Under the pieces are notes generated by a model, which saw nothing but the letters and a program-made list of their open reading frames with translations, ran no database searches and had not been told where the DNA came from. Below are positions 1 through 64,000 of a stretch of 64,000 bases of DNA, piece after piece. The stretch comes from a virus (taxonomy: Duplodnaviria > Heunggongvirae > Uroviricota > Caudoviricetes), in the IMG/VR virus record IMGVR_UViG_3300031555_004162, positions 14,478 through 78,477 of that record; one strand, written 5' to 3'. The stretch's first letter is position 1. Every line of letters begins with the position of its first letter. A program made the position numbers and the translations under genes.

Positions 1-107
1 CTCCCTTCAATTAATGAGTATTCCAAAATTTATATAAACGACCCTTTAATTACATTTTTCATATGATGAAATAAATTCTAAATCATCATTAATTAATTCG
101 CCTCGTA

Positions 108-575
108 TTAAATCATTAAATTAAATGCATCATAAACTCCACTATTGAGTTCATCATAGTCCGGACCATAATGTTTAATTAATTTATCTCTTAATGTATC
201 ATATAATTCTATAACATCTTCATCAGACATACCATCAAATATTGTTTCGCTGTCTGGAGATACTCCATGAGATGTAATAAAATCTTCTACATAACTCTCA
301 AAAGTAGTATAATTGTATGCTAAATCAATAGCATCTTTTAATTCTTCAATTGATTTATTTTCGAGTTCTGTCTTAAACATATTTTTCAATTCAATAACTT
401 TGTAATAAATATCTTCAATTATTTCATTACATTGTTTTGGAATTAATTCCTTTTGAGAAACACTTGAAATAACATCATTTATTTCTTTAAGTGTTCTTTT
501 ATAATTTTTATTAGACACTTTTACAGGTTTATCAAACTCTTTAAGTGTTTGAAAATCTTCTAATATCTTAATCAT
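108..575 (-). CDS. hypothetical protein (155 aa, acidic)
   Basis: ORF on the coding (-) strand, packed against its neighbours; no recognisable motif. Confidence 0.5.
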   Translation of the reverse strand: MIKILEDFQTLKEFDKPVKVSNKNYKRTLKEINDVISSVSQKELIPKQCNEIIEDIYYKVIELKNMFKTELENKSIEELKDAIDLAYNYTTFESYVEDFITSHGVSPDSETIFDGMSDEDVIELYDTLRDKLIKHYGPDYDELNSGVYDAFNLMI

Positions 576-630
576 TTTTATTTCACCTCATTTCTTATTT
601 TATTAAATCATATTTATTTTTCTTTCATTA

Positions 631-1101
631 TTAATTAAACGCATCAATATATAACTCAACATTATCATCAATAAAGTGAGGCATTGATGTACTTTTTGAA
701 ATAAAATAATCACCATAGTTGTTTATATCCGTATGTTTTTCGTAAAATTCTTTATAATATTCGCGTAATTTATTTATAAATTCAGTCTTAGATGTAGTAA
801 CTGCATCTTTAAGATAAGATGATAACATTGATAATTCAACATAACGATATTTATAGTTATTAGATTCAATATTCCATAAACCCACATTTATATGCAAACC
901 TTGTGAATCTATTATTGTATCTTTGATTTTACATACAAAGGGTTCGCCACTTGTACTATTAAATCCTCCTAAAATTAAGCCTTTATAACTAAATGCAGTA
1001 TCATAAGCTGATTGCAAATCATTAATTATATTTTCAAAATTAAATTCGTTATTATTGATATGTTCTTCATTCATAATTTGTAAGTTTTCAAATAAATTCA
1101 T
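631..1101 (-). CDS. MNLFENLQ-leader family protein 1
   Basis: ORF 631..1116 trimmed to the internal ATG, which has GGAGG 8 nt upstream. N-terminus MNLFENLQIMNE is shared with three adjacent genes. Confidence 0.6.
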   Translation of the reverse strand: MNLFENLQIMNEEHINNNEFNFENIINDLQSAYDTAFSYKGLILGGFNSTSGEPFVCKIKDTIIDSQGLHINVGLWNIESNNYKYRYVELSMLSSYLKDAVTTSKTEFINKLREYYKEFYEKHTDINNYGDYFISKSTSMPHFIDDNVELYIDAFN

Positions 1102-1120
1102 TTTTATTTCCTCCATTTAA

Positions 1121-1444
1121 TTAAGCATTTGCATGAGATTCAAATGTCCCAATAACTAAAAGTGCATTATATATTGTTTCAAATTCTTCAGCTGTCATTA
1201 TATCATCTTCAACCGCTATAGAGATATACTCATTTTTAATTTGAGAAGTATTGGTTCCTCTTTCAGAATTAAAAGCATCTCCAATATCTGCTAATATTTC
1301 TTCGTAAGCTTTTTCAACAAAAGCTACTTTTTCTTTTGGGAATTGTTTTAAGGTTTCTCTAGCATTAGATACCTTCTTAAAGAATTCTCTTGGAGATTCT
1401 GTTTTAGCTTCTTTCATTAACTGCAAATTTTCAAATAAATTCAT
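1121..1444 (-). CDS. MNLFENLQ-leader family protein 2
   Basis: Start moved to the ATG (MNLFENLQLMKE) behind a GAGGTGA site; same conserved leader. Confidence 0.6.
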   Translation of the reverse strand: MNLFENLQLMKEAKTESPREFFKKVSNARETLKQFPKEKVAFVEKAYEEILADIGDAFNSERGTNTSQIKNEYISIAVEDDIMTAEEFETIYNALLVIGTFESHANA

Positions 1445-1463
1445 ATATATCACCTCATTTTAA

Positions 1464-1808
1464 TTATAAGTTATCAACTTTTATTAATATATCTATTTGT
1501 GATGAACTAACATTGTAGATATCAAAATTAAATTCATCAGCAAATGATTTTATAAATTCTCTAAAGTTATTTGGAATTAAACATGGATATGTAACAGTGA
1601 GTTTAATATCATATCCCTTAGAAAAATATTCATCTGAAATATATTTTGTAGCTGAGAATAACATACAAGCATGTAATTCATTCTCTGTTCCAAACTTAGC
1701 TTTAAATTTATCATAAAATTTATTTTCTATTTCTTCTGCAATATCATCTAAAGTTTTATTATTTAAACTAACTTCTTTTATCATTTGCAAATTTTCAAAT
1801 AAATTCAT
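1464..1808 (-). CDS. MNLFENLQ-leader family protein 3
   Basis: N-terminus MNLFENLQMIKE; the body is unrelated to the other family members. Confidence 0.6.
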   Translation of the reverse strand: MNLFENLQMIKEVSLNNKTLDDIAEEIENKFYDKFKAKFGTENELHACMLFSATKYISDEYFSKGYDIKLTVTYPCLIPNNFREFIKSFADEFNFDIYNVSSSQIDILIKVDNL

Positions 1809-1837
1809 TTACATCACTTCCTATAATTATATTTTAT

Positions 1838-2053
1838 TTATATAAATCTTCTATAGCATCTCTTAAATATAACTATCTTATATGTTTTCTTTTCTAAAGC
1901 AGCTATCTCGTTGTTTTTAAGAAAATTATCCGGTAATTCTACTCTAACATATTTCATATTATAATATTCAAACTCTTCACCAATATTTACATCTCGTAGC
2001 AATGTCATATTATCTATGTCTCCCTTCAAAGGTCTCTCCTTTAGGATTTTCAT
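1838..2053 (-). CDS. hypothetical small protein (alternative frame A)
   Basis: ATG (MKILKERP) with AGTAGGA upstream; overlaps ORF 2010..2195 in another frame, so only one is likely real. Confidence 0.3.
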   Translation of the reverse strand: MKILKERPLKGDIDNMTLLRDVNIGEEFEYYNMKYVRVELPDNFLKNNEIAALEKKTYKIVIFKRCYRRFI

Positions 2054-2195
2054 TTTTAGTAATCCTACTGAAAGATTGTTTAAAATTATCAAATTTTTTC
2101 ATTAGAAGAATTCTAGTTTCTTTATTATTAAAATCATTTGCCAATTCATTAAATTTTTCTGATTGCTTTTCTGTTAATCTCATGATGGTTCTCAT
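2010..2195 (-). CDS. hypothetical small protein (alternative frame B)
   Basis: 61-aa ORF starting 30 nt after the upstream gene; no clear RBS; overlaps 1838..2053. Confidence 0.3.
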   Translation of the reverse strand: MRTIMRLTEKQSEKFNELANDFNNKETRILLMKKFDNFKQSFSRITKNENPKGETFEGRHR

Positions 2196-2225
2196 TTACT
2201 ATTAATTTTTATAATATTTATAATC

Positions 2226-2603
2226 TTATTTTTCAATTTTAGTTATTTTTCTATAACCTGAATTATATAAGTTTTTAGCAGAATACCAATAATCTACTCT
2301 TGTCTCACCAAACTCTCTACCAGCCCATTCATCATATTCAATAATTTTATTTAAATCATCATCCATAGCAGATATAGTTTCTGTATAAATTTTTAATTCA
2401 TCTTCTGACATGTCACATTCTGCTTTAATTTCCACTACAGGAGATAATTCCATTAATTTATATTCAAAAGCATGATTAAGATCGTTATGAAGTTTAATAA
2501 AGTCTAATGCTTCATTTATATTTTCTTCAGTATATATTACATCTTTTATATAATCTTTCACTACACCATCTAACGATTTTATTAAGATTGCATATAATTT
2601 CAT
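2226..2603 (-). CDS. hypothetical protein
   Basis: 125-aa ORF on the coding strand. Confidence 0.5.
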   Translation of the reverse strand: MKLYAILIKSLDGVVKDYIKDVIYTEENINEALDFIKLHNDLNHAFEYKLMELSPVVEIKAECDMSEDELKIYTETISAMDDDLNKIIEYDEWAGREFGETRVDYWYSAKNLYNSGYRKITKIEK

Positions 2604-2606
2604 TTT

Positions 2607-2972
2607 TTATTCTCCTTTCAATTTAAATTCAAAATCATAATATTTCTGTAATCCTACTATCATACTTCTCATAAAATAATTCATTTTTTCACTATAATGT
2701 TTTATTGCAAACTCTTTAGCTTTTTCAAATGTTTCAAAACCATATTTGGTATGCAATGTAGAACCAGGAATATCAGATATATTGAATCCATCATAATCAG
2801 TAAGAGTTATAAAAGATGTTCTCCACATTTTATTGCTACCGTCCATAATGCTATGATATTTACTAATTATAATTAAAACATCTATAACATCATGCACTTT
2901 TATTTCTGCCTTATATAATTCCTCTTCACCTTCATGTTTTTTAAATTTTAATTCTTTTAAACTGTTCTCCAT
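2607..2972 (-). CDS. hypothetical protein
   Basis: ORF trimmed to MENSLKEL, which has AAGGAGG 8 nt upstream. Confidence 0.5.
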   Translation of the reverse strand: MENSLKELKFKKHEGEEELYKAEIKVHDVIDVLIIISKYHSIMDGSNKMWRTSFITLTDYDGFNISDIPGSTLHTKYGFETFEKAKEFAIKHYSEKMNYFMRSMIVGLQKYYDFEFKLKGE

Positions 2973-3079
2973 AATGATATCCTCCTTTAAATGTATAATA
3001 TAATTATAAACCATTTTACTATAAATGTAAACATAAATTTATCAATTGTATTTAACTTTGGTATAAGTGTCTAAACAAA

Positions 3080-3120
3080 AATATAAGACTTGTATATTTT
3101 TAACAAGTCTTATAAATTAA
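3080..3120 (-). terminator. hairpin (ataagacttgt / acaagtcttat) after gene 3149..3712
   Basis: 11-bp inverted repeat with an AT-rich loop in an intergenic region. Confidence 0.35.
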
Positions 3121-3148
3121 ATATTAAAACATTTATTTTTAACTTTCA

Positions 3149-3712
3149 TTATAAAAGATTTATGTATAAAAAATCTTTACCTGTTCCTAATTCATTTAAT
3201 GATATATTTATTTTACAATTATTTTCTTTTTCAAATTCAGGTAGTTCTTTTTTTAATTTAAGAATATCATTACCACTTAAATACCATCTACCATATTGTG
3301 ATTGATCATCATTCAAATATATTTTTAAATGTTTATCTTTTATTAATTGAATTAATTTATTATATATATTTAGTATTTTTTCATTATTATTTTTTTCATT
3401 ATTTTCATTATTATCATCATCTAAAAAATCTAATCCATACATAATATCAATTGCTTTATTATATTCATCACTTGTTATTTCTTTAATATTTAAAATATTG
3501 CCTATTGAACATATATCTATCCATTCAAGATCGGTATTATTATCATTACATAATCTATCTATAACTTTTGTAGTACTTTCATCGGAAAATAAAGATACAT
3601 CTATAATCGTTTCTATAGGAATTTTACCGTCCGAACCATTTATCATATAATATTTTTTAGCAACATTATTTTCTTCTTCTTTCATTAATTGCAAATTTTC
3701 AAATAAATTCAT
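3149..3712 (-). CDS. MNLFENLQ-leader family protein 4
   Basis: N-terminus MNLFENLQLMKEEE; GAGGTTGA RBS; Asn/Asp-rich divergent body. Confidence 0.6.
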   Translation of the reverse strand: MNLFENLQLMKEEENNVAKKYYMINGSDGKIPIETIIDVSLFSDESTTKVIDRLCNDNNTDLEWIDICSIGNILNIKEITSDEYNKAIDIMYGLDFLDDDNNENNEKNNNEKILNIYNKLIQLIKDKHLKIYLNDDQSQYGRWYLSGNDILKLKKELPEFEKENNCKINISLNELGTGKDFLYINLL

Positions 3713-3718
3713 TGTTTA

Positions 3719-4078
3719 TCAACCTCTAAAATAATTTATTAAATTTTTAGTTATAAATTCATCATTAATATCATAAAAATTATCATTTACTATAGTTCTT
3801 AATAAATTTAATTGTTCTATTGTTAATTCTTCTTCTTTTAATCTATCTACAAATAATTCAATATCTACTATTTCTGTATCACAAATTATCATATAATCAT
3901 CTATTTCATTATCAGGTTCATATAATTGAAATAATCCATCTAATAAAGTATATCTTCCTATACCACATCTTTTATTGTTATAACTATTATCTTCAAAAAA
4001 TATTTCAGCATTTATTAATTTAGATACAATATCTTCTATATCTTCATATATATCATTAACATTATCAAATAAACTCAT
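3719..4078 (-). CDS. leader-family-like protein 5 (MSLFDNV variant)
   Basis: Start trimmed to MSLFDNVNDIYED with GAGGGA 7 nt upstream; N-terminus resembles the family leader (M[NS]LF[ED]N). Confidence 0.5.
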   Translation of the reverse strand: MSLFDNVNDIYEDIEDIVSKLINAEIFFEDNSYNNKRCGIGRYTLLDGLFQLYEPDNEIDDYMIICDTEIVDIELFVDRLKEEELTIEQLNLLRTIVNDNFYDINDEFITKNLINYFRG

Positions 4079-4190
4079 TTTAAATCCCTCATCAATATAA
4101 TTAAACTTATTTCTATTTAACATTAAATACAGCCAATATAAATTCTATTTAATTATATTTTATTTATCTTAAAATGCATATTTGAAAATT

Positions 4191-4220
4191 AATAAAGACT
4201 TCTTAATTGAAGTCTTTATT
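4191..4220 (-). terminator. rho-independent terminator
   Basis: aataaagacttc / gaagtctttatt 12-bp stem, followed on the minus strand by a T-run. Confidence 0.45.
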
Positions 4221-4844
4221 AATAAAATGTGTTATATCAGATTCGCTTGTAAAATAATATTTTTCACCATCTTCAGACATTCCGGTATTTAGTTCATCTA
4301 ATGTACATATAACACTATCATATGAATCTGCCTTTAATAATACTGAATGCTTAGTTATAACTATATTATCTACTGTCATTGCATTTATTTCATTATTAAT
4401 TTTATCGTAAACATATATTAAATCATCTACATGCACATCGCCTAAAGCATATTTATTTTTAGATATATTTTTAGTTTCAAAATAATCAATATCTGCATAG
4501 ATTAAATCTAAATAAACTAATTCACCATTATAATAAACTAAATTTTTATCAAATACTTCATTTATAAGATTTAAAAATGCCTTGGTTTCATCTTTATCTA
4601 AAATTTCATCTAATACATGAATATCCCATTCTTCATATGCATCTTCACCTATTTGTTTAATTATATCCTCTAAATCAAATTGCATTCTATCTGATTCAGC
4701 TATATAAACATCTTTATCATTAATATATTCTTTTAAATCTTTTATCGATAATAATTCTTCTTTTGTCATTATATCCGGATTTGTATATGTAGAGTCATAA
4801 ATTAATAATAATTGATTGTTAGAACATTCAGATAATTTTTTCAT
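4203..4844 (-). CDS. hypothetical protein (213 aa, acidic)
   Basis: ORF; no motif recognised. Confidence 0.5.
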   Translation of the reverse strand: MKKLSECSNNQLLLIYDSTYTNPDIMTKEELLSIKDLKEYINDKDVYIAESDRMQFDLEDIIKQIGEDAYEEWDIHVLDEILDKDETKAFLNLINEVFDKNLVYYNGELVYLDLIYADIDYFETKNISKNKYALGDVHVDDLIYVYDKINNEINAMTVDNIVITKHSVLLKADSYDSVICTLDELNTGMSEDGEKYYFTSESDITHFINKDFN

Positions 4845-4857
4845 ATTATATTACCTC

Positions 4858-5400
4858 TTACGGATGATATGTTATTTTTTCAATTTTGGTAATAGAACCA
4901 TTAAGAGGCATATACACATTTGCAGTTCCCATTCTTTTAACTAATTTATTTAATTTTCTAGTGTCTACTACAAATTCAACAATATCTTTATTTCTAACTG
5001 CATATTGATGAGTAGAATTAGTATGTCTATCTGCTTTACAATCACCTAATATTGCATAAAATACTTTTCCCATATCGGTAGTGATTCTATATCTACTACC
5101 AATTTCTGTTCCATAATATGAACCTAATGCAACTACATAATAATCATCGGTAATTCCTAAATCTCTTTCACCATAACTTCTTAAAAATCCTTCATTATCG
5201 GTATATGTCCATGTATGTAAAAATTTATATTGAGCACTTCTTGTATTTGTAACTGCTCTATAGTCCATGTATGTTTTGAATGATGAATTAAACCATGTAG
5301 GCACATTCATTGATGTGTATTCCATATAAGCCGCATTTGCAGGTATACTGCTTCCTACCAAAATTGTTATTGTTAATAAAATTTTTAATAATTTTTTCAT
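4858..5400 (-). CDS. secreted protein, possible 3D (MltA-like) domain
   Basis: Start trimmed to MKKLLKILL (GGAGTG RBS). N-terminal signal peptide ending ...IPANA. Motif VVALG..YGTEIG..I.....G...A..GD..AD resembles the 3D domain. Confidence 0.4.
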   Translation of the reverse strand: MKKLLKILLTITILVGSSIPANAAYMEYTSMNVPTWFNSSFKTYMDYRAVTNTRSAQYKFLHTWTYTDNEGFLRSYGERDLGITDDYYVVALGSYYGTEIGSRYRITTDMGKVFYAILGDCKADRHTNSTHQYAVRNKDIVEFVVDTRKLNKLVKRMGTANVYMPLNGSITKIEKITYHP

Positions 5401-5540
5401 AAGTTTTAAACACTCCAATTCATTTTTTATTTAATTTATCATAAGTGTAATTAATCTTAAATCATAAGCACCAACTCCTCATATTATTAATAATCACAAT
5501 TGAACAAAAACATTATTTAATTGAATTGTTTTTTATTAAA

Positions 5541-5571
5541 ATTAAAAAAGTTATTAGATAAACTAATAACT
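5541..5571 (-). terminator. hairpin terminator after gene 5573..5926
   Basis: aagttattag ... ctaataactt inverted repeat. Confidence 0.4.
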
Positions 5572-5572
5572 T

Positions 5573-5926
5573 TTAATTAGATATTTCTAATTGTTTCATA
5601 GCTATTTGTGCAAGTGATATTGTACTCATATTTGATAATTCTTCTACAACATGTGTAACAGTTATAATAGAATTATTCTTATTTAATTCATTTGCAACTT
5701 CTATGGCTTTATTTTCATCATCATATATTAAACCATCCACCATAAATTTTAAATATTTAGCACTTTCTTTTTCCATTAATACTATTACATATTGCTTTCT
5801 TGCATATCCCACAGTTTTAAAATATTGTTCCATTGTATTATATCTTGTTTCGACATCTTTTAATGTTAAATCTGAATCATCATTGATATGTAAGTTTAAT
5901 AATTCTTCTTTTATTTTTATTGGCAT
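5573..5926 (-). CDS. hypothetical protein
   Basis: 117-aa ORF. Confidence 0.45.
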   Translation of the reverse strand: MPIKIKEELLNLHINDDSDLTLKDVETRYNTMEQYFKTVGYARKQYVIVLMEKESAKYLKFMVDGLIYDDENKAIEVANELNKNNSIITVTHVVEELSNMSTISLAQIAMKQLEISN

Positions 5927-5967
5927 TTACATTCACCTCTTAATTTTTATCTAAAAGAAATAAGTCA

Positions 5968-6171
5968 TTATACTTCTTTTAGATAATTTATTCTTTTAAG
6001 TAAGTCAACACATGCAGCGTTAAAATTATTTTCTACTGTATCTTTTCTTGAAATACTTTTTAGTTTATATTTATTTTTAATAATATATTGTTTATTATCA
6101 GCATATATATCATAGTTATTTCCATTTAAATCTACATAATGTTTGATGATTTTATCAATTGCATTATTCAT
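5968..6171 (-). CDS. hypothetical small protein
   Basis: 67-aa ORF. Confidence 0.35.
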   Translation of the reverse strand: MNNAIDKIIKHYVDLNGNNYDIYADNKQYIIKNKYKLKSISRKDTVENNFNAACVDLLKRINYLKEV

Positions 6172-6199
6172 ATCATTTATTTTCTCCTTTAAATAAATT

Positions 6200-6763
6200 T
6201 CATTGCTCTGTAAATTTAATAACTAACTTATCATCTTCAATATAAATGTCGTTGATAATTCCTTGTACTCTTTTTGTATCAAATTCAATATTTTTAAAAC
6301 GCATCGAACAATTATTTTGATTTATAAATGTACATTCATATGATAATAAATAATGAACAAATCGTTCTTTATAATAAGAACGCAATATATCATATAATCC
6401 TGATATTCTTATACCATGTGTAATACCTTTACTTTTATATTCTTCTTTCATATTATTTACAATACTTATTATTTTAGTCATTAATTCATCATCACATTTA
6501 TTACATGTTTTATCTAAATATTCATTTAATTTATCTTCACTACTAAAATAAACATATTCATCAACTCTTATATCGGTATCAATATACTTTAATGGGAATT
6601 CTTTTTTATCCAAATCATGGACATGTATAAAACATTTAGTTTCATCATCTTCTAATTTTATTATCAATTGATCTATCACACATACATATTTACTTTTTCT
6701 TGGAAGATATAAAATGTATAAATAATCGCCTAATTCAAAATTACAATTAATATTAAAATTCAT
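6200..6763 (-). CDS. hypothetical protein
   Basis: 187-aa ORF. Confidence 0.5.
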   Translation of the reverse strand: MNFNINCNFELGDYLYILYLPRKSKYVCVIDQLIIKLEDDETKCFIHVHDLDKKEFPLKYIDTDIRVDEYVYFSSEDKLNEYLDKTCNKCDDELMTKIISIVNNMKEEYKSKGITHGIRISGLYDILRSYYKERFVHYLLSYECTFINQNNCSMRFKNIEFDTKRVQGIINDIYIEDDKLVIKFTEQ

Positions 6764-6784
6764 TATTGATTTCTCCTTTTAAAT

Positions 6785-7081
6785 TTATTTTATATATATA
6801 AACGATGTGGTACAATATCGTCCGTTATTTAAAAATTTAAATCTTAATTCAGATTTAAACTTATGTGGCCAAGTGTTTGTATGTTCTATTCTATTAAACA
6901 TTATTACAACGTCATTCATTTTTAAATAGCTTATGTTATGATACCATTCTATTTCATACGTAATATCATTTAAAATAAAAGATATAGTTCTACTAAAACC
7001 ATATTTATCTACACCTGTATGTCCTAAATATTCAATTTCAGGAACAGATAATAATACTTTTTCTATTTGTTCTAGATCCAA
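6785..7081 (-). CDS. hypothetical protein
   Basis: 98-aa ORF. Confidence 0.45.
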   Translation of the reverse strand: MDLEQIEKVLLSVPEIEYLGHTGVDKYGFSRTISFILNDITYEIEWYHNISYLKMNDVVIMFNRIEHTNTWPHKFKSELRFKFLNNGRYCTTSFIYIK

Positions 7082-7086
7082 GATGA

Positions 7087-7299
7087 CTACTCCCCTTTAC
7101 ATGCAATTTGCTTACTTAAAGTTAATAATTCTTTCCTTAATCTGATAATATCATTTTCCATTCTAGAATATCCTCTAATCCCATATGTTAATGTTATATT
7201 GGTTTCTTTTTCTAATGTTTTCTGAATATCATTTTTTAATCTAGAATACAATTCATCACAAAAAGATAACTGATTAATTATATCTTTTTTAGTAGCCAT
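7087..7299 (-). CDS. hypothetical small protein
   Basis: 70-aa ORF. Confidence 0.4.
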   Translation of the reverse strand: MATKKDIINQLSFCDELYSRLKNDIQKTLEKETNITLTYGIRGYSRMENDIIRLRKELLTLSKQIACKGE

Positions 7300-7301
7300 A
7301 T

Positions 7302-7829
7302 TTATTTCTCCTCAATTCGTTTTATAATATCTTCTACAATAGCATCATAACTTTCAAGTTCTCCTGTATATTCTTTATATGGAATATTATTTGATAATAA
7401 CATATTAACTATATCTTCATATAATTTACTTGCTTCAGCTTCAGTTTGATTTCTTCCTTTAGGATTATAAGGTTTTACTTTTTTTATCATATAATTTAAA
7501 TTTTTATATGAATTAAAAACATTAAGCACTGTTTGATTAAAATGAAATCCTAATTTTTCATCTTGATTATATACTATAGATAAAGGTAATGGACTATCTG
7601 TAATTATCATAAAAACTTTATCTTCACATCTACTAATTCTATAATATTGTTTACCAAACATATATGCTTGATTTTTTAAAGCGGTTTGATTTTCTTCCCA
7701 TGTTTTATCTTTAGCAAATTCTGTTACTAATTCTACATTTAAACCTGTCATTTTTAATTTTGAAAAAATATAAGCTGCTCCTGTTGATTTACCTGCTCCC
7801 GGTTGTCCAAATAAATTTACTACATACAT
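7302..7829 (-). CDS. P-loop NTPase / nucleotide kinase-like
   Basis: Walker A motif GQPGAGKST at the N-terminus; size (175 aa) typical of dNMP/adenylate-kinase-like proteins. Confidence 0.55.
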   Translation of the reverse strand: MYVVNLFGQPGAGKSTGAAYIFSKLKMTGLNVELVTEFAKDKTWEENQTALKNQAYMFGKQYYRISRCEDKVFMIITDSPLPLSIVYNQDEKLGFHFNQTVLNVFNSYKNLNYMIKKVKPYNPKGRNQTEAEASKLYEDIVNMLLSNNIPYKEYTGELESYDAIVEDIIKRIEEK

Positions 7830-8026
7830 ATGTGTTCCTCTCTTTCTTTATAAATTGTTTTTGGATATAGTTCATAAGATGTTTCTATTTTTCCACATTT
7901 AGGACATCTATATTTATATTGTGGTGGATTACTCATTAGTATTAAATTATCTCTTTCCATTTGTTCTCCACATTCACAATATGCATATTCTATATAAATA
8001 TTTACCGGTATAGATTGTATATTCAT
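7820..8026 (-). CDS. zinc-ribbon protein
   Basis: CxxC...CxxC (CECG...CPKCG). Confidence 0.4.
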   Translation of the reverse strand: MNIQSIPVNIYIEYAYCECGEQMERDNLILMSNPPQYKYRCPKCGKIETSYELYPKTIYKEREEHICM

Positions 8027-8045
8027 AATTTAATCTTCTCCTTTT

Positions 8046-8405
8046 TTAATTTAAAACATCATTAAAAAATTCAACTAAAATATCTTTTATAATATCTATA
8101 GGAATATTTTTTGATTTTAATATTCTTAATAAAGTAAAAGGTTCATTTACTCTATTGTGTGTATTTTGATTTTCAAATTCATTACTTATAACATTTGTTA
8201 TTTCTGTCAAATTCCATTCATCGGTAAATTGCACATTTTTATCAGGATGTTTCCATATATGTTTGTTACAAGATTCACAAGTTCTTTCTTCAACAGAAAA
8301 ATCTTCTAAAAAATATTCAGGGTAGCCTCCTGTATGAAATGTTTGACAATGATTACATTCAGGACATTTAAATTTTCTAACACCAAATAATTCTATGTAA
8401 CTCAT
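8046..8405 (-). CDS. zinc-ribbon protein
   Basis: CPECNHC ... CESCNKH. Confidence 0.45.
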   Translation of the reverse strand: MSYIELFGVRKFKCPECNHCQTFHTGGYPEYFLEDFSVEERTCESCNKHIWKHPDKNVQFTDEWNLTEITNVISNEFENQNTHNRVNEPFTLLRILKSKNIPIDIIKDILVEFFNDVLN

Positions 8406-8449
8406 ATTATTTTCCTCTTTTTAATTATAATAATGTCAATATTTAAACA

Positions 8450-8947
8450 TTATTTTGTAGCGTTAAAATATTCATTAGATAAAATTTCATATAATTTTCT
8501 GTCATGATATGTTCCGTCAATTAATTTCACATCATCTTTACAAATACCAACTATTCTTCCGCCAAATTTTTTAATCATTTTATCATATGATTTTTCTACC
8601 GGATTTCCCACCACTACATAAAAACTTAATTTTCTAAATTTATATTTTTCAAATATATCTTTTAATGCTTTCATTAAATCTTTGCCAAAAACTAATTTAT
8701 TATTTGAAAAATTTATTATACTTAATGCATTTACTTTACTTTCAGCTCGTACAACGTTATAAGCTATATAGCCTATAACTTCATTATTATGAATTGATAC
8801 AAATTGATGTCTATTCCATGTATTTGTATCAATTGTCATAGTATCATGAAACACATCATTAACCCAGTATTTATATCTATCATTAAACCACATATCATAT
8901 TGTAATTTTTCTAATTGTTCTTTATATTTTATTGCAGGTTCTAGCAT
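8450..8947 (-). CDS. GNAT-like acetyltransferase (tentative)
   Basis: Length and the FGKDLMKAL...SFYVVVGNPVEKSYDKMIKKFGG segment resemble the GNAT acyl-CoA binding core. Confidence 0.4.
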   Translation of the reverse strand: MLEPAIKYKEQLEKLQYDMWFNDRYKYWVNDVFHDTMTIDTNTWNRHQFVSIHNNEVIGYIAYNVVRAESKVNALSIINFSNNKLVFGKDLMKALKDIFEKYKFRKLSFYVVVGNPVEKSYDKMIKKFGGRIVGICKDDVKLIDGTYHDRKLYEILSNEYFNATK

Positions 8948-8962
8948 ATGTAATCTCCTTTA

Positions 8963-9412
8963 TTATTCAATTTCATATATGTGATAACAATATACCTTGT
9001 CTATGTGTGTATCATCATACAAATATTCGTGTTGTGGATTTTGGTTTCCAATATACTCTCCCCACTTATGCCATCTCCAACCACCTTCTGATGATTGTGC
9101 CTCTCTTTTTACAGTAGACAATCCAACAACATAATTTTTATCAACAGCATTGAGTAAATCTTTATGTTTTTCTAAAATCTGTTCATAATTGTCACAGACG
9201 CCATTTGTTACCCAGTTATTTATAATATTCACATTACATTTTTCTTCTAAAAATCCTTCAAAGTTATATGCATATCCATCATGCCTATATACTCCTGTTG
9301 TATAATGCTCAAAATAGTTTTCCTCTTGACTTAAATCAATACCGTTTACTTGTGCAATAGTTGCATAAATAAAACTCGGTTTAACATTGTTATATTCTAC
9401 ATCTTTTAACAT
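8963..9412 (-). CDS. hypothetical protein
   Basis: Start trimmed to MLKDVEY with GAGGAGG 9 nt upstream. Confidence 0.45.
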   Translation of the reverse strand: MLKDVEYNNVKPSFIYATIAQVNGIDLSQEENYFEHYTTGVYRHDGYAYNFEGFLEEKCNVNIINNWVTNGVCDNYEQILEKHKDLLNAVDKNYVVGLSTVKREAQSSEGGWRWHKWGEYIGNQNPQHEYLYDDTHIDKVYCYHIYEIE

Positions 9413-9413
9413 A

Positions 9414-9803
9414 TTAAATTTCCTCCTCTTCAATAGATAATATGACTTTACTATCACTATAATTGCCTGATAAACCTAATTGTTTAGATTGATTCAATGA
9501 TATCCATAAATCTTTATGAAAATAATCAAATAATTCATATAGGTCTTTTATTAAATAATGTTTAGATGTTCTAATAGAACACATTAATTCTTCTAATAAA
9601 TCTCTAACATACCATCTACAAGCGTTTTTATCTCCTTCAGCAGTTAAAACTATATTAATATGCTCATCATATTGACGATAATTATATGTAGTTTTTGCAT
9701 CTTTATATAATGATTTATTTACTCTAAATCTTTCTTGTATCTGATTTTCATCAAATGTAAAATCACCGTCTGTGTTAAAATAAGCTTTAAAACATAATTT
9801 CAT
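9414..9803 (-). CDS. hypothetical protein
   Basis: Start trimmed to MKLCFK with GAGAGG upstream. Confidence 0.45.
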   Translation of the reverse strand: MKLCFKAYFNTDGDFTFDENQIQERFRVNKSLYKDAKTTYNYRQYDEHINIVLTAEGDKNACRWYVRDLLEELMCSIRTSKHYLIKDLYELFDYFHKDLWISLNQSKQLGLSGNYSDSKVILSIEEEEI

Positions 9804-9851
9804 ATTTTTACCTCTCAATAATCTTAATAAATTCTTATTTTCAAAACATAC

Positions 9852-10238
9852 TTAAAAATTATCCTTTAATTCTTGTAAAACATCTGCTATATCATCAAAT
9901 TCAACTATTTTTACATAATCATCTTCATCAAAATCAAAATTATGAACATATGATTTTTCTTCCAATTTTGTTTCAATTTCTGAAAGTATTTCTAATTTTG
10001 CATTTTTTATTTCTTCGACAGTTACATCTAATGCTCTTTGCGAATTATATTTATTTGTTTCATAAAGAAATTGAATATTTTCTTTTAATTTATCATTTTC
10101 TTGTTTAAGTTGTTTAATAAAATCAAGCATGTTTTCTATTTTACCTTTTTCTTCATGCAAATGAATTATAGCTTTATCATGATTTTCAAGTATTGTTAAT
10201 AATGATTCTAAAAAAATAATAATTTGATTATAATTCAT
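9852..10238 (-). CDS. hypothetical coiled-coil protein
   Basis: 128-aa ORF, Glu/Lys/Leu-rich. Confidence 0.45.
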   Translation of the reverse strand: MNYNQIIIFLESLLTILENHDKAIIHLHEEKGKIENMLDFIKQLKQENDKLKENIQFLYETNKYNSQRALDVTVEEIKNAKLEILSEIETKLEEKSYVHNFDFDEDDYVKIVEFDDIADVLQELKDNF

Positions 10239-10282
10239 AATTATTCACCTCTTTAATCTTTTTATAAAAACTATTAATATGA

Positions 10283-10585
10283 TCATATTTTTCCAAATAC
10301 TACAAAACAATGAATCCCTTGTTCCCATGCTTTTTTCAACACCTGACTCATATTCATATCGTCAAATTTGCCAACATAAATTGATTTATAATTATCTTCA
10401 GAAAAAGTAGTTACTAATCTTTCTTTATTACCTCCCATATAATCTCCAGTAGGATAATAAAAATTAAATTCATCTTCATCAATTTCTTTTATAATATTTT
10501 CTACTTTAGATATATCTTCTTCTTTTTCTACAAAGATTCTTCCATATCCTTTTCTTGAAAATTTCATTTCCAAATTATCATACAT
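10283..10585 (-). CDS. hypothetical protein
   Basis: 100-aa ORF. Confidence 0.45.
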   Translation of the reverse strand: MYDNLEMKFSRKGYGRIFVEKEEDISKVENIIKEIDEDEFNFYYPTGDYMGGNKERLVTTFSEDNYKSIYVGKFDDMNMSQVLKKAWEQGIHCFVVFGKI

Positions 10586-10594
10586 TAATATACG

Positions 10595-10882
10595 CTACTC
10601 CTTTACATAAAAACTATTAATATAATCATTAAATATCCACTCATAACCTGTAAAACCAATATTTATTTCGTCCTTTTCATCTTTAAAGCGAATAACAGTT
10701 TCATCTGTACTAATATCTATAGATAATATGGTTGGTAACCAAGCTAATAGTAATATTATGTTATTTGTATAACGTATAACATTTTCTACGTCAATGCTTT
10801 TAATACAATTTTCATAAAATTGAGCAGTAGTTACAGCAACTGAATGTTCTTTATTAAATAACACCATGATTATCACCTCCAA
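10595..10882 (-). CDS. hypothetical protein
   Basis: 95-aa ORF. Confidence 0.4.
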   Translation of the reverse strand: MEVIIMVLFNKEHSVAVTTAQFYENCIKSIDVENVIRYTNNIILLLAWLPTILSIDISTDETVIRFKDEKDEINIGFTGYEWIFNDYINSFYVKE

Positions 10883-10896
10883 ATGAAATGTGTATT

Positions 10897-11178
10897 TTAT
10901 TTACGACCAACTGTAAATAGCCAATAGATTAGTAAACAAATTATCTTTATAATTTTATATATCCAATAGCAAATTGCATACGGAATAAATATTATATTTA
11001 GCAATATCGTTATAAAACTAATTCCGAACCAGTTTAAGTTTGTCCATTTATTATAATTTCTAATAGGATTAAATATTGATAAATCAAATCCTATAGAATT
11101 AAGTATTATTGTTTCAATACTCACAATAATACCAATTATAAGTGTAATGCTTTCAGCAATAGACAATATTATCACCAA
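10897..11178 (-). CDS. small membrane protein (2 TM)
   Basis: Two long hydrophobic segments. Confidence 0.45.
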   Translation of the reverse strand: MVIILSIAESITLIIGIIVSIETIILNSIGFDLSIFNPIRNYNKWTNLNWFGISFITILLNIIFIPYAICYWIYKIIKIICLLIYWLFTVGRK

Positions 11179-11202
11179 CTTTCACGATAAAATAAATGTA
11201 TT

Positions 11203-11436
11203 TTATTTACTTGATTTTCCCATTACAATTTCATCAAATAATTCTTGCATACGTTCTATGCTTGGTAAATGGCTTAAATTGTTGCAAACTTTCTCTTTCA
11301 TACAAGAATCCTCTTTTCCTTTTTCATATATACCTCTAAGAATTATTTCAATTTTCTCAGTAGCACGACCATCAGCTTTTGCAATATTTGTACATATATC
11401 AAAAATCTCTTTTGCTGTTTCTTTAAAGTCGATCAT
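11203..11436 (-). CDS. hypothetical small protein
   Basis: 77-aa ORF. Confidence 0.4.
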   Translation of the reverse strand: MIDFKETAKEIFDICTNIAKADGRATEKIEIILRGIYEKGKEDSCMKEKVCNNLSHLPSIERMQELFDEIVMGKSSK

Positions 11437-11482
11437 TGCTATTATTCACCAACTTTCACCATAAAATAAATGTTTTAACTGT

Positions 11483-11863
11483 TTAATCGCAAGCTTTTAG
11501 TTTTAACGTGATATAACTCTCATAATCGCTTGCAGAATGTATCTCTTCAATAGAATATTCTCTTAATTGATTATGAGGAGTTTTAAGCATTATCGTATCT
11601 CCATATGTCTTGTACTGTTTATATTTTTCTGCTAGCACAAACATTTTTTCGTTTTCCAATAATTCTTGTCTGATATAAAAGGAAAAATCACTATCAATAA
11701 TTCTCACTAAATAAGATTTTGTATTCACATTAAATTCGAGTACTTCAATTAGAACTCTCTCTAAATTTAAAGTTATTGTTTTTACAACCTCTAAAGAGTC
11801 CAATCCTATTAATACATCACTGCTATAATATTTAAAATCCATATCAATTCTCCTTTTGGACAA
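11483..11863 (-). CDS. hypothetical protein
   Basis: 126-aa ORF. Confidence 0.45.
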   Translation of the reverse strand: MSKRRIDMDFKYYSSDVLIGLDSLEVVKTITLNLERVLIEVLEFNVNTKSYLVRIIDSDFSFYIRQELLENEKMFVLAEKYKQYKTYGDTIMLKTPHNQLREYSIEEIHSASDYESYITLKLKACD

Positions 11864-11972
11864 ACTATATATGTAATATCTAAATATCTTGCTGCATATT
11901 CATTTCCAAATCTTCAACAATAATATTTAGTTTCTTTCTTTTTCTTCATTTGCACGATCCTCATGTAAAATA

Positions 11973-12161
11973 TTATAATATCAATTCCTTATTTTCTTTA
12001 TTTTTTGCACCGCAATGAACACATTCTGTGGGTTTAGATGAATTTTTATGTTTAATAAATATGAGATGTTTGCATTGAGAACATTTATATGTATATCCAT
12101 ATTCATCTGCATCATCAAATATCCATTCTAATAAGTTAGTCATCATTTTTATTATCTCCAT
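11973..12161 (-). CDS. zinc-ribbon protein
   Basis: CSQCKH...CVHCG. Confidence 0.4.
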   Translation of the reverse strand: MEIIKMMTNLLEWIFDDADEYGYTYKCSQCKHLIFIKHKNSSKPTECVHCGAKNKENKELIL

Positions 12162-12164
12162 TAT

Positions 12165-12527
12165 TTATTCAATTATTAAATTATACACAATACTTGCTAA
12201 AACTTTAGAATCAAATTTATTTTGCACTAATTCTACACAATATTCTTCATTAAGATTTTTATTTTTGTAATTTAAATCTTTACTTACTTTAACTGCTTCA
12301 TGTAAATCTGTATAAAACTTACAGCCGATACAATAACTAATACATTTTAATGTATCTTTAGCTACTAAACAAATAACATATACATTAGTTTCTCCACTCA
12401 TAGCATTTATAAATGTAATTAAATTATTATAATTATTTTCTAATTCTTTAAATGTTAAATTAGATGTGTGATTAATATATTGATTGTGTAAATCTTCTCT
12501 AATTTTTATTTTGTTCACAATACACAC
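12165..12527 (-). CDS. hypothetical protein
   Basis: 120-aa ORF. Confidence 0.45.
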   Translation of the reverse strand: MCIVNKIKIREDLHNQYINHTSNLTFKELENNYNNLITFINAMSGETNVYVICLVAKDTLKCISYCIGCKFYTDLHEAVKVSKDLNYKNKNLNEEYCVELVQNKFDSKVLASIVYNLIIE

Positions 12528-12874
12528 TCCTTTAATCTATGTTCAAATTCATCTAATAAAGCATCGTGAATTTTTATAATAGCACTTTGAGTTTTAATTA
12601 AATCTTTTAATTGTTTTACATTTTCTTTTTGTTCATTTATGATATCTATTTTTGATAAGTACTTTGTAGAAACATTCATTGTTTTTCCACTTTTAAGTAG
12701 ATAATTAAAATAATTATTTCCGCTTTCATCATTCATAACCTGATGAAATTTTACAACTACAACTTCAGATGATAGCTCTTTAATAATTTCAACAATGCAT
12801 AAACTATTATTATTAGAATTGCATGGATAAATGCATACATCTCCTATTTTTAAATTACTGTTCATTTGAAACAT
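12515..12874 (-). CDS. hypothetical protein
   Basis: 119-aa ORF. Confidence 0.45.
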   Translation of the reverse strand: MFQMNSNLKIGDVCIYPCNSNNNSLCIVEIIKELSSEVVVVKFHQVMNDESGNNYFNYLLKSGKTMNVSTKYLSKIDIINEQKENVKQLKDLIKTQSAIIKIHDALLDEFEHRLKECVL

Positions 12875-12933
12875 CCTTTCATTGTAATCACTTTCTATAT
12901 AATTATAATCATTTTAATCACACTTTATTATTT

Positions 12934-13425
12934 TTATTCTTTATAGATAAAATCATTGTTCAATAATAAATCAATATATCCTATAATAGCATCATTTTTT
13001 TCTTCATATCCTCTTTGAAAATCTTCACTTAATAGATTTTTTGCACATCGAATGTATAAATCATTTTCTTGAATAATAATTTCTTTTAATTTATCTGCAA
13101 ACTTTTTTGCACCTTTCAATTCAGCATTTTTTATAGCTAAATCAAAATCAGTTTCAAAAGGTAAAGGATTTAAAATGTCTTCTATTTGTTCAATAATAAT
13201 TTTTTGTTTTTTACATTCTTCATTTAACCTTTTTATCTCTTTTTCTTTCATATCATTATATTCATTCATTAATTCAGAATTCGTATATTGTTTAAATCCA
13301 TTAAGTGCTTCTATAGTTTTTCTAGTAATTGTTTTTGAATCTTTATTTCTATACCCATGTTTTTTCTTTCTTTGTTTAATTTCTAACATTTTTTGATAAG
13401 CTGTTTTATTTTTCATATTAATCAC
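12934..13425 (-). CDS. hypothetical protein (basic N-terminus, coiled coil)
   Basis: 163-aa ORF. Confidence 0.45.
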   Translation of the reverse strand: MINMKNKTAYQKMLEIKQRKKKHGYRNKDSKTITRKTIEALNGFKQYTNSELMNEYNDMKEKEIKRLNEECKKQKIIIEQIEDILNPLPFETDFDLAIKNAELKGAKKFADKLKEIIIQENDLYIRCAKNLLSEDFQRGYEEKNDAIIGYIDLLLNNDFIYKE

Positions 13426-13454
13426 CCCCTCATGACTTTATTTCTGCTCACTGT

Positions 13455-13736
13455 TTACATGATTTGTTTCATATTAGCACCGCAACAACCACAATACCTC
13501 TGCCAATTATCAAAATCCCATATATCTGTTTGCGTCATATTACATTCCGAACAAGTAGCACTACCATCTTTGTGCAATTTCCACTTTCCATATTTTATTT
13601 CATTTGTTTTAATAGCAGGCATATTATCGATATTTTTAATTATATCATCTACAGAACATTTTCCATCATATACTCTTACGCCTTGAATAAACAATTGTTT
13701 TAATTCATCTGCATCTATTATTTTCATTATACTCAC
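13455..13736 (-). CDS. zinc-ribbon protein
   Basis: CSECN...CGCCG. Confidence 0.4.
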   Translation of the reverse strand: MSIMKIIDADELKQLFIQGVRVYDGKCSVDDIIKNIDNMPAIKTNEIKYGKWKLHKDGSATCSECNMTQTDIWDFDNWQRYCGCCGANMKQIM

Positions 13737-13745
13737 TTCCCACTT

Positions 13746-13952
13746 TTATCTATGATACCATGCTTCAGTATTATCGGTAAATCTTATACATACTTTAGTA
13801 GGAATACCTGTAGCATTAGACTTGATAGATTGATATCTAGCATCAACCACACTTTTTATAGTTTTATGACTTGATTCACATTCTTCAGCTTTACGTTTTT
13901 CATTATAATTAGTATTGCATTTTTCACATACATATAACTTCTTTTCTATCAT
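13746..13952 (-). CDS. zinc-ribbon protein
   Basis: CEKCN...CESSH. Confidence 0.4.
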   Translation of the reverse strand: MIEKKLYVCEKCNTNYNEKRKAEECESSHKTIKSVVDARYQSIKSNATGIPTKVCIRFTDNTEAWYHR

Positions 13953-13973
13953 AATGACACATCCTTTTTATAA

Positions 13974-14306
13974 TTATTTTTCTAATCTTGGAATCAAAAT
14001 AAAATCTTCTAATAATTCTTCAATATGCTCATCTGTCCACACAGGTGGTTTAGTATCATCTATGCTATTTTGATACCAATCAGATAAATAGCCTACATCT
14101 TTTTCTATTATTTGATTACTTTCTACACACATTAATTCGACCATTTCCACTTCATGTCTATCTTTAAAATATTTAGTCAATGCATTATAATCATCAATCA
14201 CTTTTTGACATGTTTCTTTATTTTCCCAATATTTAAGAATTGGATTATTAGAACATGTACAAATTTTATTAGTAGTTTTATCTCTTACAGCATATAATTT
14301 TAACAT
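13974..14306 (-). CDS. hypothetical protein
   Basis: 110-aa ORF. Confidence 0.45.
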   Translation of the reverse strand: MLKLYAVRDKTTNKICTCSNNPILKYWENKETCQKVIDDYNALTKYFKDRHEVEMVELMCVESNQIIEKDVGYLSDWYQNSIDDTKPPVWTDEHIEELLEDFILIPRLEK

Positions 14307-14387
14307 AATTTATCATCCTCCATTATACAATAAATTTCACTTTTGATATTTTATTAAACATATTATACATCTATTTAATTTTCAACA

Positions 14388-14735
14388 TTACTGGATTTCA
14401 TCTTGTCTCTCCTTTTGTATTCCATAATTGCAAGAATCATTTTCTAATACAAAAGAATGATGCCTTTCACACCAATATTTATTTATGCCTTTCCATTTTT
14501 CTGACATTTGTAATGCTCGCTTACAATCATTGCACATTATTTTTAATCCTTCAATAATTTGTATAGGTACTACTTCTGCATTAGCACCTCTACTATTTTC
14601 TTCAATCATTGTATTTTCTGCATTTGCTTTTATTCGATATATAGATGCTTGATTATAATATTTACCCCATTTATTTACACCTTTTCCACGAAAATACAAT
14701 CCTGTATTTTTATCTCTTACAACATAATATTGCAT
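14388..14735 (-). CDS. hypothetical protein (Cys/His cluster)
   Basis: CNDCKRAL...CERHH. Confidence 0.45.
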   Translation of the reverse strand: MQYYVVRDKNTGLYFRGKGVNKWGKYYNQASIYRIKANAENTMIEENSRGANAEVVPIQIIEGLKIMCNDCKRALQMSEKWKGINKYWCERHHSFVLENDSCNYGIQKERQDEIQ

Positions 14736-14750
14736 TTAATCAACTACCTT

Positions 14751-15314
14751 CTATAATAAATAATTTAAAGACTTAATTTGTAATTTACAAATAGCTAAAT
14801 CTACATGTTTATTTGTTAATCCTGAATAAAGTCCATTAGAAGTATTTATAAATTCAAATGAATCTACATATGGATGCATGTCTTTCACATCATCATCTAA
14901 AATTACAAAACTTCGAACGATTGTTCTATTTTTATGTAACCACGATTTAATTTCTTTGCCTCTTGCACCTGATTTTAAAGCAGGTGTAATGCCTATTACT
15001 TCAATATTATATTTATTAAGTAAATCAGTAAGTCGTCTTTGGTCTTCATATTGTTCTTCATATGGAAGGTTCCACCAACCATATCTCCAACTACTAGATA
15101 TAACTATCTTAGCATTAGTAGCTTTTACAATTTTAGCTAATCGTTTTACTTTACTCTCATGAATGCCAAAAGGCTTTGTAATACGTTTGTACCAGAGCTC
15201 TAATGGTTTATACTTTATTCTCTTTACAATATTCCAGCCAAGGAGATTCCATTTATTATAACCATTTAATACTCCGTCTATATCTAAAAATATAATGTTA
15301 AATTTTTCTTTCAT
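14751..15314 (-). CDS. HAD-superfamily phosphatase
   Basis: Motif I FLDIDGVL, motif II SSS, a conserved Lys, and motif IV LDDD. Confidence 0.55.
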   Translation of the reverse strand: MKEKFNIIFLDIDGVLNGYNKWNLLGWNIVKRIKYKPLELWYKRITKPFGIHESKVKRLAKIVKATNAKIVISSSWRYGWWNLPYEEQYEDQRRLTDLLNKYNIEVIGITPALKSGARGKEIKSWLHKNRTIVRSFVILDDDVKDMHPYVDSFEFINTSNGLYSGLTNKHVDLAICKLQIKSLNYLL

Positions 15315-15315
15315 A

Positions 15316-15807
15316 TCATTCTCCTAAATTAAAACTATCTAATTCATATTCTAATTCATTTCTTTTAAGTAAATAAATATATTTATTAAGTATTTCATAA
15401 TATGAATCTACAAAGAATGGAGTGATTTTAGATACATCCGCAAGAAAATTATTAGGTGAAGCATTGTCTGCTATAATAGTACACGTCTTGCATAATAAAG
15501 AATTATAGTGTTTACAAACACTACAATGTTTTATCATTTCTACCTTTACAACTTCATCATTATTTGCATTCGTCATTCCATAATGAATTCCTTTAATCGG
15601 CTGTATCGCTAAATAACTTTCATCTTTATCATCAAATCTTATTGGAGAGCAACCTTCAATTTTAATAAATTTACTAATATCATCTTGACAAATTTTTCCA
15701 GTCCATGCACCATTCATTACATAGAAAGTTGTACCTACAGGTAACTTATAAACGTTTGTAACTATTCCTCCATATTTAGGGTCTGGCTTTCCTTCATATT
15801 CTTTCAT
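15316..15807 (-). CDS. hypothetical protein
   Basis: 163-aa ORF with several Cys. Confidence 0.45.
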   Translation of the reverse strand: MKEYEGKPDPKYGGIVTNVYKLPVGTTFYVMNGAWTGKICQDDISKFIKIEGCSPIRFDDKDESYLAIQPIKGIHYGMTNANNDEVVKVEMIKHCSVCKHYNSLLCKTCTIIADNASPNNFLADVSKITPFFVDSYYEILNKYIYLLKRNELEYELDSFNLGE

Positions 15808-15810
15808 AAT

Positions 15811-16326
15811 TTACTCCTCTTTATTTATATTAATGTTTTGTTTAACAATAGGAAAATAACTAGTTTTAGTTTTAAATATTATACAGTTTGCATTACAATC
15901 TATTTTTTTAAATTCTTGTGTAGTCAAACAATAATAACTACGAGCAGAATTTAAATCATCATCAATACGAATATATTTAACATGACTATTATCATCTCGT
16001 AATTCAAAAAATGTACCTATAGGAATATCTCTTACTCTAAATATTTCAGCGTTTGAGCTATAATTAGTTACATCTAAATGAGTCGTATTCTTCATAAACA
16101 TCTCATATAAATCAATTTTTTTGTTTGATTCTTTATATCCTAAAAATCTAAATGCAATTGTAAATGCAGAAAACATCCACCATTCCCAATTATAAATAAA
16201 TATATCATACTTAAAAGATAATATGACATAAAAAACACTCCATAAAATAAAAGCAATTAAATCATATTTATTTTTTTCTAAAAAACTTTTAATATATTTT
16301 TGATACATAATTACTTCACTCCTCAT
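15811..16326 (-). CDS. membrane protein (N-terminal TM helices)
   Basis: Hydrophobic N-terminal third. Confidence 0.45.
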   Translation of the reverse strand: MRSEVIMYQKYIKSFLEKNKYDLIAFILWSVFYVILSFKYDIFIYNWEWWMFSAFTIAFRFLGYKESNKKIDLYEMFMKNTTHLDVTNYSSNAEIFRVRDIPIGTFFELRDDNSHVKYIRIDDDLNSARSYYCLTTQEFKKIDCNANCIIFKTKTSYFPIVKQNININKEE

Positions 16327-16333
16327 GATTTAT

Positions 16334-16594
16334 TTATTCATTTACAAAATCGCCAAGCTCTAAATTAAATTGTACAATTTTCAAATCTTTTGGATCAGGT
16401 AATCTACACAATTTATATGTTTGAGATTTATTATATTTTCTAGTATAATTTTCTAAAGCAGTTTTACACCTTTGTTTACTTTCCCAAAATTTGTGTCCTG
16501 GAGAAGTTAACGTTGTTTCAAACTTAATATCTTTAGTATTTATTATTGCGTACAATTTGGTTGGATATTTAAAAATAATTTCTTTTTCATTCAT
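16334..16594 (-). CDS. hypothetical protein
   Basis: 86-aa ORF. Confidence 0.4.
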   Translation of the reverse strand: MNEKEIIFKYPTKLYAIINTKDIKFETTLTSPGHKFWESKQRCKTALENYTRKYNKSQTYKLCRLPDPKDLKIVQFNLELGDFVNE

Positions 16595-16617
16595 GATATA
16601 TCATCTCCTTTTATAAA

Positions 16618-16818
16618 TTAATCTTCTATACAAAGATACACTCCAGGAATTCCATCAGTTGTTATTTCTATACTATCAGCTCCAATAACACTATGTGCTT
16701 TCCCAAAGTCACCTAAAGATGTAACCATTATTTTCTTTTCTTTATCTTCTACCATTTCTAAGAAATCAATTAATCTTCTTACTGTTAAAACTTTTGAATA
16801 TTTACTCAATATTAGCAC
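16618..16818 (-). CDS. hypothetical small protein
   Basis: 66-aa ORF. Confidence 0.35.
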   Translation of the reverse strand: MLILSKYSKVLTVRRLIDFLEMVEDKEKKIMVTSLGDFGKAHSVIGADSIEITTDGIPGVYLCIED

Positions 16819-17161
16819 TCCTTAATTCATGTTCATATTCATATGTATAGTTTTCAAGTTTAGAATCATAATGTAATTCAAACTCTTCAAGTTCGTATCC
16901 TTTTAATTCTTTTTGTTCTTCTTCTAATCTAAATCTTGCAGCCAACTTAGCTACGCGGTAGATTGATTCAGTGCTTTTACTATTTTCCAAAGCTTCTTTT
17001 AGATAAATATCAAAATGTTCTTTTCTATTTTCATAAATAGGTTCCCATTTTTCATGATAAGATTTTAAACTCATAAAATTATGCGTTTGAAAAATAAATA
17101 TTAATACGATTGCAACAATTAATACCATCAATAATATAACTAAAAATTCAATACCTGTCAT
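16802..17161 (-). CDS. membrane-anchored protein
   Basis: N-terminal TM helix. Confidence 0.45.
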   Translation of the reverse strand: MTGIEFLVILLMVLIVAIVLIFIFQTHNFMSLKSYHEKWEPIYENRKEHFDIYLKEALENSKSTESIYRVAKLAARFRLEEEQKELKGYELEEFELHYDSKLENYTYEYEHELRSANIE

Positions 17162-17173
17162 ATTCTTTACCTC

Positions 17174-17293
17174 TTTACCAAATTAATTCACCTAAAATCC
17201 AACCTAATAAGAAGAATGGAAGTTGTAGTAATATTTGCAAAATTATCCTTATAAAAGTATTCTGTTTATAAAACCAATCATAAAATTTATTCA
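17174..17293 (-). CDS. small membrane peptide (39 aa)
   Basis: ATG preceded by GAGAGG; hydrophobic; below the ORF-track size cut-off. Confidence 0.3.
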
Positions 17294-17299
17294 TATTAA

Positions 17300-17668
17300 T
17301 TACCTCTCAATTATTATTGATGTACCATCAGGTTGTATTTTCAAAATCTCTATTTTGTTTAATTCTAATGAATGATTATATGCATCTCTATACTTATAAT
17401 AATAAGTGTAAATATAAGTAATTTTATTATTAGAATCATATAAAACTTTTTGAGCAGGACTATCACAATCATCACAATGAGGGGTCATTGATTTTTCTAG
17501 TAATCCAACTTCATTTAAATTTACATGTTCGCATGGTCCTATAACTTTTTCTGTTCTTACTATAGAACCTGGAGTAATAGAACATCCAATAATTAATCCA
17601 ATTAACAAACATGCAATTACTATTCCTATAATCCATAACGTTGCAATACCTTTACTTATTCTTATCAT
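17300..17668 (-). CDS. membrane-anchored protein
   Basis: N-terminal TM helix. Confidence 0.45.
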   Translation of the reverse strand: MIRISKGIATLWIIGIVIACLLIGLIIGCSITPGSIVRTEKVIGPCEHVNLNEVGLLEKSMTPHCDDCDSPAQKVLYDSNNKITYIYTYYYKYRDAYNHSLELNKIEILKIQPDGTSIIIER

Positions 17669-17921
17669 TTGTTTTATCCTCCGTGTCTACAATTATCGCT
17701 AATGGACCAACCTCTCCATTGATTGCATTTAGACAAGCTTTGCATTTTCTTCTCAATCTTCTTGTTTCACCATCAACTTTTACACATTCTAAGTTATCAA
17801 GAAAACTTCTAAATAAATTGCAATAATGTTCATTTATAGAATGCCGAGCATATAAACAATCTAAATGTCCTTTATCTGAACAAAATTCACCATCAGGAAT
17901 TTCAACACTTATTGTAGCCAT
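17652..17921 (-). CDS. Cys-rich protein
   Basis: 89-aa ORF with 8 Cys. Confidence 0.4.
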   Translation of the reverse strand: MATISVEIPDGEFCSDKGHLDCLYARHSINEHYCNLFRSFLDNLECVKVDGETRRLRRKCKACLNAINGEVGPLAIIVDTEDKTNDKNK

Positions 17922-17962
17922 AAATTTATATTACCTCCTATTTTATAATCATCTGTTAATGA

Positions 17963-18094
17963 TTATGGTCTATTTCTACGTTTACTAGTTTTTCTTATTT
18001 TTTGTAAACGTTTAAATTTCTTTTTATCTTTCTTTTTATGTTTTTTATCACCATCTCTTATAAATTCATTGTTATGATTTAATATGTAACCCAT
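17963..18094 (-). CDS. very basic 43-aa protein (Lys/Arg-rich)
   Basis: AGGAGG 9 nt upstream of the ATG; sequence MGYILNHNNEFIRDGDKKHKKKDKKKFKRLQKIRKTSKRRNRP. Confidence 0.35.
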   Translation of the reverse strand: MGYILNHNNEFIRDGDKKHKKKDKKKFKRLQKIRKTSKRRNRP

Positions 18095-18292
18095 AATTAT
18101 ATCCTCCTTTCATAATTTTAGCTACTATATAGTATAATAGTTTTAATAAGCGCTTATTATTTGCAAAAAAGAAACATGCCAACTAAATTATTTTAGTCAG
18201 CATGTTTCTAACTCATTAATTATATTAATACAGAAAGGTTATGAAAAAAATTAAAGAAAAATTGTTAATAAGAAGGATGTTATTCTTCTTAT

Positions 18293-18661
18293 TTATATTT
18301 TAATATTCTTATTAATTAAACAAAAATATAATATATCATTCACTTTATAAAAATTATAATCTCTATTTATAGGTGTTACATCAGCTTTAAATGCTATATC
18401 ATACTCATTTATAATTGATTTTAATCGTAAATTGTCTATTGTTAATTGAGCTTTATTATTTTCTATTGATATAATATTACCTATAATTTTATTAGATTTA
18501 ACACTAGTACCATCCAATTCATTATCAAAAGTATCATATAATGGTTTATACCATTTATTATTATATTTTAAAAATGCATCACTCAGTGATTTTTCTTCAT
18601 AAACGCAATTATTCATATAAGGATTTTTATAAGTAATATTAAGTGTTATCAAATCTGTCAT
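18293..18661 (-). CDS. hypothetical protein
   Basis: 122-aa ORF. Confidence 0.45.
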   Translation of the reverse strand: MTDLITLNITYKNPYMNNCVYEEKSLSDAFLKYNNKWYKPLYDTFDNELDGTSVKSNKIIGNIISIENNKAQLTIDNLRLKSIINEYDIAFKADVTPINRDYNFYKVNDILYFCLINKNIKI

Positions 18662-18929
18662 TTATTTCACCTCTTGTCGTATCATTTAAATCAACACCAT
18701 AATATCTTTCACATAAATAAGATGAAGAATAAGTATTATGACATGCTCTAACTTCATACGGAATATTTAAATCAAATTTAGGAGCAAAGCCTTTACTGCC
18801 ATTTGCAAAATAACCTACAAGTTCATCTTCTTTTTTATGTCCTAATCTTTCTAACACTTTAAGAAATGTAATAAATTCATTTACATCCTTTTCATCCATA
18901 GTAACTTTTAACACAAATGATTTTTTCAT
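18639..18929 (-). CDS. hypothetical protein
   Basis: 96-aa ORF. Confidence 0.4.
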   Translation of the reverse strand: MKKSFVLKVTMDEKDVNEFITFLKVLERLGHKKEDELVGYFANGSKGFAPKFDLNIPYEVRACHNTYSSSYLCERYYGVDLNDTTRGEINDRFDNT

Positions 18930-19189
18930 ATCTTATATCCTTTGAATGTATCTTTACTTGATAATTGTACATTAGGTTTCATATTCATATTATTCATTGT
19001 TGATAACAAAATCTCACATAAATCATAATATTCGAATATAATTTTTTCAAATAAATCTATATGTTTTTTATCAGGTATAAAATTACTTCCTATTATTTTA
19101 TTTACACATGTAGTGCATGTATCGCATGAAATATTTTTATTCATGCATATTTCACATGGATCCAAAATATCATTTAGTTGTATTAACAT
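18926..19189 (-). CDS. Cys-rich protein
   Basis: CEIC...CDTCTTC. Confidence 0.4.
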   Translation of the reverse strand: MLIQLNDILDPCEICMNKNISCDTCTTCVNKIIGSNFIPDKKHIDLFEKIIFEYYDLCEILLSTMNNMNMKPNVQLSSKDTFKGYKI

Positions 19190-19519
19190 TTAGTTCTCTC
19201 CTTTATTTTGTTTATCTTTTAACAGCATTGCTAAATATTTTTGTTTCATAACGTTGATATATTCTTCTTTATAATCAGAAATAGAATAAATCTCATTTAT
19301 TAATGAATCAAAATTTAAAAGTGCTGCATAATCTGCAATTTGCTCCAATGATTCATTTTCATCACTTCTATCAATTGCAAATTCTAAAAATTCATCAATT
19401 TCAACATCTGTATTATTTGCATTATGTTTAAAATCATAAGCTATAGCATAATCAAGTAGAAACAATGATCCAATAAATATAATAACAAGAATAACTAATA
19501 AATACTCAAAATTCGTCAT
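19190..19519 (-). CDS. membrane-anchored protein
   Basis: N-terminal TM helix. Confidence 0.45.
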   Translation of the reverse strand: MTNFEYLLVILVIIFIGSLFLLDYAIAYDFKHNANNTDVEIDEFLEFAIDRSDENESLEQIADYAALLNFDSLINEIYSISDYKEEYINVMKQKYLAMLLKDKQNKGEN

Positions 19520-19567
19520 AGTTTATTTTCCTCCAAAGTTGTAAAAATCTTTAATTCATGTTATACG

Positions 19568-19822
19568 TTAAAACTCACCATATAGTCTAGTGATATATAT
19601 TGAATTATGGCTATATACATCTCCGCTTTGAAAAAATTTTAACGTTATATCTCCGATAACTATTGTCAATGGAAATAAATCACTAATATCAACCTTTTCT
19701 ATTCGTGCATGTTCTGTAATTGTTCTAATGTTTTCTCTAATAGCCCATACGGTTTGTTCAGAATATATTTCATCTGTATTCTTTATAAGTTCATTTAACA
19801 TGTTTTCAAATTTCAATCTCAT
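19568..19822 (-). CDS. hypothetical protein
   Basis: 84-aa ORF. Confidence 0.4.
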   Translation of the reverse strand: MRLKFENMLNELIKNTDEIYSEQTVWAIRENIRTITEHARIEKVDISDLFPLTIVIGDITLKFFQSGDVYSHNSIYITRLYGEF

Positions 19823-20231
19823 GATTTAATTCTCCTTCAATAGTATTATTTTCATTCCACCAATCTCTAAAATCAGTAGCATCTAATTCATCCATTAATG
19901 TTTTTATTTTTATATTAACAGATTGTGCATACACATGAACTGATTCATTATAGGTAACTTTTGTAAATTTAGGAATAACCCACTGCATGGTTTTTGAACA
20001 ATCATCATATTTAAATAGCATGTGATTTAACACTTTATTATCTATACGCTCTAAATGATACATATATCGTTCTACATATTTATCTCTTGCATCATTTATA
20101 CTAGATGCATAAATAATTCGAGTATTATATGTAAAATAGTCCATATATTCTAATTTTTTCTTTTTTCTTATCAATGTTAATTTTTCATAAGTAAGAGTTA
20201 CTTTAGTAGTAACGCAATATAATCTTTTCAT
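19806..20231 (-). CDS. hypothetical protein
   Basis: 141-aa ORF. Confidence 0.45.
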   Translation of the reverse strand: MKRLYCVTTKVTLTYEKLTLIRKKKKLEYMDYFTYNTRIIYASSINDARDKYVERYMYHLERIDNKVLNHMLFKYDDCSKTMQWVIPKFTKVTYNESVHVYAQSVNIKIKTLMDELDATDFRDWWNENNTIEGELNHEIEI

Positions 20232-20272
20232 GTTATTTCTCCATATTATTATACTGATTTTAAAATCTTCTA

Positions 20273-20860
20273 TTAGTTATTTTTCATATAATATACACGC
20301 TTAATCTTTTTATTTTTATCTACATCTACAATTTTAACATAAACTGTATCTTCAAATTCTTCACCAAATTGTTTTATATAATACAAATCATGTTGTTTAT
20401 TAGTGAGTACTTCGTGAAAAATACAGTCACTGTTTATATCTTGCCCACAATAATGAATTAAATCATTGACCGTTTTACATTGGAGTTTGGCTCTTACTGT
20501 TATTGAACAATCAGAGCCATAATGTACAGACTCAATAATATAGTCTTTCCATTTCTCTGATTCTTTAAGCACCTGTGTAATAGTTATATCTGCAAAACAA
20601 TCTTTATCTAGACCTTTTTTCATACCTCGGTACATATATGGACGCCTAATAAGGAGTGTATGAAAATTATCGCATGTATTTTGGTCATATTCGTAAGCTC
20701 TTTTACAAAAGTCTACAAGAGATTCACCGGCATGTTCAAGAGGTTTAAACTTTATTTTCTCTTTATTTTCTGTTTCAATATAATTAATAAGTATTCTTTC
20801 TACATCAGAAGATGTAAATTTTCTACCTTTAACTATAAAGTCATTATCTCTAATAATCAT
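20273..20860 (-). CDS. hypothetical protein
   Basis: 195-aa ORF. Confidence 0.5.
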   Translation of the reverse strand: MIIRDNDFIVKGRKFTSSDVERILINYIETENKEKIKFKPLEHAGESLVDFCKRAYEYDQNTCDNFHTLLIRRPYMYRGMKKGLDKDCFADITITQVLKESEKWKDYIIESVHYGSDCSITVRAKLQCKTVNDLIHYCGQDINSDCIFHEVLTNKQHDLYYIKQFGEEFEDTVYVKIVDVDKNKKIKRVYYMKNN

Positions 20861-21201
20861 TCTGCCACCGTCCCATATCTTTTTCCAAGGTCATTTAATG
20901 TATCTACCAATTTAGGAGGTACTCCTACCAATCTTACCGGACCGAAATATCCTTCATAAAATCTATGTCTTCCCCAAGTACAATATAACTTATGCTCTTT
21001 ATCATATCGAGCAATAAGAGGTTTAGTTACATAATGTCCATCATCTGTTATACAATGAATTTGTAAAGTCATCGCTGGTCTTTCACCGTATTTACCAGGA
21101 ATATCACATCTTGTAACATGTACAATGTGTAATGGATATAACTGAGAAGATGACTCATTATAACAATTGGACACCTGATAAATAGGTATATCATTACACA
21201 T
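20857..21201 (-). CDS. hypothetical protein
   Basis: 114-aa ORF. Confidence 0.45.
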   Translation of the reverse strand: MCNDIPIYQVSNCYNESSSQLYPLHIVHVTRCDIPGKYGERPAMTLQIHCITDDGHYVTKPLIARYDKEHKLYCTWGRHRFYEGYFGPVRLVGVPPKLVDTLNDLGKRYGTVAE

Positions 21202-21285
21202 TAAACATCATGCCTCCTTTTTTATATCTACTCTTTAACAATATGTTCGATTATCTCTACACTAAGATTTTCATATTATTTAAAT

Positions 21286-21516
21286 TTATCTCTTCTTCCA
21301 ATTATGTTCTGTTTTTACTATTCTTTTCTTACAATATCTACAATTGCTTACGTGACCTATAGACTCGTTTTGCCATTCTTCAGGCACGCATTGATGTAAC
21401 ATATCATGAAAAAATATTTTAAACCAACCCAATTGTACATATCCAATATATAGTACATTTATAAATGGAATACCAAGCATTATAGCAATTAACAAACCTA
21501 CAAATAATCTAATCAC
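21286..21516 (-). CDS. small membrane protein
   Basis: N-terminal TM helix. Confidence 0.4.
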   Translation of the reverse strand: MIRLFVGLLIAIMLGIPFINVLYIGYVQLGWFKIFFHDMLHQCVPEEWQNESIGHVSNCRYCKKRIVKTEHNWKKR

Positions 21517-21580
21517 CTATTATCACTTCTTTCCACGCTCAATATTAATATATAACTTTATTCTTTTGTCCGTAGGTTAA

Positions 21581-21832
21581 TTATACCTCTTTATCGTTAT
21601 ATATTTCTCCAACCACACCTATTATTCTACCAATGAGTTGCCAATCTAATACTTTAGCTACATCGTTTAATTCAAGCAATTGAGCTATACTAAGTTTATT
21701 GAGATATTCTGCAATGATATCTATATTAGGTACATCATCTAAATTCATGCTATAGAATATCTTATCTCTCAGTTCATTCTTCAATCGTCTATTAATTTCG
21801 TCATTCATTCCTGTATATACCAAATTGGTCAT
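21581..21832 (-). CDS. hypothetical protein
   Basis: 83-aa ORF. Confidence 0.4.
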   Translation of the reverse strand: MTNLVYTGMNDEINRRLKNELRDKIFYSMNLDDVPNIDIIAEYLNKLSIAQLLELNDVAKVLDWQLIGRIIGVVGEIYNDKEV

Positions 21833-21870
21833 AAAATCACCTTCTAATCACTTTACATTAAAAATTATAT

Positions 21871-22104
21871 TTATTTTCTTTTTGGAATAAATGTGCATCT
21901 ATCTTTCATTACATCTAATAATATTCCTGCAGTAACTGTTTCGGAAACATATTCCCATTTACCATACACTTTTTTATATAAAGCAAAACTATATATATCA
22001 TCTAATTCAAATTTATATGTTTTACTTGTAATATCATCGCCATATTTTATAACAAATTCATCACCATATTTTATACAAAATGAATTTAAAATATTATTCA
22101 GCAT
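21871..22104 (-). CDS. hypothetical protein
   Basis: 77-aa ORF. Confidence 0.4.
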   Translation of the reverse strand: MLNNILNSFCIKYGDEFVIKYGDDITSKTYKFELDDIYSFALYKKVYGKWEYVSETVTAGILLDVMKDRCTFIPKRK

Positions 22105-22117
22105 ATTAATATCTCCT

Positions 22118-22378
22118 TCACATAATTTTTATATTAAGTAATAATTCTTCTAAAAAATCTTTCAATAAACTGTCTCTCATATCATCTAAAGTATCACAAC
22201 TTAAACCCCATGAAGTATGTTTATTATTCATTTCATATAAATCATAATTATTATCATAACATTTACAACGAAATATAAAATTATCGCCGTCTGAATTAGT
22301 AACTTTTACAATAGTTCCAGGTGTAATATCATAAATAGTATTTACTATTCTTAATATTTTATTCTTATGAGACTCCAT
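22118..22378 (-). CDS. hypothetical protein
   Basis: Start trimmed to MESHKN, which has AGAGGAAA upstream. Confidence 0.4.
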   Translation of the reverse strand: MESHKNKILRIVNTIYDITPGTIVKVTNSDGDNFIFRCKCYDNNYDLYEMNNKHTSWGLSCDTLDDMRDSLLKDFLEELLLNIKIM

Positions 22379-22429
22379 ATAATTTCCTCTTTTCAATTTA
22401 ATATAATAAATTAGCACGACTATTATTAT

Positions 22430-23029
22430 TTATTGTTTATCTATGAACATTTTATTTTCCAAAGAAACACCTTCAGATACTTTAATACTATTAGGAACAT
22501 AATGATAAAATTCATGAATCATAGATTCTGCATCAGCTTGAGTATAAGCTATAACATTGGTTGTTTTAGTTAAAGGAAATCCATCAACTTTACTTTTTTC
22601 ATATTTAGAATCCCAGGTCACTGTAAACAATTTTAACTCAGGTTGTACAACTTTAGAATATATAGTTTCTGTATCACATACATTTGCATTAGGGTGGGTT
22701 GTATCACAATGATAACAAGTGATATCATCTCCTTCATCCCAAATAGTTAACACTCCGAGTAATAATCCGCATTTAGGACATCTATATACTCTTTCTGTTT
22801 TCTTTAATATATTAATATCAACTAAACTATCTAATATAGGTGTAGCATTTTCAGGTGATAAATCCATATATTTTGCAAATTGACTTATTCTGATTTTATC
22901 ATTTTCACCACATTCACTTATAAATCTTATAACTCTAGATAAACGTTTTAATGAATGTACATTATCCTGCATAGATGCTGTTATTGATGATAAATTTCCA
23001 AGTAATTGTATCATTTGTTCTTTTTGCAT
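22430..23029 (-). CDS. putative DNA-binding protein (winged-helix-like segment plus zinc ribbon)
   Basis: ISQFAKYMDLSPENATPILDSLVDINILKK followed by CPKCG...CYHC. Confidence 0.4.
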   Translation of the reverse strand: MQKEQMIQLLGNLSSITASMQDNVHSLKRLSRVIRFISECGENDKIRISQFAKYMDLSPENATPILDSLVDINILKKTERVYRCPKCGLLLGVLTIWDEGDDITCYHCDTTHPNANVCDTETIYSKVVQPELKLFTVTWDSKYEKSKVDGFPLTKTTNVIAYTQADAESMIHEFYHYVPNSIKVSEGVSLENKMFIDKQ

Positions 23030-23250
23030 AACGTCAACAACCTTTCCTTATCCTGAATATATGAATTTAATTCCATATCTAATAATTTTACTTCACTCAT
23101 TAAATAACTTAAAATTCTAAAACTATCATAATTTGAATCATTAATTGAAGTTTTCTTTATTTGAGTTATTTTGGTTTTAATGTTTATAAGTTTTTTATTT
23201 ATTGATTTTATTCTTATACTAACATAGAAAAGCTTTATTCGATTTATCAT
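23011..23250 (-). CDS. hypothetical small protein
   Basis: 79-aa ORF. Confidence 0.35.
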   Translation of the reverse strand: MINRIKLFYVSIRIKSINKKLINIKTKITQIKKTSINDSNYDSFRILSYLMSEVKLLDMELNSYIQDKERLLTLCKKNK

Positions 23251-23266
23251 ATATGTACTCCTTTAA

Positions 23267-23560
23267 TTATTCTAATTTATCTATATGAATTTCATGAGCA
23301 TGTTGCAATGATTCATATATCATTGTTAATATAGACTCCCATCCTAATATATTAGCATCATCTATATAAGAATGTAATAATTCATAATGACATCCATTTA
23401 TGTAATCTTTTACATCAGTCATTGAATACATTCCTGAATGTATTATATCTACACTTACAAGTTTACCAATTACATATGATCTTAAATCAGATATAACTAA
23501 ATCTCTCATATGACATTTTACACTTCTTCTGTGATTTAATTTATTTAAATCCAATTTCAT
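23267..23560 (-). CDS. hypothetical protein
   Basis: 97-aa ORF. Confidence 0.4.
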   Translation of the reverse strand: MKLDLNKLNHRRSVKCHMRDLVISDLRSYVIGKLVSVDIIHSGMYSMTDVKDYINGCHYELLHSYIDDANILGWESILTMIYESLQHAHEIHIDKLE

Positions 23561-23637
23561 ATAATAACCTCCAATATAAATCTATTTGTAAATTTATTTA
23601 AAGTCATCTGTGTTAGTTTTTTAATTCAGAAAACCAT

Positions 23638-23808
23638 TTAAATGTTAATAGATATTCTATTTAATTCTGATTCTAAATATTTTACTTTATTCAACATAAA
23701 TCTATATTCGTATGGCAAATACAATTTACCAGAATTTAAACAACCTTTTAATTTTTGTATTTTCTTTTTTATAACAAATGATTTAAATAAATAATAAATT
23801 TTTTTCAT
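23638..23808 (-). CDS. small ORF (56 aa)
   Basis: ATG preceded by AAAGGAG 9 nt upstream; fills an otherwise empty gap. Confidence 0.3.
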   Translation of the reverse strand: MKKIYYLFKSFVIKKKIQKLKGCLNSGKLYLPYEYRFMLNKVKYLESELNRISINI

Positions 23809-23812
23809 GATA

Positions 23813-23998
23813 TTACTCCTTTGTATTTTCTACTTCTTGAATATCTATATCATACAGCTTTCCTACAAAAGTTCTATTATTACTTATAAATTCTCTTACT
23901 TTCTTTTTATTATTTTCTACTATAACTTCTGTCACTTCTTTGTGCTTGTTATTATCGTCTAATATTGTGTATTTACATTTAAACGTCTTCATAATCAT
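23813..23998 (-). CDS. hypothetical small protein
   Basis: 61-aa ORF. Confidence 0.35.
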   Translation of the reverse strand: MIMKTFKCKYTILDDNNKHKEVTEVIVENNKKKVREFISNNRTFVGKLYDIDIQEVENTKE

Positions 23999-24010
23999 TT
24001 CCTCCTTTAG

Positions 24011-24208
24011 TTAGTTAATATCATTTAAATCACTTACTATCTTTCTTATCTTTTTTGATGTAATAGTTAATCTATAATACAGTTTATTTATCATGTTATA
24101 ATTAACAGCTGTTACTGATGTATATTCTAATTTATGTAAGGTGAATTCATATTTTTTTCTTAATCTGTTATATCTATGTTGCAGCCATATTCGTTTTACT
24201 TTATTCAT
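24011..24208 (-). CDS. hypothetical small protein
   Basis: 65-aa ORF. Confidence 0.35.
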   Translation of the reverse strand: MNKVKRIWLQHRYNRLRKKYEFTLHKLEYTSVTAVNYNMINKLYYRLTITSKKIRKIVSDLNDIN

Positions 24209-24272
24209 TGTTTACTCCAATCATTATAATATCTAGACTATCTTCTTCTATATATTATAATTAAATATCGCT

Positions 24273-24710
24273 TTAAATATTATTTATTTCTTTTGCGACT
24301 AATTTGTATTTAAAATTATCATTTTTATATAATAACTGAATTGTTTGTAAAGCTTCATCATAACTCATCAGTTTTGCCTTTTCTTTATCTCTGGTCCAAA
24401 TAACTTCATTGCAATCATTTAAATTAACATTTTGAAATATAGATTGTATATTAAACAAATATAAAATTTCATCTGTATTAGCAGTATTCACTACGCAATA
24501 TGATTTACCTTCTTTTTCTTCTATTGGTTCATCATTTATATTATTTTTCAATATTAGTTGTTTTATGTTATTCAATATATTTAATGTTTTATTGAGTGAC
24601 TCTAATTCAGTTTGAGCAACATTAGGTTTAACCATTGCTCTTTCAATAGATATGTTTATCTTTTTTAATTGTTTATTTATATAATTAAGTTCTTCATTAA
24701 AATTTATCAT
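24273..24710 (-). CDS. hypothetical protein
   Basis: 145-aa ORF. Confidence 0.45.
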   Translation of the reverse strand: MINFNEELNYINKQLKKINISIERAMVKPNVAQTELESLNKTLNILNNIKQLILKNNINDEPIEEKEGKSYCVVNTANTDEILYLFNIQSIFQNVNLNDCNEVIWTRDKEKAKLMSYDEALQTIQLLYKNDNFKYKLVAKEINNI

Positions 24711-24736
24711 TTTTTATTCCTCCACATAATAATTAT

Positions 24737-24937
24737 TTATATTCTTTCCCACCAATTTTCAGGAATTTTATAGTGCCATTTACAATTAGAACAATTTTCT
24801 TTATTTTTACAATTAAGACAAATGATGTTTGAAGCTTCCTGTAATAAACTTGCTATATCTAATAGAATACCTGAATCAGGAGGACTAACATCATCAAAAT
24901 CTTTTTCTAAATAATTTATTGCTTCTTCAACTTTCAT
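24737..24937 (-). CDS. zinc-ribbon protein
   Basis: CLNCKNKENCSNCKWH. Confidence 0.4.
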   Translation of the reverse strand: MKVEEAINYLEKDFDDVSPPDSGILLDIASLLQEASNIICLNCKNKENCSNCKWHYKIPENWWERI

Positions 24938-25148
24938 GTTTTTCTCTATATTCCTTTATATCATTTTCTGATATGCCCAAAACAGCACTTATTCCATCCA
25001 GCATAGAGTCAGTTAATATTTTACTTACCTCTGCTACGGTAATTCTTCTAACAAGATATTCTGTTCCATCTTTTATTGTTATTACATCAAAATAAATTCC
25101 GTCAATCATTGTTTCTTTCTCCTTAATAAATATAATTAATTTTAGCAT
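24927..25148 (-). CDS. hypothetical protein
   Basis: 73-aa ORF. Confidence 0.4.
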   Translation of the reverse strand: MLKLIIFIKEKETMIDGIYFDVITIKDGTEYLVRRITVAEVSKILTDSMLDGISAVLGISENDIKEYREKHES

Positions 25149-25671
25149 CTATTTTTATTTTTCTAATAGATACTTTCATCTTACTATATATTTTGGCTTG
25201 TCTTGCTTGTTCTTCAGCTTCAACCTCTCTATTATACAATATAGCATCTTTAATATCGGTAGATAAAAACGTATCAAAACTTTTTACATCTTTTTGACTA
25301 AAATATTTTAACATTCCATGTTCCACCGTTGTAAGAATATATCTTGTCATCTCTGTATTAATATTACCTGAAGATACTTCTCTTGGAATTAATTCTACTT
25401 TATCCATAAGATATTGTCTATTTGTTTCTGAAAGCCAAAGATTAATAAGCCCATAAGTTTTAGAATCTTCAACCACTAATTTTTCAATAGGCTTAATAAA
25501 TCTTTGTATGCCATTTAAAAATTTAGAATTAATGGTTTCTATTTCGTATTCTTGAATAGTATGTTTAGCATCATCAATTGTCTTACACCATACTACTTCA
25601 TCAAGATTATTTTGAAGATTAGGTACTTCATTTGATATCCAAATTGTTTGTGTATGTTCTATAGTATTCAT
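25123..25671 (-). CDS. hypothetical protein
   Basis: 182-aa ORF. Confidence 0.45.
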   Translation of the reverse strand: MNTIEHTQTIWISNEVPNLQNNLDEVVWCKTIDDAKHTIQEYEIETINSKFLNGIQRFIKPIEKLVVEDSKTYGLINLWLSETNRQYLMDKVELIPREVSSGNINTEMTRYILTTVEHGMLKYFSQKDVKSFDTFLSTDIKDAILYNREVEAEEQARQAKIYSKMKVSIRKIKIDAKINYIY

Positions 25672-25938
25672 TTAATTAAGTCCCCATTTCTTATAAAATT
25701 TATTTAAATCATCGTCTGTAATTTTAATTTTATGTCTAATAAAGTCGCTAGTTACATCATTCATTGCTTCTTTTATTTCATTTATAGTTTTAAACACTTT
25801 TCTTAAACGTCCGTTACTATCAAATGCATACCGCTCATTGAGAGTAACAATATACAATGGATTTGTTTTATAAATAACAACTTCTATCTTTTTAACTCGT
25901 TTATCATCTTTATATAAATCACGCATTAACATTAACAA
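25672..25938 (-). CDS. hypothetical protein
   Basis: 88-aa ORF. Confidence 0.4.
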   Translation of the reverse strand: MLMLMRDLYKDDKRVKKIEVVIYKTNPLYIVTLNERYAFDSNGRLRKVFKTINEIKEAMNDVTSDFIRHKIKITDDDLNKFYKKWGLN

Positions 25939-25944
25939 ACACCT

Positions 25945-26298
25945 CTAATTTATTTCCATCCAACCATTCCGTTGAATAATCATCCTCATGTTTTGAACTC
26001 CTACTGGATTCATGCTATGAATTCTAATAGGATAGTTACGTTTAGTTCCTTCAAGCCATTTGAGAAGTTCAATATAATTACCTCCTTGTGATACATACTC
26101 TCCAGCATCATGGTCTATATCTATAACTTCTAATTCAGTTAGTGGGAATTTTAACCCCCATGATTCTTCTTTTATATATCTATTTTCATTTTCCATCTTC
26201 ATAATGATAGACTTTGCTTTGTTCACGGTCTTTACCCAAACATACCCTTTTGGTGCAGGCCTTATATCATCAACCCAAATCTTCATAATTTTCCTCAC
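25945..26298 (-). CDS. hypothetical protein
   Basis: 117-aa ORF. Confidence 0.45.
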   Translation of the reverse strand: MRKIMKIWVDDIRPAPKGYVWVKTVNKAKSIIMKMENENRYIKEESWGLKFPLTELEVIDIDHDAGEYVSQGGNYIELLKWLEGTKRNYPIRIHSMNPVGVQNMRMIIQRNGWMEIN

Positions 26299-26476
26299 AT
26301 ACTTTTAATCTATCACATTTATCTACACTTTTACATATGCATTTAGGTTTACTGTCTACTTCATTAATATATGCTCTCAATGTGCATGCATATACTCCTA
26401 CAGCATGCGGTATTAATTCTGAAAATAAACAATCTCTTGGAGTTTCAGGTAATTTATCTACAACTATTTTCATCAT
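26270..26476 (-). CDS. Cys-rich small protein
   Basis: 68-aa ORF. Confidence 0.35.
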   Translation of the reverse strand: MMKIVVDKLPETPRDCLFSELIPHAVGVYACTLRAYINEVDSKPKCICKSVDKCDRLKVCEENYEDLG

Positions 26477-26478
26477 AC

Positions 26479-27183
26479 TTATCCTCCAACGTTATTTTCA
26501 GCCATATCTTCTAAAATCATTTTAGCAAATTCTTCATGCTGTTTTATAGTTAACATTTTGTTACATGTGTTTGTTCGTCCACAATGTTTATACCAATTAA
26601 TCATGGTACCTGATAGTTTATGAAGAATATACCACTCATCATTATTATACCAACCTTTAAAGTCATCTGTTTCATACCAAGATTCATTCATAAGAACTTC
26701 TGAAACATCTCCATATATTCTTACAAACTCATCTCTATCTAAACCATATTGAGGAAGTGTTTCGAATGGACTTTCAGAATTAGCTGTTCTAAGAAGCACA
26801 TTATATCGTTTTTTAAAATCTTCAAAAGTTTTCAATTTATCTTTATATTGATGTTCAATAGCTGTTACTACAGACATTTCTAAATCATTAGCAATACTTG
26901 TTAACGTTATTGCAGCAATGTACATATTATCTACAAATTTCCAAAGGTCTGAATCTTTACACGATGTCCAACCATACATACCGATATATTTCTTTTTACA
27001 TATAATCTGCTTTAAAACATTTTCGGCTTCATTAAAACTTTCATATATTGTAGCATCTCCCAAATTCACAGGAAATTTAATATGTTGAACTTTAAATTCT
27101 TTTTCAGATTTAGCTCCACTTCTTATTTCATATCCGTATACATTTACGAACTCAGTGTCATTTATTGCAATCACATATGACAT
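26479..27183 (-). CDS. hypothetical protein
   Basis: 234-aa ORF. Confidence 0.5.
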   Translation of the reverse strand: MSYVIAINDTEFVNVYGYEIRSGAKSEKEFKVQHIKFPVNLGDATIYESFNEAENVLKQIICKKKYIGMYGWTSCKDSDLWKFVDNMYIAAITLTSIANDLEMSVVTAIEHQYKDKLKTFEDFKKRYNVLLRTANSESPFETLPQYGLDRDEFVRIYGDVSEVLMNESWYETDDFKGWYNNDEWYILHKLSGTMINWYKHCGRTNTCNKMLTIKQHEEFAKMILEDMAENNVGG

Positions 27184-27400
27184 CGTATTCTTTACCTCCT
27201 ATAATTTTTTTAATAAACCATCTTTCAGGACCAGGATTAAATCCAATAATGTATTCTTCATCATTCATATAAACTCTCTTTTTATATTCAAAAGTTAAAG
27301 CATTGCTATTATGAAAAATATCTCCAACATTTCTAAATACCCAAGGAAGTGGTTGATGATAATTATTAGTCAATTCATTTGCAAATATAATGTATCTCAT
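27158..27400 (-). CDS. hypothetical protein
   Basis: 80-aa ORF. Confidence 0.4.
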   Translation of the reverse strand: MRYIIFANELTNNYHQPLPWVFRNVGDIFHNSNALTFEYKKRVYMNDEEYIIGFNPGPERWFIKKIIGGKEYDVICDCNK

Positions 27401-27414
27401 TTTTTGACCTCCAA

Positions 27415-27597
27415 TTATTTCTTAGACACCCATGTTTCAGAGTCTAATAAGATTACATTTTGTACTATTAACTCATCATTTTCAGAAATAATTACTAGAT
27501 TTCCATCTGTATAATACCAATGGGTAACGTTGTCAAAAATATCTTTATGAATTTCACATTCAGAATAATAAGTAATTTTTAAAGTCATTTTTACCAC
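27415..27597 (-). CDS. hypothetical small protein
   Basis: 60-aa ORF. Confidence 0.35.
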   Translation of the reverse strand: MVKMTLKITYYSECEIHKDIFDNVTHWYYTDGNLVIISENDELIVQNVILLDSETWVSKK

Positions 27598-28025
27598 TCC
27601 ATATCTAAAAGTTTGAAAATATATTTATTGAGATGTAAATCGTCATCGGTGATTTTATCATATACCACCATTCCAATTAAAGCTGATGCTAAACTATGAA
27701 ATGCTCTCGAAATTGATTTATATTTAATATGTGGATAATATAAACCATCTTCACCTTTAATAATCTGGTATCTATTACTAATAGCAATATATTCATCAAC
27801 TTTATGAAAACGTCTAAATTCCGAAACAGCATATTCTTTACCGTTAGCTGAACCAGCAATTTTTACTTCATCTTCCGGATTTTCAACAGTTGCTAATTCT
27901 TCTTCATAATAAGAGCCATAACCTGCAGGATAAAACTTATAAATCGTATTTCCATTATGTTTCTTTTCAATAAGTTTTCCAACTTTATCTTTATATACTA
28001 CTATATCTTTATAAATATTATCCAT
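27591..28025 (-). CDS. hypothetical protein
   Basis: 144-aa ORF. Confidence 0.45.
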   Translation of the reverse strand: MDNIYKDIVVYKDKVGKLIEKKHNGNTIYKFYPAGYGSYYEEELATVENPEDEVKIAGSANGKEYAVSEFRRFHKVDEYIAISNRYQIIKGEDGLYYPHIKYKSISRAFHSLASALIGMVVYDKITDDDLHLNKYIFKLLDMEW

Positions 28026-28551
28026 TCAATGCACTCTCCATTTCATCTAATTCATGCACTATCTGTTCATATAACTCATTATTTATAATCTGTTTAATAT
28101 CTAAATTATTATCAAAGAATTTATTTTTTACATTGATAAATAAATCTATAATAGCTCCGTCAAAATTAAATCCAAATGCTCTTTCAGCCTCTATAGGTGA
28201 TACTAATCTCGATAAACAAAGTAAATAATTCAATATTGCAGTAATTATAATTCTTTCATCATTATTTATTTCTTTTTCTTCAGAAATAACATTATCCGGA
28301 TGAGTAAAGTAAGCATATATCTTATCATCAAGTTTAATACCACCAGGTGCAATATCAGGTTTTGTTCTTAATTCATATCTATAACCCATATTTTGAAATT
28401 TTAAAATATATTTAGCAAATGACCCACAACCGGTTTCTGTAAATTCAACATTAAATCTATGTTTATTAGCATATTCAAAATCATCTTCATCTAAAAAACA
28501 AGAGTTTACAAATAGTGTTTCATTATCTTCTAACAATTTATAATTATGCAT
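28018..28551 (-). CDS. hypothetical protein
   Basis: 177-aa ORF. Confidence 0.45.
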   Translation of the reverse strand: MHNYKLLEDNETLFVNSCFLDEDDFEYANKHRFNVEFTETGCGSFAKYILKFQNMGYRYELRTKPDIAPGGIKLDDKIYAYFTHPDNVISEEKEINNDERIIITAILNYLLCLSRLVSPIEAERAFGFNFDGAIIDLFINVKNKFFDNNLDIKQIINNELYEQIVHELDEMESALNG

Positions 28552-28553
28552 AC

Positions 28554-28895
28554 TTAAACCTCCTTAGCTTCTTCATTACATACTCTTATATAAGCATTTA
28601 ATTTATCTACTAGCTCTTTTGCTCTTTTAAGATTTTCCATAACCTTATTTTCTTCTTCCAAATTAAGAGTACCATAACCTGAAAAACAAACCGCAAATCT
28701 ATCTATAATATACTCATTCATGTTATATTCATCATTTAATAATTTACTATATATTTCAGGTTTCCACCAATTTTCTTTATTTTTATCTTCATCATCGGTA
28801 AATATTTTATTAACGTATAATTGATATCCACTGTTACGAGCATTATATCCGTATGGTTCGCACATGCTCTTAATTGTTTCTATATTATATTTCAT
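28554..28895 (-). CDS. hypothetical protein
   Basis: 113-aa ORF. Confidence 0.45.
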   Translation of the reverse strand: MKYNIETIKSMCEPYGYNARNSGYQLYVNKIFTDDEDKNKENWWKPEIYSKLLNDEYNMNEYIIDRFAVCFSGYGTLNLEEENKVMENLKRAKELVDKLNAYIRVCNEEAKEV

Positions 28896-29191
28896 TGTTT
28901 GTTCCTCCTATGCACAACTAATATTTCACCATTAATTAAATCTGTAAGATTTTTAAGTTCTTCATCAGTTTTAGCTACACGAGTATAAAATCTTACATCT
29001 GTTAATGAACCATCTTCAGCATATTCTCTGGTTGCATAAACTACATGTTCTGCTCCTGAAATTTTAAGATATTCTTCAGCTTCTTTTCTAAAATGATTTA
29101 ATTCATCCGGTAAATTACGAATAGGCATTTGACCTGTAATAATTCCTCGATTTAAACCATCGCTTTGTGTCCATCTAATCCAATTATTCAT
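28892..29191 (-). CDS. hypothetical protein
   Basis: 99-aa ORF. Confidence 0.45.
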   Translation of the reverse strand: MNNWIRWTQSDGLNRGIITGQMPIRNLPDELNHFRKEAEEYLKISGAEHVVYATREYAEDGSLTDVRFYTRVAKTDEELKNLTDLINGEILVVHRRNKQ

Positions 29192-29240
29192 AATTGCATC
29201 TCCTTTAATGAATTATTTATAATAGTTATTTACAGTTATA

Positions 29241-29269
29241 ATTATAACATAAATTTTTATAAATGTAAA
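29241..29269 (-). promoter_or_regulatory. sigma-A-like promoter (TTTACA-N17-TGTTATAAT) driving 28892..29191 and downstream genes
   Basis: On the minus strand, TTTACA at 29264-29269 and TATAAT at 29241-29246 with a 17-nt spacer; a second TGTTATAAT box lies about 60 nt upstream. Confidence 0.45.
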
Positions 29270-29350
29270 TAGATTTTTTATAATTAAATAAAAAATTGTT
29301 ATAATTATATAAAAATACAAATTATATTTATATAATTATAACAATAATAT

Positions 29351-29581
29351 TTAAATATGTTCTATAGAAGAATTATCTTTAAAAAAATCAACCAATATAT
29401 TTCTTACATATAAATCTTTTTTGTAATATGAATCATATCCTTTTTCTTTAGCCTTTTTATTTTTATGTACATAATATTCATTCCATACTTTATCTAACGC
29501 TTCTTTTTTAGAATTTGCTTTTACTATATATTTATCATTATCACCACAAGGAACTATACATTCTACCAAATAAATACTCAC
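29351..29581 (-). CDS. hypothetical protein
   Basis: 76-aa ORF. Confidence 0.4.
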   Translation of the reverse strand: MSIYLVECIVPCGDNDKYIVKANSKKEALDKVWNEYYVHKNKKAKEKGYDSYYKKDLYVRNILVDFFKDNSSIEHI

Positions 29582-29587
29582 TCATAT

Positions 29588-29815
29588 TCACTCCTAACTA
29601 ATCTATAAAATAAACAGTTTTACCTTTTTCATATGCTAATGCTATATTTTTAACTAGTGTTTCAGCTTCTTTAGATGAATTAAATGAACCTATAATGGCT
29701 CTATTTGAATTATAGTCACTAAATGCTCTAACATCTACATGATTTTCATTTTCCTCAATTGTAATAGAAAATTATCATAATTTATGTCTTTTCCATATTT
29801 TAAACTTATTACTCT
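29588..29815 (-). pseudogene. frameshifted small gene (about 77 codons across two frames)
   Basis: ATG at 29815 with AGGAGA 7 nt upstream and a TAATG overlap with the upstream stop. After 27 codons a stop appears inside an A-rich run (gaaaatgaaaatcatg), and the reading continues for about 50 codons in another frame to a stop near 29588. Confidence 0.3.
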
Positions 29816-29817
29816 CA

Positions 29818-30306
29818 TTATAAATCTCCTTTATCACTTATGTAATTGTCCCATATCATTTGTAGATAATCATAATAATCATATTGCATTGCCCATTCTA
29901 CATCAGATTCTTTATTCCATGAAAATGCTTTTTTATTTGCAAATAACGCAAGAAATTTATTAAAATACTCTTTTTGACTTAAATTACCATTTATAGGTTC
30001 TCCATTAGGAAATAACGTTTTACATACAGGAACTATAGTTGCAAAATATGTATGAATATCTTTTATATCCATTTCTCTCTGAAACATTAACATCCAAGCA
30101 GCTTGATTTAAGTCTTGAATATTCTTACTTGTAATCTTAATAATATTAGATACTATATCATTAATATAAAGTGATAAATTTTGAGCATTTTCAAGTGAAT
30201 TAGCAGAATATTTACTGATCATCGTTTTCATTATAAATTCTGCATTTTTATCATTAAGTAAATCATTAATTTTTTGTTCATTTTCATCAGATATATATTT
30301 ATTCAT
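29818..30306 (-). CDS. hypothetical protein
   Basis: 162-aa ORF. Confidence 0.5.
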   Translation of the reverse strand: MNKYISDENEQKINDLLNDKNAEFIMKTMISKYSANSLENAQNLSLYINDIVSNIIKITSKNIQDLNQAAWMLMFQREMDIKDIHTYFATIVPVCKTLFPNGEPINGNLSQKEYFNKFLALFANKKAFSWNKESDVEWAMQYDYYDYLQMIWDNYISDKGDL

Positions 30307-30307
30307 A

Positions 30308-30619
30308 TTAATATCCTCCTAATAAATCTCTTGTTACTTTTCCAGTTAATAAGTCACAAACTGTATTCATATTATGAGTTTTACTTACTAATTCTTTTAT
30401 ATCTTCAGAAGATAAATTAGTTAACTTATTTAATTCTTCTATAGCTTTATTAGCATGTTCCAATTTAGTTTTAAGTATTTCATTTTCTTTAATAAGTGAA
30501 TATTTTTCATCCAACAATTCATCTCTACTTTTTGTTAATGTTTTGATAGTTTTATTTTTAGAATCTATAATTCCTTGAAAATGTTTTTCAGCGGCTGAAA
30601 ATTTCTTTCCTTTTGACAT
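30308..30619 (-). CDS. hypothetical coiled-coil protein
   Basis: 103-aa ORF. Confidence 0.45.
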   Translation of the reverse strand: MSKGKKFSAAEKHFQGIIDSKNKTIKTLTKSRDELLDEKYSLIKENEILKTKLEHANKAIEELNKLTNLSSEDIKELVSKTHNMNTVCDLLTGKVTRDLLGGY

Positions 30620-30624
30620 TTTAC

Positions 30625-30882
30625 TTACACCTCTTCCAACACTAAACGTTTAAAATTATTATTTAAAAAACTAACAACTACATTATCCTCGTGAAAATCT
30701 GTATATATTTCATCTCTTGTCACGTGTTCAAGTATTGCGTCGGTAACTATAATACGTCCATACTCTTCTTTTGTTATAAACCTTTTTATTCTAAAAAGTC
30801 TTAGATAACTAAATCTATTTTCAGGATTTATCCCAATTATAATATCATCACGTTTAAAATTACAATTATAAAATTCATTCAT
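30625..30882 (-). CDS. hypothetical protein
   Basis: 85-aa ORF. Confidence 0.4.
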   Translation of the reverse strand: MNEFYNCNFKRDDIIIGINPENRFSYLRLFRIKRFITKEEYGRIIVTDAILEHVTRDEIYTDFHEDNVVVSFLNNNFKRLVLEEV

Positions 30883-30893
30883 TTAAATTCACC

Positions 30894-31268
30894 TCAAAAT
30901 TGATATTCAGATGCACACTTGTTACAAACCTTTACTACTTCATTTTCTGAATCTACCGGTTCACCGCAACATTCACATATATTTCCATTAAATCTTTTAG
31001 ATGGTCTTGTAATAGTTTTCTGTGAAAAAGTTGCTACTGGTTCTTCAATAGGAACTTCATGATAATCAATTCCTAATATTGTTTCTTCTTCATTTAGCTC
31101 TAATTCTCTATCAATAGGAGCTAAACGAAGTGAATATTTTAACTGATTTTTAGGGTGTCCATTAGTATGTGTAGCAATAGACGTAATATTAGCATCTCCG
31201 TGCATATACAAATAATTTCCAATAATTTGATGTAATTCTGATAATTTTACTACTCTTTTAGTTTTCAT
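30894..31268 (-). CDS. hypothetical protein with C-terminal zinc ribbon
   Basis: CECCGEP...CNKCASEY. Confidence 0.45.
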   Translation of the reverse strand: MKTKRVVKLSELHQIIGNYLYMHGDANITSIATHTNGHPKNQLKYSLRLAPIDRELELNEEETILGIDYHEVPIEEPVATFSQKTITRPSKRFNGNICECCGEPVDSENEVVKVCNKCASEYQF

Positions 31269-31282
31269 TGTATCATCTCCTT

Positions 31283-31456
31283 TTAATCAATATTGTCAAG
31301 TGCATCGATTAATCTTTCATACGACAATGATCTTTCAACTCCAAAAACTTCTACGTCATCATCACTTCTTTTTCCACTACTTAATTTTTCAATTGATTCA
31401 TTTAGCATCGATATTATATTTTTTGCATCTTCTATTGATAGTGTTATATTTTTCAT
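31283..31456 (-). CDS. small ORF (57 aa)
   Basis: ATG preceded by AAAGGAGAT, immediately downstream of the promoter module. Confidence 0.35.
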   Translation of the reverse strand: MKNITLSIEDAKNIISMLNESIEKLSSGKRSDDDVEVFGVERSLSYERLIDALDNID

Positions 31457-31491
31457 ATTTAGTATCTCCTTTACAACTATAATCTATTACA

Positions 31492-31520
31492 ATTATAACA
31501 CATTCTTTTATAATTGTAAA
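31492..31520 (-). promoter_or_regulatory. sigma-A-like promoter module, copy 1
   Basis: On the minus strand, TTTACA at 31515-31520, a 17-nt spacer, and TGTTATAAT with the hexamer at 31492-31497. Flanked by TTACAATTATAA / TTATAATTGTAA repeats from 31487 to 31548. Confidence 0.5.
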
Positions 31521-31601
31521 CCGTTTTTTTATAATTGTAATTAAACTGTAATATTATTTATCTATTAGCTTTTCAATATTTTTATTATTTGACATAATTA
31601 C

Positions 31602-32855
31602 TCACTCCGATGACTTAAAATTATATACAGGCTTAATAAGCTTTATAATCTCTACTGTATCTTCAATATTATTTACAATATCATTAATATTCTTATATGC
31701 TTGAGGAGATTCATCGAGAGTACCTTCATTAATACATGTAGAATAAATACCTGTCATAGATTCTGCAAAATCAGAAAGACTAATAGTTTCTTTAGCTTTA
31801 CCTCTACTCATTAATCTACCAGCACCATGAGGAGCTGAATTATTGTAATCCTCGTTTCCTTTACCTTTACAAATAAGAACTCCATCTCTCATATTAATAG
31901 GAATAACTAACATTTGTCCTTCATAAGCAGCGACCGCACCTTTTCTAATTATGTTATCATCTCCAATATAATTATGAATCGTATCAAACCATTCGGTCTT
32001 AATATTATATTTCCCTTTTTGTTTAATTCTTAACTTTCCACTAGTAGATAATTGAACTTGACAATCATTGAAATAATTCTTTATAAGTTCTTCAGCGATT
32101 GTAAATCTATTCAGTGCAGCGTATTTCTGACAAATTCTCATATCATGTAAATATTTATCTTTATCTTCACCAATAAGATAAAGTAAATTTTTAGGAATCT
32201 TATCTAACTTTGACTTATAATTATTTATGGCTTCTTGAATATCAGATTCCCTTCCAGATGCTTTCATTTCTGCTATTAAGGAATTTATATTATTCTTATC
32301 TTCTTCCTTTCCAGCTTTATTTTGATAATACTTACATACGTCTAATCCTAAATGTCTAGAACCAGTATGAATCATAAGATATTTGTTTCCTTCAAAATCT
32401 TCATCAATTTCACAAAAATGATTCCCCGAACCAAGCGAGCCGATAGCTCTTAATACTTTATCATATTGATGTTTTACCACATCTTTATAACAATACATAT
32501 TTTCAAGTTCGTCAAATTTCTTTTTCTGTTTTGAATTAACTTCAAATCCGAAAGCAACATTTTCACGAAGTATTTTATCAAATCTCTTATAATCTATATC
32601 AACATTTCCTAATGGAATTGTTAGTACACCACAACCAATATCGACTCCAACTAAATTAGGAACTACTTTATCTCCTAAATTAGCTGTAAATCCTATAACA
32701 CATCCTGCTCCAGCGTGACAATCAGGTTGAATTCTTATTTTACAACCTTCAACAAAAGGCTGATTTAATAATTGTATTATCTGACATATACACTCATCTT
32801 CTATAACATCTGTAAATACTTTAGCAGTACCATATTTTCCTTTAAGTTCTAACAT
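31602..32855 (-). CDS. rtcB: RNA-splicing ligase RtcB
   Basis: Motifs GVDIGCGV, CHAGAGC, GSGNHFCEIDED and APHGAGR. Start trimmed to MLELKGKYGTAKVF behind GGAGGAATAAA. Confidence 0.8.
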   Translation of the reverse strand: MLELKGKYGTAKVFTDVIEDECICQIIQLLNQPFVEGCKIRIQPDCHAGAGCVIGFTANLGDKVVPNLVGVDIGCGVLTIPLGNVDIDYKRFDKILRENVAFGFEVNSKQKKKFDELENMYCYKDVVKHQYDKVLRAIGSLGSGNHFCEIDEDFEGNKYLMIHTGSRHLGLDVCKYYQNKAGKEEDKNNINSLIAEMKASGRESDIQEAINNYKSKLDKIPKNLLYLIGEDKDKYLHDMRICQKYAALNRFTIAEELIKNYFNDCQVQLSTSGKLRIKQKGKYNIKTEWFDTIHNYIGDDNIIRKGAVAAYEGQMLVIPINMRDGVLICKGKGNEDYNNSAPHGAGRLMSRGKAKETISLSDFAESMTGIYSTCINEGTLDESPQAYKNINDIVNNIEDTVEIIKLIKPVYNFKSSE

Positions 32856-32856
32856 T

Positions 32857-33099
32857 TTATTCCTCCACTTTTGTAGGTTTATAAAGAGTAGCATCTTCAA
32901 GTTCTTCTAAATCGTAAATAATGCTATTAAGTTTATCTATTACAAGTTCATTAACTTTAAATCCATTTTTATCAATAATACGTTTATCATAACTTATATG
33001 ATGAATAGCTTCATCTATTCGGCTATATGCTTCTTTTATTAACCCTTTATATTTTTTATTTTCATTTTCATCTCTTGGAGTTATTTCATAAGCTTTCAT
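32857..33099 (-). CDS. hypothetical protein
   Basis: Start trimmed to MKAYEITP, which has GAGAGGA upstream. Confidence 0.4.
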   Translation of the reverse strand: MKAYEITPRDENENKKYKGLIKEAYSRIDEAIHHISYDKRIIDKNGFKVNELVIDKLNSIIYDLEELEDATLYKPTKVEE

Positions 33100-33158
33100 A
33101 ATGTTAATCCTCTCTATAATAAATTCTATAATTTTTAAATATAACTCTATTAATAAGT

Positions 33159-33860
33159 TTAGTCCCAATATGCGTTAATATTTTCATAATCAGGATAATT
33201 TTCTTTCATATAAGCGTCTAACTTTACTCTTAAAGCATCTTTTATCTTATTATCACTGTCATAATCACCTACAGGTGGTATACACTCTGTACTAAAAATA
33301 ACTATTTCACCATCTTTTACAATTCCTTGATAATCTGAATTTTTCCACACTTCATAATCAGAACTTTCATCTGCAACACGAGTCACAATAGTTTGATATC
33401 TTGTATTAAAGTTGATAAATGCATCTCTATCATAAAATGCAGCTTTATAAAAGAAATCTGCTCTCTTTTTTCCCTTATTGTCAAATAAATTATTCCACAT
33501 TGAATGGTCCGTTGCTTCAATTTTCCAACCTTCAGGAAGTACTACATTATAAAATAAATCGTCGCACTCATCAACAATAACAATTCCCATTTTCTCATAT
33601 TGTTGTCTTGTGTATTTAATGTTATTTTGCATAATAATCTTGTGTCTTTCTTCCCATTCCATTGAATCCTCTACACCGTTCCATCTTACCTCATTTGGCA
33701 GACAAACGTCATTTAACTTCTTTGGTAGTCTTTGATTTCTTACAACTGATTGTTGACCTCTTCTTTCCTGATTTTCAATAGCTTTAGAAGGATTTTCACC
33801 TTCCATTGCATATAGTATTGCATCCATAAAAGTAATCATATTATCATTATTCATTTTCAT
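33159..33860 (-). CDS. hypothetical protein
   Basis: 233-aa ORF. Confidence 0.5.
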   Translation of the reverse strand: MKMNNDNMITFMDAILYAMEGENPSKAIENQERRGQQSVVRNQRLPKKLNDVCLPNEVRWNGVEDSMEWEERHKIIMQNNIKYTRQQYEKMGIVIVDECDDLFYNVVLPEGWKIEATDHSMWNNLFDNKGKKRADFFYKAAFYDRDAFINFNTRYQTIVTRVADESSDYEVWKNSDYQGIVKDGEIVIFSTECIPPVGDYDSDNKIKDALRVKLDAYMKENYPDYENINAYWD

Positions 33861-33866
33861 TCTCCT

Positions 33867-34151
33867 TTAATTAAAATTAGGTTCGTATTTGACAGCTTTT
33901 TGTTCTTTAGTATATTCTACTTTACCACATTTCTTACAAGTTCTACTCCATCTATCCACTTTCTTTTCAGTATGACCAACTAATTCAGGATAATAATCTG
34001 ATCCTTGGAATCTTGTCTCATATCTTGGTTCTTTTACTATTTCCGGGTCAAACTTTACTTTATCCCATTCATGACAACAATTAGATTGTTCTCTATGTAG
34101 TTCTCTTAATTCTCTTTCATATCTAGCTCTTATTTCTTCTTCTCTTGTCAT
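33867..34151 (-). CDS. hypothetical protein (C-terminal CxxC...CxxC)
   Basis: Start trimmed to MTREEE behind GGAGG; CCHEW...CKKCG. Confidence 0.45.
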   Translation of the reverse strand: MTREEEIRARYERELRELHREQSNCCHEWDKVKFDPEIVKEPRYETRFQGSDYYPELVGHTEKKVDRWSRTCKKCGKVEYTKEQKAVKYEPNFN

Positions 34152-34289
34152 AATTAAACCTCCAATCATATATATTTACATTTTCTAAAGTTTTGACATT
34201 TTCGACATCTAACCCAGTATAAATATTCTTTACCTTTGGTTATTTTACTTAATTCTTTACAAGATTTATTCATCATATCTTTCATATTA

Positions 34290-34457
34290 TTATTCATCAA
34301 ATTCATCAAATTCATTCACTTCTTCTTTTAATTCTTCTAAACAATTTCTACATAATGGAATTCTAATACCATTTACTATCAAAACACCTTTAGTGGTGTT
34401 TCCACATATATCGTAGTTTTCATCAAAGTAATCTTTTACTTCTAATTTAATAGACAT
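34290..34457 (-). CDS. small acidic ORF (55 aa)
   Basis: ATG with GGAGGAA 8 nt upstream; CGN...CRNC and an acidic tail EFDEFDE. Confidence 0.35.
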   Translation of the reverse strand: MSIKLEVKDYFDENYDICGNTTKGVLIVNGIRIPLCRNCLEELKEEVNEFDEFDE

Positions 34458-34460
34458 GAT

Positions 34461-34679
34461 TTATTCCTCCAATTCATAATTATGTACTCTACTATAATCT
34501 ATATTTTCACCCAACCATGACAACATTGTAGAAGTTAATTCTCCATCAATATATAGATTTACTATCCCGCTATGAATACTTCCATCACTAGCAATTGCAA
34601 CTTTTTCAAAATTAAATATTTCAAACGTTCGTCCATCTTTTAAATAACCTTTTGAATTTACGTTTATAATTACCGTCAT
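34461..34679 (-). CDS. hypothetical protein
   Basis: 72-aa ORF. Confidence 0.4.
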   Translation of the reverse strand: MTVIINVNSKGYLKDGRTFEIFNFEKVAIASDGSIHSGIVNLYIDGELTSTMLSWLGENIDYSRVHNYELEE

Positions 34680-34742
34680 ATGATACTCCTTATTTGAATA
34701 ACTGCTTTCTAAGATTTTTATTATTTAAATATTTTTCTTATA

Positions 34743-35018
34743 TTAATAAAATTCTTTTTCAAGACGAATATTATTTTCTTTTACTAATAAACTGAGTTTT
34801 TCTTTTTCACAAACCAATTTATTATATTTATCTTCAAACATCTTATATTTTTCACAAGTTTTATCGTACGAATTAAAACATTTTATTGCATCGCCTGCCC
34901 ATTCAATATCTTCATTAATCTTTTTAATCTGATTTAAAAGTCTCTCTTGACTTCTAATTAATTTTTCAAATTCTTCAAATGAACCATTCTTCCATTTTAA
35001 CATTTGTTCTAAAGTCAT
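34743..35018 (-). CDS. hypothetical coiled-coil protein
   Basis: Start trimmed to MTLEQMLKW, which has AAGGAGG 9 nt upstream. The ORF-track N-terminal extension runs through the promoter and terminator. Confidence 0.45.
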   Translation of the reverse strand: MTLEQMLKWKNGSFEEFEKLIRSQERLLNQIKKINEDIEWAGDAIKCFNSYDKTCEKYKMFEDKYNKLVCEKEKLSLLVKENNIRLEKEFY

Positions 35019-35049
35019 TTTATTAACCTCCTTTATATTTTCTAATATA

Positions 35050-35078
35050 ATTATAACATAAAAATTTATAATTGTAAA
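35050..35078 (-). promoter_or_regulatory. sigma-A-like promoter module, copy 2
   Basis: On the minus strand, TTTACA at 35073-35078, a 17-nt spacer, and TGTTATAAT with the hexamer at 35050-35055. The upstream element TTACAGTTTTATTACAATTATAAGAAAAGGG is conserved. Confidence 0.5.
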
Positions 35079-35112
35079 CCCTTTTCTTATAATTGTAATA
35101 AAACTGTAAAAA

Positions 35113-35143
35113 TAAAAGGAGTCTCTTATGAGACTCCTTTTTA
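35113..35143 (-). terminator. rho-independent terminator
   Basis: Perfect hairpin aaaggagtctc-ttat-gagactccttt flanked by A and T runs; sits immediately upstream of promoter copy 2 on the minus strand. Confidence 0.5.
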
Positions 35144-35467
35144 TATTAATAATATTTAAACTATACACTATATTTTTAATAACTTATCATATAAACAAAA
35201 CAAACAAATAACTAAAAATCTAATTTATACTCATTTTTACTCGGCACAATACATTTACATTCACTTCATAATAAACTTTAAAGAGGTAATCTATATCAAA
35301 TAGTTTAAATATTATGATTATATTTTATTATTAATTTTATCTATTAATAACTGTTTACAAATATTTAATGCAATCACCCATTCAGAATTTATATATTCAT
35401 CCGATTCAATATAATCATTTATTAATCTTATAATTTCTTGATAAGTCATTTCATATCACATCTTTCA

Positions 35468-35989
35468 TCATAATTGAGGTAACATTTCCAATAATTCTTC
35501 AATCTTATTTTTAGTATTATCAGATAATATCATTTTATCTTTATTATTATCATACCAATGCTTTGCAGTACTTTTAGGATTATTATATTTAAATGATGAC
35601 CAATCACATAACATTTCTATAATACAATTTAAAGGCATATCTAATATTTTTTGTTCACCTGAATCTTTTTGTAAAATCCAATATTGCCAATGATGATCAT
35701 TACATTTTTGATGATGGTTCCAAGCTTCATCATATAATGCTTCATTATCGGCACCTGCTTTAGATGGATAAAAATGATGCAAATATGGATAAAATTCTAC
35801 ATCATCATACTTAGATGCATCATGATTATTTATTTTATGTTCTAATTCATGCTCATTAAAATCAAACATTGTTAAAAGATCATCTTTTATAGATTCATAA
35901 GATTTCTTAACGCCATCTATATGATTTTCTAAATATTTATAATATTCTTCAGATCTATCAGATACTCTTTCAGTTAATATTTTCAACAT
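35468..35989 (-). CDS. His/Trp-motif protein, paralog A (WNHH...HHWQYW...MP...CDW)
   Basis: Shares the HHWxYWI...G...L.MP...I.EM.CDW block with 39007..39549. Confidence 0.5.
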   Translation of the reverse strand: MLKILTERVSDRSEEYYKYLENHIDGVKKSYESIKDDLLTMFDFNEHELEHKINNHDASKYDDVEFYPYLHHFYPSKAGADNEALYDEAWNHHQKCNDHHWQYWILQKDSGEQKILDMPLNCIIEMLCDWSSFKYNNPKSTAKHWYDNNKDKMILSDNTKNKIEELLEMLPQL

Positions 35990-36050
35990 TTATTTTCTCC
36001 TTTAAAAAATAAACATGAGACATTTTAATCATGTCTCATGTTTAATAAAA

Positions 36051-36326
36051 TTATTCATTTATAAGTTTTCTTACAGTAGGTGAAAATCTAAATTTAGGAT
36101 TTTTCTTAGCAGGACTTACTTTTTCTTCACCTGTTTTTGGGTTTCTTACTACTCTTTCAGGTTGATCTATTGCTTCAAATTTTCCAAAACTATAAATTTC
36201 TACCTTTTCACCATTCTTTAAATTTTCATTTACTAATTGTACAAATGTATCAATAACCCCTGTAACAGTGTTAATTGATTCTCCTGTAGATATTGCAATC
36301 TTTTCGATTAATTCTTGTTTTTTCAT
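36051..36326 (-). CDS. hup: HU/IHF-family DNA-binding protein
   Basis: Start trimmed to MKKQELIEK behind AAAGGAGAA. GEKVEIYSFGKFEA...RNPKTGEEK...F matches the HU arm and signature. Confidence 0.75.
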   Translation of the reverse strand: MKKQELIEKIAISTGESINTVTGVIDTFVQLVNENLKNGEKVEIYSFGKFEAIDQPERVVRNPKTGEEKVSPAKKNPKFRFSPTVRKLINE

Positions 36327-36352
36327 AATATTTCTCCTTTTATTTAATAATA

Positions 36353-36655
36353 TCACTGCTTATTATATTCATCTAATGCTTTATAAATAGCAGTTTCAAA
36401 CTTAACACGTGTATCAGCTGTAATAGGATGATATATATCAAAAAATCCAGAAACCGGATTATTTTTTTCATCCAATGCAGTGATTTTTTGTGATGGAAAT
36501 GCAATAAACTTTTTCTTATTTCCATTTTCTATTTTTTCAATAACCCTAATATTATGCAAAACCATTTCATTGTCTATTAATACTGAAACTAATGCTTTAA
36601 CAGGTTTAGTAGGATCATTATAAACTTTTTTTACTTGAACGCTTGTAATTATCAT
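36353..36655 (-). CDS. spoVG: SpoVG-like protein
   Basis: KALVSVLIDNEMVLHNIRVIE...FIAFPSQK....DIYHPITADTR aligns along its length with the SpoVG consensus (KA.ASIT.D..FV.HD.RVI....FVAMPS.......DIAHPI). Confidence 0.8.
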   Translation of the reverse strand: MIITSVQVKKVYNDPTKPVKALVSVLIDNEMVLHNIRVIEKIENGNKKKFIAFPSQKITALDEKNNPVSGFFDIYHPITADTRVKFETAIYKALDEYNKQ

Positions 36656-36718
36656 GTCTTTTTATCTCCTTAATTATTTTTATATTTATATTTTATTATT
36701 TTAAATGTAAAAACGTAT

Positions 36719-37375
36719 TTAATAAATTAATTCATTAATAGGAGTGTTATATTTACATATTTTCCAATTTGAACAAAATTTAGAATTATAATTACGTTTT
36801 AAACATAATATAGCTGCTTCATTTTCAGTGCAATTAACATTATATACTTCATTATAAAAGTCTATATTATTAATATTACTAATACTTATTTTATATGAAT
36901 TATTTGAATTTTTAGTCTTATTAGCAAATCCTATATGAGTTCTATTAGTAGATATATAATAAAAAGTCCAATAATCTTTATATTTAGTAGTCGGATATAA
37001 TAGTTCCCATATATATGAACTAAATTTATTTATTTTATTAGAAATTTTAGCATTATATTCATTAAGTTTAGTATCTATTTCATTATTATTTACGATATTT
37101 TGCTGCATAAAATAATTATCATTAATATTTAAACTAATAAATCTCATATCTTTACTTATTTTTAAAATATAATACAATTTACCATTTCTAAAATTACAAT
37201 TAAAATATTTGTTTATTTTTCTTAAATCCGATATATTCATTAATCTATAAAATAATATGTTAATACAATCTTCTTTCTCTTCTATAATCATATTTCGTAC
37301 ATTATCTATTTTTGTATTTAAACTTATACCAATTAATATTTTTAAATATTTTAAATTGTTTGCACTTATATTCAT
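36719..37375 (-). CDS. Asn-rich hypothetical protein
   Basis: 218-aa low-complexity N/I/K-rich ORF. Confidence 0.4.
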   Translation of the reverse strand: MNISANNLKYLKILIGISLNTKIDNVRNMIIEEKEDCINILFYRLMNISDLRKINKYFNCNFRNGKLYYILKISKDMRFISLNINDNYFMQQNIVNNNEIDTKLNEYNAKISNKINKFSSYIWELLYPTTKYKDYWTFYYISTNRTHIGFANKTKNSNNSYKISISNINNIDFYNEVYNVNCTENEAAILCLKRNYNSKFCSNWKICKYNTPINELIY

Positions 37376-37427
37376 AATAATTCTCCTCTAATGCTTATTT
37401 AATGTAATTTGGAATTATATAGTATAT

Positions 37428-38588
37428 TTAAATTAATTTATCTACATGTTGAAATTCATCTAATGTAAATTCATAAACTTTATTTTGAGTATGATTTTGA
37501 AATACAACATCTTTATCACTTATTATATTATAATCGTTTGTAAATGTGTTCATTATTTCTTTAGAAATCCATTCTATAAATTTAACCGGAACACCTTGAG
37601 CTAAACATTGAATTGTAGGAATTTTACATTCATTAGGATAAAATATAAAATCATCCGGATAGCCCATTATTCTAGCATATTCTCTTATATATAAATCTCT
37701 ATTTTCTACAGGATGAATAAATTGAGCTAAACTAGTCATTGAAGGAGCCACTCCGTCAAAATCAAGTCTATATGAAGATTTATCCCATAATCTTTCTCCA
37801 TTATTTTTCTTTTCAATAAAAGATTTTACTTGTTTTTTATGTTCATTCGGAATTTTTTCAATGTCTAGATTATTTAAATTGTTGTATAATCCACACATTA
37901 AAGATTCATTATGTTTTACATATCTATAAAATTCTTCCATATTTTTAATAGCTCTGTTATTATCAAATTCCATATTGGGTGTGTCAGGAGTTAAACCTTC
38001 AAATATTTCTTTTATTGTTGTTTTATTTTGTTTAACAAATTTTATTTCAGGTATTTTTTCATATTTATTTTTATTCCAACCTACAATCATAGTTCTTAAT
38101 CTTCTCATACTTACACCATGATTTCCAGCCATATCTCGTATGATTGTAAATTTATACTTTTCACCTAATATATTCACCATATCTTTTAAAATAGGTAATC
38201 CTAAAGTCACGACTGTTGGTGCATTTTCTATTAAAAATGTATCAGGATTTAAATGATTTATAATATCAAATACTTCATAAAATCTATTATTTACTTTATT
38301 ATCTACTTTTGCATTTTTATTTATAGAACTTAATCCAGAGCATGGATTATTTGAATATAATAAGTTATAATGTTTTTCTTTTAAAGTGTCTAAGAATGCA
38401 TTTTGAGACCACTCTGATGGTCTCTTAATATTTATATTAGGATAATTCTTACAAAAATGATACGCATTAGTATCTGTCATATCTTCAGTCATTTCTAAAA
38501 CAGTATCTATTTTCCATCCTGTATTTAAATGTCCTATGGTCTGACTCCCAGAAAATATATATGCACCTATAGCTGATAATTCATTCAT
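37428..38588 (-). CDS. DNA cytosine-5 methyltransferase-like protein
   Basis: Motif I-like YIFSGSQTIG, motif IV-like NPCSGLS (PCQ.FS), motif VI-like LIENAPTVV (ENV) and motif VIII-like SMRRLRT. Confidence 0.5.
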   Translation of the reverse strand: MNELSAIGAYIFSGSQTIGHLNTGWKIDTVLEMTEDMTDTNAYHFCKNYPNINIKRPSEWSQNAFLDTLKEKHYNLLYSNNPCSGLSSINKNAKVDNKVNNRFYEVFDIINHLNPDTFLIENAPTVVTLGLPILKDMVNILGEKYKFTIIRDMAGNHGVSMRRLRTMIVGWNKNKYEKIPEIKFVKQNKTTIKEIFEGLTPDTPNMEFDNNRAIKNMEEFYRYVKHNESLMCGLYNNLNNLDIEKIPNEHKKQVKSFIEKKNNGERLWDKSSYRLDFDGVAPSMTSLAQFIHPVENRDLYIREYARIMGYPDDFIFYPNECKIPTIQCLAQGVPVKFIEWISKEIMNTFTNDYNIISDKDVVFQNHTQNKVYEFTLDEFQHVDKLI

Positions 38589-38612
38589 ATTTTATATTAC
38601 TCCTTTTTAATT

Positions 38613-38987
38613 TCAATCTAACTCTATTCTACCTATAAGATTTGGATGAATAATCATTTCCTTCATATAAGGAGTTAGATCGTAAAAATCATCTTCTCTT
38701 AATTTTTTAAATGGACTACACTCCATGCCTGCAAATAAAAATACACAAATTTCACTGTTATTATCACCTATAGGTTTTAATTTAATATCAGGCTTATTAG
38801 ATCTACATGTAAAAATTAATCTATATTTTCTAAACCATTTGGTCATAAATTTAGGACCTTTAATAGTCATAAGATGTTTAATATTATTCTCTTTAGCAGT
38901 CCAATCACAAGTATGTATTATGTAATCTTCATATATTTTTATTTCGTGTCCATTTGCACCCATGTGAGTATTTATTATTTTATCCAT
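38613..38987 (-). CDS. hypothetical protein
   Basis: 124-aa ORF. Confidence 0.45.
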   Translation of the reverse strand: MDKIINTHMGANGHEIKIYEDYIIHTCDWTAKENNIKHLMTIKGPKFMTKWFRKYRLIFTCRSNKPDIKLKPIGDNNSEICVFLFAGMECSPFKKLREDDFYDLTPYMKEMIIHPNLIGRIELD

Positions 38988-39006
38988 GTTTTCTCCTTAG
39001 TTAATT

Positions 39007-39549
39007 TCATTTTTCATATGTTTTTTCATATTTTTTAATAATATCTTTTAACTTAAATCTACCAGAGCTATAATCATGTAATACATTAAATAAAAATGTA
39101 TAAGTATCTAAATGTATTTTTATTTTACCACTATTGTATAATCTATTAAAAGTTTTAAAAGGAATATCACAGGTCCAATTATCTTTATTATATGCTTTTC
39201 CAGCTCCTATCCAATCACATATCATTTCTTTAACATATTTAATTGGCATTTTTAATGCTTCTCCACCTGAAGAAAGATTATCAATCCAATATTCCCAATG
39301 ATGTGGATTTCTTCCTCTATGATGTAACCATGCGTATGAATATCCTTTTTCATCTTTTTCATTATCAATTGGACTTCTATCACCTGTATAATATTTAGCA
39401 GAATTAAAAAATTCAGAAAAACTAAATTTAGACCAATCATGCATAAATCCTCTAAAAGGAATTCCAGCTTCAACAGATGCTAAAAACACATAATATTTAT
39501 GTCTGTTTATTATAGCAAAATGTTTTAATAATTTTTTATAATATTTCAT
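39007..39549 (-). CDS. His/Trp-motif protein, paralog B (LHH...HHWEYW...MP...CDW)
   Basis: Shares the conserved block with 35468..35989. Confidence 0.5.
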   Translation of the reverse strand: MKYYKKLLKHFAIINRHKYYVFLASVEAGIPFRGFMHDWSKFSFSEFFNSAKYYTGDRSPIDNEKDEKGYSYAWLHHRGRNPHHWEYWIDNLSSGGEALKMPIKYVKEMICDWIGAGKAYNKDNWTCDIPFKTFNRLYNSGKIKIHLDTYTFLFNVLHDYSSGRFKLKDIIKKYEKTYEK

Positions 39550-40061
39550 TTAGTTCTCCCATTTAACTCATTCATCTTATTTTTAGCATTGTCTATATCA
39601 AAAAATATTCTTAATCCCATTGATCTTGATAATCTATATGCAGTTTTAATATATGAATTTTTTGTCTGCAACATAACTTTCCAACCTAAACTCGATCTAT
39701 AGTAAATTTTATCTATGTAAGCTTCTTCAATTGTGTATTTACCATTTTTAATTTTCTTAATAACGAATACTGTAAGTCTTTTATTTTGAATATCTATCAA
39801 ATGTGGAATCGTTAAATAAGCAATTGTATTGTCATAATTATTTATTCTATCAAGTTTTCTTAAATAATCTAAAGGACCCATACAATTATCCCATAGTAGA
39901 TCCGAGTAATAATGTTTCTTTTTTAATGATTTTTTAAAAGTATTAACTTCTAATTCATTCTTACATTTTTCTATGTACACTTCTGCAGATATTCCATTCA
40001 CCATGTCTAATGCATACATCTTTGCTTCTTTTTTAATTTTCTTTAAATTTGTTAAGTTCAT
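39546..40061 (-). CDS. hypothetical protein
   Basis: 171-aa ORF. Confidence 0.45.
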   Translation of the reverse strand: MNLTNLKKIKKEAKMYALDMVNGISAEVYIEKCKNELEVNTFKKSLKKKHYYSDLLWDNCMGPLDYLRKLDRINNYDNTIAYLTIPHLIDIQNKRLTVFVIKKIKNGKYTIEEAYIDKIYYRSSLGWKVMLQTKNSYIKTAYRLSRSMGLRIFFDIDNAKNKMNELNGRTK

Positions 40062-40162
40062 AATTTATTTCTCCTTTATATTAAATTTTTATAAATAAAC
40101 TTCCTATTATTTATAATAGTACACGTATTAAAATATTATTTTTATTAAAAAAACTCCAAATT

Positions 40163-40423
40163 TTATTTGGAGTTTTTTAGTATTAAATATTTGTGTTTAG
40201 TTGCCATGCCACCACGAATATGTTTATCTTTAAAATTTGATGCAACTAATTTTCTAACTTTTTGATATAATCTTTTATCAATGTATGGTAATTTATAAAG
40301 AAAATCGTATGACAATGTAGATTTACCAATTCCAAACACTTTAGCAGTTTTTCGTATTGTAGATTTATTATCTACGTAATAAATTGCACAAGCTTTTATT
40401 CTATTCTCAAGTTGTTCGTTCAT
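40163..40423 (-). CDS. SpoIIID-like HTH transcriptional regulator
   Basis: Start trimmed to MNEQLEN (GGAG RBS). RIKACAIYYVDNKSTIRKTAKVFGIGKSTLSYDF...LP.I...L...V......KHIRGGMATKHKY parallels B. subtilis SpoIIID (ERTIKIGKYIVETKKTVRVIAKEFGVSKSTVHKDL...RHLRGGEATKLKY). Confidence 0.7.
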   Translation of the reverse strand: MNEQLENRIKACAIYYVDNKSTIRKTAKVFGIGKSTLSYDFLYKLPYIDKRLYQKVRKLVASNFKDKHIRGGMATKHKYLILKNSK

Positions 40424-40472
40424 ATAAATCAACTCCTTTAATTATATTTTATTAAAGGAATCAATAAATATA

Positions 40473-41513
40473 TTATTCTTCATCGTCTTCAAATTTTGGA
40501 TTTTCTAATAATAAATTATCCACTTTTAATTTTATACTATTAAACAATTCAATATCATTATTTAAAGCATCTAACACCTTAGCTTGTCCTTGCCATTTAT
40601 ATTCTTTTTCATTTACTTTTGCATCAAACCACGCTCCACCTTTATGAATCACTCCGAATTTAAGAGCTAAATCTAATAAATCTATATCTGTTCTTATTCC
40701 ATTTCTGTAAAATAAAGAGCATTTAGATATTCTTCTATCTGAAGGACATGTTTTTGATTTTACCAATTTTACTTCTATTAAATGACCTTGAGGATTTTCA
40801 GATGAACTTGAAATTTCATTGCCTTTTTCATCAAGAAATTTTCCTTTACGAGTCATATAACGTTGAGAACATGCAAACTTCCAAGCTCTACCTCCAGGAG
40901 TAGTGATAGGATTGTACATATTACCTATATTTTCTCTAACTTGATTTATTCCTATAAAACAAATATTATTCCTCTTTATAATAGGTGTGCACTGGTTTAC
41001 AAATTGTGTTAATGGTAATGCTATTCCACCATATGTTTTATCTTCAAATGATTTTTCAGAAGCTTGTTTAGAAAACATTGCTCCTATAGAATCTAAAATC
41101 ATTAATCCGAAAGCTTCAGTTTCCATAGCTGCTTTTACTTGATCGAATATTTCTTCAGCGTATTGTCCTATACAATTTAATATAATAACTTTACTAGAAT
41201 CAACGCCCATATGAGAAGCCCATTTTGCATCATAAGTGCCTTCAACATCTATATATAAAATATATTCGTCCGGCCACAATTTTTGAAAATTAGCCATAAT
41301 ATCTAAACACAAGGTTGATTTTCCAGATGATTCTTCACCATAAAATTCTATAATTCTTCCTCTTGGAACACCACCATAACTCATATAGTTTAATCTTAAA
41401 CTGGAAAACGGAATTAAATCTAATTCTTTTTCTTCCATACCTAATTGTACAATTTCAGAACCATATTGTTTATTTACTTTTTTCATCCAATCCATTAAAT
41501 TTGTATTAGTCAT
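40473..41513 (-). CDS. recA: RecA-family recombinase
   Basis: GVPRGRIIEFYGEESSGKSTLCLD (Walker A), Walker B ILDSIGAMF, overall RecA layout; 346 aa. Confidence 0.85.
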   Translation of the reverse strand: MTNTNLMDWMKKVNKQYGSEIVQLGMEEKELDLIPFSSLRLNYMSYGGVPRGRIIEFYGEESSGKSTLCLDIMANFQKLWPDEYILYIDVEGTYDAKWASHMGVDSSKVIILNCIGQYAEEIFDQVKAAMETEAFGLMILDSIGAMFSKQASEKSFEDKTYGGIALPLTQFVNQCTPIIKRNNICFIGINQVRENIGNMYNPITTPGGRAWKFACSQRYMTRKGKFLDEKGNEISSSSENPQGHLIEVKLVKSKTCPSDRRISKCSLFYRNGIRTDIDLLDLALKFGVIHKGGAWFDAKVNEKEYKWQGQAKVLDALNNDIELFNSIKLKVDNLLLENPKFEDDEE

Positions 41514-41588
41514 GTATTTGTAACTCCTTTATAAGATAATTTTAAATAAAATCTTTATAATATTTATAATCATTTATTTTAAAATTGT

Positions 41589-42212
41589 TTATTTAAACCT
41601 CTTATCTTTTTGTTTACGCGATTTTAATATATATTTTTTATAATCATTATAATCTTTAAATTTGATATATTCACCAGAATAAACATCAAAACATGAATTA
41701 TCTGCACATAATTCATATGAATTTGTTGAACACACAATGAACACATCTTTATCCTTATTATGTTCATCTTCCATAATTGTTTTAAATAAATATTCTTTTA
41801 TTTCAATAGCATTATCTATGCTTAAACCTGAATCTATAGCATCAAATAAAATCCATAATTCTTTACTATTTTTATGTTGCTGTACAAACCTTGCAATTTT
41901 GCCTGCTATAATACCAAGATTAATATATATTTGTTCACCTTCAGATGATTGCATCAGTGTAGCTGCAGTAGTTATATCATCCTCATAAACTCTTTCAGAT
42001 ATTGATGTTGCTCCACCTTCATATTCATTACTATAATATATTACTGGGATTTTAGATGATTGCAAAGACTCTTTAATTGATTGTAATAAAGTAGTTTTTC
42101 CAGATCCATTGCATCCTATTAAAATAGTAACACCTGGATTTATTTCGATTTCTGATTTTTTATAAATGATATCATCGTATGGTTTTCTTGTAATTTTAAA
42201 AAATCTACTCAT
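41589..42212 (-). CDS. P-loop ATPase (ABC/AAA_21-like)
   Basis: Walker A GCNGSGKTTLLQSI; Walker B-like ILFDAIDSGL. Confidence 0.55.
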   Translation of the reverse strand: MSRFFKITRKPYDDIIYKKSEIEINPGVTILIGCNGSGKTTLLQSIKESLQSSKIPVIYYSNEYEGGATSISERVYEDDITTAATLMQSSEGEQIYINLGIIAGKIARFVQQHKNSKELWILFDAIDSGLSIDNAIEIKEYLFKTIMEDEHNKDKDVFIVCSTNSYELCADNSCFDVYSGEYIKFKDYNDYKKYILKSRKQKDKRFK

Positions 42213-42224
42213 TTTATGGACTCC

Positions 42225-42551
42225 TTATTCAATTCTTATAGCTCTATCATCCCAATATTCATTAGCAAAAATTTTAGGACTATTCATTGGAACTTCTGGA
42301 TTTTCATTATAATATTTAGGAATAATAGTTATAGGCATATTCATTATGCACCATTCTTTAGCAGCATTTAATGTTTCACCACTTCTACAAGTCCATAAAA
42401 TAATTACTAATTCTTGTCCTCGTTTATTTACTTCAACATTTTTATCTAACAAATGTTTAATAGTATTTTCTTTTATATTTCCTATTGCAGGATAGTTATG
42501 TTCTACTAATGTTCCATCAAAATCAAGAGCTATATAATATTTATCATACAT
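42225..42551 (-). CDS. small HAD-like hydrolase
   Basis: N-terminal ALDFDGTL motif I; 108 aa. Confidence 0.45.
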   Translation of the reverse strand: MYDKYYIALDFDGTLVEHNYPAIGNIKENTIKHLLDKNVEVNKRGQELVIILWTCRSGETLNAAKEWCIMNMPITIIPKYYNENPEVPMNSPKIFANEYWDDRAIRIE

Positions 42552-43158
42552 TTTTTACAATCTCTCCTATCATTTCAATCCACCTATTATAGGTTTTTAA
42601 ATATTCTTCATTAGATATTTCAGTGTATAAATCTATTTCTCTTTTACGTTGTCCAGAGTTATCCATTAAATTACAAAACCAACCTATGCTTTCAGTATGA
42701 AGTGAAAAAATTTCTTCATACATGTTTTTACTCTTAAATGATTTTATAGGAAGATTAAAAACCAAAGTATTCATTTTATATGGATTATTTTCTTCAACAT
42801 TTAAAATCTTATAATATGCAATAGTTTCTTCATTTATAAGTCTTTTAAATGTTTTTCCAATATATTCTATATTATTAGCTATATCTTTTTTAGTTTGTTC
42901 ACAATAATATTTATTAATTTGTTCATTTAATTCATCTCTCTGTTTTTCTAAAATTTTAATATCTACTTCATCTTCATCTATCAAATTAATATCTTCTATA
43001 AGTTTTGTATTTCCATTTTCTAAAATAATTAGTTCCGATTTTGATACCCATTTAATCCAGCGATTACATTTTTGACAGTATAATCCAGTGTGAAAATCAC
43101 CATAACTTAAACGTCCAAGTGTGGGTCCACACTTTTTACATATAGTTTCAATATTCAT
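42544..43158 (-). CDS. hypothetical protein with N-terminal zinc ribbon
   Basis: CKKCG...CQKCNRW. Confidence 0.45.
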   Translation of the reverse strand: MNIETICKKCGPTLGRLSYGDFHTGLYCQKCNRWIKWVSKSELIILENGNTKLIEDINLIDEDEVDIKILEKQRDELNEQINKYYCEQTKKDIANNIEYIGKTFKRLINEETIAYYKILNVEENNPYKMNTLVFNLPIKSFKSKNMYEEIFSLHTESIGWFCNLMDNSGQRKREIDLYTEISNEEYLKTYNRWIEMIGEIVKNV

Positions 43159-43172
43159 AATTACTCATTCCT

Positions 43173-43493
43173 TTAATACTTTATTTCATCAGGTGTTAAT
43201 TTAACAGCTTTTTCTTTTAATTTTTTCACATATCGTATTCCTTTATCGTTTACTTTTATTTTAAGTAAACTATCATCTTCTGAAAGTTTCCGCATTTGTT
43301 CAGTAATTGGAATTCTATAAGCCATATATAAATTTTTATAAAATACACTTTCCGAACATTCATCTGCTTTATCACCAGTATAATTTTCAAAAGATTCTGC
43401 AGTGCAATCGAATGTTTCTACTTCATAATCACCTGAAGGAATACCGATTAATACTTTAGTATTTCTTTTAAATAAAATATCAATAATCTTCAT
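43173..43493 (-). CDS. hypothetical protein
   Basis: 106-aa ORF. Confidence 0.45.
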   Translation of the reverse strand: MKIIDILFKRNTKVLIGIPSGDYEVETFDCTAESFENYTGDKADECSESVFYKNLYMAYRIPITEQMRKLSEDDSLLKIKVNDKGIRYVKKLKEKAVKLTPDEIKY

Positions 43494-43509
43494 AATATAT
43501 ATTCCTCAT

Positions 43510-44511
43510 TTACTTATTGAATTTAATAGCATTTTCATTAAATAAAGTATTATCACATTCCACAAAATAGTCAAATAGTGGTAACGCTAACTCTCTCATT
43601 TGAGGATGAGCAGCTTTGTCACATCTTAATTCAAAGAAATGTCCCCATTCATAATTATGAGCAGTCATTATAATTTCAGTTTTTAAACTGTTACCAAGTA
43701 CACTTCTAGCTTCTTGAGGAGTAGCTCCTAATTCTAATAACTCAAAGTATGCTTTTTCTGAAGCTTTTATTGCATCTCTCCAAACATGATACTTGTTTCT
43801 TTCAACACTTTGAAGTTCTGCTTCACCATCAAACATTAATGGGTCAATCACCGTGATATTATTATCAAATTTATCTTTAGAATAATTACAATATCTTGTA
43901 GATTCTTGAGCATATGAAGAATCCCTATGTCTAACGATTTCATGTGATACACCTCTATCACAAATAAATTTAATAGATTTCCATCCGTGCATCCATTGTT
44001 CTTCTGGAATTAATGTATTAATATCATCGATTTTAGTCCAATTATTTCTATGTACTTTTTTAAATTTATTACCAAATAATTCATCACAATCATAATCTAA
44101 GACTATTTGCTCACATAATTCAATTAAATGTTCTTTCATATAACTATTAGTCTTATAAGCTTCTAATAAATCTAAAAGAGACCTTGCGCTAAACGACAAT
44201 ATATATCTTAATTTTGTTTCAAAATTACCTTCATCATTACATGAAATAATTTCTGTCGTACTAGATGTTATATATTTTTCATTACTTAATATTTTAAAAA
44301 ATAAATTATTAGGAGTATTACATTGATATACAAATATAAAATGTTCTAACATCGCCCAATGTTTTTTATCATATAAATTTTTAATCATTTTTTTATGACT
44401 TTCATCAGTTATTAAATCTTCTGATTTATAACAAATTCTTGCAATTTTTTCAATATGTTTTTGAGGATTGTCATCATACATTTCTTTAAATGACGGCTTT
44501 ATAATTTTCAT
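43510..44511 (-). CDS. thyX: flavin-dependent thymidylate synthase ThyX
   Basis: ThyX signature RHR-x7-S present as RHRDSSYAQES; longer than typical ThyX (333 aa). Confidence 0.75.
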   Translation of the reverse strand: MKIIKPSFKEMYDDNPQKHIEKIARICYKSEDLITDESHKKMIKNLYDKKHWAMLEHFIFVYQCNTPNNLFFKILSNEKYITSSTTEIISCNDEGNFETKLRYILSFSARSLLDLLEAYKTNSYMKEHLIELCEQIVLDYDCDELFGNKFKKVHRNNWTKIDDINTLIPEEQWMHGWKSIKFICDRGVSHEIVRHRDSSYAQESTRYCNYSKDKFDNNITVIDPLMFDGEAELQSVERNKYHVWRDAIKASEKAYFELLELGATPQEARSVLGNSLKTEIIMTAHNYEWGHFFELRCDKAAHPQMRELALPLFDYFVECDNTLFNENAIKFNK

Positions 44512-44525
44512 AATTTATCTCTCCT

Positions 44526-45230
44526 TTATATTAATTCTGTTATATTTCCATTATCTAAATTTACATGTATCTTACATTCATTTATTAACTCGTTATGAAC
44601 AACTTGTAATTGTGAAGTATTTAGTAAAATACTTTTATAAATACTTAATACATTATCTACAAAAATCACAATATCTACTTTATTCCAAACTTTCTTATGT
44701 GACATTAACATATAATTCATAAAAGTTGTTAAAGTTATACATAATAAATATGGAAAATTATCTGTTGTTGATTTTATAATTACATCATCCATATTATTTG
44801 TTCTAACCTCATTAGAATTTAATTGAGGTAAATCTTTACATTTATCTAATATAGATACTCCATAATCACGATTAAAATCATCCAGTAACATATTTAAGTC
44901 TCTGTTACTATTTCCAATAGTGATAATAAATCTTTTTAATTTTTCTGCAAACTCTATTATTTGATGTGTATTTAAATTAAATTTTTTATTAATAACTTTT
45001 ATACTACATAATAATGCTATTACTGAACATTTAGTTAAAATTTTATTATCTATACTTTTTCTTATTCTATATACTTCTAACATTTTCTTAGATGATTTTG
45101 TTAATTCATTATATCCAGAATCTCTAGCATACTTATTTATATCATCCCAAGTTTTATTTATTTTTTGTTTTTTAATTTCTTCTTTTATTTGCTTTCTTTT
45201 TTTCTTTAATTGCAATGCAGTTTTATCCAT
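44526..45230 (-). CDS. hypothetical protein
   Basis: 234-aa ORF, basic N-terminus. Confidence 0.45.
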   Translation of the reverse strand: MDKTALQLKKKRKQIKEEIKKQKINKTWDDINKYARDSGYNELTKSSKKMLEVYRIRKSIDNKILTKCSVIALLCSIKVINKKFNLNTHQIIEFAEKLKRFIITIGNSNRDLNMLLDDFNRDYGVSILDKCKDLPQLNSNEVRTNNMDDVIIKSTTDNFPYLLCITLTTFMNYMLMSHKKVWNKVDIVIFVDNVLSIYKSILLNTSQLQVVHNELINECKIHVNLDNGNITELI

Positions 45231-45293
45231 TTCTTTTTATCCTTTTTATTTCTTTTCTTATATAATATAATAGACTAAATTATAAAAAATTAT

Positions 45294-45662
45294 TTAATGA
45301 TAACCATATTCACTATCTATTTTTAAATCAGAAGATATACATTCATTATCATATAATTTATTTAAAGAGTTTATTTGTTCCTTAGTTATTTTTTTAGGAT
45401 TAATATATGTGTTATACCAAACTGAAATACATCCTGTCATATTGACGAGTTCTAACATTACATCACACCAAATATCTAAAATATCAAATAATACTTCTCT
45501 TTCATAACATGTAAGATTAATTAATTTTTCTTGATGACTTGGAATTGCATATGATATATCTCCATCAGGATGAATTAATACTTCACAATAGTTTATATAA
45601 TTTTCATTGTGATACTTTATAAATTCATCTATTTTCATTTTATCAGTTCTCATAATAATCAT
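45294..45662 (-). CDS. hypothetical protein
   Basis: 122-aa ORF. Confidence 0.45.
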   Translation of the reverse strand: MIIMRTDKMKIDEFIKYHNENYINYCEVLIHPDGDISYAIPSHQEKLINLTCYEREVLFDILDIWCDVMLELVNMTGCISVWYNTYINPKKITKEQINSLNKLYDNECISSDLKIDSEYGYH

Positions 45663-46327
45663 CCTTCTTTTATAGCGGTTGTTCCAAATCTCTTACCTTC
45701 TGTATAACCATTTAATTCTGCATGTACACTAGTTGATTTATTTTTTATTACTCTTTCTTTTTGTGCAAAATCTTTAGTAAAATTAGAAAAATTAGTTTGT
45801 ACTTCTTTATCAACCTGAACCATTAATGCATATTTTTCTTGTTTGTTTTGTTCTTCATATTTTGCTTGAATGCCTGCAACAAATCCATTAAACCAAGAAT
45901 ATTTAATTCCTTTAGCGGTCCCAAATATATCTCTATATTCTCTTGCATATTTTTCTGCTTTTTCTTCTGCAATTTCATATGCACAGTTTATAATTTCTGT
46001 AACACATTCAACATCTGTTTTAAAACCAAATAATGTAACTCTATGAATTTTGCCATGAGTTGTAATATATTTAAGTACTCCGAAATTTTTAGTAAATACA
46101 TCTATTAACATGTATATCCAAGGAATAGTTGCATTGTAATTATTTAATTCCATTTTGACGATTTCTTTATCATCTTCTTTTAAAATATCTTTTTCTTCAA
46201 GTTTATGTTTTAACATTAATTTTCTCGCAGTTGTTAAAGCACTTAATGCTTCAGCTTCAGTACAACCATTTTCAACAGTTTTATTCAATAAATGTTTTAT
46301 TTTGTTTAATATAGAATTATCACACAT
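45659..46327 (-). CDS. hypothetical protein
   Basis: 222-aa ORF. Confidence 0.45.
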   Translation of the reverse strand: MCDNSILNKIKHLLNKTVENGCTEAEALSALTTARKLMLKHKLEEKDILKEDDKEIVKMELNNYNATIPWIYMLIDVFTKNFGVLKYITTHGKIHRVTLFGFKTDVECVTEIINCAYEIAEEKAEKYAREYRDIFGTAKGIKYSWFNGFVAGIQAKYEEQNKQEKYALMVQVDKEVQTNFSNFTKDFAQKERVIKNKSTSVHAELNGYTEGKRFGTTAIKEG

Positions 46328-46366
46328 ACTTTTTTCTCCTTATAATTATTTTGCAGGCCAATTAAC

Positions 46367-46519
46367 TATCATATAATGAAGCCAATTCCAATCACTATAA
46401 TGAGGATCGATACTTCCACTTTTTACTGACATTTCCAAAAAACATAAGATAAATGATATCAAAAATATCATTGATACAATATAGAGCATGTTTTCTAAAA
46501 ATTTAAATAATTTCTTCAT
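46367..46519 (-). CDS. small membrane protein (50 aa)
   Basis: ATG with AAAGGAGAA upstream; hydrophobic core; first gene after promoter copy 3. Confidence 0.35.
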
Positions 46520-46568
46520 AGTTATTTCTCCTTTTAAATAATTTTAGCTTTTGTTTTATTATGTTTTA

Positions 46569-46597
46569 ATTATAACATATTTTCTTACATTTGTAAA
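46569..46597 (-). promoter_or_regulatory. sigma-A-like promoter module, copy 3
   Basis: On the minus strand, TTTACA at 46592-46597, a 17-nt spacer, and TGTTATAAT with the hexamer at 46569-46574; same conserved upstream element as copies 1 and 2. Confidence 0.5.
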
Positions 46598-46626
46598 CCC
46601 TTTTCTTATAATTGTAATAAAACTGT

Positions 46627-46660
46627 AAAAAAGGATTAGACGTTTAATCTAATCCTTTTA
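46627..46660 (-). terminator. rho-independent terminator
   Basis: ggattaga-cgtttaa-tctaatcc hairpin flanked by A and T runs, directly upstream (minus sense) of promoter copy 3. Confidence 0.5.
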
Positions 46661-46662
46661 AA

Positions 46663-47301
46663 TTATCTCGGTTCTAAATACAATGAACTCCAATAATCAC
46701 TATATTGTAATATCGTTAATAATTTATTCTGTTTAAAATTAACTTTTTCAACCTTATCATATGGTGAATTATGATATAATATTGCAACCCATTCGTCTTC
46801 ATCTAAATCTATAAATTTTTGTAAAATATATAATGATTCGGATTCATGTGGGTTATATTCTGCTTCATCAAACAAATACGGTGGAGTAGCTTTATAACCC
46901 GCAGCTTTTTGCTTTTCAGTTGGCTCATTTTCAATATAATCATCGTGTTTTCCTAAATCATGAAATAATGCATCTGTAATTACTTTATATATAGGAATAT
47001 CACAATTGAGTGATTTATTTAAATTTAAAGCTGTTTTTGTAACTAAATTCGAATGTAAAAGCAAACCATGTCTTATACATAGATGATACTTTGTAGATGC
47101 AGGTGCTTGTATGAAATGACTTTCATTAATAATAAATGTTATTAATTTTTCAAAATCGTTAAATCTTTTTTGTAATTTTTCTCTTAATGAAATATCTTCA
47201 CAACCATTTATGTAAAGTTGTAAATTTGTTTGAGCTTTATTACAAAAATTTTCAAACGTTTTTATTTCTCTTTCAATTTCTTCTTGATTTAATTCTCTCA
47301 T
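46663..47301 (-). CDS. HD-domain phosphohydrolase
   Basis: H...H (HLCIRHGLLLHS) and LFHDLGK HD motif. Confidence 0.55.
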   Translation of the reverse strand: MRELNQEEIEREIKTFENFCNKAQTNLQLYINGCEDISLREKLQKRFNDFEKLITFIINESHFIQAPASTKYHLCIRHGLLLHSNLVTKTALNLNKSLNCDIPIYKVITDALFHDLGKHDDYIENEPTEKQKAAGYKATPPYLFDEAEYNPHESESLYILQKFIDLDEDEWVAILYHNSPYDKVEKVNFKQNKLLTILQYSDYWSSLYLEPR

Positions 47302-47356
47302 AATTTATTTCTCCTTTTCTTTATTAACTATAATTGCAAACTTAAACATTTATTAT

Positions 47357-47554
47357 TTATAAATTATCAATTTTATTTAAATTAAATGTTTTACCTCTTG
47401 GTCCTTTTTTGTATACAATGCATTTATCATCTGCATCACAAGGTCTCATATGTCCTGTGAACAATATATATTCACATGTCCATGGAAACATAGATGATGC
47501 TCTATATATACAAGTATTGCATTTACATTTTTTATACTTATTCATATGCATCAA
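47357..47554 (-). CDS. Cys-rich small protein
   Basis: CKCNTC...CDADDKC. Confidence 0.4.
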   Translation of the reverse strand: MMHMNKYKKCKCNTCIYRASSMFPWTCEYILFTGHMRPCDADDKCIVYKKGPRGKTFNLNKIDNL

Positions 47555-47562
47555 ATTCCTTT

Positions 47563-50160
47563 TTAATTTATTTTATCGATTTTGTATATATAATTATGTT
47601 TAATTTCTTTATAAATATATTTCTCTATAATCGGATATATATATGTTTGAATATATAATAAATACAATAATTTGTAAAGTTTTTCATCACATGCATGTTC
47701 ACTATAATATCTAAATTTTGAATTTCTCATTTCATCAATAAATATATCTTTAATTTCATCATATCTTGTATGAGCAGTCTCAAAATTATTTATTACAAAA
47801 CATGTAGTTTCAATAAATGTTAAAAACCAATTTTCATTTTTAAAATCTTTATCATCAATATAAAATTCACCGTTATTCCACACATTGTGTTTTTTAGCAT
47901 ATGTCTTTATTTCATCTACAATATATCCTAATTTTTTAATATCTAAAGCTTCTCGTTCATTTATTTCTTCAATTGATGTATCACTATCAAATGATTCTTC
48001 ATAAAAAGATTTATCAACTTCATCATATGTTAATTCAGGATGAGTTACTAAATCACTTAATTTTGCAAATGTTCTTTTTGTAGATGGTCCACATACACAT
48101 CTGATATGAGTGGCATAATATAAGTCAATGTTTAATTTATTAGGCTTTATTTTATCATAATTGTCATTAAATAAATTAGATAGTTTTAAATACTCACCGG
48201 CCATTAAATATTTAGCGAACTGTTTAGCTCGTCTGTCAGTAAAATTTCTAACATTATTAATTATTTTCCAATGTGAAATAAGTTCTTTCCAATTATATTT
48301 AGAAATATCATCTACATACTGTGTAATTAATTGTTCTTCATAAAATTCTCTATCTGTTAAAAACTTATAAGCAATTTTAAAATATTTAATTAAATAACTA
48401 TAATCTAATGATGAATAATATCCAGTTGTGCTATCTCTTGAAGAACCAAATTGACCAATCTTTTTAGTATCTATAAAATACTTCATCCATATAGAATTCA
48501 TATATTCAAGATTAATAAATTCAGAAGTCTCTACTTCAAAATTAGCCTTATTTTTTCTTTCATTCCACCAATCGTCTTTTTTAACAGCTATAAAAATTCT
48601 ATCATTTTCAATAAGATTAATTTTATAAAGTCCAGAAGATACTTTACAATCTCTTGTAGTATTCAATTCTCCTCGAGCTCTATTGGCACTATATGTCTTA
48701 CCATTACTTTCTCGAATAGATTGAATAACTAAAATAGTATCTCCAACATGATTATATTCATTTATATTTTCTACAAAGTCGGCAAAATTTCCATATCTAT
48801 TATCATCTAACCAAGCATTTGCATAATTATGAATAATATATTTAGATGTAAATCTAATATCTACTTTTTCAGGTACAGTAAGTATTTCTCTATGTTCAAT
48901 TAGTCCTTGAACTACACTTAAAGCAAAATATCTCGAAACGGCTTCACCAATAGGAGTGTTAGGAGTTTTATCATTTTCATCTATTTGTTTTACTTCAGGT
49001 TTATATATTACATCTTCTATGAAAGATAATTTATGCTCATCCATATCAGTTTTGTCATTATCCCATTCTTCTTCAAGCCAACCCACATATAAATTTTCAC
49101 CATTTCTAACAACAAATCCAATTTTATTTCCATGCAACATATCGTATGACTCTAAAATATCATCATCACTGTTGTAAAAATAATTTTTATTTGTTTTAGA
49201 ACATCTAAAAAATGATATACATTTTAGTTGAGGACAAAACATTTCCATAACGGAATCCGAATATTTAAGTACTTCTTCTAAAAGTTTATAATTGCCTTCA
49301 ATATCATCAGTATATATACTCATGGTTTTAGCTAAATCTTCATTAAGATATAACATTTTTTGATTAAGCACTATAGGTGTTTCTTCTGATTCTTTTTTAC
49401 CTTCTCTTAATTGAATTAATTCTACAGTTTCACCTGCAAAACATCTAATAGAATAAATGTTTGTTTTCAACATAAAGATTTGCTGTTTTAATGCTTTTAA
49501 TTTTTCATTAAATTCAGCCATCTTTTCATCAAGTTCAGCTATCATTGCTTGTTTCTTAGCCTCAAGTAAATTCATCTTTTCATCTATTTCTTTTTGAATT
49601 TTGGCTAATTCATCAGTTTTAGCATTTTTTACATTTTCTATTTGTGATTTTAAATTATCCATTAATGTTGTTACTTTCTTTTGCTCACTTTTAACATCAT
49701 TAATAGATAAATTTGTAATTTCAGCCGGTAGTTTACTTTCGGTTGCAGGAGTATTTCCATTTATTAACATTCTCTTTACTTCATTTAATGAATACTGAGA
49801 ATAATCTGTTTCAGGTATAAATTCAACAAAATCTTCAAGAATAAATATAGATACTTTACCATAAGATACTACTACATATTTATCAATATGCATATCTACG
49901 TTCCATGTAAAATTATTTAATTTAATATATGCATCTACAGTTTTAGCATTATCATATCTTAATATATTAACTCCATCTGGTTTAGAATTACAATACTGTT
50001 TATTTAATATATTATCAATTGCTTTTGAAATAACTTGAGTATCTTTTTCATTCCATTTACCATAAAAATATTGCATATATTCATCGTTAAATTTTACAAC
50101 ATCAAAATTTTCAGATTGAATATACTCCAAATATTCATTAAGTTTGATATTAGATTTCAT
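47563..50160 (-). CDS. large hypothetical protein (865 aa) with central coiled coil
   Basis: Long uninterrupted ORF; residues ~150-250 are heptad-like K/E/L-rich; no catalytic motif recognised. Confidence 0.6.
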   Translation of the reverse strand: MKSNIKLNEYLEYIQSENFDVVKFNDEYMQYFYGKWNEKDTQVISKAIDNILNKQYCNSKPDGVNILRYDNAKTVDAYIKLNNFTWNVDMHIDKYVVVSYGKVSIFILEDFVEFIPETDYSQYSLNEVKRMLINGNTPATESKLPAEITNLSINDVKSEQKKVTTLMDNLKSQIENVKNAKTDELAKIQKEIDEKMNLLEAKKQAMIAELDEKMAEFNEKLKALKQQIFMLKTNIYSIRCFAGETVELIQLREGKKESEETPIVLNQKMLYLNEDLAKTMSIYTDDIEGNYKLLEEVLKYSDSVMEMFCPQLKCISFFRCSKTNKNYFYNSDDDILESYDMLHGNKIGFVVRNGENLYVGWLEEEWDNDKTDMDEHKLSFIEDVIYKPEVKQIDENDKTPNTPIGEAVSRYFALSVVQGLIEHREILTVPEKVDIRFTSKYIIHNYANAWLDDNRYGNFADFVENINEYNHVGDTILVIQSIRESNGKTYSANRARGELNTTRDCKVSSGLYKINLIENDRIFIAVKKDDWWNERKNKANFEVETSEFINLEYMNSIWMKYFIDTKKIGQFGSSRDSTTGYYSSLDYSYLIKYFKIAYKFLTDREFYEEQLITQYVDDISKYNWKELISHWKIINNVRNFTDRRAKQFAKYLMAGEYLKLSNLFNDNYDKIKPNKLNIDLYYATHIRCVCGPSTKRTFAKLSDLVTHPELTYDEVDKSFYEESFDSDTSIEEINEREALDIKKLGYIVDEIKTYAKKHNVWNNGEFYIDDKDFKNENWFLTFIETTCFVINNFETAHTRYDEIKDIFIDEMRNSKFRYYSEHACDEKLYKLLYLLYIQTYIYPIIEKYIYKEIKHNYIYKIDKIN

Positions 50161-50197
50161 TAGTAAATCCTCCTTTGTATAAGTATAATAGTATCAT

Positions 50198-50362
50198 TTA
50201 ATGAGTATTATCTACTATTATTTCACATACATTTGAAGGATAACTACTTCCAGCACAATACCAGCAATCATATTCTGGTTTATATAACCAAACACCATCA
50301 ACTACATTTGCTCCTACTTTCATAGAACCTCTAAACATTTTATAACCTTCACACGTTAACAT
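50198..50362 (-). CDS. small ORF (54 aa)
   Basis: ATG preceded by GAAGGA; has a CWYC pair. Confidence 0.3.
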   Translation of the reverse strand: MLTCEGYKMFRGSMKVGANVVDGVWLYKPEYDCWYCAGSSYPSNVCEIIVDNTH

Positions 50363-50644
50363 TTATTATTCCTTCTTTCAATTTTTGTATTATAATTATA
50401 TCAAATATAAATATAAATGTAAACAAAAAATTTATAATTATTTGCAAACTTATACATTTTTAACAAAAATCAAGAGTTGAATTGTAAAATGTATTCAACT
50501 CTTGATATATTATGATTAATATTTTTTTAATTCTCTTTTAAGTTTATTCACTATGTTATGATTTTCTTTCTTAGGTTGTCTACTTTCTAATAATGAAATT
50601 CTATTCATAATCATTAATTTTGTTTTCATACTTATACTCTCCTT

Positions 50645-50962
50645 TTATTCTTTATAAAAAATTAATTTATACACACAAGTATGTGTAGTTAATTTATCAA
50701 TATTTATGTCTTCTATTATTAATTCTATTCCCATATCTGCATATTGTGATATGAGTATTTTACCTATCTCCAACATGATATTTTGTATATCATCTATTTT
50801 TAATCTATAATTATCCAAATTAATAGTAAAAACATATGTGATTTGTCTTGATGATTTTAGGTTTACTTCTTTTTCATAATCTATAACATATTTATTATCA
50901 ACTATAAGTTGAAAATTCATAGGTATTTTTAATTTCTTAGGATTATAAAAATTTATTTGCAT
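50645..50962 (-). CDS. hypothetical protein
   Basis: Start trimmed to MQINF, giving a TAATATG junction with the upstream stop and GGAGAA 9 nt upstream. Confidence 0.45.
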   Translation of the reverse strand: MQINFYNPKKLKIPMNFQLIVDNKYVIDYEKEVNLKSSRQITYVFTINLDNYRLKIDDIQNIMLEIGKILISQYADMGIELIIEDINIDKLTTHTCVYKLIFYKE

Positions 50963-50963
50963 A

Positions 50964-51335
50964 TTAATCATTTCTCCATTCTTCACATTTGAATCCATTT
51001 AATCTTAACCAATTAGATACAAGATGTCTATGACAAAAATCTTCCGATTTTTCATAACAAATTAATGCAATATCATTTGATTGTTTGTCACATAATTGTT
51101 CTAATTCCATTACCACTTCTGAGGCATCCAGATTATCCAGAATTTCTTTTTTAAATTGTTCTATATAATAACCATTATCTTTATTTTTCTTCCATTCTAT
51201 AAAAAATTGATATTTAGGAGCCAATCTTTTATATTGTAATCCATCCCACCAATCTGGAGCTTTTCCACAAATAGATATTGGAATTATATTTTTAGGTAAC
51301 TTTTTTAAATTTCCAAAATAACTAGTATATATCAC
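50964..51335 (-). CDS. DUF488-like protein
   Basis: The ...ALICYEKSEDFCHRHLVSNWL segment resembles the DUF488 signature (C.E..p..CHR); GTG start with AAAGGAGA upstream. Confidence 0.4.
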   Translation of the reverse strand: MIYTSYFGNLKKLPKNIIPISICGKAPDWWDGLQYKRLAPKYQFFIEWKKNKDNGYYIEQFKKEILDNLDASEVVMELEQLCDKQSNDIALICYEKSEDFCHRHLVSNWLRLNGFKCEEWRND

Positions 51336-51349
51336 TCATATCATCTCCT

Positions 51350-51520
51350 TTAACATATATTTAAGATAATATAACTAATTATAAATATCAATCCAGTTAG
51401 TATATATGCTCCAATTGGTAAAAATACTAAACGTCCAAAATATGAATAATCATTTTTAAATACAAATATAAAACTTATTCCTATAATTAATAATATAACA
51501 CCAAAAATTAAAATATCCAT
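51350..51520 (-). CDS. small 2-TM membrane protein (56 aa)
   Basis: Hydrophobic ORF immediately downstream of the flotillin gene; its stop overlaps the RBS of the next gene. Confidence 0.35.
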   Translation of the reverse strand: MDILIFGVILLIIGISFIFVFKNDYSYFGRLVFLPIGAYILTGLIFIISYIILNIC

Positions 51521-51538
51521 TTCAACCCAACTTATTTA

Positions 51539-53116
51539 TTATTCATCAATATTATCTTCAAGATATGGATTTACTACTTCAGGAAGAGATTCCTTTTCAT
51601 CATTATTAATAACTGTATTATTTTCAGATGTACTTAATACACCTAAACCTTTAAGAGGTTCTGCAACTGCTTTAACGGCCTCTGAAACTGAATCATTAAA
51701 TGATTTACCATTAAGAGCATTATTAGAAACATCTAAATGTTTCATAAGAGTAGGAATTTGTGCAAGAGTATCAAATAATACATTGTTGCCCATACCTGTT
51801 CCTGAACCACCAATGTTTACAAATTCTGCATTCTTTCCAACTTCAGCCATTACAGTAGCCATATTTGTTGCAATCTGTACTCTTGCTTCATTTTCAATCT
51901 TAATTTTTTCAATTTCAAAATTAACCTTACCATTTCCTGCTCTTGCTTCAGCTAATGCTTTTTCACCTTCAGCTTCGGCAAGTTTTTTCGCTTTAATTGC
52001 TTCAGCTTCTGCAATACCTTGTTTAGTAGTAATTTCAGCTTGAGTTTCACCTTCAAGTTTTATTTTATTTGCATTAGCTTGAGCTTCTCTTTCAATTGCA
52101 TTTGCTTTACCAATAGCTTCTTGCTCTAATACTTTAGCTCTTGCTTCTGCATTAATAGTGGAAACGTTTGCTGTTTCTTGAGCTTTAATTTCCGCTTGAA
52201 CTTTTTCAGCTTCAGCTCTAGTTTTAATAACTTCCTTTTCTTTAATTGCGGCTAGATTAGCTTGTTCTTGTCTGACAACTTCAACTTTACCTTCTTGTGC
52301 AGCAACTTCTTGCATACGAATAGTTTTCTGAAGTTCACCTGCAATTGCAGCGTCTGCATTGGCTTTATCTGTTTCCGCTTTGAATTCGGCAATTTTTAAA
52401 TTATTATTTTTAGTTTTTTCAGCAATTTCAAGTTCTGTATCAAGTTCACTTTGTTTAGCTATTTTTTCTGATTCTGCATTTTGTTGTCTGATTTGCTGAT
52501 CAGCCATAGCTCTTACTTGTTCAGCTTCTTTTCTCTTTTCTTCTCTATCTTTAGCAGCAATATCTTCATAATAACCATTGTTATCTGTAACTTCACCTAT
52601 ATTAAGTGAGATTAATTTAAGACCCATATCTTTAAGTTCATCTGCAACAGCTTCTTGCACCGTTTGTTTAAACTGTTCTTTTTTAGTAGCTACTTCTTCT
52701 GGAGTCATAGTTGCAACAGTGCCAAGTACACATCCAGCCAATGTTCTTTTAACATCTTCTTTAATACCATCACTTTTACGTTCTTTAAAAGATACTATTG
52801 CTTTAGCAAGAACTTCAGTATCAGATGAATCAGGTCTAATTTGAGCAGTCCAATTAATAACGATAGGTACACCTGTCTTTGTCATAATTTCATCTTTATC
52901 AGCTGTAACAGTTAACATACATAAATCGAATGTATCTGCTCTTCTAAAAATAGGAATTACAAGTCCACCTCCAGAAACTTTATAGATAGGCTCTTTTCCG
53001 CCTGTTATTATTAATACTTTATCTACAGGCACTGTTTTATATATTTTACAAAGTAAAATAATAAAAGCCACAATAAATAAAATTATTACCCCACCGATTA
53101 TTAAATATTTTTCCAT
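51539..53116 (-). CDS. flotillin-like SPFH/band-7 protein
   Basis: N-terminal TM helix, an SPFH-like core (PIVINWTAQIRPD...), then long Ala/Glu-rich heptad repeats (AEAEA, EAEQ) typical of FloT/YqiK flotillins. Confidence 0.65.
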   Translation of the reverse strand: MEKYLIIGGVIILFIVAFIILLCKIYKTVPVDKVLIITGGKEPIYKVSGGGLVIPIFRRADTFDLCMLTVTADKDEIMTKTGVPIVINWTAQIRPDSSDTEVLAKAIVSFKERKSDGIKEDVKRTLAGCVLGTVATMTPEEVATKKEQFKQTVQEAVADELKDMGLKLISLNIGEVTDNNGYYEDIAAKDREEKRKEAEQVRAMADQQIRQQNAESEKIAKQSELDTELEIAEKTKNNNLKIAEFKAETDKANADAAIAGELQKTIRMQEVAAQEGKVEVVRQEQANLAAIKEKEVIKTRAEAEKVQAEIKAQETANVSTINAEARAKVLEQEAIGKANAIEREAQANANKIKLEGETQAEITTKQGIAEAEAIKAKKLAEAEGEKALAEARAGNGKVNFEIEKIKIENEARVQIATNMATVMAEVGKNAEFVNIGGSGTGMGNNVLFDTLAQIPTLMKHLDVSNNALNGKSFNDSVSEAVKAVAEPLKGLGVLSTSENNTVINNDEKESLPEVVNPYLEDNIDE

Positions 53117-53138
53117 AATTTATTAATCTCCTTTTTAT

Positions 53139-53309
53139 GTAACATATTTTTTAGTAACATCAACACCATTATCAAAAATGATATAATCTTTACTTTTGAC
53201 AATTGTTTTAAATAAATTTATATCTTCGTAGTTTTGTTTGCATTTTAAATTAGTTAACTCATATTCTTTATAATAAATTTCAAATCTAAATTTTTCCACA
53301 ACTAATATC
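53139..53309 (-). CDS. possible small ORF (GTG start)
   Basis: GGAGAT 7 nt upstream of a GTG; 56 codons; speculative. Confidence 0.2.
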
Positions 53310-53316
53310 TCCTAAT

Positions 53317-53592
53317 TTAATCTATAAAATCATGTATCATCTCAATATAAGGTAATGTGCAATTACAAACATTTATGGAATGTTTATTATATTGTTCACA
53401 CCCTATACAACACTTAGGAGTTTCGCCTGTATGCAAATATGAATTATTATTTAAAGGAATAAAATTGTCATTTATTGTTTTGATAATTTTAACTGAATAA
53501 TCTATTAACAATTGCTTTTCATTTTCCGTTTTATTGACTAATTCTTCATTTAAAGTTATTAAAATTTTATCTTTTACTTCATTAATATTCAT
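53317..53592 (-). CDS. Cys-rich protein
   Basis: CCIGCEQ...CNC. Confidence 0.45.
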   Translation of the reverse strand: MNINEVKDKILITLNEELVNKTENEKQLLIDYSVKIIKTINDNFIPLNNNSYLHTGETPKCCIGCEQYNKHSINVCNCTLPYIEMIHDFID

Positions 53593-53595
53593 AAA

Positions 53596-53865
53596 TTAAA
53601 TTCCTTTTACTTTTATATATTTATTAAAATTTTCATCTACATCAAAATGAGATTTTGCATCAAATTTAATATGATTCAATAACATACTTATTAATTCTCT
53701 TGCAATTACTTCACCATTAGGTATAGCTTTATAACTATATATTGTCTCATCATCGACATTAATATAATATTCACATTCGCCAATTGTCAAATAAATTCTT
53801 TTTATTTTAAAAATATTTATAGCGCTGAGTCCATTATTATAAATCAAATATGAATTTTCAAACAA
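53596..53865 (-). CDS. hypothetical protein
   Basis: 89-aa ORF. Confidence 0.45.
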   Translation of the reverse strand: MFENSYLIYNNGLSAINIFKIKRIYLTIGECEYYINVDDETIYSYKAIPNGEVIARELISMLLNHIKFDAKSHFDVDENFNKYIKVKGI

Positions 53866-53868
53866 TTA

Positions 53869-54369
53869 TTATTCCTCCTTAGATATAAAAAATTTTTCTG
53901 CAAGTTGTTTATATATTGCAGTTTTTCTATTTTTGTCGTATTTACAATACATTATTGCATCTACTAATGCTTCTTTATATATACTTTCTACATATAATAA
54001 TTTTTCAAATAACAACATTTTATCATTTTCTTCTAAATCAGTATTGTTTATAATTTGCAAATATTGTTCTTTATACTTACGTGTCTTAAAAGCATTTATA
54101 TCGCATGATTCATATTTATGAGGAACTATAGTTTTGCAATAATTATCTAATGAAATAATAAATTTTTTATAAGGTATGATTTCATATTTATTAATACTTT
54201 TAAGAGTATCATAAAATTCTTTAACTTCTAAATATGATTCATTATTACATTGGTTTAAATAACATACATTTAAGCCATTCAATATTTCATATAATTTATT
54301 TATACCATGTAATAATAATTCATTATTATGTTCTAAAATTCTTAATTTTAATTTACGTTTATTAAACAT
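53869..54369 (-). CDS. hypothetical protein
   Basis: 166-aa ORF. Confidence 0.45.
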   Translation of the reverse strand: MFNKRKLKLRILEHNNELLLHGINKLYEILNGLNVCYLNQCNNESYLEVKEFYDTLKSINKYEIIPYKKFIISLDNYCKTIVPHKYESCDINAFKTRKYKEQYLQIINNTDLEENDKMLLFEKLLYVESIYKEALVDAIMYCKYDKNRKTAIYKQLAEKFFISKEE

Positions 54370-54386
54370 TTAATTCACCTCCTTTT

Positions 54387-54788
54387 TTATAAACTTATGT
54401 TATTTGAAATAGCATTGCCTATGATAGTTAATGATTCAGGTGTCTTAACAAATGAATCAGTCATTAAATAATAATTAGAATTAAAATCTTGTAACACAAG
54501 CCCGTCCATATATACTGTAAATCCATCAAATTCAATTGGTCCTTTATAATATTTTACTATAAATTCACTCACTGAATCATCAAAATTCACACTTAATATA
54601 TCATTACTGAATATAGGAGATTTATTTTTATCAACTAATGATGTAATTTTACAAATATCATTTTCACTAACTGATATTTTATCATTTTCGGTTGTTAAAT
54701 AATATAATATACTTTCATCGTCTATTATTTTTTCATAATCTCCATATACCCATTCATTGTTAATATATGCTTTACAAGTAATATTCAT
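54387..54788 (-). CDS. hypothetical protein
   Basis: Start trimmed to MNITCKAY behind GGAGGAG. Confidence 0.45.
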   Translation of the reverse strand: MNITCKAYINNEWVYGDYEKIIDDESILYYLTTENDKISVSENDICKITSLVDKNKSPIFSNDILSVNFDDSVSEFIVKYYKGPIEFDGFTVYMDGLVLQDFNSNYYLMTDSFVKTPESLTIIGNAISNNISL

Positions 54789-54864
54789 ATTTTTTACTCC
54801 TCCATTAAACTTTATATATAATATAATTGTTTTTAAACGCATATATTATTTAAAAACAAAAAAT

Positions 54865-54897
54865 AAACCTCATTTTATATGAGGTTTATTTTTTTGG
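54865..54897 (-). terminator. rho-independent terminator closing the tRNA/ncRNA transcription unit
   Basis: aaacctcat-tttta-atgaggttt hairpin followed by a T-run on the minus strand. Confidence 0.5.
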
Positions 54898-55133
54898 ATA
54901 AATTGTAAGTGGATAACAGTTAGAGTCTTCAAGGTTTTAAGCCTTGAGCTATTGAGCATTAGCCGTATTTTTAACAAAGACTCATGTATAATGAATATTA
55001 TGTGAAAGAATAAGTATAGCAAAGTAAAAACCATAACTTATTTTAATACAAAAAATGGTTGTATGTTAAAACCACACAATGTTTATTTAGAAAGGAATGC
55101 AAAATAATGTATTTAAATCACATAATATTCATT

Positions 55134-55260
55134 TGGTCGGAATTAAGAGATTCGAACTCTTCTTAATAAATTAATTGTCAAATACAAAATTTTTAAAGGG
55201 GAAGTTTCATTTAGTATATTTTAATTTATTAAGTGTATAACCACTTTATACCTAATTCCG
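55134..55260 (-). ncRNA. aberrant tRNA-like RNA (127 nt). The acceptor, D and T arms are intact. In place of an anticodon arm there is a 13-bp stem with a ~46-nt loop
   Basis: 5' CGGAATT pairs perfectly with AATTCCG before A-CCA. D-arm is GTAT-AAAGTGGTT-ATAC, T-arm AAGAG-TTCGAAT-CTCTT. The central stem is CTTAATAAATTAA paired with TTAATTTATTAAG. Confidence 0.35.
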
Positions 55261-55427
55261 AAATACCGTGTTTTATAAATGTTAAGTACTATGCATTCAT
55301 ATTTTTATTTAAAGTATAAAAACATACACGGTGATGAAAAACTCCATTTTTTAAAGTAAAAAATATGTAAAACTCAGTTTATTCTATACTTGTAAAAGAT
55401 TTTCTTTGCGCAACCCGAAAACAGGTT

Positions 55428-55516
55428 TGGTGCAAGAGAAGGGATTCGAACCCTCAATTCCTCACGGACGACGGATTTTAAGTCCGTTGCATATACCAAA
55501 ATTCTGCCACTCTTGC
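55428..55516 (-). tRNA. tRNA-Leu (anticodon UAA), type II with long variable arm
   Basis: Acceptor GCAAGAG/CTCTTGC, anticodon loop CTTAAAA, T-loop GTTCGAATC, 3' ACCA encoded. Confidence 0.85.
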
Positions 55517-55689
55517 ATGTAAATCATAAGAATCACCCACTAATTATTAAATAATAACCACTACATTTATATTTAATAATTGCCCACTATCTTACATTAA
55601 ATCTCTAAAGATTCTACCCGTATGCTTTATTAATTAAAAAAGTTGAACAGAAAAAATGAAACAAAGCTATTCATATTACTATGAATATT

Positions 55690-55763
55690 TGGCTGGGGTA
55701 AATGGAATCGAACCAATACTCTAAGAATCAAAATCTTATGTACTACCGTTATACTATACCCCA
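55690..55763 (-). tRNA. tRNA-Gln (anticodon UUG)
   Basis: Acceptor TGGGGTA/TACCCCA, U8, D-arm GTAT/GTAC, anticodon stem TAAGA/TCTTA with loop TTTTGAT, T-loop TTCGATT, 3' GCCA; 74 nt. Confidence 0.85.
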
Positions 55764-55776
55764 ATATATTAAATAT

Positions 55777-55897
55777 TAAAGGTTGAAAATATATTAAATA
55801 ATTAAGAAAAGAGGATTTACCAGGAACTCAATTCTGGTAAAAAGGTAAATGTTATACTTTCGGAAAATTATTCGAAATGAATATTTTCAACCTTTAA
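55777..55897 (-). ncRNA. inverted-repeat-bounded structured element (possible sRNA)
   Basis: Perfect 16-bp arms taaaggttgaaaatat / atattttcaaccttta enclose about 88 nt that contain an internal taccag/ctggta hairpin; no ORF. Confidence 0.3.
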
Positions 55898-55992
55898 TAA
55901 TTTAAACTAAGTTTAATTTATTCCATCTTATATTTATTATAATAGTTTAACTCTAAAGTTATTATTTATTTTTATGATTTTTTTACGATTTT

Positions 55993-56511
55993 TTATGATC
56001 TTTTATATAAACCTAATTCTTCCATTCTTTTTGATATTAATTTTTTACAAGAACTTAATAATTCCTGAGCAATATCCATTTTTTGAGAAATAATTTTAAC
56101 TGATCGTTTCCATGTAGTTTCCAATAACATTTCTTCTTTTATTGCTAATTCAGCACCTGATTTTTTATCAGCGATAGTACCTTCTTGTATAATAAATGCT
56201 TCGTTATAATTAGTTTGCTTTATTATTTTAGATAAATCTTCTTTAATACCAACTTTCATCAATACATTATTAAGTTCGTATATTAATATAGGCAATCTAA
56301 TAATTAATTTCTCTAATTCTTTGTCAGATATTTCATAATTTTCTTTATTTATCTTCTTATGCATTATATTCATAAGTTCATCTAATTCTAAAGTAAGCTC
56401 ATTTATACGATCTATTATGGTTTTACCTATTATAGATTCTGCATGTTCTAATAACTCATCGCAATTTTGTAATTTAATTTCACTAATAATGTCTTTTAAA
56501 AAATCGGCCAT
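55993..56511 (-). CDS. hypothetical protein
   Basis: 172-aa ORF. Confidence 0.5.
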   Translation of the reverse strand: MADFLKDIISEIKLQNCDELLEHAESIIGKTIIDRINELTLELDELMNIMHKKINKENYEISDKELEKLIIRLPILIYELNNVLMKVGIKEDLSKIIKQTNYNEAFIIQEGTIADKKSGAELAIKEEMLLETTWKRSVKIISQKMDIAQELLSSCKKLISKRMEELGLYKRS

Positions 56512-56522
56512 AATTATTTCCT

Positions 56523-57065
56523 TTATTTACCTGAATTTCCAAATCCAGTATCTCCTCGATTGGTATTCATAATTTCTTCTTTTGTCAAACCAGTTTCTTT
56601 CATATAATCTTCTAGAGATACCCATTCAATGCTGTAAGTTTTATAAATATCTAAACTGCACGGTCTTTCTCCTTTTTCAATGGTAATATCTTTGTCTGTC
56701 ACATTGTACAAAAGAGCATTGATACAACCACGATAATTCAAATCTACATGCGCAGGTCCCACTAATAAACCTTCAAGCCATCTACCACCTCTTGTTCTAC
56801 ATGCAATACCAAAACCTTCAGGAATAATAGTTCCAATACCAAGTGATACTTTAGCTGAACCATGAGCTGGAATCGTTACTGTTTCATGAGCATATGCATC
56901 ATATCCAATATCACCTTCTTTATTTCTCTTAGGAAGCATTAATTCACCATCTCCTGAAAAATCAAGATATGGTACCTGTATTGTATTTTCAGTACAATTC
57001 ATTGTTTCCATCATATGTTCCAATGTTGTTATCCTATTTTCTAATTGTGCTAATACTTTATTCAT
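56523..57065 (-). CDS. dut: dUTPase (trimeric dUTPase family) with ~45-aa N-terminal extension
   Basis: GDIGYDAYA (motif 1), RTRGG (motif 3 RSG-like), GPAHVDLNYRG (motif 4), C-terminal RGDTGFGNSG (motif 5). Confidence 0.75.
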   Translation of the reverse strand: MNKVLAQLENRITTLEHMMETMNCTENTIQVPYLDFSGDGELMLPKRNKEGDIGYDAYAHETVTIPAHGSAKVSLGIGTIIPEGFGIACRTRGGRWLEGLLVGPAHVDLNYRGCINALLYNVTDKDITIEKGERPCSLDIYKTYSIEWVSLEDYMKETGLTKEEIMNTNRGDTGFGNSGK

Positions 57066-57184
57066 ATTATGTACTCTCCTTTGTTTTTTCTTATTTATTA
57101 TAATATGTTATCAGATTAAATATTATTTAAAAGATAATAATTTATATTATGTTTTAATTTAAATGTCTTAGAATGCATTCTGAA

Positions 57185-58465
57185 TTACACGTTTATATAA
57201 TTATTTTTAGCATCTTCTAATAATTGACCATCTCTCCAAATATTAAAACAATGATTTTCAGTGAGATCAATAATATTCTTATTTTTAAATTGTTCTCTTA
57301 CTTTTCTCCAATTTATACCTACATTATCTAAACCTCTTTGATGAATCCATTTAATATATTCTATATGACCAAAATTATTTTTCATTTCCTGTTGTTGCTG
57401 AGTAAATCTTTCTTGAATACTATCAAAATTCATAGTACCCATTGCAACTGAACTGTATGTCATCCATCTAAATTCACAATTTATAAGACCTGCTTCTAAT
57501 CCTCTAATAAGTAAATCTAAATCATCATGTCCATTGCCTATAAGAGTTCTATAATTTAAACCAGACTCTTTAAGTCTCTTTAAATTTAAACAAACAGTTC
57601 CTGTAGGAAGTCCTGATAATAATCTCATTGATTTTTCTACATTTATAAAATCAGGAACCCAACTAAATCCTTGCATCATACCTGTGGTAAACATCACATT
57701 ATATTTTTTAGCAACATATTCCATACCAATCTGCCACATTGCCATAGTTTTTCCAAAGTTTTGTGTAGTAACTCCTTGAGCTTTTGGTTCACCATTTGCT
57801 CTAAACCAAGGAACCGTATGACAAAAATTAGTAATATCATCGTCACACATAAATATAAAATCATATTTCTTAGAAAAAGCATTTACAATTTGTTCTCTAG
57901 TTTTTCCAATGTCATCTATTAATTCATCAGGAAATGCTTTTATATGTATATAATCATTATATTTTATATACTCTGATGCTTCATACAGTTCTTTTTGAGA
58001 TTGTCTCACAATAATATAAATTGGATATTCATAACCAGGAACAACTATGTCTTTAATCCATTTTACAAAACCACAATTAGGTCTATTATATGATGGAATT
58101 ACTATAGGGAATAATCTATCCTTTACAATATCATACGCTGCTTCATAAAGTTTGTTACTCCAACAATCAACTGCTAATAGCTCTTCAGTTGTAACTTTCG
58201 GAGCTTTAACTCTTGGAGTTTTTTCATATTTCATTTTTTTACCTTCAATATATTGCTCTAAAGATATATTTTTTTTATTTAATTCATCTTTTAATTTTAT
58301 TACCTCCTCCCAACATTTTTTACACTTTTCATCGACACAATCATTACATTCTTTATCACAATTTATAACCGCTTCAACATATGAACTCATGTTTGAAATA
58401 TTTTTAGGACATTTAAATTCATTTGCTAAAACATTTAATATTGTGTCAGTTTTTAATTTTGCCAT
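57185..58465 (-). CDS. GT-A fold (family 2-like) glycosyltransferase with Cys-rich N-terminal domain
   Basis: FPIVIPSYNRPN matches the GT2 xxIPxYN start; FMCDDDI fits a DxD motif; the N-terminus has 8 Cys (CDKECNDCVDEKCKKC). Confidence 0.5.
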   Translation of the reverse strand: MAKLKTDTILNVLANEFKCPKNISNMSSYVEAVINCDKECNDCVDEKCKKCWEEVIKLKDELNKKNISLEQYIEGKKMKYEKTPRVKAPKVTTEELLAVDCWSNKLYEAAYDIVKDRLFPIVIPSYNRPNCGFVKWIKDIVVPGYEYPIYIIVRQSQKELYEASEYIKYNDYIHIKAFPDELIDDIGKTREQIVNAFSKKYDFIFMCDDDITNFCHTVPWFRANGEPKAQGVTTQNFGKTMAMWQIGMEYVAKKYNVMFTTGMMQGFSWVPDFINVEKSMRLLSGLPTGTVCLNLKRLKESGLNYRTLIGNGHDDLDLLIRGLEAGLINCEFRWMTYSSVAMGTMNFDSIQERFTQQQQEMKNNFGHIEYIKWIHQRGLDNVGINWRKVREQFKNKNIIDLTENHCFNIWRDGQLLEDAKNNYINV

Positions 58466-58481
58466 TTTTATTCCTCCTTTT

Positions 58482-59204
58482 TTAATATCCCATTTTGTCT
58501 GTTAATGTTTCATCATTTATTATCCAATCATTAACTTCTTTTATAATAAAATTATCATTAGGCCTTGCAAACACCACATATTTAATACCTGCATTAATGA
58601 TTATTTTTTTACACATTTGACACGATTCTAAATTCTCTATAATATTTCCATCAATATCACTTCCATATAAATATAAAGTAGAATCAATCATTTTTTCTCT
58701 TTCAGCATTTATAATTGCATTCATTTCACTATGAACACTTCTACATAATTCATATCTTTCTCCTCTTGGAATATTCATTTGTTCTCTTCTACAATATCCT
58801 AAATCGATACAATTCATAGTTAATCTGGGAGAGCCATTATATCCTGTAGAAATTATAGTGTCATTTTTAACAATAACAGAACCATATTTTTTCCTTAAAC
58901 AGGTAGATCTAGTAGATACTTCTTTTGCAATATTTAAATAATATACATGCTTAGAAGGTCTTTCACATGTTTTATCATTTAATTTGTTGTATTGTTCACT
59001 GCATTTATTGCAATAATGATGTTTTTCATATACATTCCATCCAGATTCATTATATGCACCAACTAAAAGTTTAAAATTATTTATACCTTTAAAAATCATC
59101 TTTTTATCACATATATAACATTTAAAATTTATGCAATTTTCATTTTTATATTTACTATCTAAATATTTTTTATTCAAACTATTTATTAAATCTATATTTT
59201 TCAT
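58482..59204 (-). CDS. dCMP deaminase (cytidine/deoxycytidylate deaminase fold)
   Basis: Zinc-binding HSEMNAI (H[AC]E) and SCQMC (PCxxC) motifs; N-terminal Cys-rich extension. Confidence 0.75.
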   Translation of the reverse strand: MKNIDLINSLNKKYLDSKYKNENCINFKCYICDKKMIFKGINNFKLLVGAYNESGWNVYEKHHYCNKCSEQYNKLNDKTCERPSKHVYYLNIAKEVSTRSTCLRKKYGSVIVKNDTIISTGYNGSPRLTMNCIDLGYCRREQMNIPRGERYELCRSVHSEMNAIINAEREKMIDSTLYLYGSDIDGNIIENLESCQMCKKIIINAGIKYVVFARPNDNFIIKEVNDWIINDETLTDKMGY

Positions 59205-59284
59205 TAAACACTCATTCCTTCATTAATTATAAACTATAATACACAATAAATATAATTGTATTTACGTAATGTTATTATTTCTAT

Positions 59285-61051
59285 TTATGAAATTTCTATA
59301 GAAGATATTTGATTTTTATCTTTAGTAACCGTAATCATATGATCCATTGCTATTTCTTTAATATCTCTATGAGAAATTATAAATGTTGTTTCAACGTCTT
59401 GCATTTCATTACAAATTAAATCTAATATGATATTAAATGATATTTCATCACATCCATCAAATATTTCATCTAATATTAATATATTTGATGAAATAGAATT
59501 CATTAATTGTGCTAAAAATCTCTGAGCAATTATAATAGCTATATCTACTTTTTTTCTTTCACCACCTGATAATTGTTCGTATGTTTTTTCGTTAAGATAA
59601 ATATCTAATTTGTTATCTCCTTCAATAACTATTGTTTCATTTTCAAACAACAAACTTGATAATTCTTTTAATTTTGTATTAAGTCCAATAATGACATTAT
59701 TTAACAAATATGATTTAAAATGTGTTGTAGATAATCTCACACAATGCTGAATTAATGATAATTCTCTATTTAAATCTTTTAATTTATCATTATTTTTATT
59801 TATATTTTCTGCGTATGAACATACTTCATCACTTAGTTCATAAATTTTATTTTGAAATTCAAAAACGTTATTTCTTAAACTTGCAATTTTTGTATCTTTT
59901 TGCAACTCTTGTTCATATTCAGCATGCAATAAATTTAAATTATTTTTTAATTCATTCAATGAACTTGACATACTATTTAATTTAGTATACATGTTATTAG
60001 ATATAATGTTTTGTGTTTCATAATCTTTTTGTTTACATTCTATTTCATTTGTTAATCTTGTGATTTCGTCATTTAATTCAGTGATATGATTTTTTATATG
60101 TTCATTTGATGAATAATCTTCTAATACAGTTCCGCACGTAGGACAAATCTTATTGTTCGAATACTTATTTACTTCTATTTTTAAATTTTTAATTTTATTA
60201 TTATTTTCATCAATTGCATGTTTTAATGTAAATAATAATTGTTGTTGTTTATTAAATTTATCATTCACTGCTTCTTTTTGTGTTTCTAATGTCTTTATTT
60301 TTTTATTAATCTCATCAATATCATTTTGGCTAATATTAGATTTTTGATTAATCAACTCTCTTATTTGTTGTTGTGCATTCACCATCGATTGTTGAGTATC
60401 ATCTGCTAATTTAAGTTGCATATCCATTTTAGCTCTTAATTCAGTCGTAGATAATTCATTATTCTTAATATTATAAATAACTTTACCTTCTTTAGTTTTA
60501 AGATTATTTACGAAATCTTCTAATCTATCATTTATATGATACAATGACTCCAAAAGTTCTTTTCTTTCTTTAGGAGAATAAGTTGCAAATTTATTATTAA
60601 ATCCTTGTGATAAAAATATAATTTGTGAAAATATTTCATTGTCTATTTTTATAATATCTTTTATGATTTTATCTGAATCAGTTTTATTTCTTCCTGAAAT
60701 ATCTTCATTGTTTTTTAAAATAGTTAAATTAGTTTTATATTCTTTATGTTTCTGTGAACGCCGTATGATATAATTAGTATTGTCTACATCAACATTTAAT
60801 TCCACAAAACAGCCATTTTTATAAAATTTATTAACTACATCATTTGTAACTCCTGCTGGAGTTTTACCAAATAAGCACCAACATATACTTGATAATAATG
60901 AAGATTTACCAGCTCCATTAGATTTAGTTTTAGAATCATATTTATTAATACCTTTGATAAAACATGTTCCTAAATTATTAAAAGCAATTTCAGCTTTACC
61001 TAATGATTGAAAGCCTTCTAATCTCATAGAATTGAATTTTAAATTAATCAT
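59285..61051 (-). CDS. sbcC: Rad50/SbcC-like recombination ATPase
   Basis: Walker A GAGKSS near the N-terminus, long coiled coil, CPTCG zinc hook, C-terminal signature LSGGERKKV and Walker B LILDEIFDG. Confidence 0.7.
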   Translation of the reverse strand: MINLKFNSMRLEGFQSLGKAEIAFNNLGTCFIKGINKYDSKTKSNGAGKSSLLSSICWCLFGKTPAGVTNDVVNKFYKNGCFVELNVDVDNTNYIIRRSQKHKEYKTNLTILKNNEDISGRNKTDSDKIIKDIIKIDNEIFSQIIFLSQGFNNKFATYSPKERKELLESLYHINDRLEDFVNNLKTKEGKVIYNIKNNELSTTELRAKMDMQLKLADDTQQSMVNAQQQIRELINQKSNISQNDIDEINKKIKTLETQKEAVNDKFNKQQQLLFTLKHAIDENNNKIKNLKIEVNKYSNNKICPTCGTVLEDYSSNEHIKNHITELNDEITRLTNEIECKQKDYETQNIISNNMYTKLNSMSSSLNELKNNLNLLHAEYEQELQKDTKIASLRNNVFEFQNKIYELSDEVCSYAENINKNNDKLKDLNRELSLIQHCVRLSTTHFKSYLLNNVIIGLNTKLKELSSLLFENETIVIEGDNKLDIYLNEKTYEQLSGGERKKVDIAIIIAQRFLAQLMNSISSNILILDEIFDGCDEISFNIILDLICNEMQDVETTFIISHRDIKEIAMDHMITVTKDKNQISSIEIS

Positions 61052-62169
61052 TTGTTTCCTCCCAACAGTGTAATATACTCATCTATGTTTCCTTTTAAAT
61101 CATCTCTATTTGAAAGAAATTTAATAAACTCAGATTCAATATCTACATCCTTATTTATGTGCATATAATTATCATTCTGGACTTCTTTATTATATGTAAA
61201 TATAAATCTATATTTTATAATATTTGGAATATCTGAAAGGGCTTTTTCAATATCTTCTTTTAAACTAAAATCACATTTAATTTTAACTATTATTTGATTA
61301 TTTGTAGACTTTAAATCTTTACAAACAGATTGTATATCTTCAAGACCATTTATATTATAACTCTTAAATAAAATTGAATGTGGATTTACAAACTGTTCAA
61401 TATCCCCATTATCTGTATCAAATATATAACATGCAGGAACATGATTATTGCTGTCTGCAAAACTATGACTGGTCAATGATCCAACATTATATATCTTTTT
61501 ATCATTTTTATTATATATTAATTCGTGACAATGTATGTGACCATTTATTATTACATCAAAATGTTCAGCTAAATAATCTGTTGGAATATGATTTTCTATT
61601 TTTTTACTACCAAATAAAGTAGATCCATTTATATCTCCATGCATAAATAATATTGCTTTAGAATTTAATCTCGGATATTCTATTAACATTTCATCTACAA
61701 CTTTTATAAAATCTTTAGCTTCTTGAAAATTAACAGCATAACAATCCCAAGCACCGCATGTATCAGATGGATTAGTATTAAAATACATATATTTATCAAC
61801 CAATTGAGTATATCCACATAATTTTAAAAATTCTAAAGAATTAAAAGTGTCATTTAATTTATCATGATTTCCAACAATACTAACATCTAATGAAGGATAC
61901 CATGATAAAATTTCATATGGCTTATATATATCATTTATAGTATGAACCAAAGTATGCATTTCATCAGAACTTATAACATGTGAGTCATATAAATCTCCAC
62001 AATTTACTACTGTGTCTACTTTATTTTTTGCAAATATATCATAAGCCCATTTAATTGATTTTTTACACATATCTAATCTAGTTGTATATATTTCATTTTC
62101 TAAATAAGTAGGCATATTCCCGCTGTTATGTGAAATATGTACATCTGAATAAATTCCTATTTTTGCCAT
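61048..62169 (-). CDS. sbcD: Mre11/SbcD-like nuclease (calcineurin-like phosphoesterase)
   Basis: Motifs GIYSDVH, GDLYDS, GNHD, GHIH; 4-nt overlap with sbcC. Confidence 0.8.
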   Translation of the reverse strand: MAKIGIYSDVHISHNSGNMPTYLENEIYTTRLDMCKKSIKWAYDIFAKNKVDTVVNCGDLYDSHVISSDEMHTLVHTINDIYKPYEILSWYPSLDVSIVGNHDKLNDTFNSLEFLKLCGYTQLVDKYMYFNTNPSDTCGAWDCYAVNFQEAKDFIKVVDEMLIEYPRLNSKAILFMHGDINGSTLFGSKKIENHIPTDYLAEHFDVIINGHIHCHELIYNKNDKKIYNVGSLTSHSFADSNNHVPACYIFDTDNGDIEQFVNPHSILFKSYNINGLEDIQSVCKDLKSTNNQIIVKIKCDFSLKEDIEKALSDIPNIIKYRFIFTYNKEVQNDNYMHINKDVDIESEFIKFLSNRDDLKGNIDEYITLLGGNK

Positions 62170-62187
62170 TTATAAACTTCCTTTCAT

Positions 62188-63489
62188 TTAAAAATCAATA
62201 TTTCTATCTTTAAGTGATTTTTTTATTAAATATTTTCTATTAGATAATTGTTTAGGTGTTATATTTAATGTTCCACATATAGTATCAACATCATACGTAT
62301 TACAATCGTTTAGAAATTGTTTTAATCCTTCTATGTCATCATATTTAATAGTTGGCTGCCAGTTCTTTGGTCTTTTACCTTTTTTCTTATTTTTATCAGA
62401 GACTAATAGTTTATCATTATTCATTTCATTTTTAGTGTCTACCTCTGGTTTATTTTTTTCGTTATCTATTAAATCTTTATAATTAATACCTTTTCTTTTT
62501 AAAAATGATTGTATTGCACTTTTTTTATCATAAAGTTTTTGAATATTTTCTAAGTTGTATTTTTTCATACAAGATGCTTTACTCATACTATAATAATCTT
62601 TTATAAATTGTGTTGAAAATTCAATTGTATATCTTACCGTGTTTGCTTTTCTATTATCTTTTTTCTCAATATCTTCTTCTTTGATTGCTTCATTTGAAGA
62701 TTTAATTGATTGTTCAAATATATTTTTCGCAGGAGTTAATGTATTTCCAATAGATTTGTATAAATATATTAAAGAATTTAAAATATCATCTAATTTTTTA
62801 GAATTAGCAACATATAAATCTTTTACTATTTTTAAATCCTCATGAAATGAAACGGTTGACTTATTTGTTTCATCTATCATTGATTTTAAGTTGGTTATAT
62901 TATCATTTGTGGTTATAAACTTATTTTGTATGTCTGTAAAAGAATTAATATAATTAACAGTGTCTCTACTATTCACATTGTTAACGTGTTCTTCATATTT
63001 AGTAAATTTATCTTCAATATATTTATCAAACTTAGCAGTTTTTTGTTTGATAATTAAATTTAAAGTAGATTCCAGTTTATTTAAAAAATCAAGAGAAGAT
63101 AATTCCCGTTCTGATATATTTAAATCAAATTCTACAGCAAGGGCTATATCTATTTTTTTCATAACTAATTCAGATAATCTACCTATATATTCACCTAAAT
63201 CATGTTTATTAATACACCTACATTGTTCTAATAAAATTACTTGCGGTCTACCTTCAAATTCATAATAAACTTGATATGGTCCTACTGAAGATTTAGGTCT
63301 GGTGGTTATAGGAGCTATAGTTACTACATCACCTTTTTTATTTCCTATATCATTTGATATAATAACTACTGGTCTTTTTTTACCTTCAATTCTATTAGGT
63401 TGTATATCTCCTAAATCATAATAATAAACATTTCCTCTACTAAATACGTCCAACATTAATCTTTCTCCTTTGTATAACAATTTATCCAT
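62188..63489 (-). CDS. 433-aa protein with an N-terminal MazF/PemK-like domain fused to an uncharacterised C-terminal region
   Basis: Residues ~15-125 (GNVYYYDLGDIQPNRIEGKKRPVVIISNDIGNKKGDVVTIAPITTRPKSS..PYQV......RPQVILLEQCRCINKHDL...IGRLSELVMKKI) align with the Kid/PemK and MazF toxin core. Confidence 0.55.
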   Translation of the reverse strand: MDKLLYKGERLMLDVFSRGNVYYYDLGDIQPNRIEGKKRPVVIISNDIGNKKGDVVTIAPITTRPKSSVGPYQVYYEFEGRPQVILLEQCRCINKHDLGEYIGRLSELVMKKIDIALAVEFDLNISERELSSLDFLNKLESTLNLIIKQKTAKFDKYIEDKFTKYEEHVNNVNSRDTVNYINSFTDIQNKFITTNDNITNLKSMIDETNKSTVSFHEDLKIVKDLYVANSKKLDDILNSLIYLYKSIGNTLTPAKNIFEQSIKSSNEAIKEEDIEKKDNRKANTVRYTIEFSTQFIKDYYSMSKASCMKKYNLENIQKLYDKKSAIQSFLKRKGINYKDLIDNEKNKPEVDTKNEMNNDKLLVSDKNKKKGKRPKNWQPTIKYDDIEGLKQFLNDCNTYDVDTICGTLNITPKQLSNRKYLIKKSLKDRNIDF

Positions 63490-63600
63490 TTTATTAACTT
63501 CCTATATAATATAATAGCAGTAATATAAGTTTATTATTTAATAATTCATAAATTTATAATTATACTTATATTTCTTATAATTCTATTTATACAAAAAATA

Positions 63601-63621
63601 AAGCGATGAAAAACATCGCTT
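63601..63621 (-). terminator. rho-independent terminator
   Basis: aagcgatg-aaaaa-catcgctt hairpin followed by a T-run on the minus strand. Confidence 0.45.
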
Positions 63622-63823
63622 TATAATAAATATGTGTTATATAATTTATTTTCAAGAAATTTAGGAATTTTTATTTTCTTAATTGTTATATAATTCCTAT
63701 AATTTTCATCTTTAATTCTATATTTTACGTTTTTGTGTAACACTGTTTTTGTGTTTATATCAAAATATCTTCGATTAAATACCAAACATTTTATCATATT
63801 TGCAAACTCCCAATTATATCAAT

Positions 63824-64000
63824 TTATTATGTAATTGTTTCATATGTTTCTTTACCATTCCTGCCCAATCAGAACCATCGGGACAGTATTTTGATTCAAT
63901 AGAGTCAATTGAAGTTCTAGAGCCATAGCTATTATGTATTAATTTTCCAAAATACATTATACATTCATGTTGGCTACTAAATTTCATCCACCCTGACTTT
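63824..64000 (-). CDS. hypothetical protein, C-terminal fragment (N-terminus lies beyond the window edge)
   Basis: Open frame to the window end, stop at 63824-63826; ...GWMKFSSQHECIMYFGKLIHNSYGS... Confidence 0.4.

What the first reader, a model, noticed from the sequence alone, without database searches (positions are those of the whole stretch)
36051..40432. Phage-encoded sporulation/nucleoid regulators: SpoVG homolog, HU homolog and SpoIIID-like regulator
The 100-aa ORF 36353..36655 aligns along its full length with SpoVG. The adjacent ORF is an HU/IHF-type protein. ORF 40163..40423, directly after recA, matches the mother-cell regulator SpoIIID closely across its HTH and C-terminal RGG.ATK.KY block. 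SpoVG and SpoIIID are global developmental regulators of endospore-forming Firmicutes. Carrying host-like copies implies the phage reprograms host transcription or sporulation commitment, a strategy already documented for phage-encoded sporulation sigma factors. It also points to an endospore-forming host.
Basis: partly seen in the sequence, partly recalled or inferred. Interest (0 to 1): 0.7.

Follow-up and report, generated by a model that had tools for sequence, protein, structure and literature searches.

The report
Phage SpoVG–HU operon plus SpoIIID-like regulator
A large, very AT-rich phage-like genome from gut metagenomes really does encode divergent copies of the bacterial DNA/RNA-binding proteins SpoVG, HU and SpoIIID, but phage copies of such "sporulation" regulators are already documented, and here they look like the phage's own conserved, co-regulated nucleic-acid-binding toolkit, not recent host copies.

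Summary
Three real genes pass Pfam gathering thresholds: SpoVG (36353-36655), HU/IHF (true start ATG 36326, 91 aa) and SpoIIID (40163-40423, just after recA). All fall far below NCBIfam equivalog cutoffs and are only about 34-45% identical to bacterial proteins, so they are not host-like copies. The replicon is an uncultured jumbo-phage-like element (24% GC, relatives 160-260 kb). It is found only in metagenomes, some of them human gut, and I saw no capsid or terminase gene. SpoVG-HU is a two-gene unit with a strong terminator, adjacent in every relative. SpoVG is nearly as conserved as RecA and forms a small subfamily with two conserved insertions and an altered DNA-binding doublet (K-R to Q-K). 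SpoIIID evolves faster, moves position, and has a changed recognition helix. One AT-rich promoter-like motif precedes both units in every gene arrangement seen (degenerate before SpoIIID in L003/L005). Phage-carried spoIIID, spoVG and spo0A were reported by Schwartz et al. 2023, and PHROGs has a SpoIIID family. SpoVG is not sporulation-specific. The host is unresolved: SpoIIID, Spo0A_C and YodL in the clade suggest a spore-former, but the only taxon label is a binned Ca. Onthovivens MAG contig. Verdict: a real new member of a known kind, with moderate interest.

The parts
36353..36655 (-). spoVG homolog (100 aa), a phage-type subfamily with two insertions
   Evidence: PF04026 2.8e-18; PDB 2i9x/2i9z/2ia9; model pLDDT 83 and Foldseek hits to SpoVG only; AAGGAG RBS 8 nt before the ATG at 36655; 69-74% identity across the clade; 37 invariant columns.
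36051..36326 (-). HU/IHF-type DNA-bending protein (91 aa), second gene of the unit
   Evidence: PF00216 2.5e-24, phrog_379; homology starts at residue 11 of the long ORF; AAAGGAG RBS before the ATG at 36326; R58, R61, N62, P63 conserved; adjacent to spoVG in every relative.
36010..36044 (-). intrinsic terminator after HU
   Evidence: 14-bp stem plus T-run; deltaG -18.7 kcal/mol, z -7.1, 0 of 200 shuffles as stable; a 19-bp hairpin at the same place in L008.
36680..36695 (-). conserved promoter-like motif TAAAATATAAATATAA upstream of spoVG
   Evidence: Block invariant in L003, L005, L007, L008, L011 and L012 while the flanking intergenic DNA is unalignable; 6 window hits at <=1 mismatch against 1.22 expected; L008 reads TTGTGA-16-TATAAT.
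40163..40423 (-). spoIIID-family HTH regulator (86 aa)
   Evidence: PF12116 7.3e-23, phrog_11726 3.6e-23; PDB 2l0k 6e-11; RBS and ATG at 40423; database gene call of 86 aa; 45-55% identity in the clade, position variable.
40436..40451 (-). copy of the same motif (TAAAATATAATTAAAG) directly upstream of the spoIIID RBS
   Evidence: Core TAAAATATAAT exact; exact 16-mer at the equivalent site in L012 and L014, 1 mismatch in L011, degenerate in L003/L005, and 1 mismatch before Tad6-spoIIID in L008.
40148..40178 (-). terminator hairpin spanning the spoIIID stop codon, followed by a U-run
   Evidence: deltaG -13.6 kcal/mol, z -7.1, 0 of 200 shuffles as stable; sequence.
40473..41513 (-). recA/UvsX-like recombinase, immediately upstream of spoIIID (context)
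   Evidence: PF00154 8.5e-43, phrog_97 5e-75; 72-85% identity in the clade; nearest cultured relatives are Clostridium sporogenes phages at 40%.
37428..38588 (-). C5 cytosine DNA methyltransferase within the syntenic block (context)
   Evidence: PF00145 3e-26; syntenic in all relatives.
36719..37375 (-). syntenic fast-evolving ORF (218 aa) between dcm and spoVG, function unknown (context)
   Evidence: No Pfam or PHROG hit; 26-28% identity at the same position in relatives.
35468..35989 (-). DUF5662 paralog a, downstream of HU (context)
   Evidence: PF18907 1.6e-31.
39007..39549 (-). DUF5662 paralog b, between spoIIID and dcm (context)
   Evidence: PF18907 3.7e-35; 68-71% identity in the clade.

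Best explanation
These are three functional genes of an uncultured, jumbo-phage-like replicon: 24% GC, source contig 114.6 kb, relatives 160-260 kb, known only from metagenomes (at least one a human gut sample). They encode lineage-adapted nucleic-acid-binding proteins that most likely serve the phage's own infection programme. SpoVG and HU form a bicistronic unit with separate ribosome-binding sites, a 26-nt gap, a conserved upstream promoter-like motif and a strong intrinsic terminator. That unit belongs to the clade's conserved replication/recombination/DNA-modification block (shown). I infer that HU bends or compacts DNA through its intact beta-arm. I also infer that the SpoVG variant binds DNA or RNA with a clade-conserved specificity and so modulates phage, and possibly host, gene expression. 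The SpoIIID-like protein keeps both DNA-binding elements of SpoIIID (the HTH and the C-terminal basic segment) but has a different recognition helix. I infer that it is a small monomeric transcription regulator whose target sites differ from the canonical host SpoIIID box. Because the same motif precedes both units, the three proteins are probably made at the same stage of infection. Any effect on host sporulation is possible but secondary and unproven.
For: Family membership and fold. Operon anatomy: RBSs, terminators. SpoVG-HU adjacency in every relative, including the most divergent, L007. SpoVG identity of 69-74% compares with RecA 72-85%, Dcm 47-54% and ThyX 41-64%, and its insertions are conserved. 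This is a distinct small subfamily: 3 representative clusters at E<=1e-30 plus one intermediate, out of 769 SpoVG-like representatives among 1.84 billion. S. aureus K50/R51 are essential for DNA binding and S66-E71 set specificity (PMC3688583). The phage has an invariant Q56-K57, and the A80-K85 segment is largely conserved within the clade. The SpoIIID recognition helix differs from the canonical one and varies within the clade, while the scaffold residues are invariant. Its nearest non-clade relative sits in another mobile-element-like context, whereas a canonical-helix homolog is chromosomal. The shared upstream motif is documented. Host SpoVG is required for full phage late-promoter activity in non-sporulating S. 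aureus (PMC13123087). Phage-like context: UvsX-like PHROG, YopX, Tad6 in relatives, tRNAs, and 132 co-oriented genes at 91% coding.
Against: No biochemical or expression data exist, and the targets of all three proteins are unknown. The motif lies only about 5 nt from the Shine-Dalgarno in the SpoIIID, Tad6 and g1464 instances, which is odd for a -10 element. It is AT-rich in an AT-rich genome, and the enrichment is modest (1 to 3 of 100 shuffles reach the observed count). Before SpoIIID the motif has 2 mismatches in the window and is degenerate in L003/L005. Relatives also carry receiver-less Spo0A_C and YodL, which fits the sporulation-manipulation idea. No capsid, portal or terminase gene was seen in about 86 kb examined, so 'phage' is inferred.
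Confidence: 0.5

Rival explanations
1. One reading: the phage uses SpoIIID and SpoVG homologs (with Spo0A_C in relatives) to reprogram sporulation of an endospore-forming host. SpoIIID would act on mother-cell sigma-E/sigma-K genes, and SpoVG on septation or Spo0A.
For: SpoIIID belongs to the sporulation gene set conserved in spore-formers (PMC3533761). Phage spoIIID, spoVG and spo0A homologs are enriched in phages of spore-formers (PMC10294663). Relatives carry Spo0A_C (4e-11) and YodL (1e-14). SpoIIID homologs occur in Clostridium and Bacillus phages. RecA is nearest to Clostridium phage recombinases.
Against: The proteins are divergent rather than host-like. The SpoIIID recognition helix is changed and variable. 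The SpoVG basic doublet is altered. SpoVG is not sporulation-specific. SpoVG is fixed in an operon with HU and conserved like a core gene, which is unusual for a host-manipulation moron. The host is unknown, and the only taxon label is Ca. Onthovivens from a binned contig.
Confidence: 0.3
2. HU, possibly together with SpoVG, is a TF1-like architectural protein specialised for chemically modified phage DNA. It would package or mark the phage genome or help it replicate, with no regulatory role.
For: The unit is embedded among DNA-modification and nucleotide-metabolism genes: Dcm two genes upstream of spoVG, plus ThyX, dCMP deaminase, dUTPase and a TET-associated glycosyltransferase. Phage HU homologs are a known PHROG (phrog_379). 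SPO1 TF1 is a weak PDB hit (1exe, 3e-4). That TF1 prefers hydroxymethyluracil DNA is from my own knowledge.
Against: There is no evidence that the DNA is modified. No TET/JBP enzyme was detected at E<=1e-4. The HU is no closer to TF1 than to ordinary HU/IHF. This model does not explain SpoIIID or the shared motif.
Confidence: 0.12
3. The element is not a phage. It would be a megaplasmid, another extrachromosomal element, or a fragment of a small low-GC bacterial genome (for example the Ca. Onthovivens MAG), in which case these are ordinary cellular regulators.
For: No capsid, portal or terminase gene was found in the window or in L016/L024. The clade is absent from the IMG/VR collection scanned. 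One member is deposited in a bacterial MAG.
Against: Not one of the genes scanned with Pfam (the 122-ORF bulk scan plus the 10 module genes) gave a ribosomal or other housekeeping family; 132 co-oriented short ORFs, mostly without any family. Phage-type families are present: UvsX-like, YopX, Tad6, UvrB phrog_27849 at 2e-215, and a D5-like helicase. The MAG contig consists entirely of this module. No similar SpoVG occurs on known plasmids. None was found in GTDB representative genomes. The same gene order recurs on 160-260 kb contigs from many samples.
Confidence: 0.06

Closest known systems
Phage-carried sporulation-gene homologs in human-gut phages (Schwartz et al. 2023, mBio, PMC10294663)
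   Same: Gut phage sequences carrying spoIIID (K06283), spoVG (K06412) and receiver-less spo0A, all three of which occur in this clade. That paper proposes the same hypothesis, manipulation of dormancy.
   Different: That survey works at KO level and does not describe gene context. Here SpoVG is a distinct insertion-bearing subfamily fixed in an operon with HU on jumbo-sized contigs and shares an upstream motif with the SpoIIID unit. The host here is not established.
SpoIIID-like genes of Clostridium phages phi3626 and vB_CpeS-CP51 and Bacillus phage vB_BceM-HSE3 (PHROG 11726)
   Same: Small proteins of about 85-90 aa in the SpoIIID family carried by phages of Bacillota. PHROG match 3.6e-23, with 36-41% identity by tblastn.
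   Different: phi3626 and CP51 are 33-39 kb phages of known spore-formers (HSE3 is 124 kb). This copy is on a much larger uncultured element, follows recA, and has a non-canonical recognition helix.
Bacterial SpoVG (B. subtilis, S. aureus, Listeria, Borrelia): site-specific DNA- and RNA-binding regulator
   Same: Same fold (TM 0.6-0.8), with the conserved H-P-I motif and the C-terminal helix that sets specificity.
   Different: 42-45% identity in the alignment (30-35% to crystallised SpoVGs by Foldseek). Three insertions (+2, +4 basic, +8-9 hairpin). The K-R doublet becomes Q-K. The gene is not in the yabJ-spoVG-glmU context and is paired with HU instead.
B. subtilis SpoIIID (PDB 2l0k), mother-cell transcription factor
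   Same: HTH scaffold and the C-terminal H-x-RGG-x-ATK-x-KY basic region are conserved.
   Different: 34% identity. The recognition helix is SKSTVHKD in B. subtilis and GKSTLSYD here. It scores below the TIGR02844 equivalog cutoff and is encoded next to recA on a phage-like element.
Phage-encoded HU-family proteins (phrog_379; SPO1 TF1)
   Same: A type II DNA-binding protein encoded by a large phage of Bacillota. The beta-arm proline and arginines are retained.
   Different: It is not specifically related to TF1 (1exe E 3e-4, against 1e-12 to 1e-15 for HU/IHF). Obligate pairing with a SpoVG gene has not been described, as far as my searches show.

Membership tests
SpoVG (PF04026) | Profile match above the curated Pfam threshold over the full domain | tested here: met
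   66.2 bits against a gathering score of 29.6, profile positions 1-79 of 82.
SpoVG (PF04026) | SpoVG fold: beta-sheet followed by a C-terminal alpha-helix | tested here: met
   Model pLDDT 83. The only significant PDB hits are SpoVG entries 2i9z, 2ia9 and 2i9x, TM 0.6-0.8.
SpoVG (PF04026) | Conserved basic doublet essential for DNA binding (S. aureus K50-R51; Borrelia R53-R54) | tested here: not met
   The doublet aligns to the clade-invariant Q56-K57, so only the second basic residue is kept, and an 8-9 residue insertion follows. Extra basic residues (K47-K49) lie in the neighbouring insertion, so binding may be preserved by other means.
SpoVG equivalog (NF009749, septation regulator SpoVG) | Score above the NCBIfam equivalog cutoff | tested here: not met
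   59.7 bits against a cutoff of 108.
SpoVG (functional) | Binds DNA and/or RNA | not testable with these tools
   Requires EMSA or CLIP.
SpoIIID (PF12116 / TIGR02844) | Pfam profile match above threshold | tested here: met
   80.9 bits against 27, profile positions 3-79 of 82.
SpoIIID (PF12116 / TIGR02844) | Both DNA-binding elements present: the HTH and the C-terminal basic region (roles from my own knowledge of Himes 2010 and Chen 2014, papers not held here) | tested here: met
   T22, R24, A27, K34, S35 and H68, R70, G71, G72, K78 are invariant in the alignment with B. subtilis SpoIIID.
SpoIIID (PF12116 / TIGR02844) | Equivalog-level similarity and the canonical recognition helix (SKSTVHKD) | tested here: not met
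   73.5 bits against a cutoff of 111.5. The helix is GKSTLSYD and is variable in the clade.
SpoIIID (functional) | Sigma-E-dependent mother-cell expression and binding to the host SpoIIID consensus | not testable with these tools
   The host is unknown. No enriched regulator-site family was found in intergenic DNA apart from the Shine-Dalgarno and the TAAAATATAAT motif.
HU/IHF (PF00216) | Profile match and beta-arm residues, including the intercalating proline | tested here: met
   85.8 bits against 22.4, profile positions 1-90 of 90. R58, R61, N62 and P63 are present. No HU or IHF equivalog cutoff is reached, so the subtype is undetermined.
Tailed phage (Caudoviricetes) | Virion hallmark genes: major capsid, portal, large terminase | tested here: inconclusive
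   None was found in the 64-kb window or in about 22 kb beyond it. Large Ig-domain proteins and a mosaic 841-aa protein lie downstream, but the model gave no PDB match. The rest of the replicon could not be reached.
Phage-carried sporulation homologs of spore-former phages (Schwartz 2023) | Host is an endospore-forming Bacillota | tested here: inconclusive
   Spo0A_C and YodL in relatives and Clostridium-phage-like RecA favour it. The only taxon label is a binned contig of a Ca. Onthovivens MAG. No prophage copy was found in GTDB genomes.

The most novel reading that the evidence does not exclude
A clade of jumbo gut phages has domesticated a set of Bacillota developmental regulators: SpoVG, SpoIIID and, in some members, receiver-less Spo0A and YodL, alongside a phage sigma factor. 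It uses them as its own co-regulated programme. Within it, SpoVG-HU would be an obligate nucleic-acid-binding pair not described before, driven from a promoter class shared with SpoIIID. If the host really is a reduced, non-sporulating RFN20-type Bacillus relative such as Ca. Onthovivens, the phage would preserve 'sporulation' regulators in a lineage that has lost sporulation. That would show these folds acting independently of spore formation.
Probability: 0.2. Interest if true: 0.65.

Novelty: new member of a known kind. Interest (0 to 1): 0.38.

Why it matters
Phage-borne copies of sporulation regulators are a current hypothesis for how phages control dormancy of gut Firmicutes, yet there is almost no mechanistic data. 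This locus offers a clean, conserved test case: a compact SpoVG-HU operon and a SpoIIID-like factor, each preceded by the same promoter-like motif, in a widespread uncultured large-phage clade. It also carries two cautions for annotation-based surveys. SpoVG is not evidence of a sporulating host, and at least 2 of the 10 'phage' SpoVG hits in public phage collections are bacterial chromosome. If SpoVG-HU proves to be a phage chromatin or RNA-regulatory pair, it would extend the known repertoire of phage nucleoid-associated proteins.

Tried and rejected
1. Megablast of the region against 50,697 phage records found no match.
2. IMG/VR scans with SpoVG alone, with the SpoVG alignment and with RecA found no clade member, only a RecA at 39% identity.
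3. A GTDB genome scan with clade-specific SpoVG patterns found nothing, so there is no prophage or host link.
4. CGG-to-Trp recoding as a test of the Onthovivens link: there are only 7 CGG codons, only one was informative, and it aligns to Arg in relatives. The test is too weak to use.
5. The AATACGT motif seen near both units is not enriched, 7 observed against 5.4 expected.
6. An unbiased intergenic 9-mer search found only the Shine-Dalgarno.
7. The generic sigma-70 promoter scan is uninformative in this AT-rich DNA, 64 found against 63 expected.
8. Walking off the high-coordinate end of the window failed because three proteins were not on record.
9. Walking off the low end (L016, L024) found UvrB, a sigma factor and large Ig-domain proteins but no hallmark virion gene.
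10. The structure model of the 841-aa mosaic protein P0070 (pLDDT 71, pTM 0.26) gave no PDB match at E<1e-3.
11. Two of the ten SpoVG hits in the phage collection were inspected, and both turned out to be bacterial chromosome: glgC-glgD-spoVG and ispE-purR-yabJ-spoVG-glmU-prs.
12. Plasmid hits are all canonical bacterial SpoVG.
13. The SpoIIID structure papers were not available.
14. The Schwartz supplements held no per-gene host data.
15. The GTDB family of Onthovivens could not be confirmed from the held text.

Full report
OBSERVATION. The region lies in a 64-kb window of 24% GC. I called 132 short, tightly packed genes there, all on the minus strand, with 91% coding.

ORF 36353-36655 (100 aa) matches Pfam SpoVG with E 2.8e-18, 66 bits against a gathering score of 29.6, over essentially the whole domain. 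It matches the three crystallised SpoVG proteins by sequence. An AlphaFold model built from its family alignment (mean pLDDT 83) matches only SpoVG structures in the PDB, with TM 0.6-0.8.

The neighbouring ORF matches Bac_DNA_binding (HU/IHF) at 2.5e-24 and keeps the beta-arm residues R58, R61, N62 and P63.

ORF 40163-40423 (86 aa) matches Pfam SpoIIID at 7.3e-23 and the phage family phrog_11726, 'sporulation stage III protein D', at 3.6e-23. It aligns with B. subtilis SpoIIID (2l0k) across the HTH and the C-terminal H-x-RGG-x-ATK-x-KY block. A RecA/UvsX-like recombinase lies directly upstream.

There is one correction. HU starts at the ATG at 36326, which is preceded by AAAGGAG, not at the GTG at 36356. 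Homology to solved HU proteins begins at residue 11 of the long ORF, and relatives have 90-91 aa genes.

HOW HOST-LIKE ARE THEY? All three proteins score far below the NCBIfam equivalog cutoffs: SpoVG 59.7 against 108, SpoIIID 73.5 against 111.5, and HU/IHF models about 50 against 111-162. Alignment identities are 42-45% to two bacterial SpoVGs (30-35% to crystallised SpoVGs by Foldseek) and 34% to B. subtilis SpoIIID. They are divergent family members, not recent host copies.

THE REPLICON. No record in a 50,697-record phage collection resembles the DNA. The exact proteins occur on a 114.6-kb JGI contig. Their relatives lie on metagenomic contigs of 160-260 kb, for example from a Hadza gut sample, with the same gene order: ThyX ... 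RecA - SpoIIID ... DUF5662 ... Dcm - ORF - SpoVG - HU - DUF5662 ... RtcB.

The window carries nucleotide-metabolism, DNA-modification, recombination and RNA-repair genes: ThyX, dUTPase, dCMP deaminase, Dcm, a TET-associated glycosyltransferase, SbcCD, RtcB, a MazF-like domain and YopX. It also has two tRNAs. Relatives add the anti-Thoeris protein Tad6, a D5-like helicase and GroEL. Beyond the window start lie UvrB, a sigma-70-type factor and then a run of very large Ig-domain proteins.

I found no capsid, portal or terminase gene in the roughly 86 kb I could read. A structure model of one large mosaic protein matched nothing. 'Phage' is therefore a strong inference, not a demonstration. Known plasmids and GTDB representative genomes hold nothing similar.

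ANATOMY AND CONSERVATION. spoVG and hu each have their own ribosome-binding site and are 26 nt apart. They are followed by a 14-bp-stem hairpin and T-run (deltaG -18.7 kcal/mol, z -7.1). A comparable hairpin follows HU in L008. The pair is adjacent in every relative, including the most divergent.

Across the clade, SpoVG is 69-74% identical. That compares with RecA at 72-85%, and it is higher than ThyX (41-64%), Dcm (47-54%), HU (46-55%) and SpoIIID (45-55%). The family alignment has 37 invariant columns, and the clade-specific insertions are conserved as well.

An exhaustive HMM search of 1.84 billion representative proteins found 769 SpoVG-like sequences. Only three clusters scored E<=1e-30, with one intermediate, so this is a small and sharply bounded subfamily.

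Compared with bacterial SpoVG, the subfamily has three insertions: +2 residues, +4 basic residues, and an 8-9 residue hairpin extension. The K50-R51 doublet that Jutras et al. showed to be essential for DNA binding in S. aureus (PMC3688583) aligns to an invariant Q56-K57. The six-residue helix segment that sets sequence specificity (SDMRQE in S. aureus) is ADTRVK here and is largely conserved within the clade.

SpoIIID behaves differently. Its nearest non-identical relative among 5.8 billion proteins is 59% identical. It sits after RecA in some relatives and after HU-Tad6 in others, and it is missing from the 20 kb seen in L007. Its recognition helix is GKSTLSYD, where B. subtilis and the chromosomal-type homologs have SKSTVHKD, and relatives have SKSQLHTD or GKSSIHVN. 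The scaffold and the basic tail are invariant. A hairpin plus U-run spans its stop codon (deltaG -13.6 kcal/mol, z -7.1). Its closest non-clade relative lies in another mobile-element-like context, while a canonical-helix homolog is chromosomal.

A SHARED UPSTREAM MOTIF. The block (GAAT)TAAAATATAAyTATAA lies upstream of spoVG in every clade locus. It is invariant, although the surrounding intergenic DNA cannot be aligned.

The same motif lies directly upstream of spoIIID where that gene follows recA. It is exact in L012 and L014, has one mismatch in L011 and two in the window, and is degenerate in L003/L005. In L008 it appears with one mismatch just after the post-HU hairpin and upstream of Tad6-spoIIID.

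In the window the 16-mer at up to one mismatch occurs 6 times against 1.2 expected, and 1 of 100 shuffles reaches that count. The 11-nt core occurs 7 times against 2.6 expected, with 3 of 100 shuffles reaching it. Six of those seven core hits are on the coding strand, and four of the six are intergenic.

Upstream of spoVG the motif has sigma-A-like architecture, for example TTGTGA-16-TATAAT in L008. In the spoIIID, Tad6 and g1464 instances, however, the TATAAT is only about 5 nt from the Shine-Dalgarno. Its exact role, promoter or RNA-level element, is therefore open. Either way it links the two units and suggests co-regulation. This is the best support for treating the three genes as one functional set.

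WHAT IS KNOWN. Schwartz et al. 2023 (PMC10294663) reported 31 sporulation-gene homologs enriched in phages of spore-formers, including spoIIID, spoVG (described there as RNA-binding) and receiver-less spo0A. They proposed manipulation of dormancy. SpoIIID homologs are annotated in Clostridium phages phi3626 and CP51 and in Bacillus phage HSE3.

SpoVG is a different case. It matches no PHROG. The two 'phage' SpoVG records I inspected in the phage collection are bacterial chromosome.

SpoVG is not specific to spore-formers (PMC3533761). In non-sporulating S. aureus, host SpoVG is needed for full activity of a phage late promoter (PMC13123087). No paper I found combines jumbo phages with these regulators or describes a SpoVG-HU pair.

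HOST. Several points favour an endospore-former. SpoIIID belongs to the sporulation core set. Relatives carry Spo0A_C and YodL domains. RecA is nearest to Clostridium sporogenes phage recombinases at 40% identity. Relatives also have a peptidoglycan-related 3D-domain protein.

Against a firm call, the only organism name attached to any clade member is Candidatus Onthovivens sp., through a 17.6-kb MAG contig that consists entirely of this module and was therefore probably binned by composition and coverage. The uncultured order RFN20, to which I believe Onthovivens belongs (from my own recollection of GTDB, not confirmed here), contains families predicted to sporulate and families predicted not to (PMC10868615). 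A codon-reassignment test was too weak to help. The host remains unresolved.

MECHANISM. The following is shown: family membership and fold, operon anatomy, conservation pattern, altered functional residues, and the shared motif.

The following is inferred, at about 0.5 confidence. SpoVG-HU is a conserved phage nucleic-acid-binding pair acting within the replication, recombination and modification programme. SpoIIID-like is a small monomeric regulator with its own sequence specificity. All three are expressed together.

It is supported mainly by the clade's Spo0A_C and SpoIIID content. A TF1-like role on modified DNA (about 0.12) and a non-phage replicon (about 0.06) are less likely.

VERDICT. 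This is a new member of an already documented kind, with some features not described before: a distinct SpoVG subfamily, obligate pairing with HU, and a motif shared with SpoIIID. These give it moderate interest (0.38).

Noticed in passing
window 36680-36695, 40436-40451, 35312-35327, 4152-4162, 1821-1836 (all minus strand); L008 10749; L012 1413 and 5078: A small class of promoter-like motifs, TAAAATATAAT(nATAA), lies upstream of spoVG, spoIIID and three other genes. It is invariant upstream of spoVG across the clade. In several instances it is only about 5 nt from the Shine-Dalgarno, so it could act at DNA or RNA level.
   Followed up: partly
window 37428-38588 (Dcm), 57185-58465 (TAGT glycosyltransferase), 58482-59204 (dCMP deaminase), 56523-57065 (dUTPase), 43510-44511 (ThyX): This gene set suggests modified or hypermodified cytosine in the element's DNA (5mC, possibly oxidised and glycosylated). 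No TET/JBP enzyme was detected at E<=1e-4.
   Followed up: no
window 31602-32900 (RtcB); other ORFs not mapped: RNA-repair 'Swiss Army Knife' components are present: RtcB ligase plus Pfam HAD_SAK_2, cREC_REC and DUF488-N3a hits somewhere in the window. They may counter host tRNA or RNA nucleases. I could not assign the last three to ORFs.
   Followed up: partly
window 62188-63489: A 433-aa protein has an N-terminal MazF/PemK toxin domain (3e-20) and a long uncharacterised C-terminal extension.
   Followed up: no
window 51539-53116 and 47563-50160: A 525-aa SPFH/Band-7 domain protein, and an 865-aa protein with no family match. The only phage hit of the latter is a hypothetical protein of the 309-kb Tunturiibacter phage Tunturi_5 (24% identity over 19% of the query).
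   Followed up: no
window 55428-55516 and 55690-55763, inside a 958-nt intergenic gap (55035-55992): tRNA-Leu(UAA) and tRNA-Gln(UUG), both matching A/U-ending codons favoured by this 24% GC genome. These are the only Rfam hits in the window.
   Followed up: partly
window 35468-35989 and 39007-39549: Two DUF5662 paralogs flank the SpoVG-HU/Dcm block. Both are conserved in relatives (paralog b at 68-71%). Function unknown.
   Followed up: no
L008 13566-13958; L007 17758-18048; L007 6391-7086; L003 2552-4504; L008 10779-11090: Relatives carry a receiver-less Spo0A_C protein (4e-11), a YodL-like protein (1e-14), a GGDEF protein in the position after RecA, an intein-plus-HNH-interrupted ThyX, and the Thoeris inhibitor Tad6 (2.5e-23) next to HU.
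   Followed up: partly
L016 16657-17199 (= L024 7770-8312), about 6 kb beyond the window start: A 180-aa sigma-70 region-4 protein (phage sigma factor PHROGs) is followed by very large proteins of 841, 718, 1,720 and more than 1,212 aa, some with Big_2 Ig domains. This is probably a late or virion module. The 841-aa family (P0070) is mosaic, with a conserved N-terminus and variable C-termini.
   Followed up: partly
L019 (MT836006.1) and L020 (OR845007.1) in the public phage collection: These 'Bacteriophage sp.' and 'Staphylococcus phage SA 1306 Kay' records are bacterial chromosome fragments (glgC-glgD-spoVG, and ispE-purR-yabJ-spoVG-glmU-prs). SpoVG hits in phage databases can therefore be contamination.
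   Followed up: yes
L012 (GCA_034178405.1 contig JAXFRK010000158.1): A 17.6-kb contig of a Candidatus Onthovivens sp. MAG consists entirely of this phage-like module. Either it is a mis-binned phage fragment or it is a hint to the host. The SpoVG cluster member it encodes (P0049) was seen on 166 contigs, so the clade is widespread.
   Followed up: partly

What the first reader, a model, noticed from the sequence alone, without database searches (positions are those of the whole stretch)
51350..53116. Flotillin-like SPFH protein with a small membrane partner in a phage genome
ORF 51539..53116 has the bacterial flotillin (FloT/YqiK) build: an N-terminal TM anchor, an SPFH/band-7 core, then ~250 residues of Ala/Glu-rich heptad repeats. 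A 56-aa two-helix membrane protein immediately downstream could be an NfeD-like partner, since flotillin and NfeD genes are usually an operon in bacteria. Flotillins organise membrane microdomains that scaffold secretion, signalling and cell-wall machinery. A phage-borne copy could remodel host membrane domains for replication, adsorption exclusion or lysis timing. It is uncommon cargo for a phage.
Basis: partly seen in the sequence, partly recalled or inferred. Interest (0 to 1): 0.55.

Follow-up and report, generated by a model that had tools for sequence, protein, structure and literature searches.

The report
Host-derived flotillin gene in a phage
A large uncultured phage of gut or rumen Firmicutes carries an intact copy of its hosts' flotillin, a membrane-scaffold protein; it is real and kept by selection, but the small neighbouring membrane protein is not the usual flotillin partner (NfeD), and phage SPFH/flotillin genes have been annotated before.

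Summary
ORF 51539..53116 (minus strand, 525 aa) is a flotillin. It has an N-terminal hydrophobic anchor, an SPFH/Band_7 domain (Pfam E 8e-23) and about 240 residues of Ala/Glu-rich long helices. Its best sequence and fold matches in the PDB are flotillin-1/2. The window is the early/replication region of a large AT-rich Bacillota phage.

The gene belongs to a sizeable metagenomic family (55-83% identity). Members occur in several lineages of 50-320 kb phage contigs. The family nests within the chromosomal flotillins of Lachnospiraceae, Ruminococcus and other Clostridia (about 60-68% identity). In phages it evolves under purifying selection (dN/dS about 0.2) and shows a recombinational swap of the SPFH core.

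The 56-aa ORF is a real two-helix membrane protein, but it is not NfeD-like. It has no room for the NfeD soluble domain and gives no Pfam NfeD hit. It occurs only in the window's own lineage, and in the closest relatives a terminator separates it from the flotillin gene.

Function is inferred. The most likely role is a host-derived membrane scaffold that supplements host flotillin during infection. Phage SPFH/flotillin genes are already annotated elsewhere without a known function, so this is a new member of a known kind, of moderate interest.

The parts
51539..53116 (-). Flotillin (FloT/YqiK-type SPFH) gene, 525 aa including stop codon
   Evidence: ORF. Pfam Band_7 E 8.4e-23. NCBIfam FloT full-length alignment at 190 bits. 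PDB flotillin-1/2 E 1e-23. Foldseek flotillin complex E 2e-13. dN/dS 0.18-0.30 against phage orthologs.
53128..53133 (-). Shine-Dalgarno sequence (AAGGAG) of the flotillin gene, about 11 nt before the ATG; only 18 nt separate the gene from the upstream 54-aa ORF
   Evidence: Sequence read.
53045..53110 (-). N-terminal hydrophobic membrane anchor (residues ~3-24, with Gly8-Gly9); TM helix or re-entrant hairpin
   Evidence: Hydropathy. AF2 helix 2-25. B. subtilis YuaG has the equivalent segment at aa 5-24 with a central Gly and was shown to be a hairpin (PMC4312047).
52499..53035 (-). SPFH/Band_7 domain (residues 28-206); residues 71-200 form the recombinationally exchanged core
   Evidence: Pfam. 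pLDDT 80-88 over residues ~70-180. Superposes on the mouse flotillin-2 SPFH domain 1win at rmsd 1.9 A over 122 columns. Mosaic pattern.
51782..52498 (-). Ala/Glu/Lys-rich helical 'flotillin domain' (residues 207-445), two long helices
   Evidence: Composition. AF2 helices 182-274 and 289-429. Aligned to the flotillin-1 wall helices up to residue 380.
51542..51781 (-). C-terminal region (residues 446-525): conserved segment ~446-490, then a variable acidic tail
   Evidence: Invariant columns up to G490 in alignment A2. Low pLDDT. Tail identity 35-82% among homologs.
51350..51520 (-). 56-aa two-helix membrane protein, adjacent lineage-specific gene; partner status unproven; not NfeD
   Evidence: Conserved position and topology in L024, L025, L026 and L027 at 27-48% identity. 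dN/dS 0.38-0.87. No Pfam family. Absent from other flotillin loci and from 80 DUF488 loci.

Best explanation
The gene is a host-derived flotillin kept as an accessory ('moron'-like) gene by large phages of gut and rumen Clostridia.

Shown: it has the full flotillin architecture, it is nested among chromosomal Clostridia flotillins, it is carried by several phage lineages, and it is under purifying selection.

Inferred: the protein is made during infection and inserts its N-terminal hydrophobic segment into the cytoplasmic face of the host membrane. Like other SPFH proteins, it oligomerises through its SPFH and EA-rich helices into a large dome or cage over a membrane patch. With 64-70% overall identity to host flotillins, and 75-85% in the helical region, it may co-assemble with them.

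The likely benefit to the phage is to supplement or replace host flotillin once host gene expression declines. This would keep the membrane fluid, organised and stress-tolerant, and perhaps modulate flotillin clients such as FtsH, secretion or cell-wall synthesis, through a long productive infection.

The adjacent 56-aa hairpin protein is a lineage-specific small membrane protein whose link to the flotillin is unproven.
For: Identity as a flotillin:
-. Flotillin-1/2 are the only PDB sequences matched at E <= 0.01 and are the top Foldseek hits over ~440 columns. Other SPFH cages (prohibitin, HflK/C, stomatin, erlin) score lower.

Host origin:
- Chromosomal orthologs at 64-68% identity sit in a Lachnospiraceae MAG between deoC/deoB-type genes and lepA, hemN and hrcA-grpE.
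- Orthologs of about 60% identity occur in Ruminococcus and other Clostridia MAGs.
- An NJ tree places the phage copies inside this radiation.

Retention by phages:
- Phage contexts: L001 (208 kb contig), L024, L025, L027, L028 (163 kb), L030 (197 kb) and IMG/VR contigs L031-L040 of 54-320 kb.
- dN/dS is 0.18-0.30.
- About 130 invariant columns are shared by phage and bacterial copies, so no sign of decay or loss of a module.

Accessory-gene layout:
- Terminator hairpins lie directly after the gene in L001, L024, L025 and L027, with terminator-like hairpins also in L030 and L034.
- L028 has a consensus TTGACA-17-TAATAT promoter upstream.
- The gene is placed at tRNA arrays and next to NAMPT/NadE auxiliary genes in other lineages.
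- In the window it sits among early, nucleotide-metabolism and replication genes.

Mechanistic precedent from the literature:
- B. subtilis flotillins maintain membrane fluidity needed for MreB-directed wall synthesis, and purified flotillin fluidises liposomes (PMC7360373).
- YuaG oligomerises into large clusters (PMC4312047).
- Flotillin overproduction alters division and differentiation (PMC3892786, title and abstract).
Against: - There is no experimental or expression evidence for any phage flotillin. The papers found only annotate phage SPFH genes and call their role unclear.
- The benefit to the phage is pure inference. Nothing in the sequence separates 'supplementing' host flotillin from interfering with it.
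- The window-type SPFH core (residues 71-200) is only 58-67% identical to every other lineage sampled, which could mean altered client or assembly specificity.
- The AF2 model is a monomer of moderate confidence (mean pLDDT 66), so cage assembly was not tested.
- The tree is a simple NJ tree without support values, and genomic context is known for only a minority of its leaves.
Confidence: 0.45

Rival explanations
1. Counter-defence or lysis-timing device. The phage flotillin cage stabilises or shields the membrane against premature permeabilisation, whether by the phage's own holin before the programmed time or by host abortive-infection effectors that form pores or depolarise the membrane. 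It would act like an envelope-stress protein.
For: SPFH cages enclose membrane patches and membrane proteins; see the HflK/C-FtsH, QmcA-YbbJ and flotillin structures among the Foldseek hits. One bacterial ortholog lies next to the stress-associated TelA gene (L013). Lysin-type genes lie within ~3-4 kb in L028 (Amidase_2-SH3_3) and L001 (Glucosaminidase). From my own knowledge, not tested here: B. subtilis floT and floA belong to the sigma-W envelope-stress regulon.
Against: No holin or endolysin was found adjacent to the gene in the window. There is no PADLOC or anti-defence family hit. The lysin proximity in two loci is loose and not conserved.
Confidence: 0.2
2. Superinfection exclusion or interference with host flotillin. 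The phage copy co-assembles with host flotillin and poisons or re-targets the microdomains, blocking DNA entry by competing phages or shutting down host membrane signalling, secretion or sporulation.
For: High identity to host flotillins in the oligomerising helical region (75-85%) makes mixed oligomers plausible. The divergent, recombinationally swapped SPFH core would fit an altered-function subunit. One published hypothesis links a phage SPFH protein to adsorption or DNA entry (PMC13239085).
Against: All family-invariant residues are retained and selection is purifying along the whole length, as expected for a normally functioning flotillin. There is no direct evidence.
Confidence: 0.15
3. 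Virion or assembly-associated structural protein. The long helices would serve a structural role in the particle or as an assembly scaffold at the membrane.
For: SPFH-domain proteins were detected by mass spectrometry in particle preparations of Erwinia jumbo phages (PMC6034870, one 95%-confidence peptide from a preparation the paper calls crude; PMC7760394).
Against: The gene lies in the early, replication and nucleotide-metabolism region, not a structural module, in the window and in every related locus. It carries an N-terminal membrane anchor. It is a close ortholog of chromosomal bacterial flotillins. The Erwinia proteins are unrelated SPFH proteins, not found as homologs.
Confidence: 0.04
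4. Passenger gene. It was recently picked up from a host and has no role in the phage life cycle.
For: It is clearly of host origin. Its GC content (0.33) is above the phage average of 0.25.
Against: The gene is present in many diverged phage lineages with synonymous divergence dS 0.6-1.2 yet dN/dS ~0.2, so it has been maintained by selection within phages for a long time. GC 0.33 is far from the 0.44 of the Lachnospiraceae copy and is largely explained by Ala/Glu codons.
Confidence: 0.05

Closest known systems
Bacterial flotillin FloT/YuaG (Bacillus subtilis) and YqiK-type flotillins
   Same: Same architecture: an N-terminal hydrophobic anchor with central glycines, a PHB/SPFH domain and an EA-rich helical flotillin domain, at a similar length (~510-530 aa). 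The NCBIfam FloT model aligns over its whole length. The architecture definition is from PMC4312047.
   Different: It scores 190 bits against the 700-bit equivalog cut-off, so it is not an ortholog-grade match to B. subtilis FloT. It has no NfeD neighbour. It is encoded by a phage.
Chromosomal flotillins of Lachnospiraceae, Ruminococcus and other Clostridia (e.g. P0079, loci L003-L021)
   Same: 60-68% identical over the full length, with the same domain order and ~130 shared invariant positions. They too are stand-alone, with no NfeD.
   Different: Different genomic context (housekeeping neighbours against phage early genes) and GC content (0.44 against 0.33). The window-type SPFH core 71-200 is unusually divergent, 58-67%.
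Eukaryotic flotillin-1/flotillin-2 complex (PDB 9bq2, 9l3g)
   Same: Best solved-structure match by sequence (E 1e-23, residues 33-380) and by fold (E 2e-13). The SPFH domain superposes on flotillin-2 (1win) at 1.9 A.
   Different: About 23-25% identity. The eukaryotic proteins use acylation and a hairpin instead of a strongly hydrophobic N-terminal helix. Hetero-oligomeric cage formation was not tested for the phage protein.
SPFH-domain proteins annotated in cultured phages (Vibrio phage KIT04 'flotillin family protein'; RaK2-like and Erwinia jumbo phages; Schitoviridae GIB1; Xanthomonas phage X1)
   Same: Phage-encoded SPFH or flotillin genes of unknown function, mostly in large genomes.
   Different: Only 23% identity to the KIT04 protein, and the others were not detected as homologs. 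They belong to phages of Gram-negative hosts. PHROG 200 matches only weakly (E 1.7e-5). No earlier description of this Clostridia-phage family was found in the searched library.
SPFH-NfeD pairs (E. coli QmcA-YbbJ, PDB 8z5g; B. subtilis YuaF-FloT)
   Same: An SPFH gene followed by a small membrane-protein gene.
   Different: The 56-aa protein lacks the NfeD soluble domain and is not conserved with the flotillin outside one lineage. In close relatives a terminator separates it from the flotillin gene.

Membership tests
SPFH / Band 7 superfamily | SPFH (PHB) domain detectable by profile and by fold | tested here: met
   Pfam PF01145 E 8.4e-23, 81.8 bits against cut-off 23.6, covering profile positions 2-175 of 176. 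The model superposes on the flotillin-2 SPFH domain 1win at rmsd 1.9 A, TM 0.76.
Flotillin subfamily (FloT/YqiK/Flot1-2) | N-terminal hydrophobic membrane tether directly before the SPFH domain | tested here: met
   Single hydrophobic segment at residues 3-24 with Gly8-Gly9. AF2 helix 2-25. Compare YuaG aa 5-24 (PMC4312047). Whether it is a TM helix or a hairpin cannot be decided here.
Flotillin subfamily (FloT/YqiK/Flot1-2) | Long EA-rich helical 'flotillin domain' after the SPFH domain, and closer to flotillins than to stomatin, prohibitin or HflK/C | tested here: met
   Ala 19% and Glu 16% over residues 207-445. Helices 182-274 and 289-429. Only flotillin-1/2 are found in the PDB at E <= 0.01, and they are the top four Foldseek hits over 425-453 columns. 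Canonical heptad periodicity was not detected.
Flotillin subfamily (FloT/YqiK/Flot1-2) | Equivalog-level match to B. subtilis FloT (NCBIfam NF058507 cut-off) | tested here: not met
   190 bits against a cut-off of 700. It is a flotillin-family member but not a FloT equivalog.
Flotillin subfamily (FloT/YqiK/Flot1-2) | Assembly into large oligomeric membrane-associated cages or foci; detergent-resistant membrane association | not testable with these tools
   Only a monomer model could be made. This needs microscopy, BN-PAGE or cryo-EM.
NfeD family (for the 56-aa ORF) | C-terminal soluble NfeD (OB-fold-like) domain, Pfam PF01957 | tested here: not met
   56 aa are fully taken up by two hydrophobic helices and a ~9-residue loop. 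No NfeD hit for any of five family members, even at E <= 10.
NfeD family (for the 56-aa ORF) | Conserved operon pairing with an SPFH gene | tested here: not met
   Present only in the window's own syntenic lineage (L024-L027). Absent from L001, L028-L040. A terminator hairpin separates the two genes in L024, L025 and L027. Bacterial orthologs have unrelated neighbours.
Class II holin or pinholin (for the 56-aa ORF) | Two TMDs plus a charged C-terminal tail and linkage to an endolysin gene | tested here: not met
   Two TMDs are present, but the protein ends in hydrophobic ...YIILNIC with no charged tail. The neighbours are the flotillin and DUF488-N3a genes, with no lysin among the neighbouring ORFs scanned.
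Phage 'moron' / host-derived accessory gene | Host-like gene inserted as an autonomous unit (own promoter and/or terminator) at variable genome positions | tested here: inconclusive
   Terminators follow the gene in L001, L024, L025 and L027, with terminator-like hairpins also in L030 and L034. A consensus promoter precedes it in L028. Neighbourhoods differ between lineages. In the window itself the gene is packed 18 nt from both neighbours, and no terminator was found.

The most novel reading that the evidence does not exclude
Large phages of gut and rumen Clostridia have repeatedly captured host flotillin and exchange modules with it. They use it to build a phage-specified membrane microdomain, possibly by co-assembling with host flotillin through the conserved helical wall while presenting a swapped SPFH core. 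This domain would control a specific step of infection, such as resistance to membrane-targeting abortive-infection effectors, exclusion of competing phages, or holin timing. It would be the first viral use of an SPFH cage as an infection device in bacteria, with the 56-aa hairpin protein as a lineage-specific client or adaptor.
Probability: 0.15. Interest if true: 0.7.

Novelty: new member of a known kind. Interest (0 to 1): 0.4.

Why it matters
Bacterial flotillins are still debated: they may be protein scaffolds or membrane-fluidity regulators. A virus that keeps an intact, selected copy provides a natural perturbation experiment. It shows that flotillin dosage or type matters enough during infection to be worth carrying. 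The family described here is widespread in large uncultured phages of gut and rumen Clostridia, is host-derived, and has a recombining SPFH core. That gives a concrete set of genes to test for effects on membrane state, lysis timing or phage-phage and phage-defence interactions. For annotation, it also warns against reading any small membrane ORF next to an SPFH gene as NfeD.

Tried and rejected
- Megablast of 13 kb around the gene against cultured phages found nothing, so there is no close cultured relative.
- A look-up of the window's exact protein in the contig index returned nothing, although its cluster lists a 114.6-kb JGI contig.
- The single-sequence scan of IMG/VR found nothing. The alignment-based scan succeeded.
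- PADLOC gave no defence-family hit for the flotillin or the small ORF. PHROGs gave only a weak hit to phrog_200 'lipoprotein'.
- NfeD hypothesis for the small ORF: rejected.
- Holin hypothesis for the small ORF: rejected, because there is no charged tail and no lysin neighbour.
- Hypothesis that the small ORF is a partner of the downstream DUF488-N3a gene (constant 13-16-nt spacing): rejected. None of 80 other DUF488-N3a loci has a small two-TM ORF upstream, and none has a flotillin.
- Heptad periodicity: not detected with a global Fourier test. This is inconclusive for local coiled-coil segments.
- Positive selection as the cause of the divergent SPFH core: rejected in favour of recombination, because dS rises together with dN in that segment (L024 against L025: dS 1.11 against ~0.4 in the flanks).
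- The first attempt at a tree timed out and was redone with a faster distance method. That tree has no bootstrap support.
Full report
OBSERVATION

The 525-aa product of 51539..53116 has these features:
- One strongly hydrophobic N-terminal segment, residues ~3-24, containing Gly8-Gly9.
- A Pfam Band_7/SPFH domain at residues 28-206 (E 8.4e-23, 81.8 bits against a gathering score of 23.6).
- A stretch at 207-445 that is 19% Ala, 16% Glu and 11% Lys.
- End-to-end alignment to the NCBIfam FloT model (residues 7-445 on model positions 2-443 of 477). The score is 190 bits, far below the 700-bit equivalog cut-off.
- A canonical AAGGAG ribosome-binding site before the ATG.

The AlphaFold2 model was built on a 38-sequence alignment and is of moderate quality (mean pLDDT 66; SPFH core 80-88). 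It shows the SPFH alpha/beta domain followed by two very long helices, 182-274 and 289-429.

By sequence, the only PDB chains matched at E <= 0.01 are flotillin-1 and flotillin-2 (E 1e-23 over residues 33-380). By fold, the top four Foldseek hits are the flotillin-1/2 cage chains (E 2e-13 to 1e-11, 425-453 columns). The SPFH domain superposes on mouse flotillin-2 (1win) at 1.9 A. Prohibitin, HflK/C, stomatin and erlin follow with lower scores.

A global Fourier test gave no 3.5-residue periodicity above shuffled controls. The region is therefore best described as the EA-rich helical 'flotillin domain' (definition in PMC4312047), not as demonstrated heptads.

IS IT A PHAGE?

The window is 25% GC with a uniform strand bias. 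Essentially all of its genes are on one strand and many are short. It carries two tRNAs.

It encodes an RtcB ligase, a C5 DNA methylase, a RecA/UvsX-like recombinase, ThyX, dUTPase, dCMP deaminase, a TAGT-like glycosyltransferase, SbcC/SbcD-like nucleases, a PemK/MazF-domain protein and a YopX protein.

No cultured phage is close at the DNA level. The SbcC-like and recombinase proteins have their best, distant (26-40%) matches in large Bacillus and Streptococcus myoviruses and in Clostridium phages.

The window is therefore the early/replication region of an uncultured large phage of a Bacillota host. The protein cluster records a 114.6-kb contig.

RELATIVES AND ORIGIN

The flotillin has 822 database homologs at E <= 0.001 among the 8,000 candidates scored. 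The best 120 are 55-83% identical, and all are from metagenomes.

Phage contexts fetched:
- Closest relatives, syntenic with the window: P0003 (80%), P0004 (79%) and P0008 (75%), with TAGT, dCMP deaminase, dUTPase, YopX, flotillin, a small ORF, DUF488-N3a and an 861-aa ORF.
- Phage-like contigs with different neighbourhoods: P0020 (72%, 208 kb), P0029 (70%, 163 kb, with NAMPT, NAD synthase, RNA ligase, endolysin and DNA ligase) and P0104 (60%, 197 kb).
- Ten further IMG/VR viral contigs of 54-320 kb at 52-61% identity.

Bacterial contexts fetched:
- P0079 (64% by BLASTP; 68% in my codon alignment) sits in a Lachnospiraceae MAG between deoC/deoB-type genes and lepA, hemN and hrcA-grpE.
- About 60%-identical copies occur in Ruminococcus and other Clostridia MAGs from rumen and gut.

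A neighbour-joining tree places the phage copies inside this Clostridia radiation, next to the Lachnospiraceae type. It has no support values, and context is known for only some leaves. The simplest reading is capture from a host, followed by spread and maintenance among phages.

SELECTION AND MOSAICISM

Among phage copies, dN/dS is 0.18-0.30 at dS 0.6-1.2. About 130 alignment columns are invariant across phage and bacterial sequences. The phage gene is therefore a functional, constrained flotillin and not a decaying passenger.

One segment behaves differently:
- The window and P0002-P0004 share one type of SPFH core (residues 71-200, 90-93% identical).
- P0006 and P0008, which belong to the same syntenic lineage, are only 65% identical to the window in that segment.
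- In the same segment they are 95-100% identical to P0024, P0029 (a different phage lineage) and P0108.
- Between L024 and L025 the flanks are 85-92% nucleotide-identical (dS ~0.4). The core is 70% identical, with both dS (1.11) and dN (0.27) raised.

That is the signature of a recombinational swap, not of positive selection alone.

GENE LAYOUT

In the window the flotillin gene is packed 18 nt from both neighbours, and no terminator was found.

In the relatives:
- L001, L024, L025 and L027 have a clear GC-rich hairpin plus T-run directly after the stop codon. L030 and L034 carry terminator-like hairpins too.
- L028 has a TTGACA-17-nt-TAATAT promoter with a TG extension upstream.
- In L028, L031-L033, L036, L039 and L040 the gene is followed within ~80-150 nt by a tRNA array.
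- In L028, L032 and L040 it is directly preceded by NAMPT and NAD synthase. L033 and L039 have one of the two close by, judged from ORF sequence.

The flotillin thus behaves as an autonomous accessory gene that sits in the 'auxiliary' parts of these genomes, never in a structural module.

THE 56-AA NEIGHBOUR

ORF 51350..51520 encodes two hydrophobic helices (1-21 and 30-54) joined by a short polar loop. It has no charged tail.

An ORF of 56-59 aa with the same topology occupies the same position in L024, L025, L026 and L027. These are only 27-48% identical to the window's copy, and dN/dS is 0.38-0.87. It is probably a real but weakly constrained small membrane protein.

It is not NfeD-like and is not a demonstrated partner:
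- It has no room for the soluble NfeD domain, and no Pfam NfeD hit appears for any member even at E <= 10.
- In the relatives the terminator lies between the flotillin gene and the small ORF, which has its own ribosome-binding site.
- It is absent from all other phage flotillin loci examined. A profile of the family finds nothing among 507 small ORFs within 3 kb of the flotillin gene in those loci, and nothing among the small membrane proteins next to bacterial orthologs.
- It is not a companion of the downstream DUF488-N3a gene either. None of 80 other viral DUF488-N3a loci has such an ORF, and none has a flotillin.

The sampled bacterial orthologs have no NfeD neighbour. Their neighbours include a weak below-threshold SdpI-like match, DUF1294, TelA and unrelated genes. 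The premise that flotillin and NfeD form an operon therefore does not apply to this subfamily. A variety of small membrane proteins do lie just downstream of several bacterial copies, so a loose 'flotillin plus small membrane client' theme cannot be excluded.

MECHANISM

Shown: the gene is a complete, selected, host-derived flotillin carried by several lineages of large phages.

Inferred from family knowledge: the protein anchors to the cytoplasmic face of the membrane and oligomerises into a large SPFH assembly over a membrane patch. Precedents are the flotillin, HflK/C and QmcA-YbbJ cages and YuaG oligomerisation (PMC4312047). Because its helical region is 75-85% identical to host-type proteins, co-assembly with host flotillin is plausible.

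Best guess (about 0.45): the phage supplements or replaces host flotillin to keep the membrane fluid, organised and stress-tolerant through a long infection. Flotillins maintain membrane fluidity needed for MreB-directed wall synthesis and fluidise liposomes in vitro (PMC7360373).

Rivals:
- Membrane protection against premature holin action or abortive-infection effectors (0.2).
- Interference with host microdomains or superinfection exclusion (0.15).
- A passenger gene (0.05, disfavoured by dN/dS).
- A virion component (0.04, disfavoured by gene position and the membrane anchor).

None of these is tested.

COMPARISON WITH WHAT IS KNOWN

SPFH or flotillin genes have already been annotated in phages:
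- Vibrio phage KIT04, 'flotillin family protein'.
- RaK2-like and Erwinia jumbo phages (PMC7760394, PMC6034870).
- A Schitoviridae phage (PMC13239085).
- Xanthomonas phage X1 (PMC13384950).

Where these papers comment on the gene's role, they call it poorly understood or unclear (PMC7760394, PMC13239085). FloT-like proteins are rare among cultured phages: 8 of 50,697 records, all at or below 33% identity. I found no functional study, and no description of this Clostridia-phage family, in the searched library.

VERDICT

This is a new member of a known kind. Interest is moderate at 0.4. The gene is intact, selected, widespread and mosaic, which makes it a useful handle on flotillin biology, but its presence in a phage is neither unprecedented nor mechanistically resolved.

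Noticed in passing
window 50964-51335 (-); loci L041-L120: The gene after the small ORF encodes a DUF488-N3a protein (Pfam E 5.8e-16; phrog_2450 E 3.5e-30; weak PADLOC hits to PDC-M19A and PDC-M45C). The IMG/VR scan confirmed 136 relatives, mostly on large contigs. They have very conserved motifs (MIYTSYF, CGKAPxW, FCHRHLV) and variable neighbours.
   Followed up: partly
L024 13154-13545; L025 12720-13104: The closest related phages carry a tmRNA gene (tags ANKYSTPVRMAA and ANRFSCPVAA) just downstream of the flotillin, small ORF and DUF488 block. ARAGORN finds no tmRNA in the window.
   Followed up: no
L028 9545-12165; L031, L032, L033, L036, L039, L040 around 7500-11300: In other phage lineages the flotillin gene sits at the head of a tRNA array (4-10 tRNAs), often after NAMPT and NAD synthase genes. 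In L031, L032, L039 and L040 a GC-rich hairpin without a U-tract lies just before the first tRNA. This suggests co-transcription, with tRNA processing defining the mRNA 3' end.
   Followed up: partly
window 52517-52906 (residues 71-200 of the flotillin); L024 and L025: The SPFH core has been exchanged by recombination between phage flotillin lineages: 65-70% identity in the core against 85-100% in the flanks or with other lineages. The window-type core is only 58-67% identical to every other lineage sampled.
   Followed up: yes
window 37428-38588, 43510-44511, 56523-57065, 57185-58465, 58482-59204 (all -): A set of genes suggests modified DNA: C5 cytosine methylase, ThyX, dUTPase, a TET-associated-glycosyltransferase-like protein (TAGT) and dCMP deaminase. 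No TET/JBP gene was seen among the ORFs scanned.
   Followed up: no
window 62188-63489 (-): A 433-aa protein has an N-terminal PemK/MazF toxin domain (Pfam E 3.2e-20, residues 18-119). The remaining ~300 residues match nothing.
   Followed up: no
window 47563-50160 (-); L024 14742-17327: An 865-aa ORF has no significant family hit in Pfam, PHROGs, NCBIfam or PADLOC. A similar-sized ORF (861 aa) sits at the same relative position in L024. It includes a probable coiled-coil segment around residues 150-240.
   Followed up: no
L029 6798-7931; L036 4095-5507: Reverse-transcriptase genes lie directly upstream of the flotillin gene in two unrelated loci. In L036 the RT is fused to a YAcAr/SLOG domain.
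   Followed up: no
L031 3572-5678: Five tandem paralogous small ORFs all begin M(K)xRxDFVTNSSSSSF, just upstream of the flotillin gene of an IMG/VR contig.
   Followed up: no
L013 5525-6724; L003 6171-6509; L016 3879-4214; L009, L012 and L019 ~5530-5920: Bacterial orthologs of the flotillin are often followed by unrelated small membrane or stress proteins: TelA, a 112-aa protein with a weak below-threshold SdpI-like match, DUF1294, and a conserved 60-67-aa single-TM protein ending ...DYEPWEYKDxRK. None is NfeD.
   Followed up: partly
window 31602-32900 (-), 55428-55516 and 55690-55763 (-): An RtcB RNA ligase (PHROG 'tRNA splicing ligase', E 3e-123) occurs together with phage tRNA-Leu(UAA) and tRNA-Gln(UUG). 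This is consistent with tRNA repair or supply against host anticodon nucleases.
   Followed up: no

Follow-up and report, generated by a model that had tools for sequence, protein, structure and literature searches.

Bacteriophage tRNA gene clusters are now viewed as part of an arms race with bacterial defences that target tRNAs. The RNAs of these clusters that are not tRNAs have, to our knowledge, received little attention so far; two of them, RNAC (species 1 RNA) and RNAD of phage T4, have been known for about fifty years. The T4 cluster runs Gln-Leu-...-Arg-rnaD-rnaC and therefore ends with stable RNAs, whose stability and processing are documented. No function has been assigned to either RNA (PMC3014915, PMC9697503). 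RNAC combines a canonical T arm (CCGGG-UUCGAAU-CCCGG) and an imperfect acceptor-like helix with two long hairpins between them, has no anticodon function and is not called by the Rfam tRNA model; RNAs of the RNAC type form no formal family.

Other RNAs have the shape of a tRNA and do not decode, among them the plant mitochondrial t-elements, the MALAT1 mascRNA and the TMERs of murine gammaherpesvirus 68. Their acceptor/T-arm half is read by RNase P and RNase Z, and some of them receive CCA without aminoacylation. In bacteria, the Y RNA YrlA is a tRNA mimic with Ro/Rsr as its partner and a link to rtcB operons (PMC7824862). tmRNA, finally, joins an acceptor stem, a T arm and CCA to a large non-tRNA insert.

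Here we describe a tRNA-like element from a large, AT-rich phage, located at the end of a small tRNA gene cluster in the 64-kb stretch of DNA analysed as a whole (the window). We see about an even chance that the tRNA-processing machinery produces from this element a small, tRNA-derived RNA that does not decode and is comparable in kind to T4 RNAC. Its parts and surroundings are listed in Table 1.

Table 1. The tRNA-like element, its neighbourhood and the genes of relatives compared with it; positions are those of the window unless a contig is named.
Feature	Position	Strand	Remarks	Basis
Whole tRNA-like element	55134..55260	-	127 nt, 3' end is the encoded CCA	Sequence reading, MFE fold, frame scanner
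Acceptor stem, 5' strand CGGAATT	55254..55260	-	C1-G72 start, tRNA-Pro-like; 7/7 Watson-Crick with 55138-55144	
D arm GTAT-AAAGTGGTT-ATAC	55235..55251	-	G18 G19	Sequence reading, frame scanner
Long stem, 5' strand CTTAATAAATTAA	55221..55233	-	13 nt, 100% complementary to 3' arm	Inverted-repeat search
Loop	55175..55220	-	46 nt, AU-rich, CUUCCCC run; weak internal hairpin predicted	RNAfold
Long stem, 3' strand TTAATTTATTAAG	55162..55174	-	Adjoins T stem, 0 nt between	
T arm AAGAG-TTCGAAT-CTCTT	55145..55161	-	G53-C61, T54, C56 and A58 all present	
Acceptor stem, 3' strand AATTCCG, with discriminator A73 and CCA	55134..55144	-	AATTCCG is 55144-55138	
A73 and encoded CCA	55137-55134	-		Sequence reading
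tRNA-Gln(TTG)	55690..55763	-	First gene of the cluster	ARAGORN; Rfam 63 bits
tRNA-Leu(TAA)	55428..55516	-	168 nt upstream of the element	ARAGORN; Rfam 57.1 bits
Structured domain	54990..55133	-	16-bp perfect stem around 112 nt; first base directly 3' of CCA	Inverted-repeat search
Intrinsic terminator-like hairpin and T-run	54858..54894	-	First detected downstream of the cluster	Scan
"Type A" anticodon-less tRNA-like genes	L050:14980-15081, L069:11949-12049, L074:14554-14659		Distant IMG/VR relatives	

A sequence-only reading of this locus had described an intact tRNA frame with a perfect 7-bp acceptor stem, A-CCA, a D arm with GG and a canonical T arm, in which a perfect 13-bp stem with a loop of about 46 nt replaces the anticodon arm. 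Inspection of the sequence bears out the frame, and the stem-loop was recovered both by an inverted-repeat search (the same 13-nt arms, 46 nt apart, 100% complementary) and by RNAfold. All 29 base pairs are Watson-Crick, and the minimum free energy structure is the structure as drawn (-23.1 kcal/mol, z = -2.4). The variable loop is absent because the T arm directly adjoins the 13-bp stem, which occupies the position of the anticodon arm and variable loop together; no stem with a 7-nt loop was seen inside the insert in either the sequence or the fold, so that the absence of both loops also stands as first described. Without a variable loop, a canonical tRNA core could be built only if the long stem frayed at its base. 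Positions 8-9 are AG, with A8 where U8 is usual, and A26 lies between the D arm and the long stem. The AT content of the insert is typical of the phage genome, and no conserved motif was found in the insert or its loop. Coding potential at the element is confined to ORFs of at most 35 aa on the plus strand; a mini-ORF in the loop (AUG-AAA-CUU-CCC-CUU-UAA), with neither a ribosome-binding site nor a resume-codon context, was taken as chance.

A frame scanner that demands a T arm, a 7/7 acceptor stem, a D arm with GG and CCA found this site alone in the window and nothing in 200 dinucleotide shuffles. The window contains 11 perfect hairpins of at least 13 bp with loops of at most 60 nt, whereas shuffles average 0.62. 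The frame itself is of tRNA quality: when a 5-bp/7-nt anticodon arm and a 5-nt variable loop were grafted into it, ARAGORN called a tRNA, which it did neither for the native element nor for a graft lacking the variable loop. The frame resembles tRNA-Pro most: in the tRNA sets of the relatives compared, tRNA-Pro genes alone start with C, and a covariance model of the element (R1; self-match 159.6 bits) found its best non-self match, at 29.1 bits, in an ordinary tRNA-Pro of a relative. No close parent was found among the relatives' tRNAs.

The element lies on the strand of tRNA-Gln and tRNA-Leu, upstream of the only terminator detected by the scan, which moved the hairpin first placed at 54865-54897 to the position given in Table 1. 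The transcription unit that the element was said to share with the two tRNAs could not be established, promoter-like sites being no commoner than in shuffles. An AT-rich hairpin followed by a T-rich stretch can also be read in the sequence just after tRNA-Gln. Both neighbouring tRNAs encode CCA, as do most tRNAs of the closer relatives. tRNA-Gln and tRNA-Leu are each preceded by a further long perfect stem, of 19 bp and 12 bp respectively, and the region 55133-54895 downstream of the element folds with z = -4.3 and has no Rfam match. Among the genes of the phage are RNA-repair functions with tRNAs as substrates, namely RtcB and a protein with a HAD_SAK_2 domain. No Ro/TROVE/Rsr gene was found among the ORFs tested in the 64-kb window, and a search of the window for antisense targets of the loop returned only AT-rich chance matches; neither a target nor a partner protein emerged from these searches.

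The sole homolog of the element lies in a near-identical phage contig from ENA (L016), an independent assembly. The element is thus real and not an assembly artefact, since this contig carries it with three differences: G9->T at an unpaired position, C25->T, which turns G:C into G:U and keeps the pair G10:U25, and the loss of one T of the T-run in the loop. None of them breaks a helix, which is weak evidence, as the chance of this under neutrality is estimated at about 0.3. With two substitutions and one gap in 127 nt, the element diverges less than both of the variable non-coding flanks, which show 14 substitutions plus 10 gap columns in 248 and 15 plus 15 in 243, and is less conserved than the tRNA-Gln to tRNA-Leu block (no change in 336 nt). 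Two changes in the 3' arm of the 16-bp downstream stem both keep G-U/U-G pairs.

We followed synteny from an upstream 172-aa marker with 115 homologs, of which 12 contigs were examined, and from the downstream gene, whose single homolog led to L016. Relatives at 75-88% marker identity lack the element and have ordinary, variable tRNA clusters at the locus, with differing tRNA sets and ORFs for UvrB, RlaP, a CCA-adding enzyme and Endonuclease-VII-like proteins; relatives also encode tmRNA in the same region. The expectation that relatives might show an ordinary tRNA here was thus borne out in part: ordinary tRNAs are present at the locus, and an orthologous intact copy was not found. Over 1.46 Mb of related loci R1 matched the element only in the window and in L016. 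Megablast and blastn searches of the phage database matched only the true tRNAs, and scans of IMG/VR (with the 3' half, the D arm and a loop segment) and of JGI metagenomes and GTDB (with the T-arm/acceptor 19-mer) gave chance matches only. A "hairpin + ACAGCA" insertion module of distant relatives shares nothing with the element beyond CTTAA after position 26.

Among the described RNAs, those at the end of the T4 cluster come closest. Like RNAC and RNAD, the element is distal in a phage tRNA cluster that starts with Gln-Leu and lies on the tRNA strand; like RNAC, it combines a canonical T arm with an acceptor-like helix, lacks a decoding arm and escapes the Rfam tRNA model. There is, however, no homology to rnaC, to which R1 gives 23.5 bits (E = 0.27), a score that ordinary tRNAs reach as well. 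The element is also the cleaner cloverleaf, with a perfect 7-bp acceptor stem, a true D arm with GG, CCA and a single 13-bp stem-loop in place of RNAC's imperfect acceptor and two hairpins. The t-elements, mascRNA and TMERs differ in being eukaryotic or organellar and in usually having a short anticodon-like arm, none of them with a 13-bp stem and a 46-nt loop; for the element we infer processing. YrlA likewise puts a long helix in the place of the anticodon stem and belongs to an RNA-repair context (PMC7824862), and the phage has RtcB. Its topology is nevertheless the reverse: YrlA ends in the long helix and its acceptor-like stem is closed by a loop, whereas the element ends in the acceptor stem with CCA, and no Rfam Y-RNA or YrlA match was found for it. 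A tmRNA was ruled out, the element being far too small at 127 nt, with G3-C70 rather than the alanine identity pair G3:U70, no pseudoknots and no tag frame with a resume codon; the ARAGORN search for tmRNA was negative.

The "type A" genes of distant relatives are a further parallel. They, too, are found in the tRNA cluster of a phage and combine an acceptor stem and a T arm with a hairpin where the D arm would be; the place of the anticodon arm is taken by a long, AU-rich stem whose loop varies. Three phages conserve them, and the acceptor stem shows a compensatory change from G-C to A-U. They are not homologous to the element: their model R2 misses the window and R1 misses them, and they differ in an 8-bp acceptor, the lack of an encoded CCA, a 6-nt linker before the T arm and another hairpin at the D position.

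The element is neither a tRNA, nor an intron-containing tRNA, nor a tmRNA, because ARAGORN in all modes and Rfam were negative and no deletion rescued a call. The relaxed and intron runs of ARAGORN and the Rfam search proposed in the sequence-only reading left it uncalled, as did the default and mitochondrial modes (relaxed runs at -ps80/-ps90); Rfam RF00005 gave no match at E <= 10 nor at the gathering threshold, which is 29 bits for the tRNA family. A low-scoring "tRNA-Leu" that -ps80 placed on the opposite strand at about 55081-55172 was set aside as spurious. It is very improbable that the gene yields a decoder after the hairpin is excised and the ends are ligated, for example by the phage's own RtcB. 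That enzyme is encoded, and distant relatives do have tRNA genes with insertions of about 45-65 nt that still reach 45-46 bits with the Rfam tRNA model. The element itself, however, has no tRNA or intron match at E <= 10. Its insert holds no anticodon stem-loop, its variable loop is gone and its helix is a perfect 13-bp duplex without a bulge-helix-bulge. Single internal deletions of 20-79 nt produced an ARAGORN tRNA call in 0 of 2,970 cases, while the relatives' long tRNAs, as a positive control, readily yielded hundreds. A group I intron was ruled out as well, the 72-nt insert being far too short. The reading as an intron-containing tRNA is close to refuted, and the earlier suggestion of a tRNA needing unusual processing is effectively excluded by the insert without an anticodon arm, the missing Rfam match and the negative intron mode. 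Scarcely credible, too, is an explanation at the DNA level, as a small TIR transposon in a tRNA gene or an attachment site that copies the end of a host tRNA. tRNA genes often serve as integration targets and a 46-bp segment does lie between 13-bp perfect inverted repeats; yet the flanks of the insert differ (ACA / AAG), with no sign of the target-site duplication that a recent insertion had been thought to leave, and the acceptor stem is present in both halves. The exact 13-mer stem arm does not recur in the 64-kb window, the 35-nt loop core is unique there at up to 3 mismatches, and a 21-nt loop segment has no copy in IMG/VR. An attachment site was rejected since the matches of the T-arm/acceptor 19-mer TTCGAATCTCTTAATTCCG, 3 in GTDB representative genomes (185,579 species representatives scanned) and 4 in JGI metagenomes, all lie outside tRNAs.

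A young tRNA pseudogene is harder to dismiss, and we hold it to be possible, if somewhat unlikely. The gene, probably a former tRNA-Pro gene in view of the best non-self match of R1, would have had its anticodon and variable loops invaded or replaced by an AT-rich palindromic segment; it would have no function, and its transcription and processing may persist merely because the frame has not yet decayed. Its restriction to the window and L016, in a hypervariable tRNA region with gene turnover, fits such an origin, as do the genome-typical, motif-free insert and a rate of change above that of the neighbouring true tRNAs and spacers, and A8 and the absent variable loop are hard to square with a working tRNA core. 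Decay, however, would not create a 13-bp helix, and all pairs of the element are perfect; two separate events would be required, replacement of the loop and clean loss of the variable loop, and neither a target-site duplication nor a second copy of the stem or the searched loop core is found in the window. Dead DNA is usually lost fast from phage genomes, and the pairing-sparing differences in L016 argue, weakly, in the same direction. It is improbable, in our estimate, that the tRNA-like fold is kept only as a signal for RNase P and 3'-end processing, as in plant mitochondrial t-elements or mascRNA, defining the ends of its neighbours and notably of the structured RNA of about 240 nt directly after the CCA, with the long perfect stems of the region as RNase III sites. 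The features retained are exactly those that RNase P needs, the 16-bp stem begins right after the CCA in a well-folded region, its changes in L016 are all wobble-compatible, and the stems upstream of both tRNAs would have a place in the scheme. Against this, the downstream RNA has no known function or Rfam match, and the 13-bp stem with its 46-nt loop is left unexplained, because a plain tRNA or a bare minihelix would suffice.

The reading as a tRNA-derived, non-decoding small RNA draws on the complete frame with its unbroken pairing and absence from shuffles, on its acceptance by ARAGORN once the missing arms are grafted in, on the CCA encoded as in the sibling tRNAs, and on changes in L016 that spare the helices at a divergence below that of the flanks. 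The position on the tRNA strand before the terminator, the RNA-repair genes of the phage, the stable RNAs that end the T4 cluster and the conserved "type A" genes are consistent with it. A8, the missing variable loop, the presence in only two near-identical contigs, the lower conservation than that of the tRNA-Gln to tRNA-Leu block and the failure of the searches to find a target, a partner protein or a conserved loop motif count against it. Transcription, processing, stability and a role in trans are what we infer. Transcription of the minus strand would yield the element together with tRNA-Gln and tRNA-Leu or shortly after them, and host tRNA maturation would release it, RNase P cutting at C1 and the 3' end being trimmed to the encoded CCA, which should work because the acceptor/T-arm minihelix, the elbow nucleotides of the D-loop and T-loop and the RCCA end are intact. 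This would leave a stable RNA, about 127 nt long, that cannot decode, since the 13-bp AU helix and 46-nt loop replace the anticodon arm and variable loop. Its role would rest on mistaken identity, factors that read the top half treating it as a tRNA; it might display the hairpin module as a stable, self-processing scaffold, or it might compete for, or decoy, proteins with an affinity for the acceptor end or elbow.

More specifically, and with only a slim chance of being right, the element could be a counter-defence decoy of the phage: a CCA-ended, anticodon-less tRNA mimic that titrates immune effectors or toxins recognising tRNAs. Candidate targets would be effectors that read the acceptor end, the T arm or the elbow, such as CCA-modifying nucleotidyltransferase toxins and acceptor-stem nucleases; alternatively, it might occupy a host tRNA-damage sensor. 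The real tRNA pool would then be protected alongside RtcB-based repair by the phage, at no cost to translation, because the element cannot enter decoding. Of the possibilities first raised for this locus, two are left standing, a decayed tRNA gene with an insertion and a tRNA-like decoy or regulatory RNA; comparison with a single near-identical homolog does not distinguish between them. A bait for anticodon nucleases is a weak idea, because such enzymes would find no anticodon loop in the RNA; factors that recognise the acceptor end or the elbow may be decoyed. If the decoy proposal were true, the trick would have been invented more than once, T4 RNAC and the "type A" RNAs of related phages having each arisen on their own.

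Overall, the element represents an unusually clean natural "top-half-only" tRNA, in which the parts for processing and end recognition are intact and those for decoding are gone. As no more than a fresh pseudogene, it would offer a snapshot of the death of a tRNA gene at a phage locus that changes fast. Its expression, if borne out, would make it simple to test what advantage a non-decoding tRNA mimic brings to a phage, be it as a decoy, a scaffold or a processing signal. It would also suggest that RNAs of this sort have emerged repeatedly in the tRNA clusters of phages, where tRNA finders and Rfam overlook them.

Read along the minus strand from 55260 down to 55134, the parts of the element match the sequence-only reading's description exactly: a tRNA acceptor stem, D arm and T arm, with a long hairpin in place of the anticodon arm (see the table). 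All 29 of its 29 pairs are Watson-Crick, and the RNAfold minimum free energy fold is the described structure (-23.1 kcal/mol, z = -2.4). A frame scan combining a T arm, a 7/7 acceptor stem, a D arm with GG and CCA found the element as its sole match in the window and returned zero matches in 200 dinucleotide shuffles. Perfect hairpins of at least 13 bp are ~18-fold commoner in the window than in shuffles, the majority of them terminator-like. Grafting a 5-bp/7-nt anticodon arm and a 5-nt variable loop onto the element produced a tRNA call by ARAGORN at default settings; the native element and a graft lacking the variable loop were not called. The frame is thus of true tRNA quality. The same element is present in L016, a near-identical phage contig assembled independently (ENA), and it is therefore not an assembly artefact. 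Since the variable loop is missing, the element could adopt a true L-shape only if the long stem opened at its first few A-U pairs.

Positions of the element, its surroundings and related features (window coordinates unless an L-number, denoting a locus of a related phage, is given)
Feature	Position	Strand	Remark
Acceptor 5' strand CGGAATT, then A8 G9	starts 55260	minus	element
D arm: stem GTAT, loop AAAGTGGTT, stem ATAC, then A26		minus	element
13-bp long stem CTTAATAAATTAA / TTAATTTATTAAG around 46-nt loop		minus	element
T arm AAGAG-TTCGAAT-CTCTT		minus	element; directly after long stem
Acceptor 3' strand AATTCCG, then A73 and CCA	ends 55134	minus	element
tRNA-Gln(TTG)	55763-55690	minus	ARAGORN and Rfam
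tRNA-Leu(TAA)	55516-55428	minus	ARAGORN and Rfam
19-bp stem around 88 nt	55774-55792 / 55881-55899		just upstream of tRNA-Gln; interior varies in L016
12-bp stem	55542-55553 / 55570-55581		upstream of tRNA-Leu
16-bp perfect stem around 112 nt	54990-55005 / 55118-55133	minus	begins at base after CCA
RtcB	31602-32900		RNA-repair gene
HAD_SAK_2 "Swiss army knife" repair domain protein	14751-15314		RNA-repair gene
PemK/MazF-like fusion, 433 aa	62188-63489		adjoins Mre11/Rad50-like genes
Long tRNA genes	L051:6693-6818, L050:15367-15485, L107:15021-15140, L045:16049-16163, L074:15133-15267, L060:15680-15805, L074:~14858-14978, L069:~12334-12450
GGGAGTG/TGCTCCC family	L050:15249-15361, L052:14821-14935, L069:12199-12311, L087:14687-14798, L094:15436-15550, L101:5149-5263
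Type A RNAs (n = 3), conserved	L050:14980-15081, L069:11949-12049, L074:14554-14659

The feature is real but not a tRNA: the Rfam tRNA model RF00005 gave no match even at E <= 10, and ARAGORN was negative in default, mitochondrial and also the relaxed and intron modes that the sequence-only reading had proposed. An intron-containing tRNA is rejected as well. The 72-nt insert, below group I intron size, has no anticodon stem-loop, its helix is free of bulges, the element has no variable loop, and 2,970 single internal deletions yielded no ARAGORN call; the same procedure on relatives' long tRNA genes, as a positive control, gave hundreds. A tmRNA is rejected (G3-C70 pair, length of just 127 nt, ARAGORN-negative), and so is a YrlA-type Y RNA (no Rfam match, reversed topology); no TROVE gene was found among the window ORFs tested. 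Nor is the element a transposon insertion, with target-site duplication absent and no further copy of the arms or the searched loop core in the window, or an attachment site, with no matching host tRNA among 185,579 representative genomes. The element holds no plausible ORF.

C1-G72 together with A73 is a hallmark of bacterial tRNA-Pro, and among the tRNA sets retrieved only tRNA-Pro genes start with C. The best non-self match of R1, a covariance model built from the element, was the tRNA-Pro(TGG) of the relative L013 (29.1 bits). The frame is therefore most likely that of a former tRNA-Pro gene in which other sequence took the place of the anticodon and variable loops.

ARAGORN and Rfam found only two tRNAs in the 64 kb, and the region around them abounds in long perfect AT-rich stems, of which the 19-bp and 12-bp inverted repeats are candidates for regulatory hairpins or for RNase III-type processing stems. 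The sequence-only reading placed the element in one transcription unit with the two tRNAs. Our scan detected a single terminator, at 54858-54894; promoter-like sites were not above shuffle expectation, which leaves co-transcription putative. The 239 nt between element and terminator (54895-55133, minus strand) are strongly structured (fold z = -4.3) and have no Rfam match. In L016 the interior of this stretch differs by a 9-nt indel and ~14 substitutions; the 16-bp stem carries two changes, both in the 3' arm and both still wobble-paired. The element may therefore belong to a larger structured transcript as its 5' module or serve as a processing signal for it.

Relatives were located through 115 homologs of the upstream 172-aa protein; the loci examined numbered ~40 with 60-88% identity and, from IMG/VR, another 76 with 30-40%. 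Outside the window the element was detected in L016 only, and three different parts of it, used as queries against IMG/VR, JGI metagenomes and GTDB genomes, gave chance matches only. The L016 copy differs by G9->T, by C25->T (leaving a G:U pair) and by a loop one T shorter. By a rough estimate, three of three changes would be structure-neutral by chance ~30% of the time, so the support they give is weak. With two substitutions and one gap in 127 nt, the element's divergence is intermediate between the stretch from tRNA-Gln to tRNA-Leu (unchanged over 336 nt) and the variable non-coding flanks (24/248 and 30/243 changed columns).

The segment from the 172-aa protein gene to an 865-aa protein gene is hypervariable. 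Its tRNA sets differ, with Gln usually first, and depending on the relative it holds UvrB, RlaP with a CCA-adding enzyme, RtcB, Endonuclease-VII-like ORFs or a phage tmRNA. The tmRNA lies at L017:16792-17213 and in the same region of L018-L023 (~75% marker protein identity), adjoining tRNA-Met upstream of an 871-aa protein gene; its tag is ANRFNVPAQMAA, or ANKFNVPAQMAA in L020, and it is absent from the homologous interval of the window phage. Homing-endonuclease-like ORFs with a zinc finger and Endonuclease VII domain (L017:11680-12396, homologues in L018-L023) lie inside the tRNA clusters, paralleling segB of the T4 cluster and fitting the locus's mosaic gene content. Closer relatives also carry two odd tRNAs (L006:5293-5366 and L020:11859-11948): a "tRNA-Phe(AAA)" that has A8 and an anticodon arm made up entirely of A and T, and a 90-nt tRNA-Asn(GTT) whose extra arm resembles that of class II tRNAs.

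The element keeps the acceptor/T-arm minihelix, G18G19 with the T loop, and RCCA; its decoding features are gone. RNase P, 3'-end maturation, CCA repair and T-loop enzymes read the kept features, and most aminoacyl-tRNA synthetases also need those that are absent. We therefore favour, with moderate confidence, a tRNA-derived non-decoding small RNA. The tRNA machinery would cut it out and stabilise it, with either the long hairpin as payload or the whole molecule acting as a top-half decoy. The narrow distribution, the fluidity of the locus, A8 and the lack of a variable loop all fit a young pseudogene, which leaves the flawless helices unexplained and which we consider less likely. A role purely in processing punctuation, with which the structured RNA abutting the CCA agrees, seems improbable.

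The window (G+C ~24%) belongs to a large phage genome from JGI metagenome 3300032167, with all larger ORFs on the minus strand. Its nucleotide and DNA functions are T4-style: an SbcC/gp46-like protein, dCMP deaminase, dUTPase, a TET-associated glycosyltransferase, ThyX, RecA and a C5 cytosine methylase. The nearest kin of its RtcB are metagenome-derived viruses (gut or faecal samples) and Bacillus and Clostridioides phages; the relatives are 177-258-kb contigs from gut metagenomes, and one small contig was binned with the Bacillota genus Candidatus Onthovivens. An RNA-repair toolkit extends across the group: RtcB, HAD_SAK_2 and the PemK/MazF-like fusion in the window, and RlaP with a CCA-adding enzyme, or RtcB, within relatives' hypervariable tRNA region (L010:5998-8470; L004:8385 to end). 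Long perfect inverted repeats of TATAATTATAACA / ATTACAATTATAA-type units cluster intergenically upstream of the RtcB region (29237-29345 and 31486-31541) and may be regulatory or origin-like.

The T4 tRNA cluster runs Gln-Leu-Gly-Pro-Ser-Thr-Ile-(segB)-Arg-rnaD-rnaC. In its stable RNA RNAC, long hairpins are framed by an acceptor-like helix and a canonical T arm. RNAC, like the element, is missed by RF00005; the two share no sequence homology. The function of RNAC and RNAD is still unknown (PMC3014915, PMC9697503).

Distant IMG/VR relatives carry several tRNA genes of 112-135 nt with ~45-65-nt insertions, which lie in the variable region or else between position 26 and an anticodon arm that is itself complete. 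ARAGORN missed these genes; Rfam scored the four present in its match list at 45-46 bits. In many inserts the same covarying 7-bp hairpin precedes (A/G)(C/T)ACAGCA. We know of no described equivalent of these insertions, which could represent an extra arm or else a mobile or intron-like RNA module. A second family of tRNA-frame genes (112-115 nt, acceptor GGGAGTG/TGCTCCC), with a covarying stem and a conserved CCATCA in the capping loop, recurs in these loci, uncalled by ARAGORN and the Rfam tRNA model in the loci scanned. The anticodon-less type A genes, 2-3 nt after the preceding tRNA, combine an 8-bp acceptor (with a compensatory G-C to A-U change), a T arm and the same 7-bp hairpin as the long tRNA inserts with a long AU stem (CAGCAAUUUU/AAAAUGUUG) and variable loop in place of the anticodon arm; as conserved RNAs they are analogous to the window element without being homologous to it, and the long tRNAs are not homologous to it either. 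Together, the long tRNAs and type A RNAs show that the tRNA clusters of these phages repeatedly contain tRNA scaffolds in which arms have been added or replaced. The element itself, for which evidence of function is modest, adds a new architecture to the poorly understood "tRNA-like RNAs of phage tRNA clusters".
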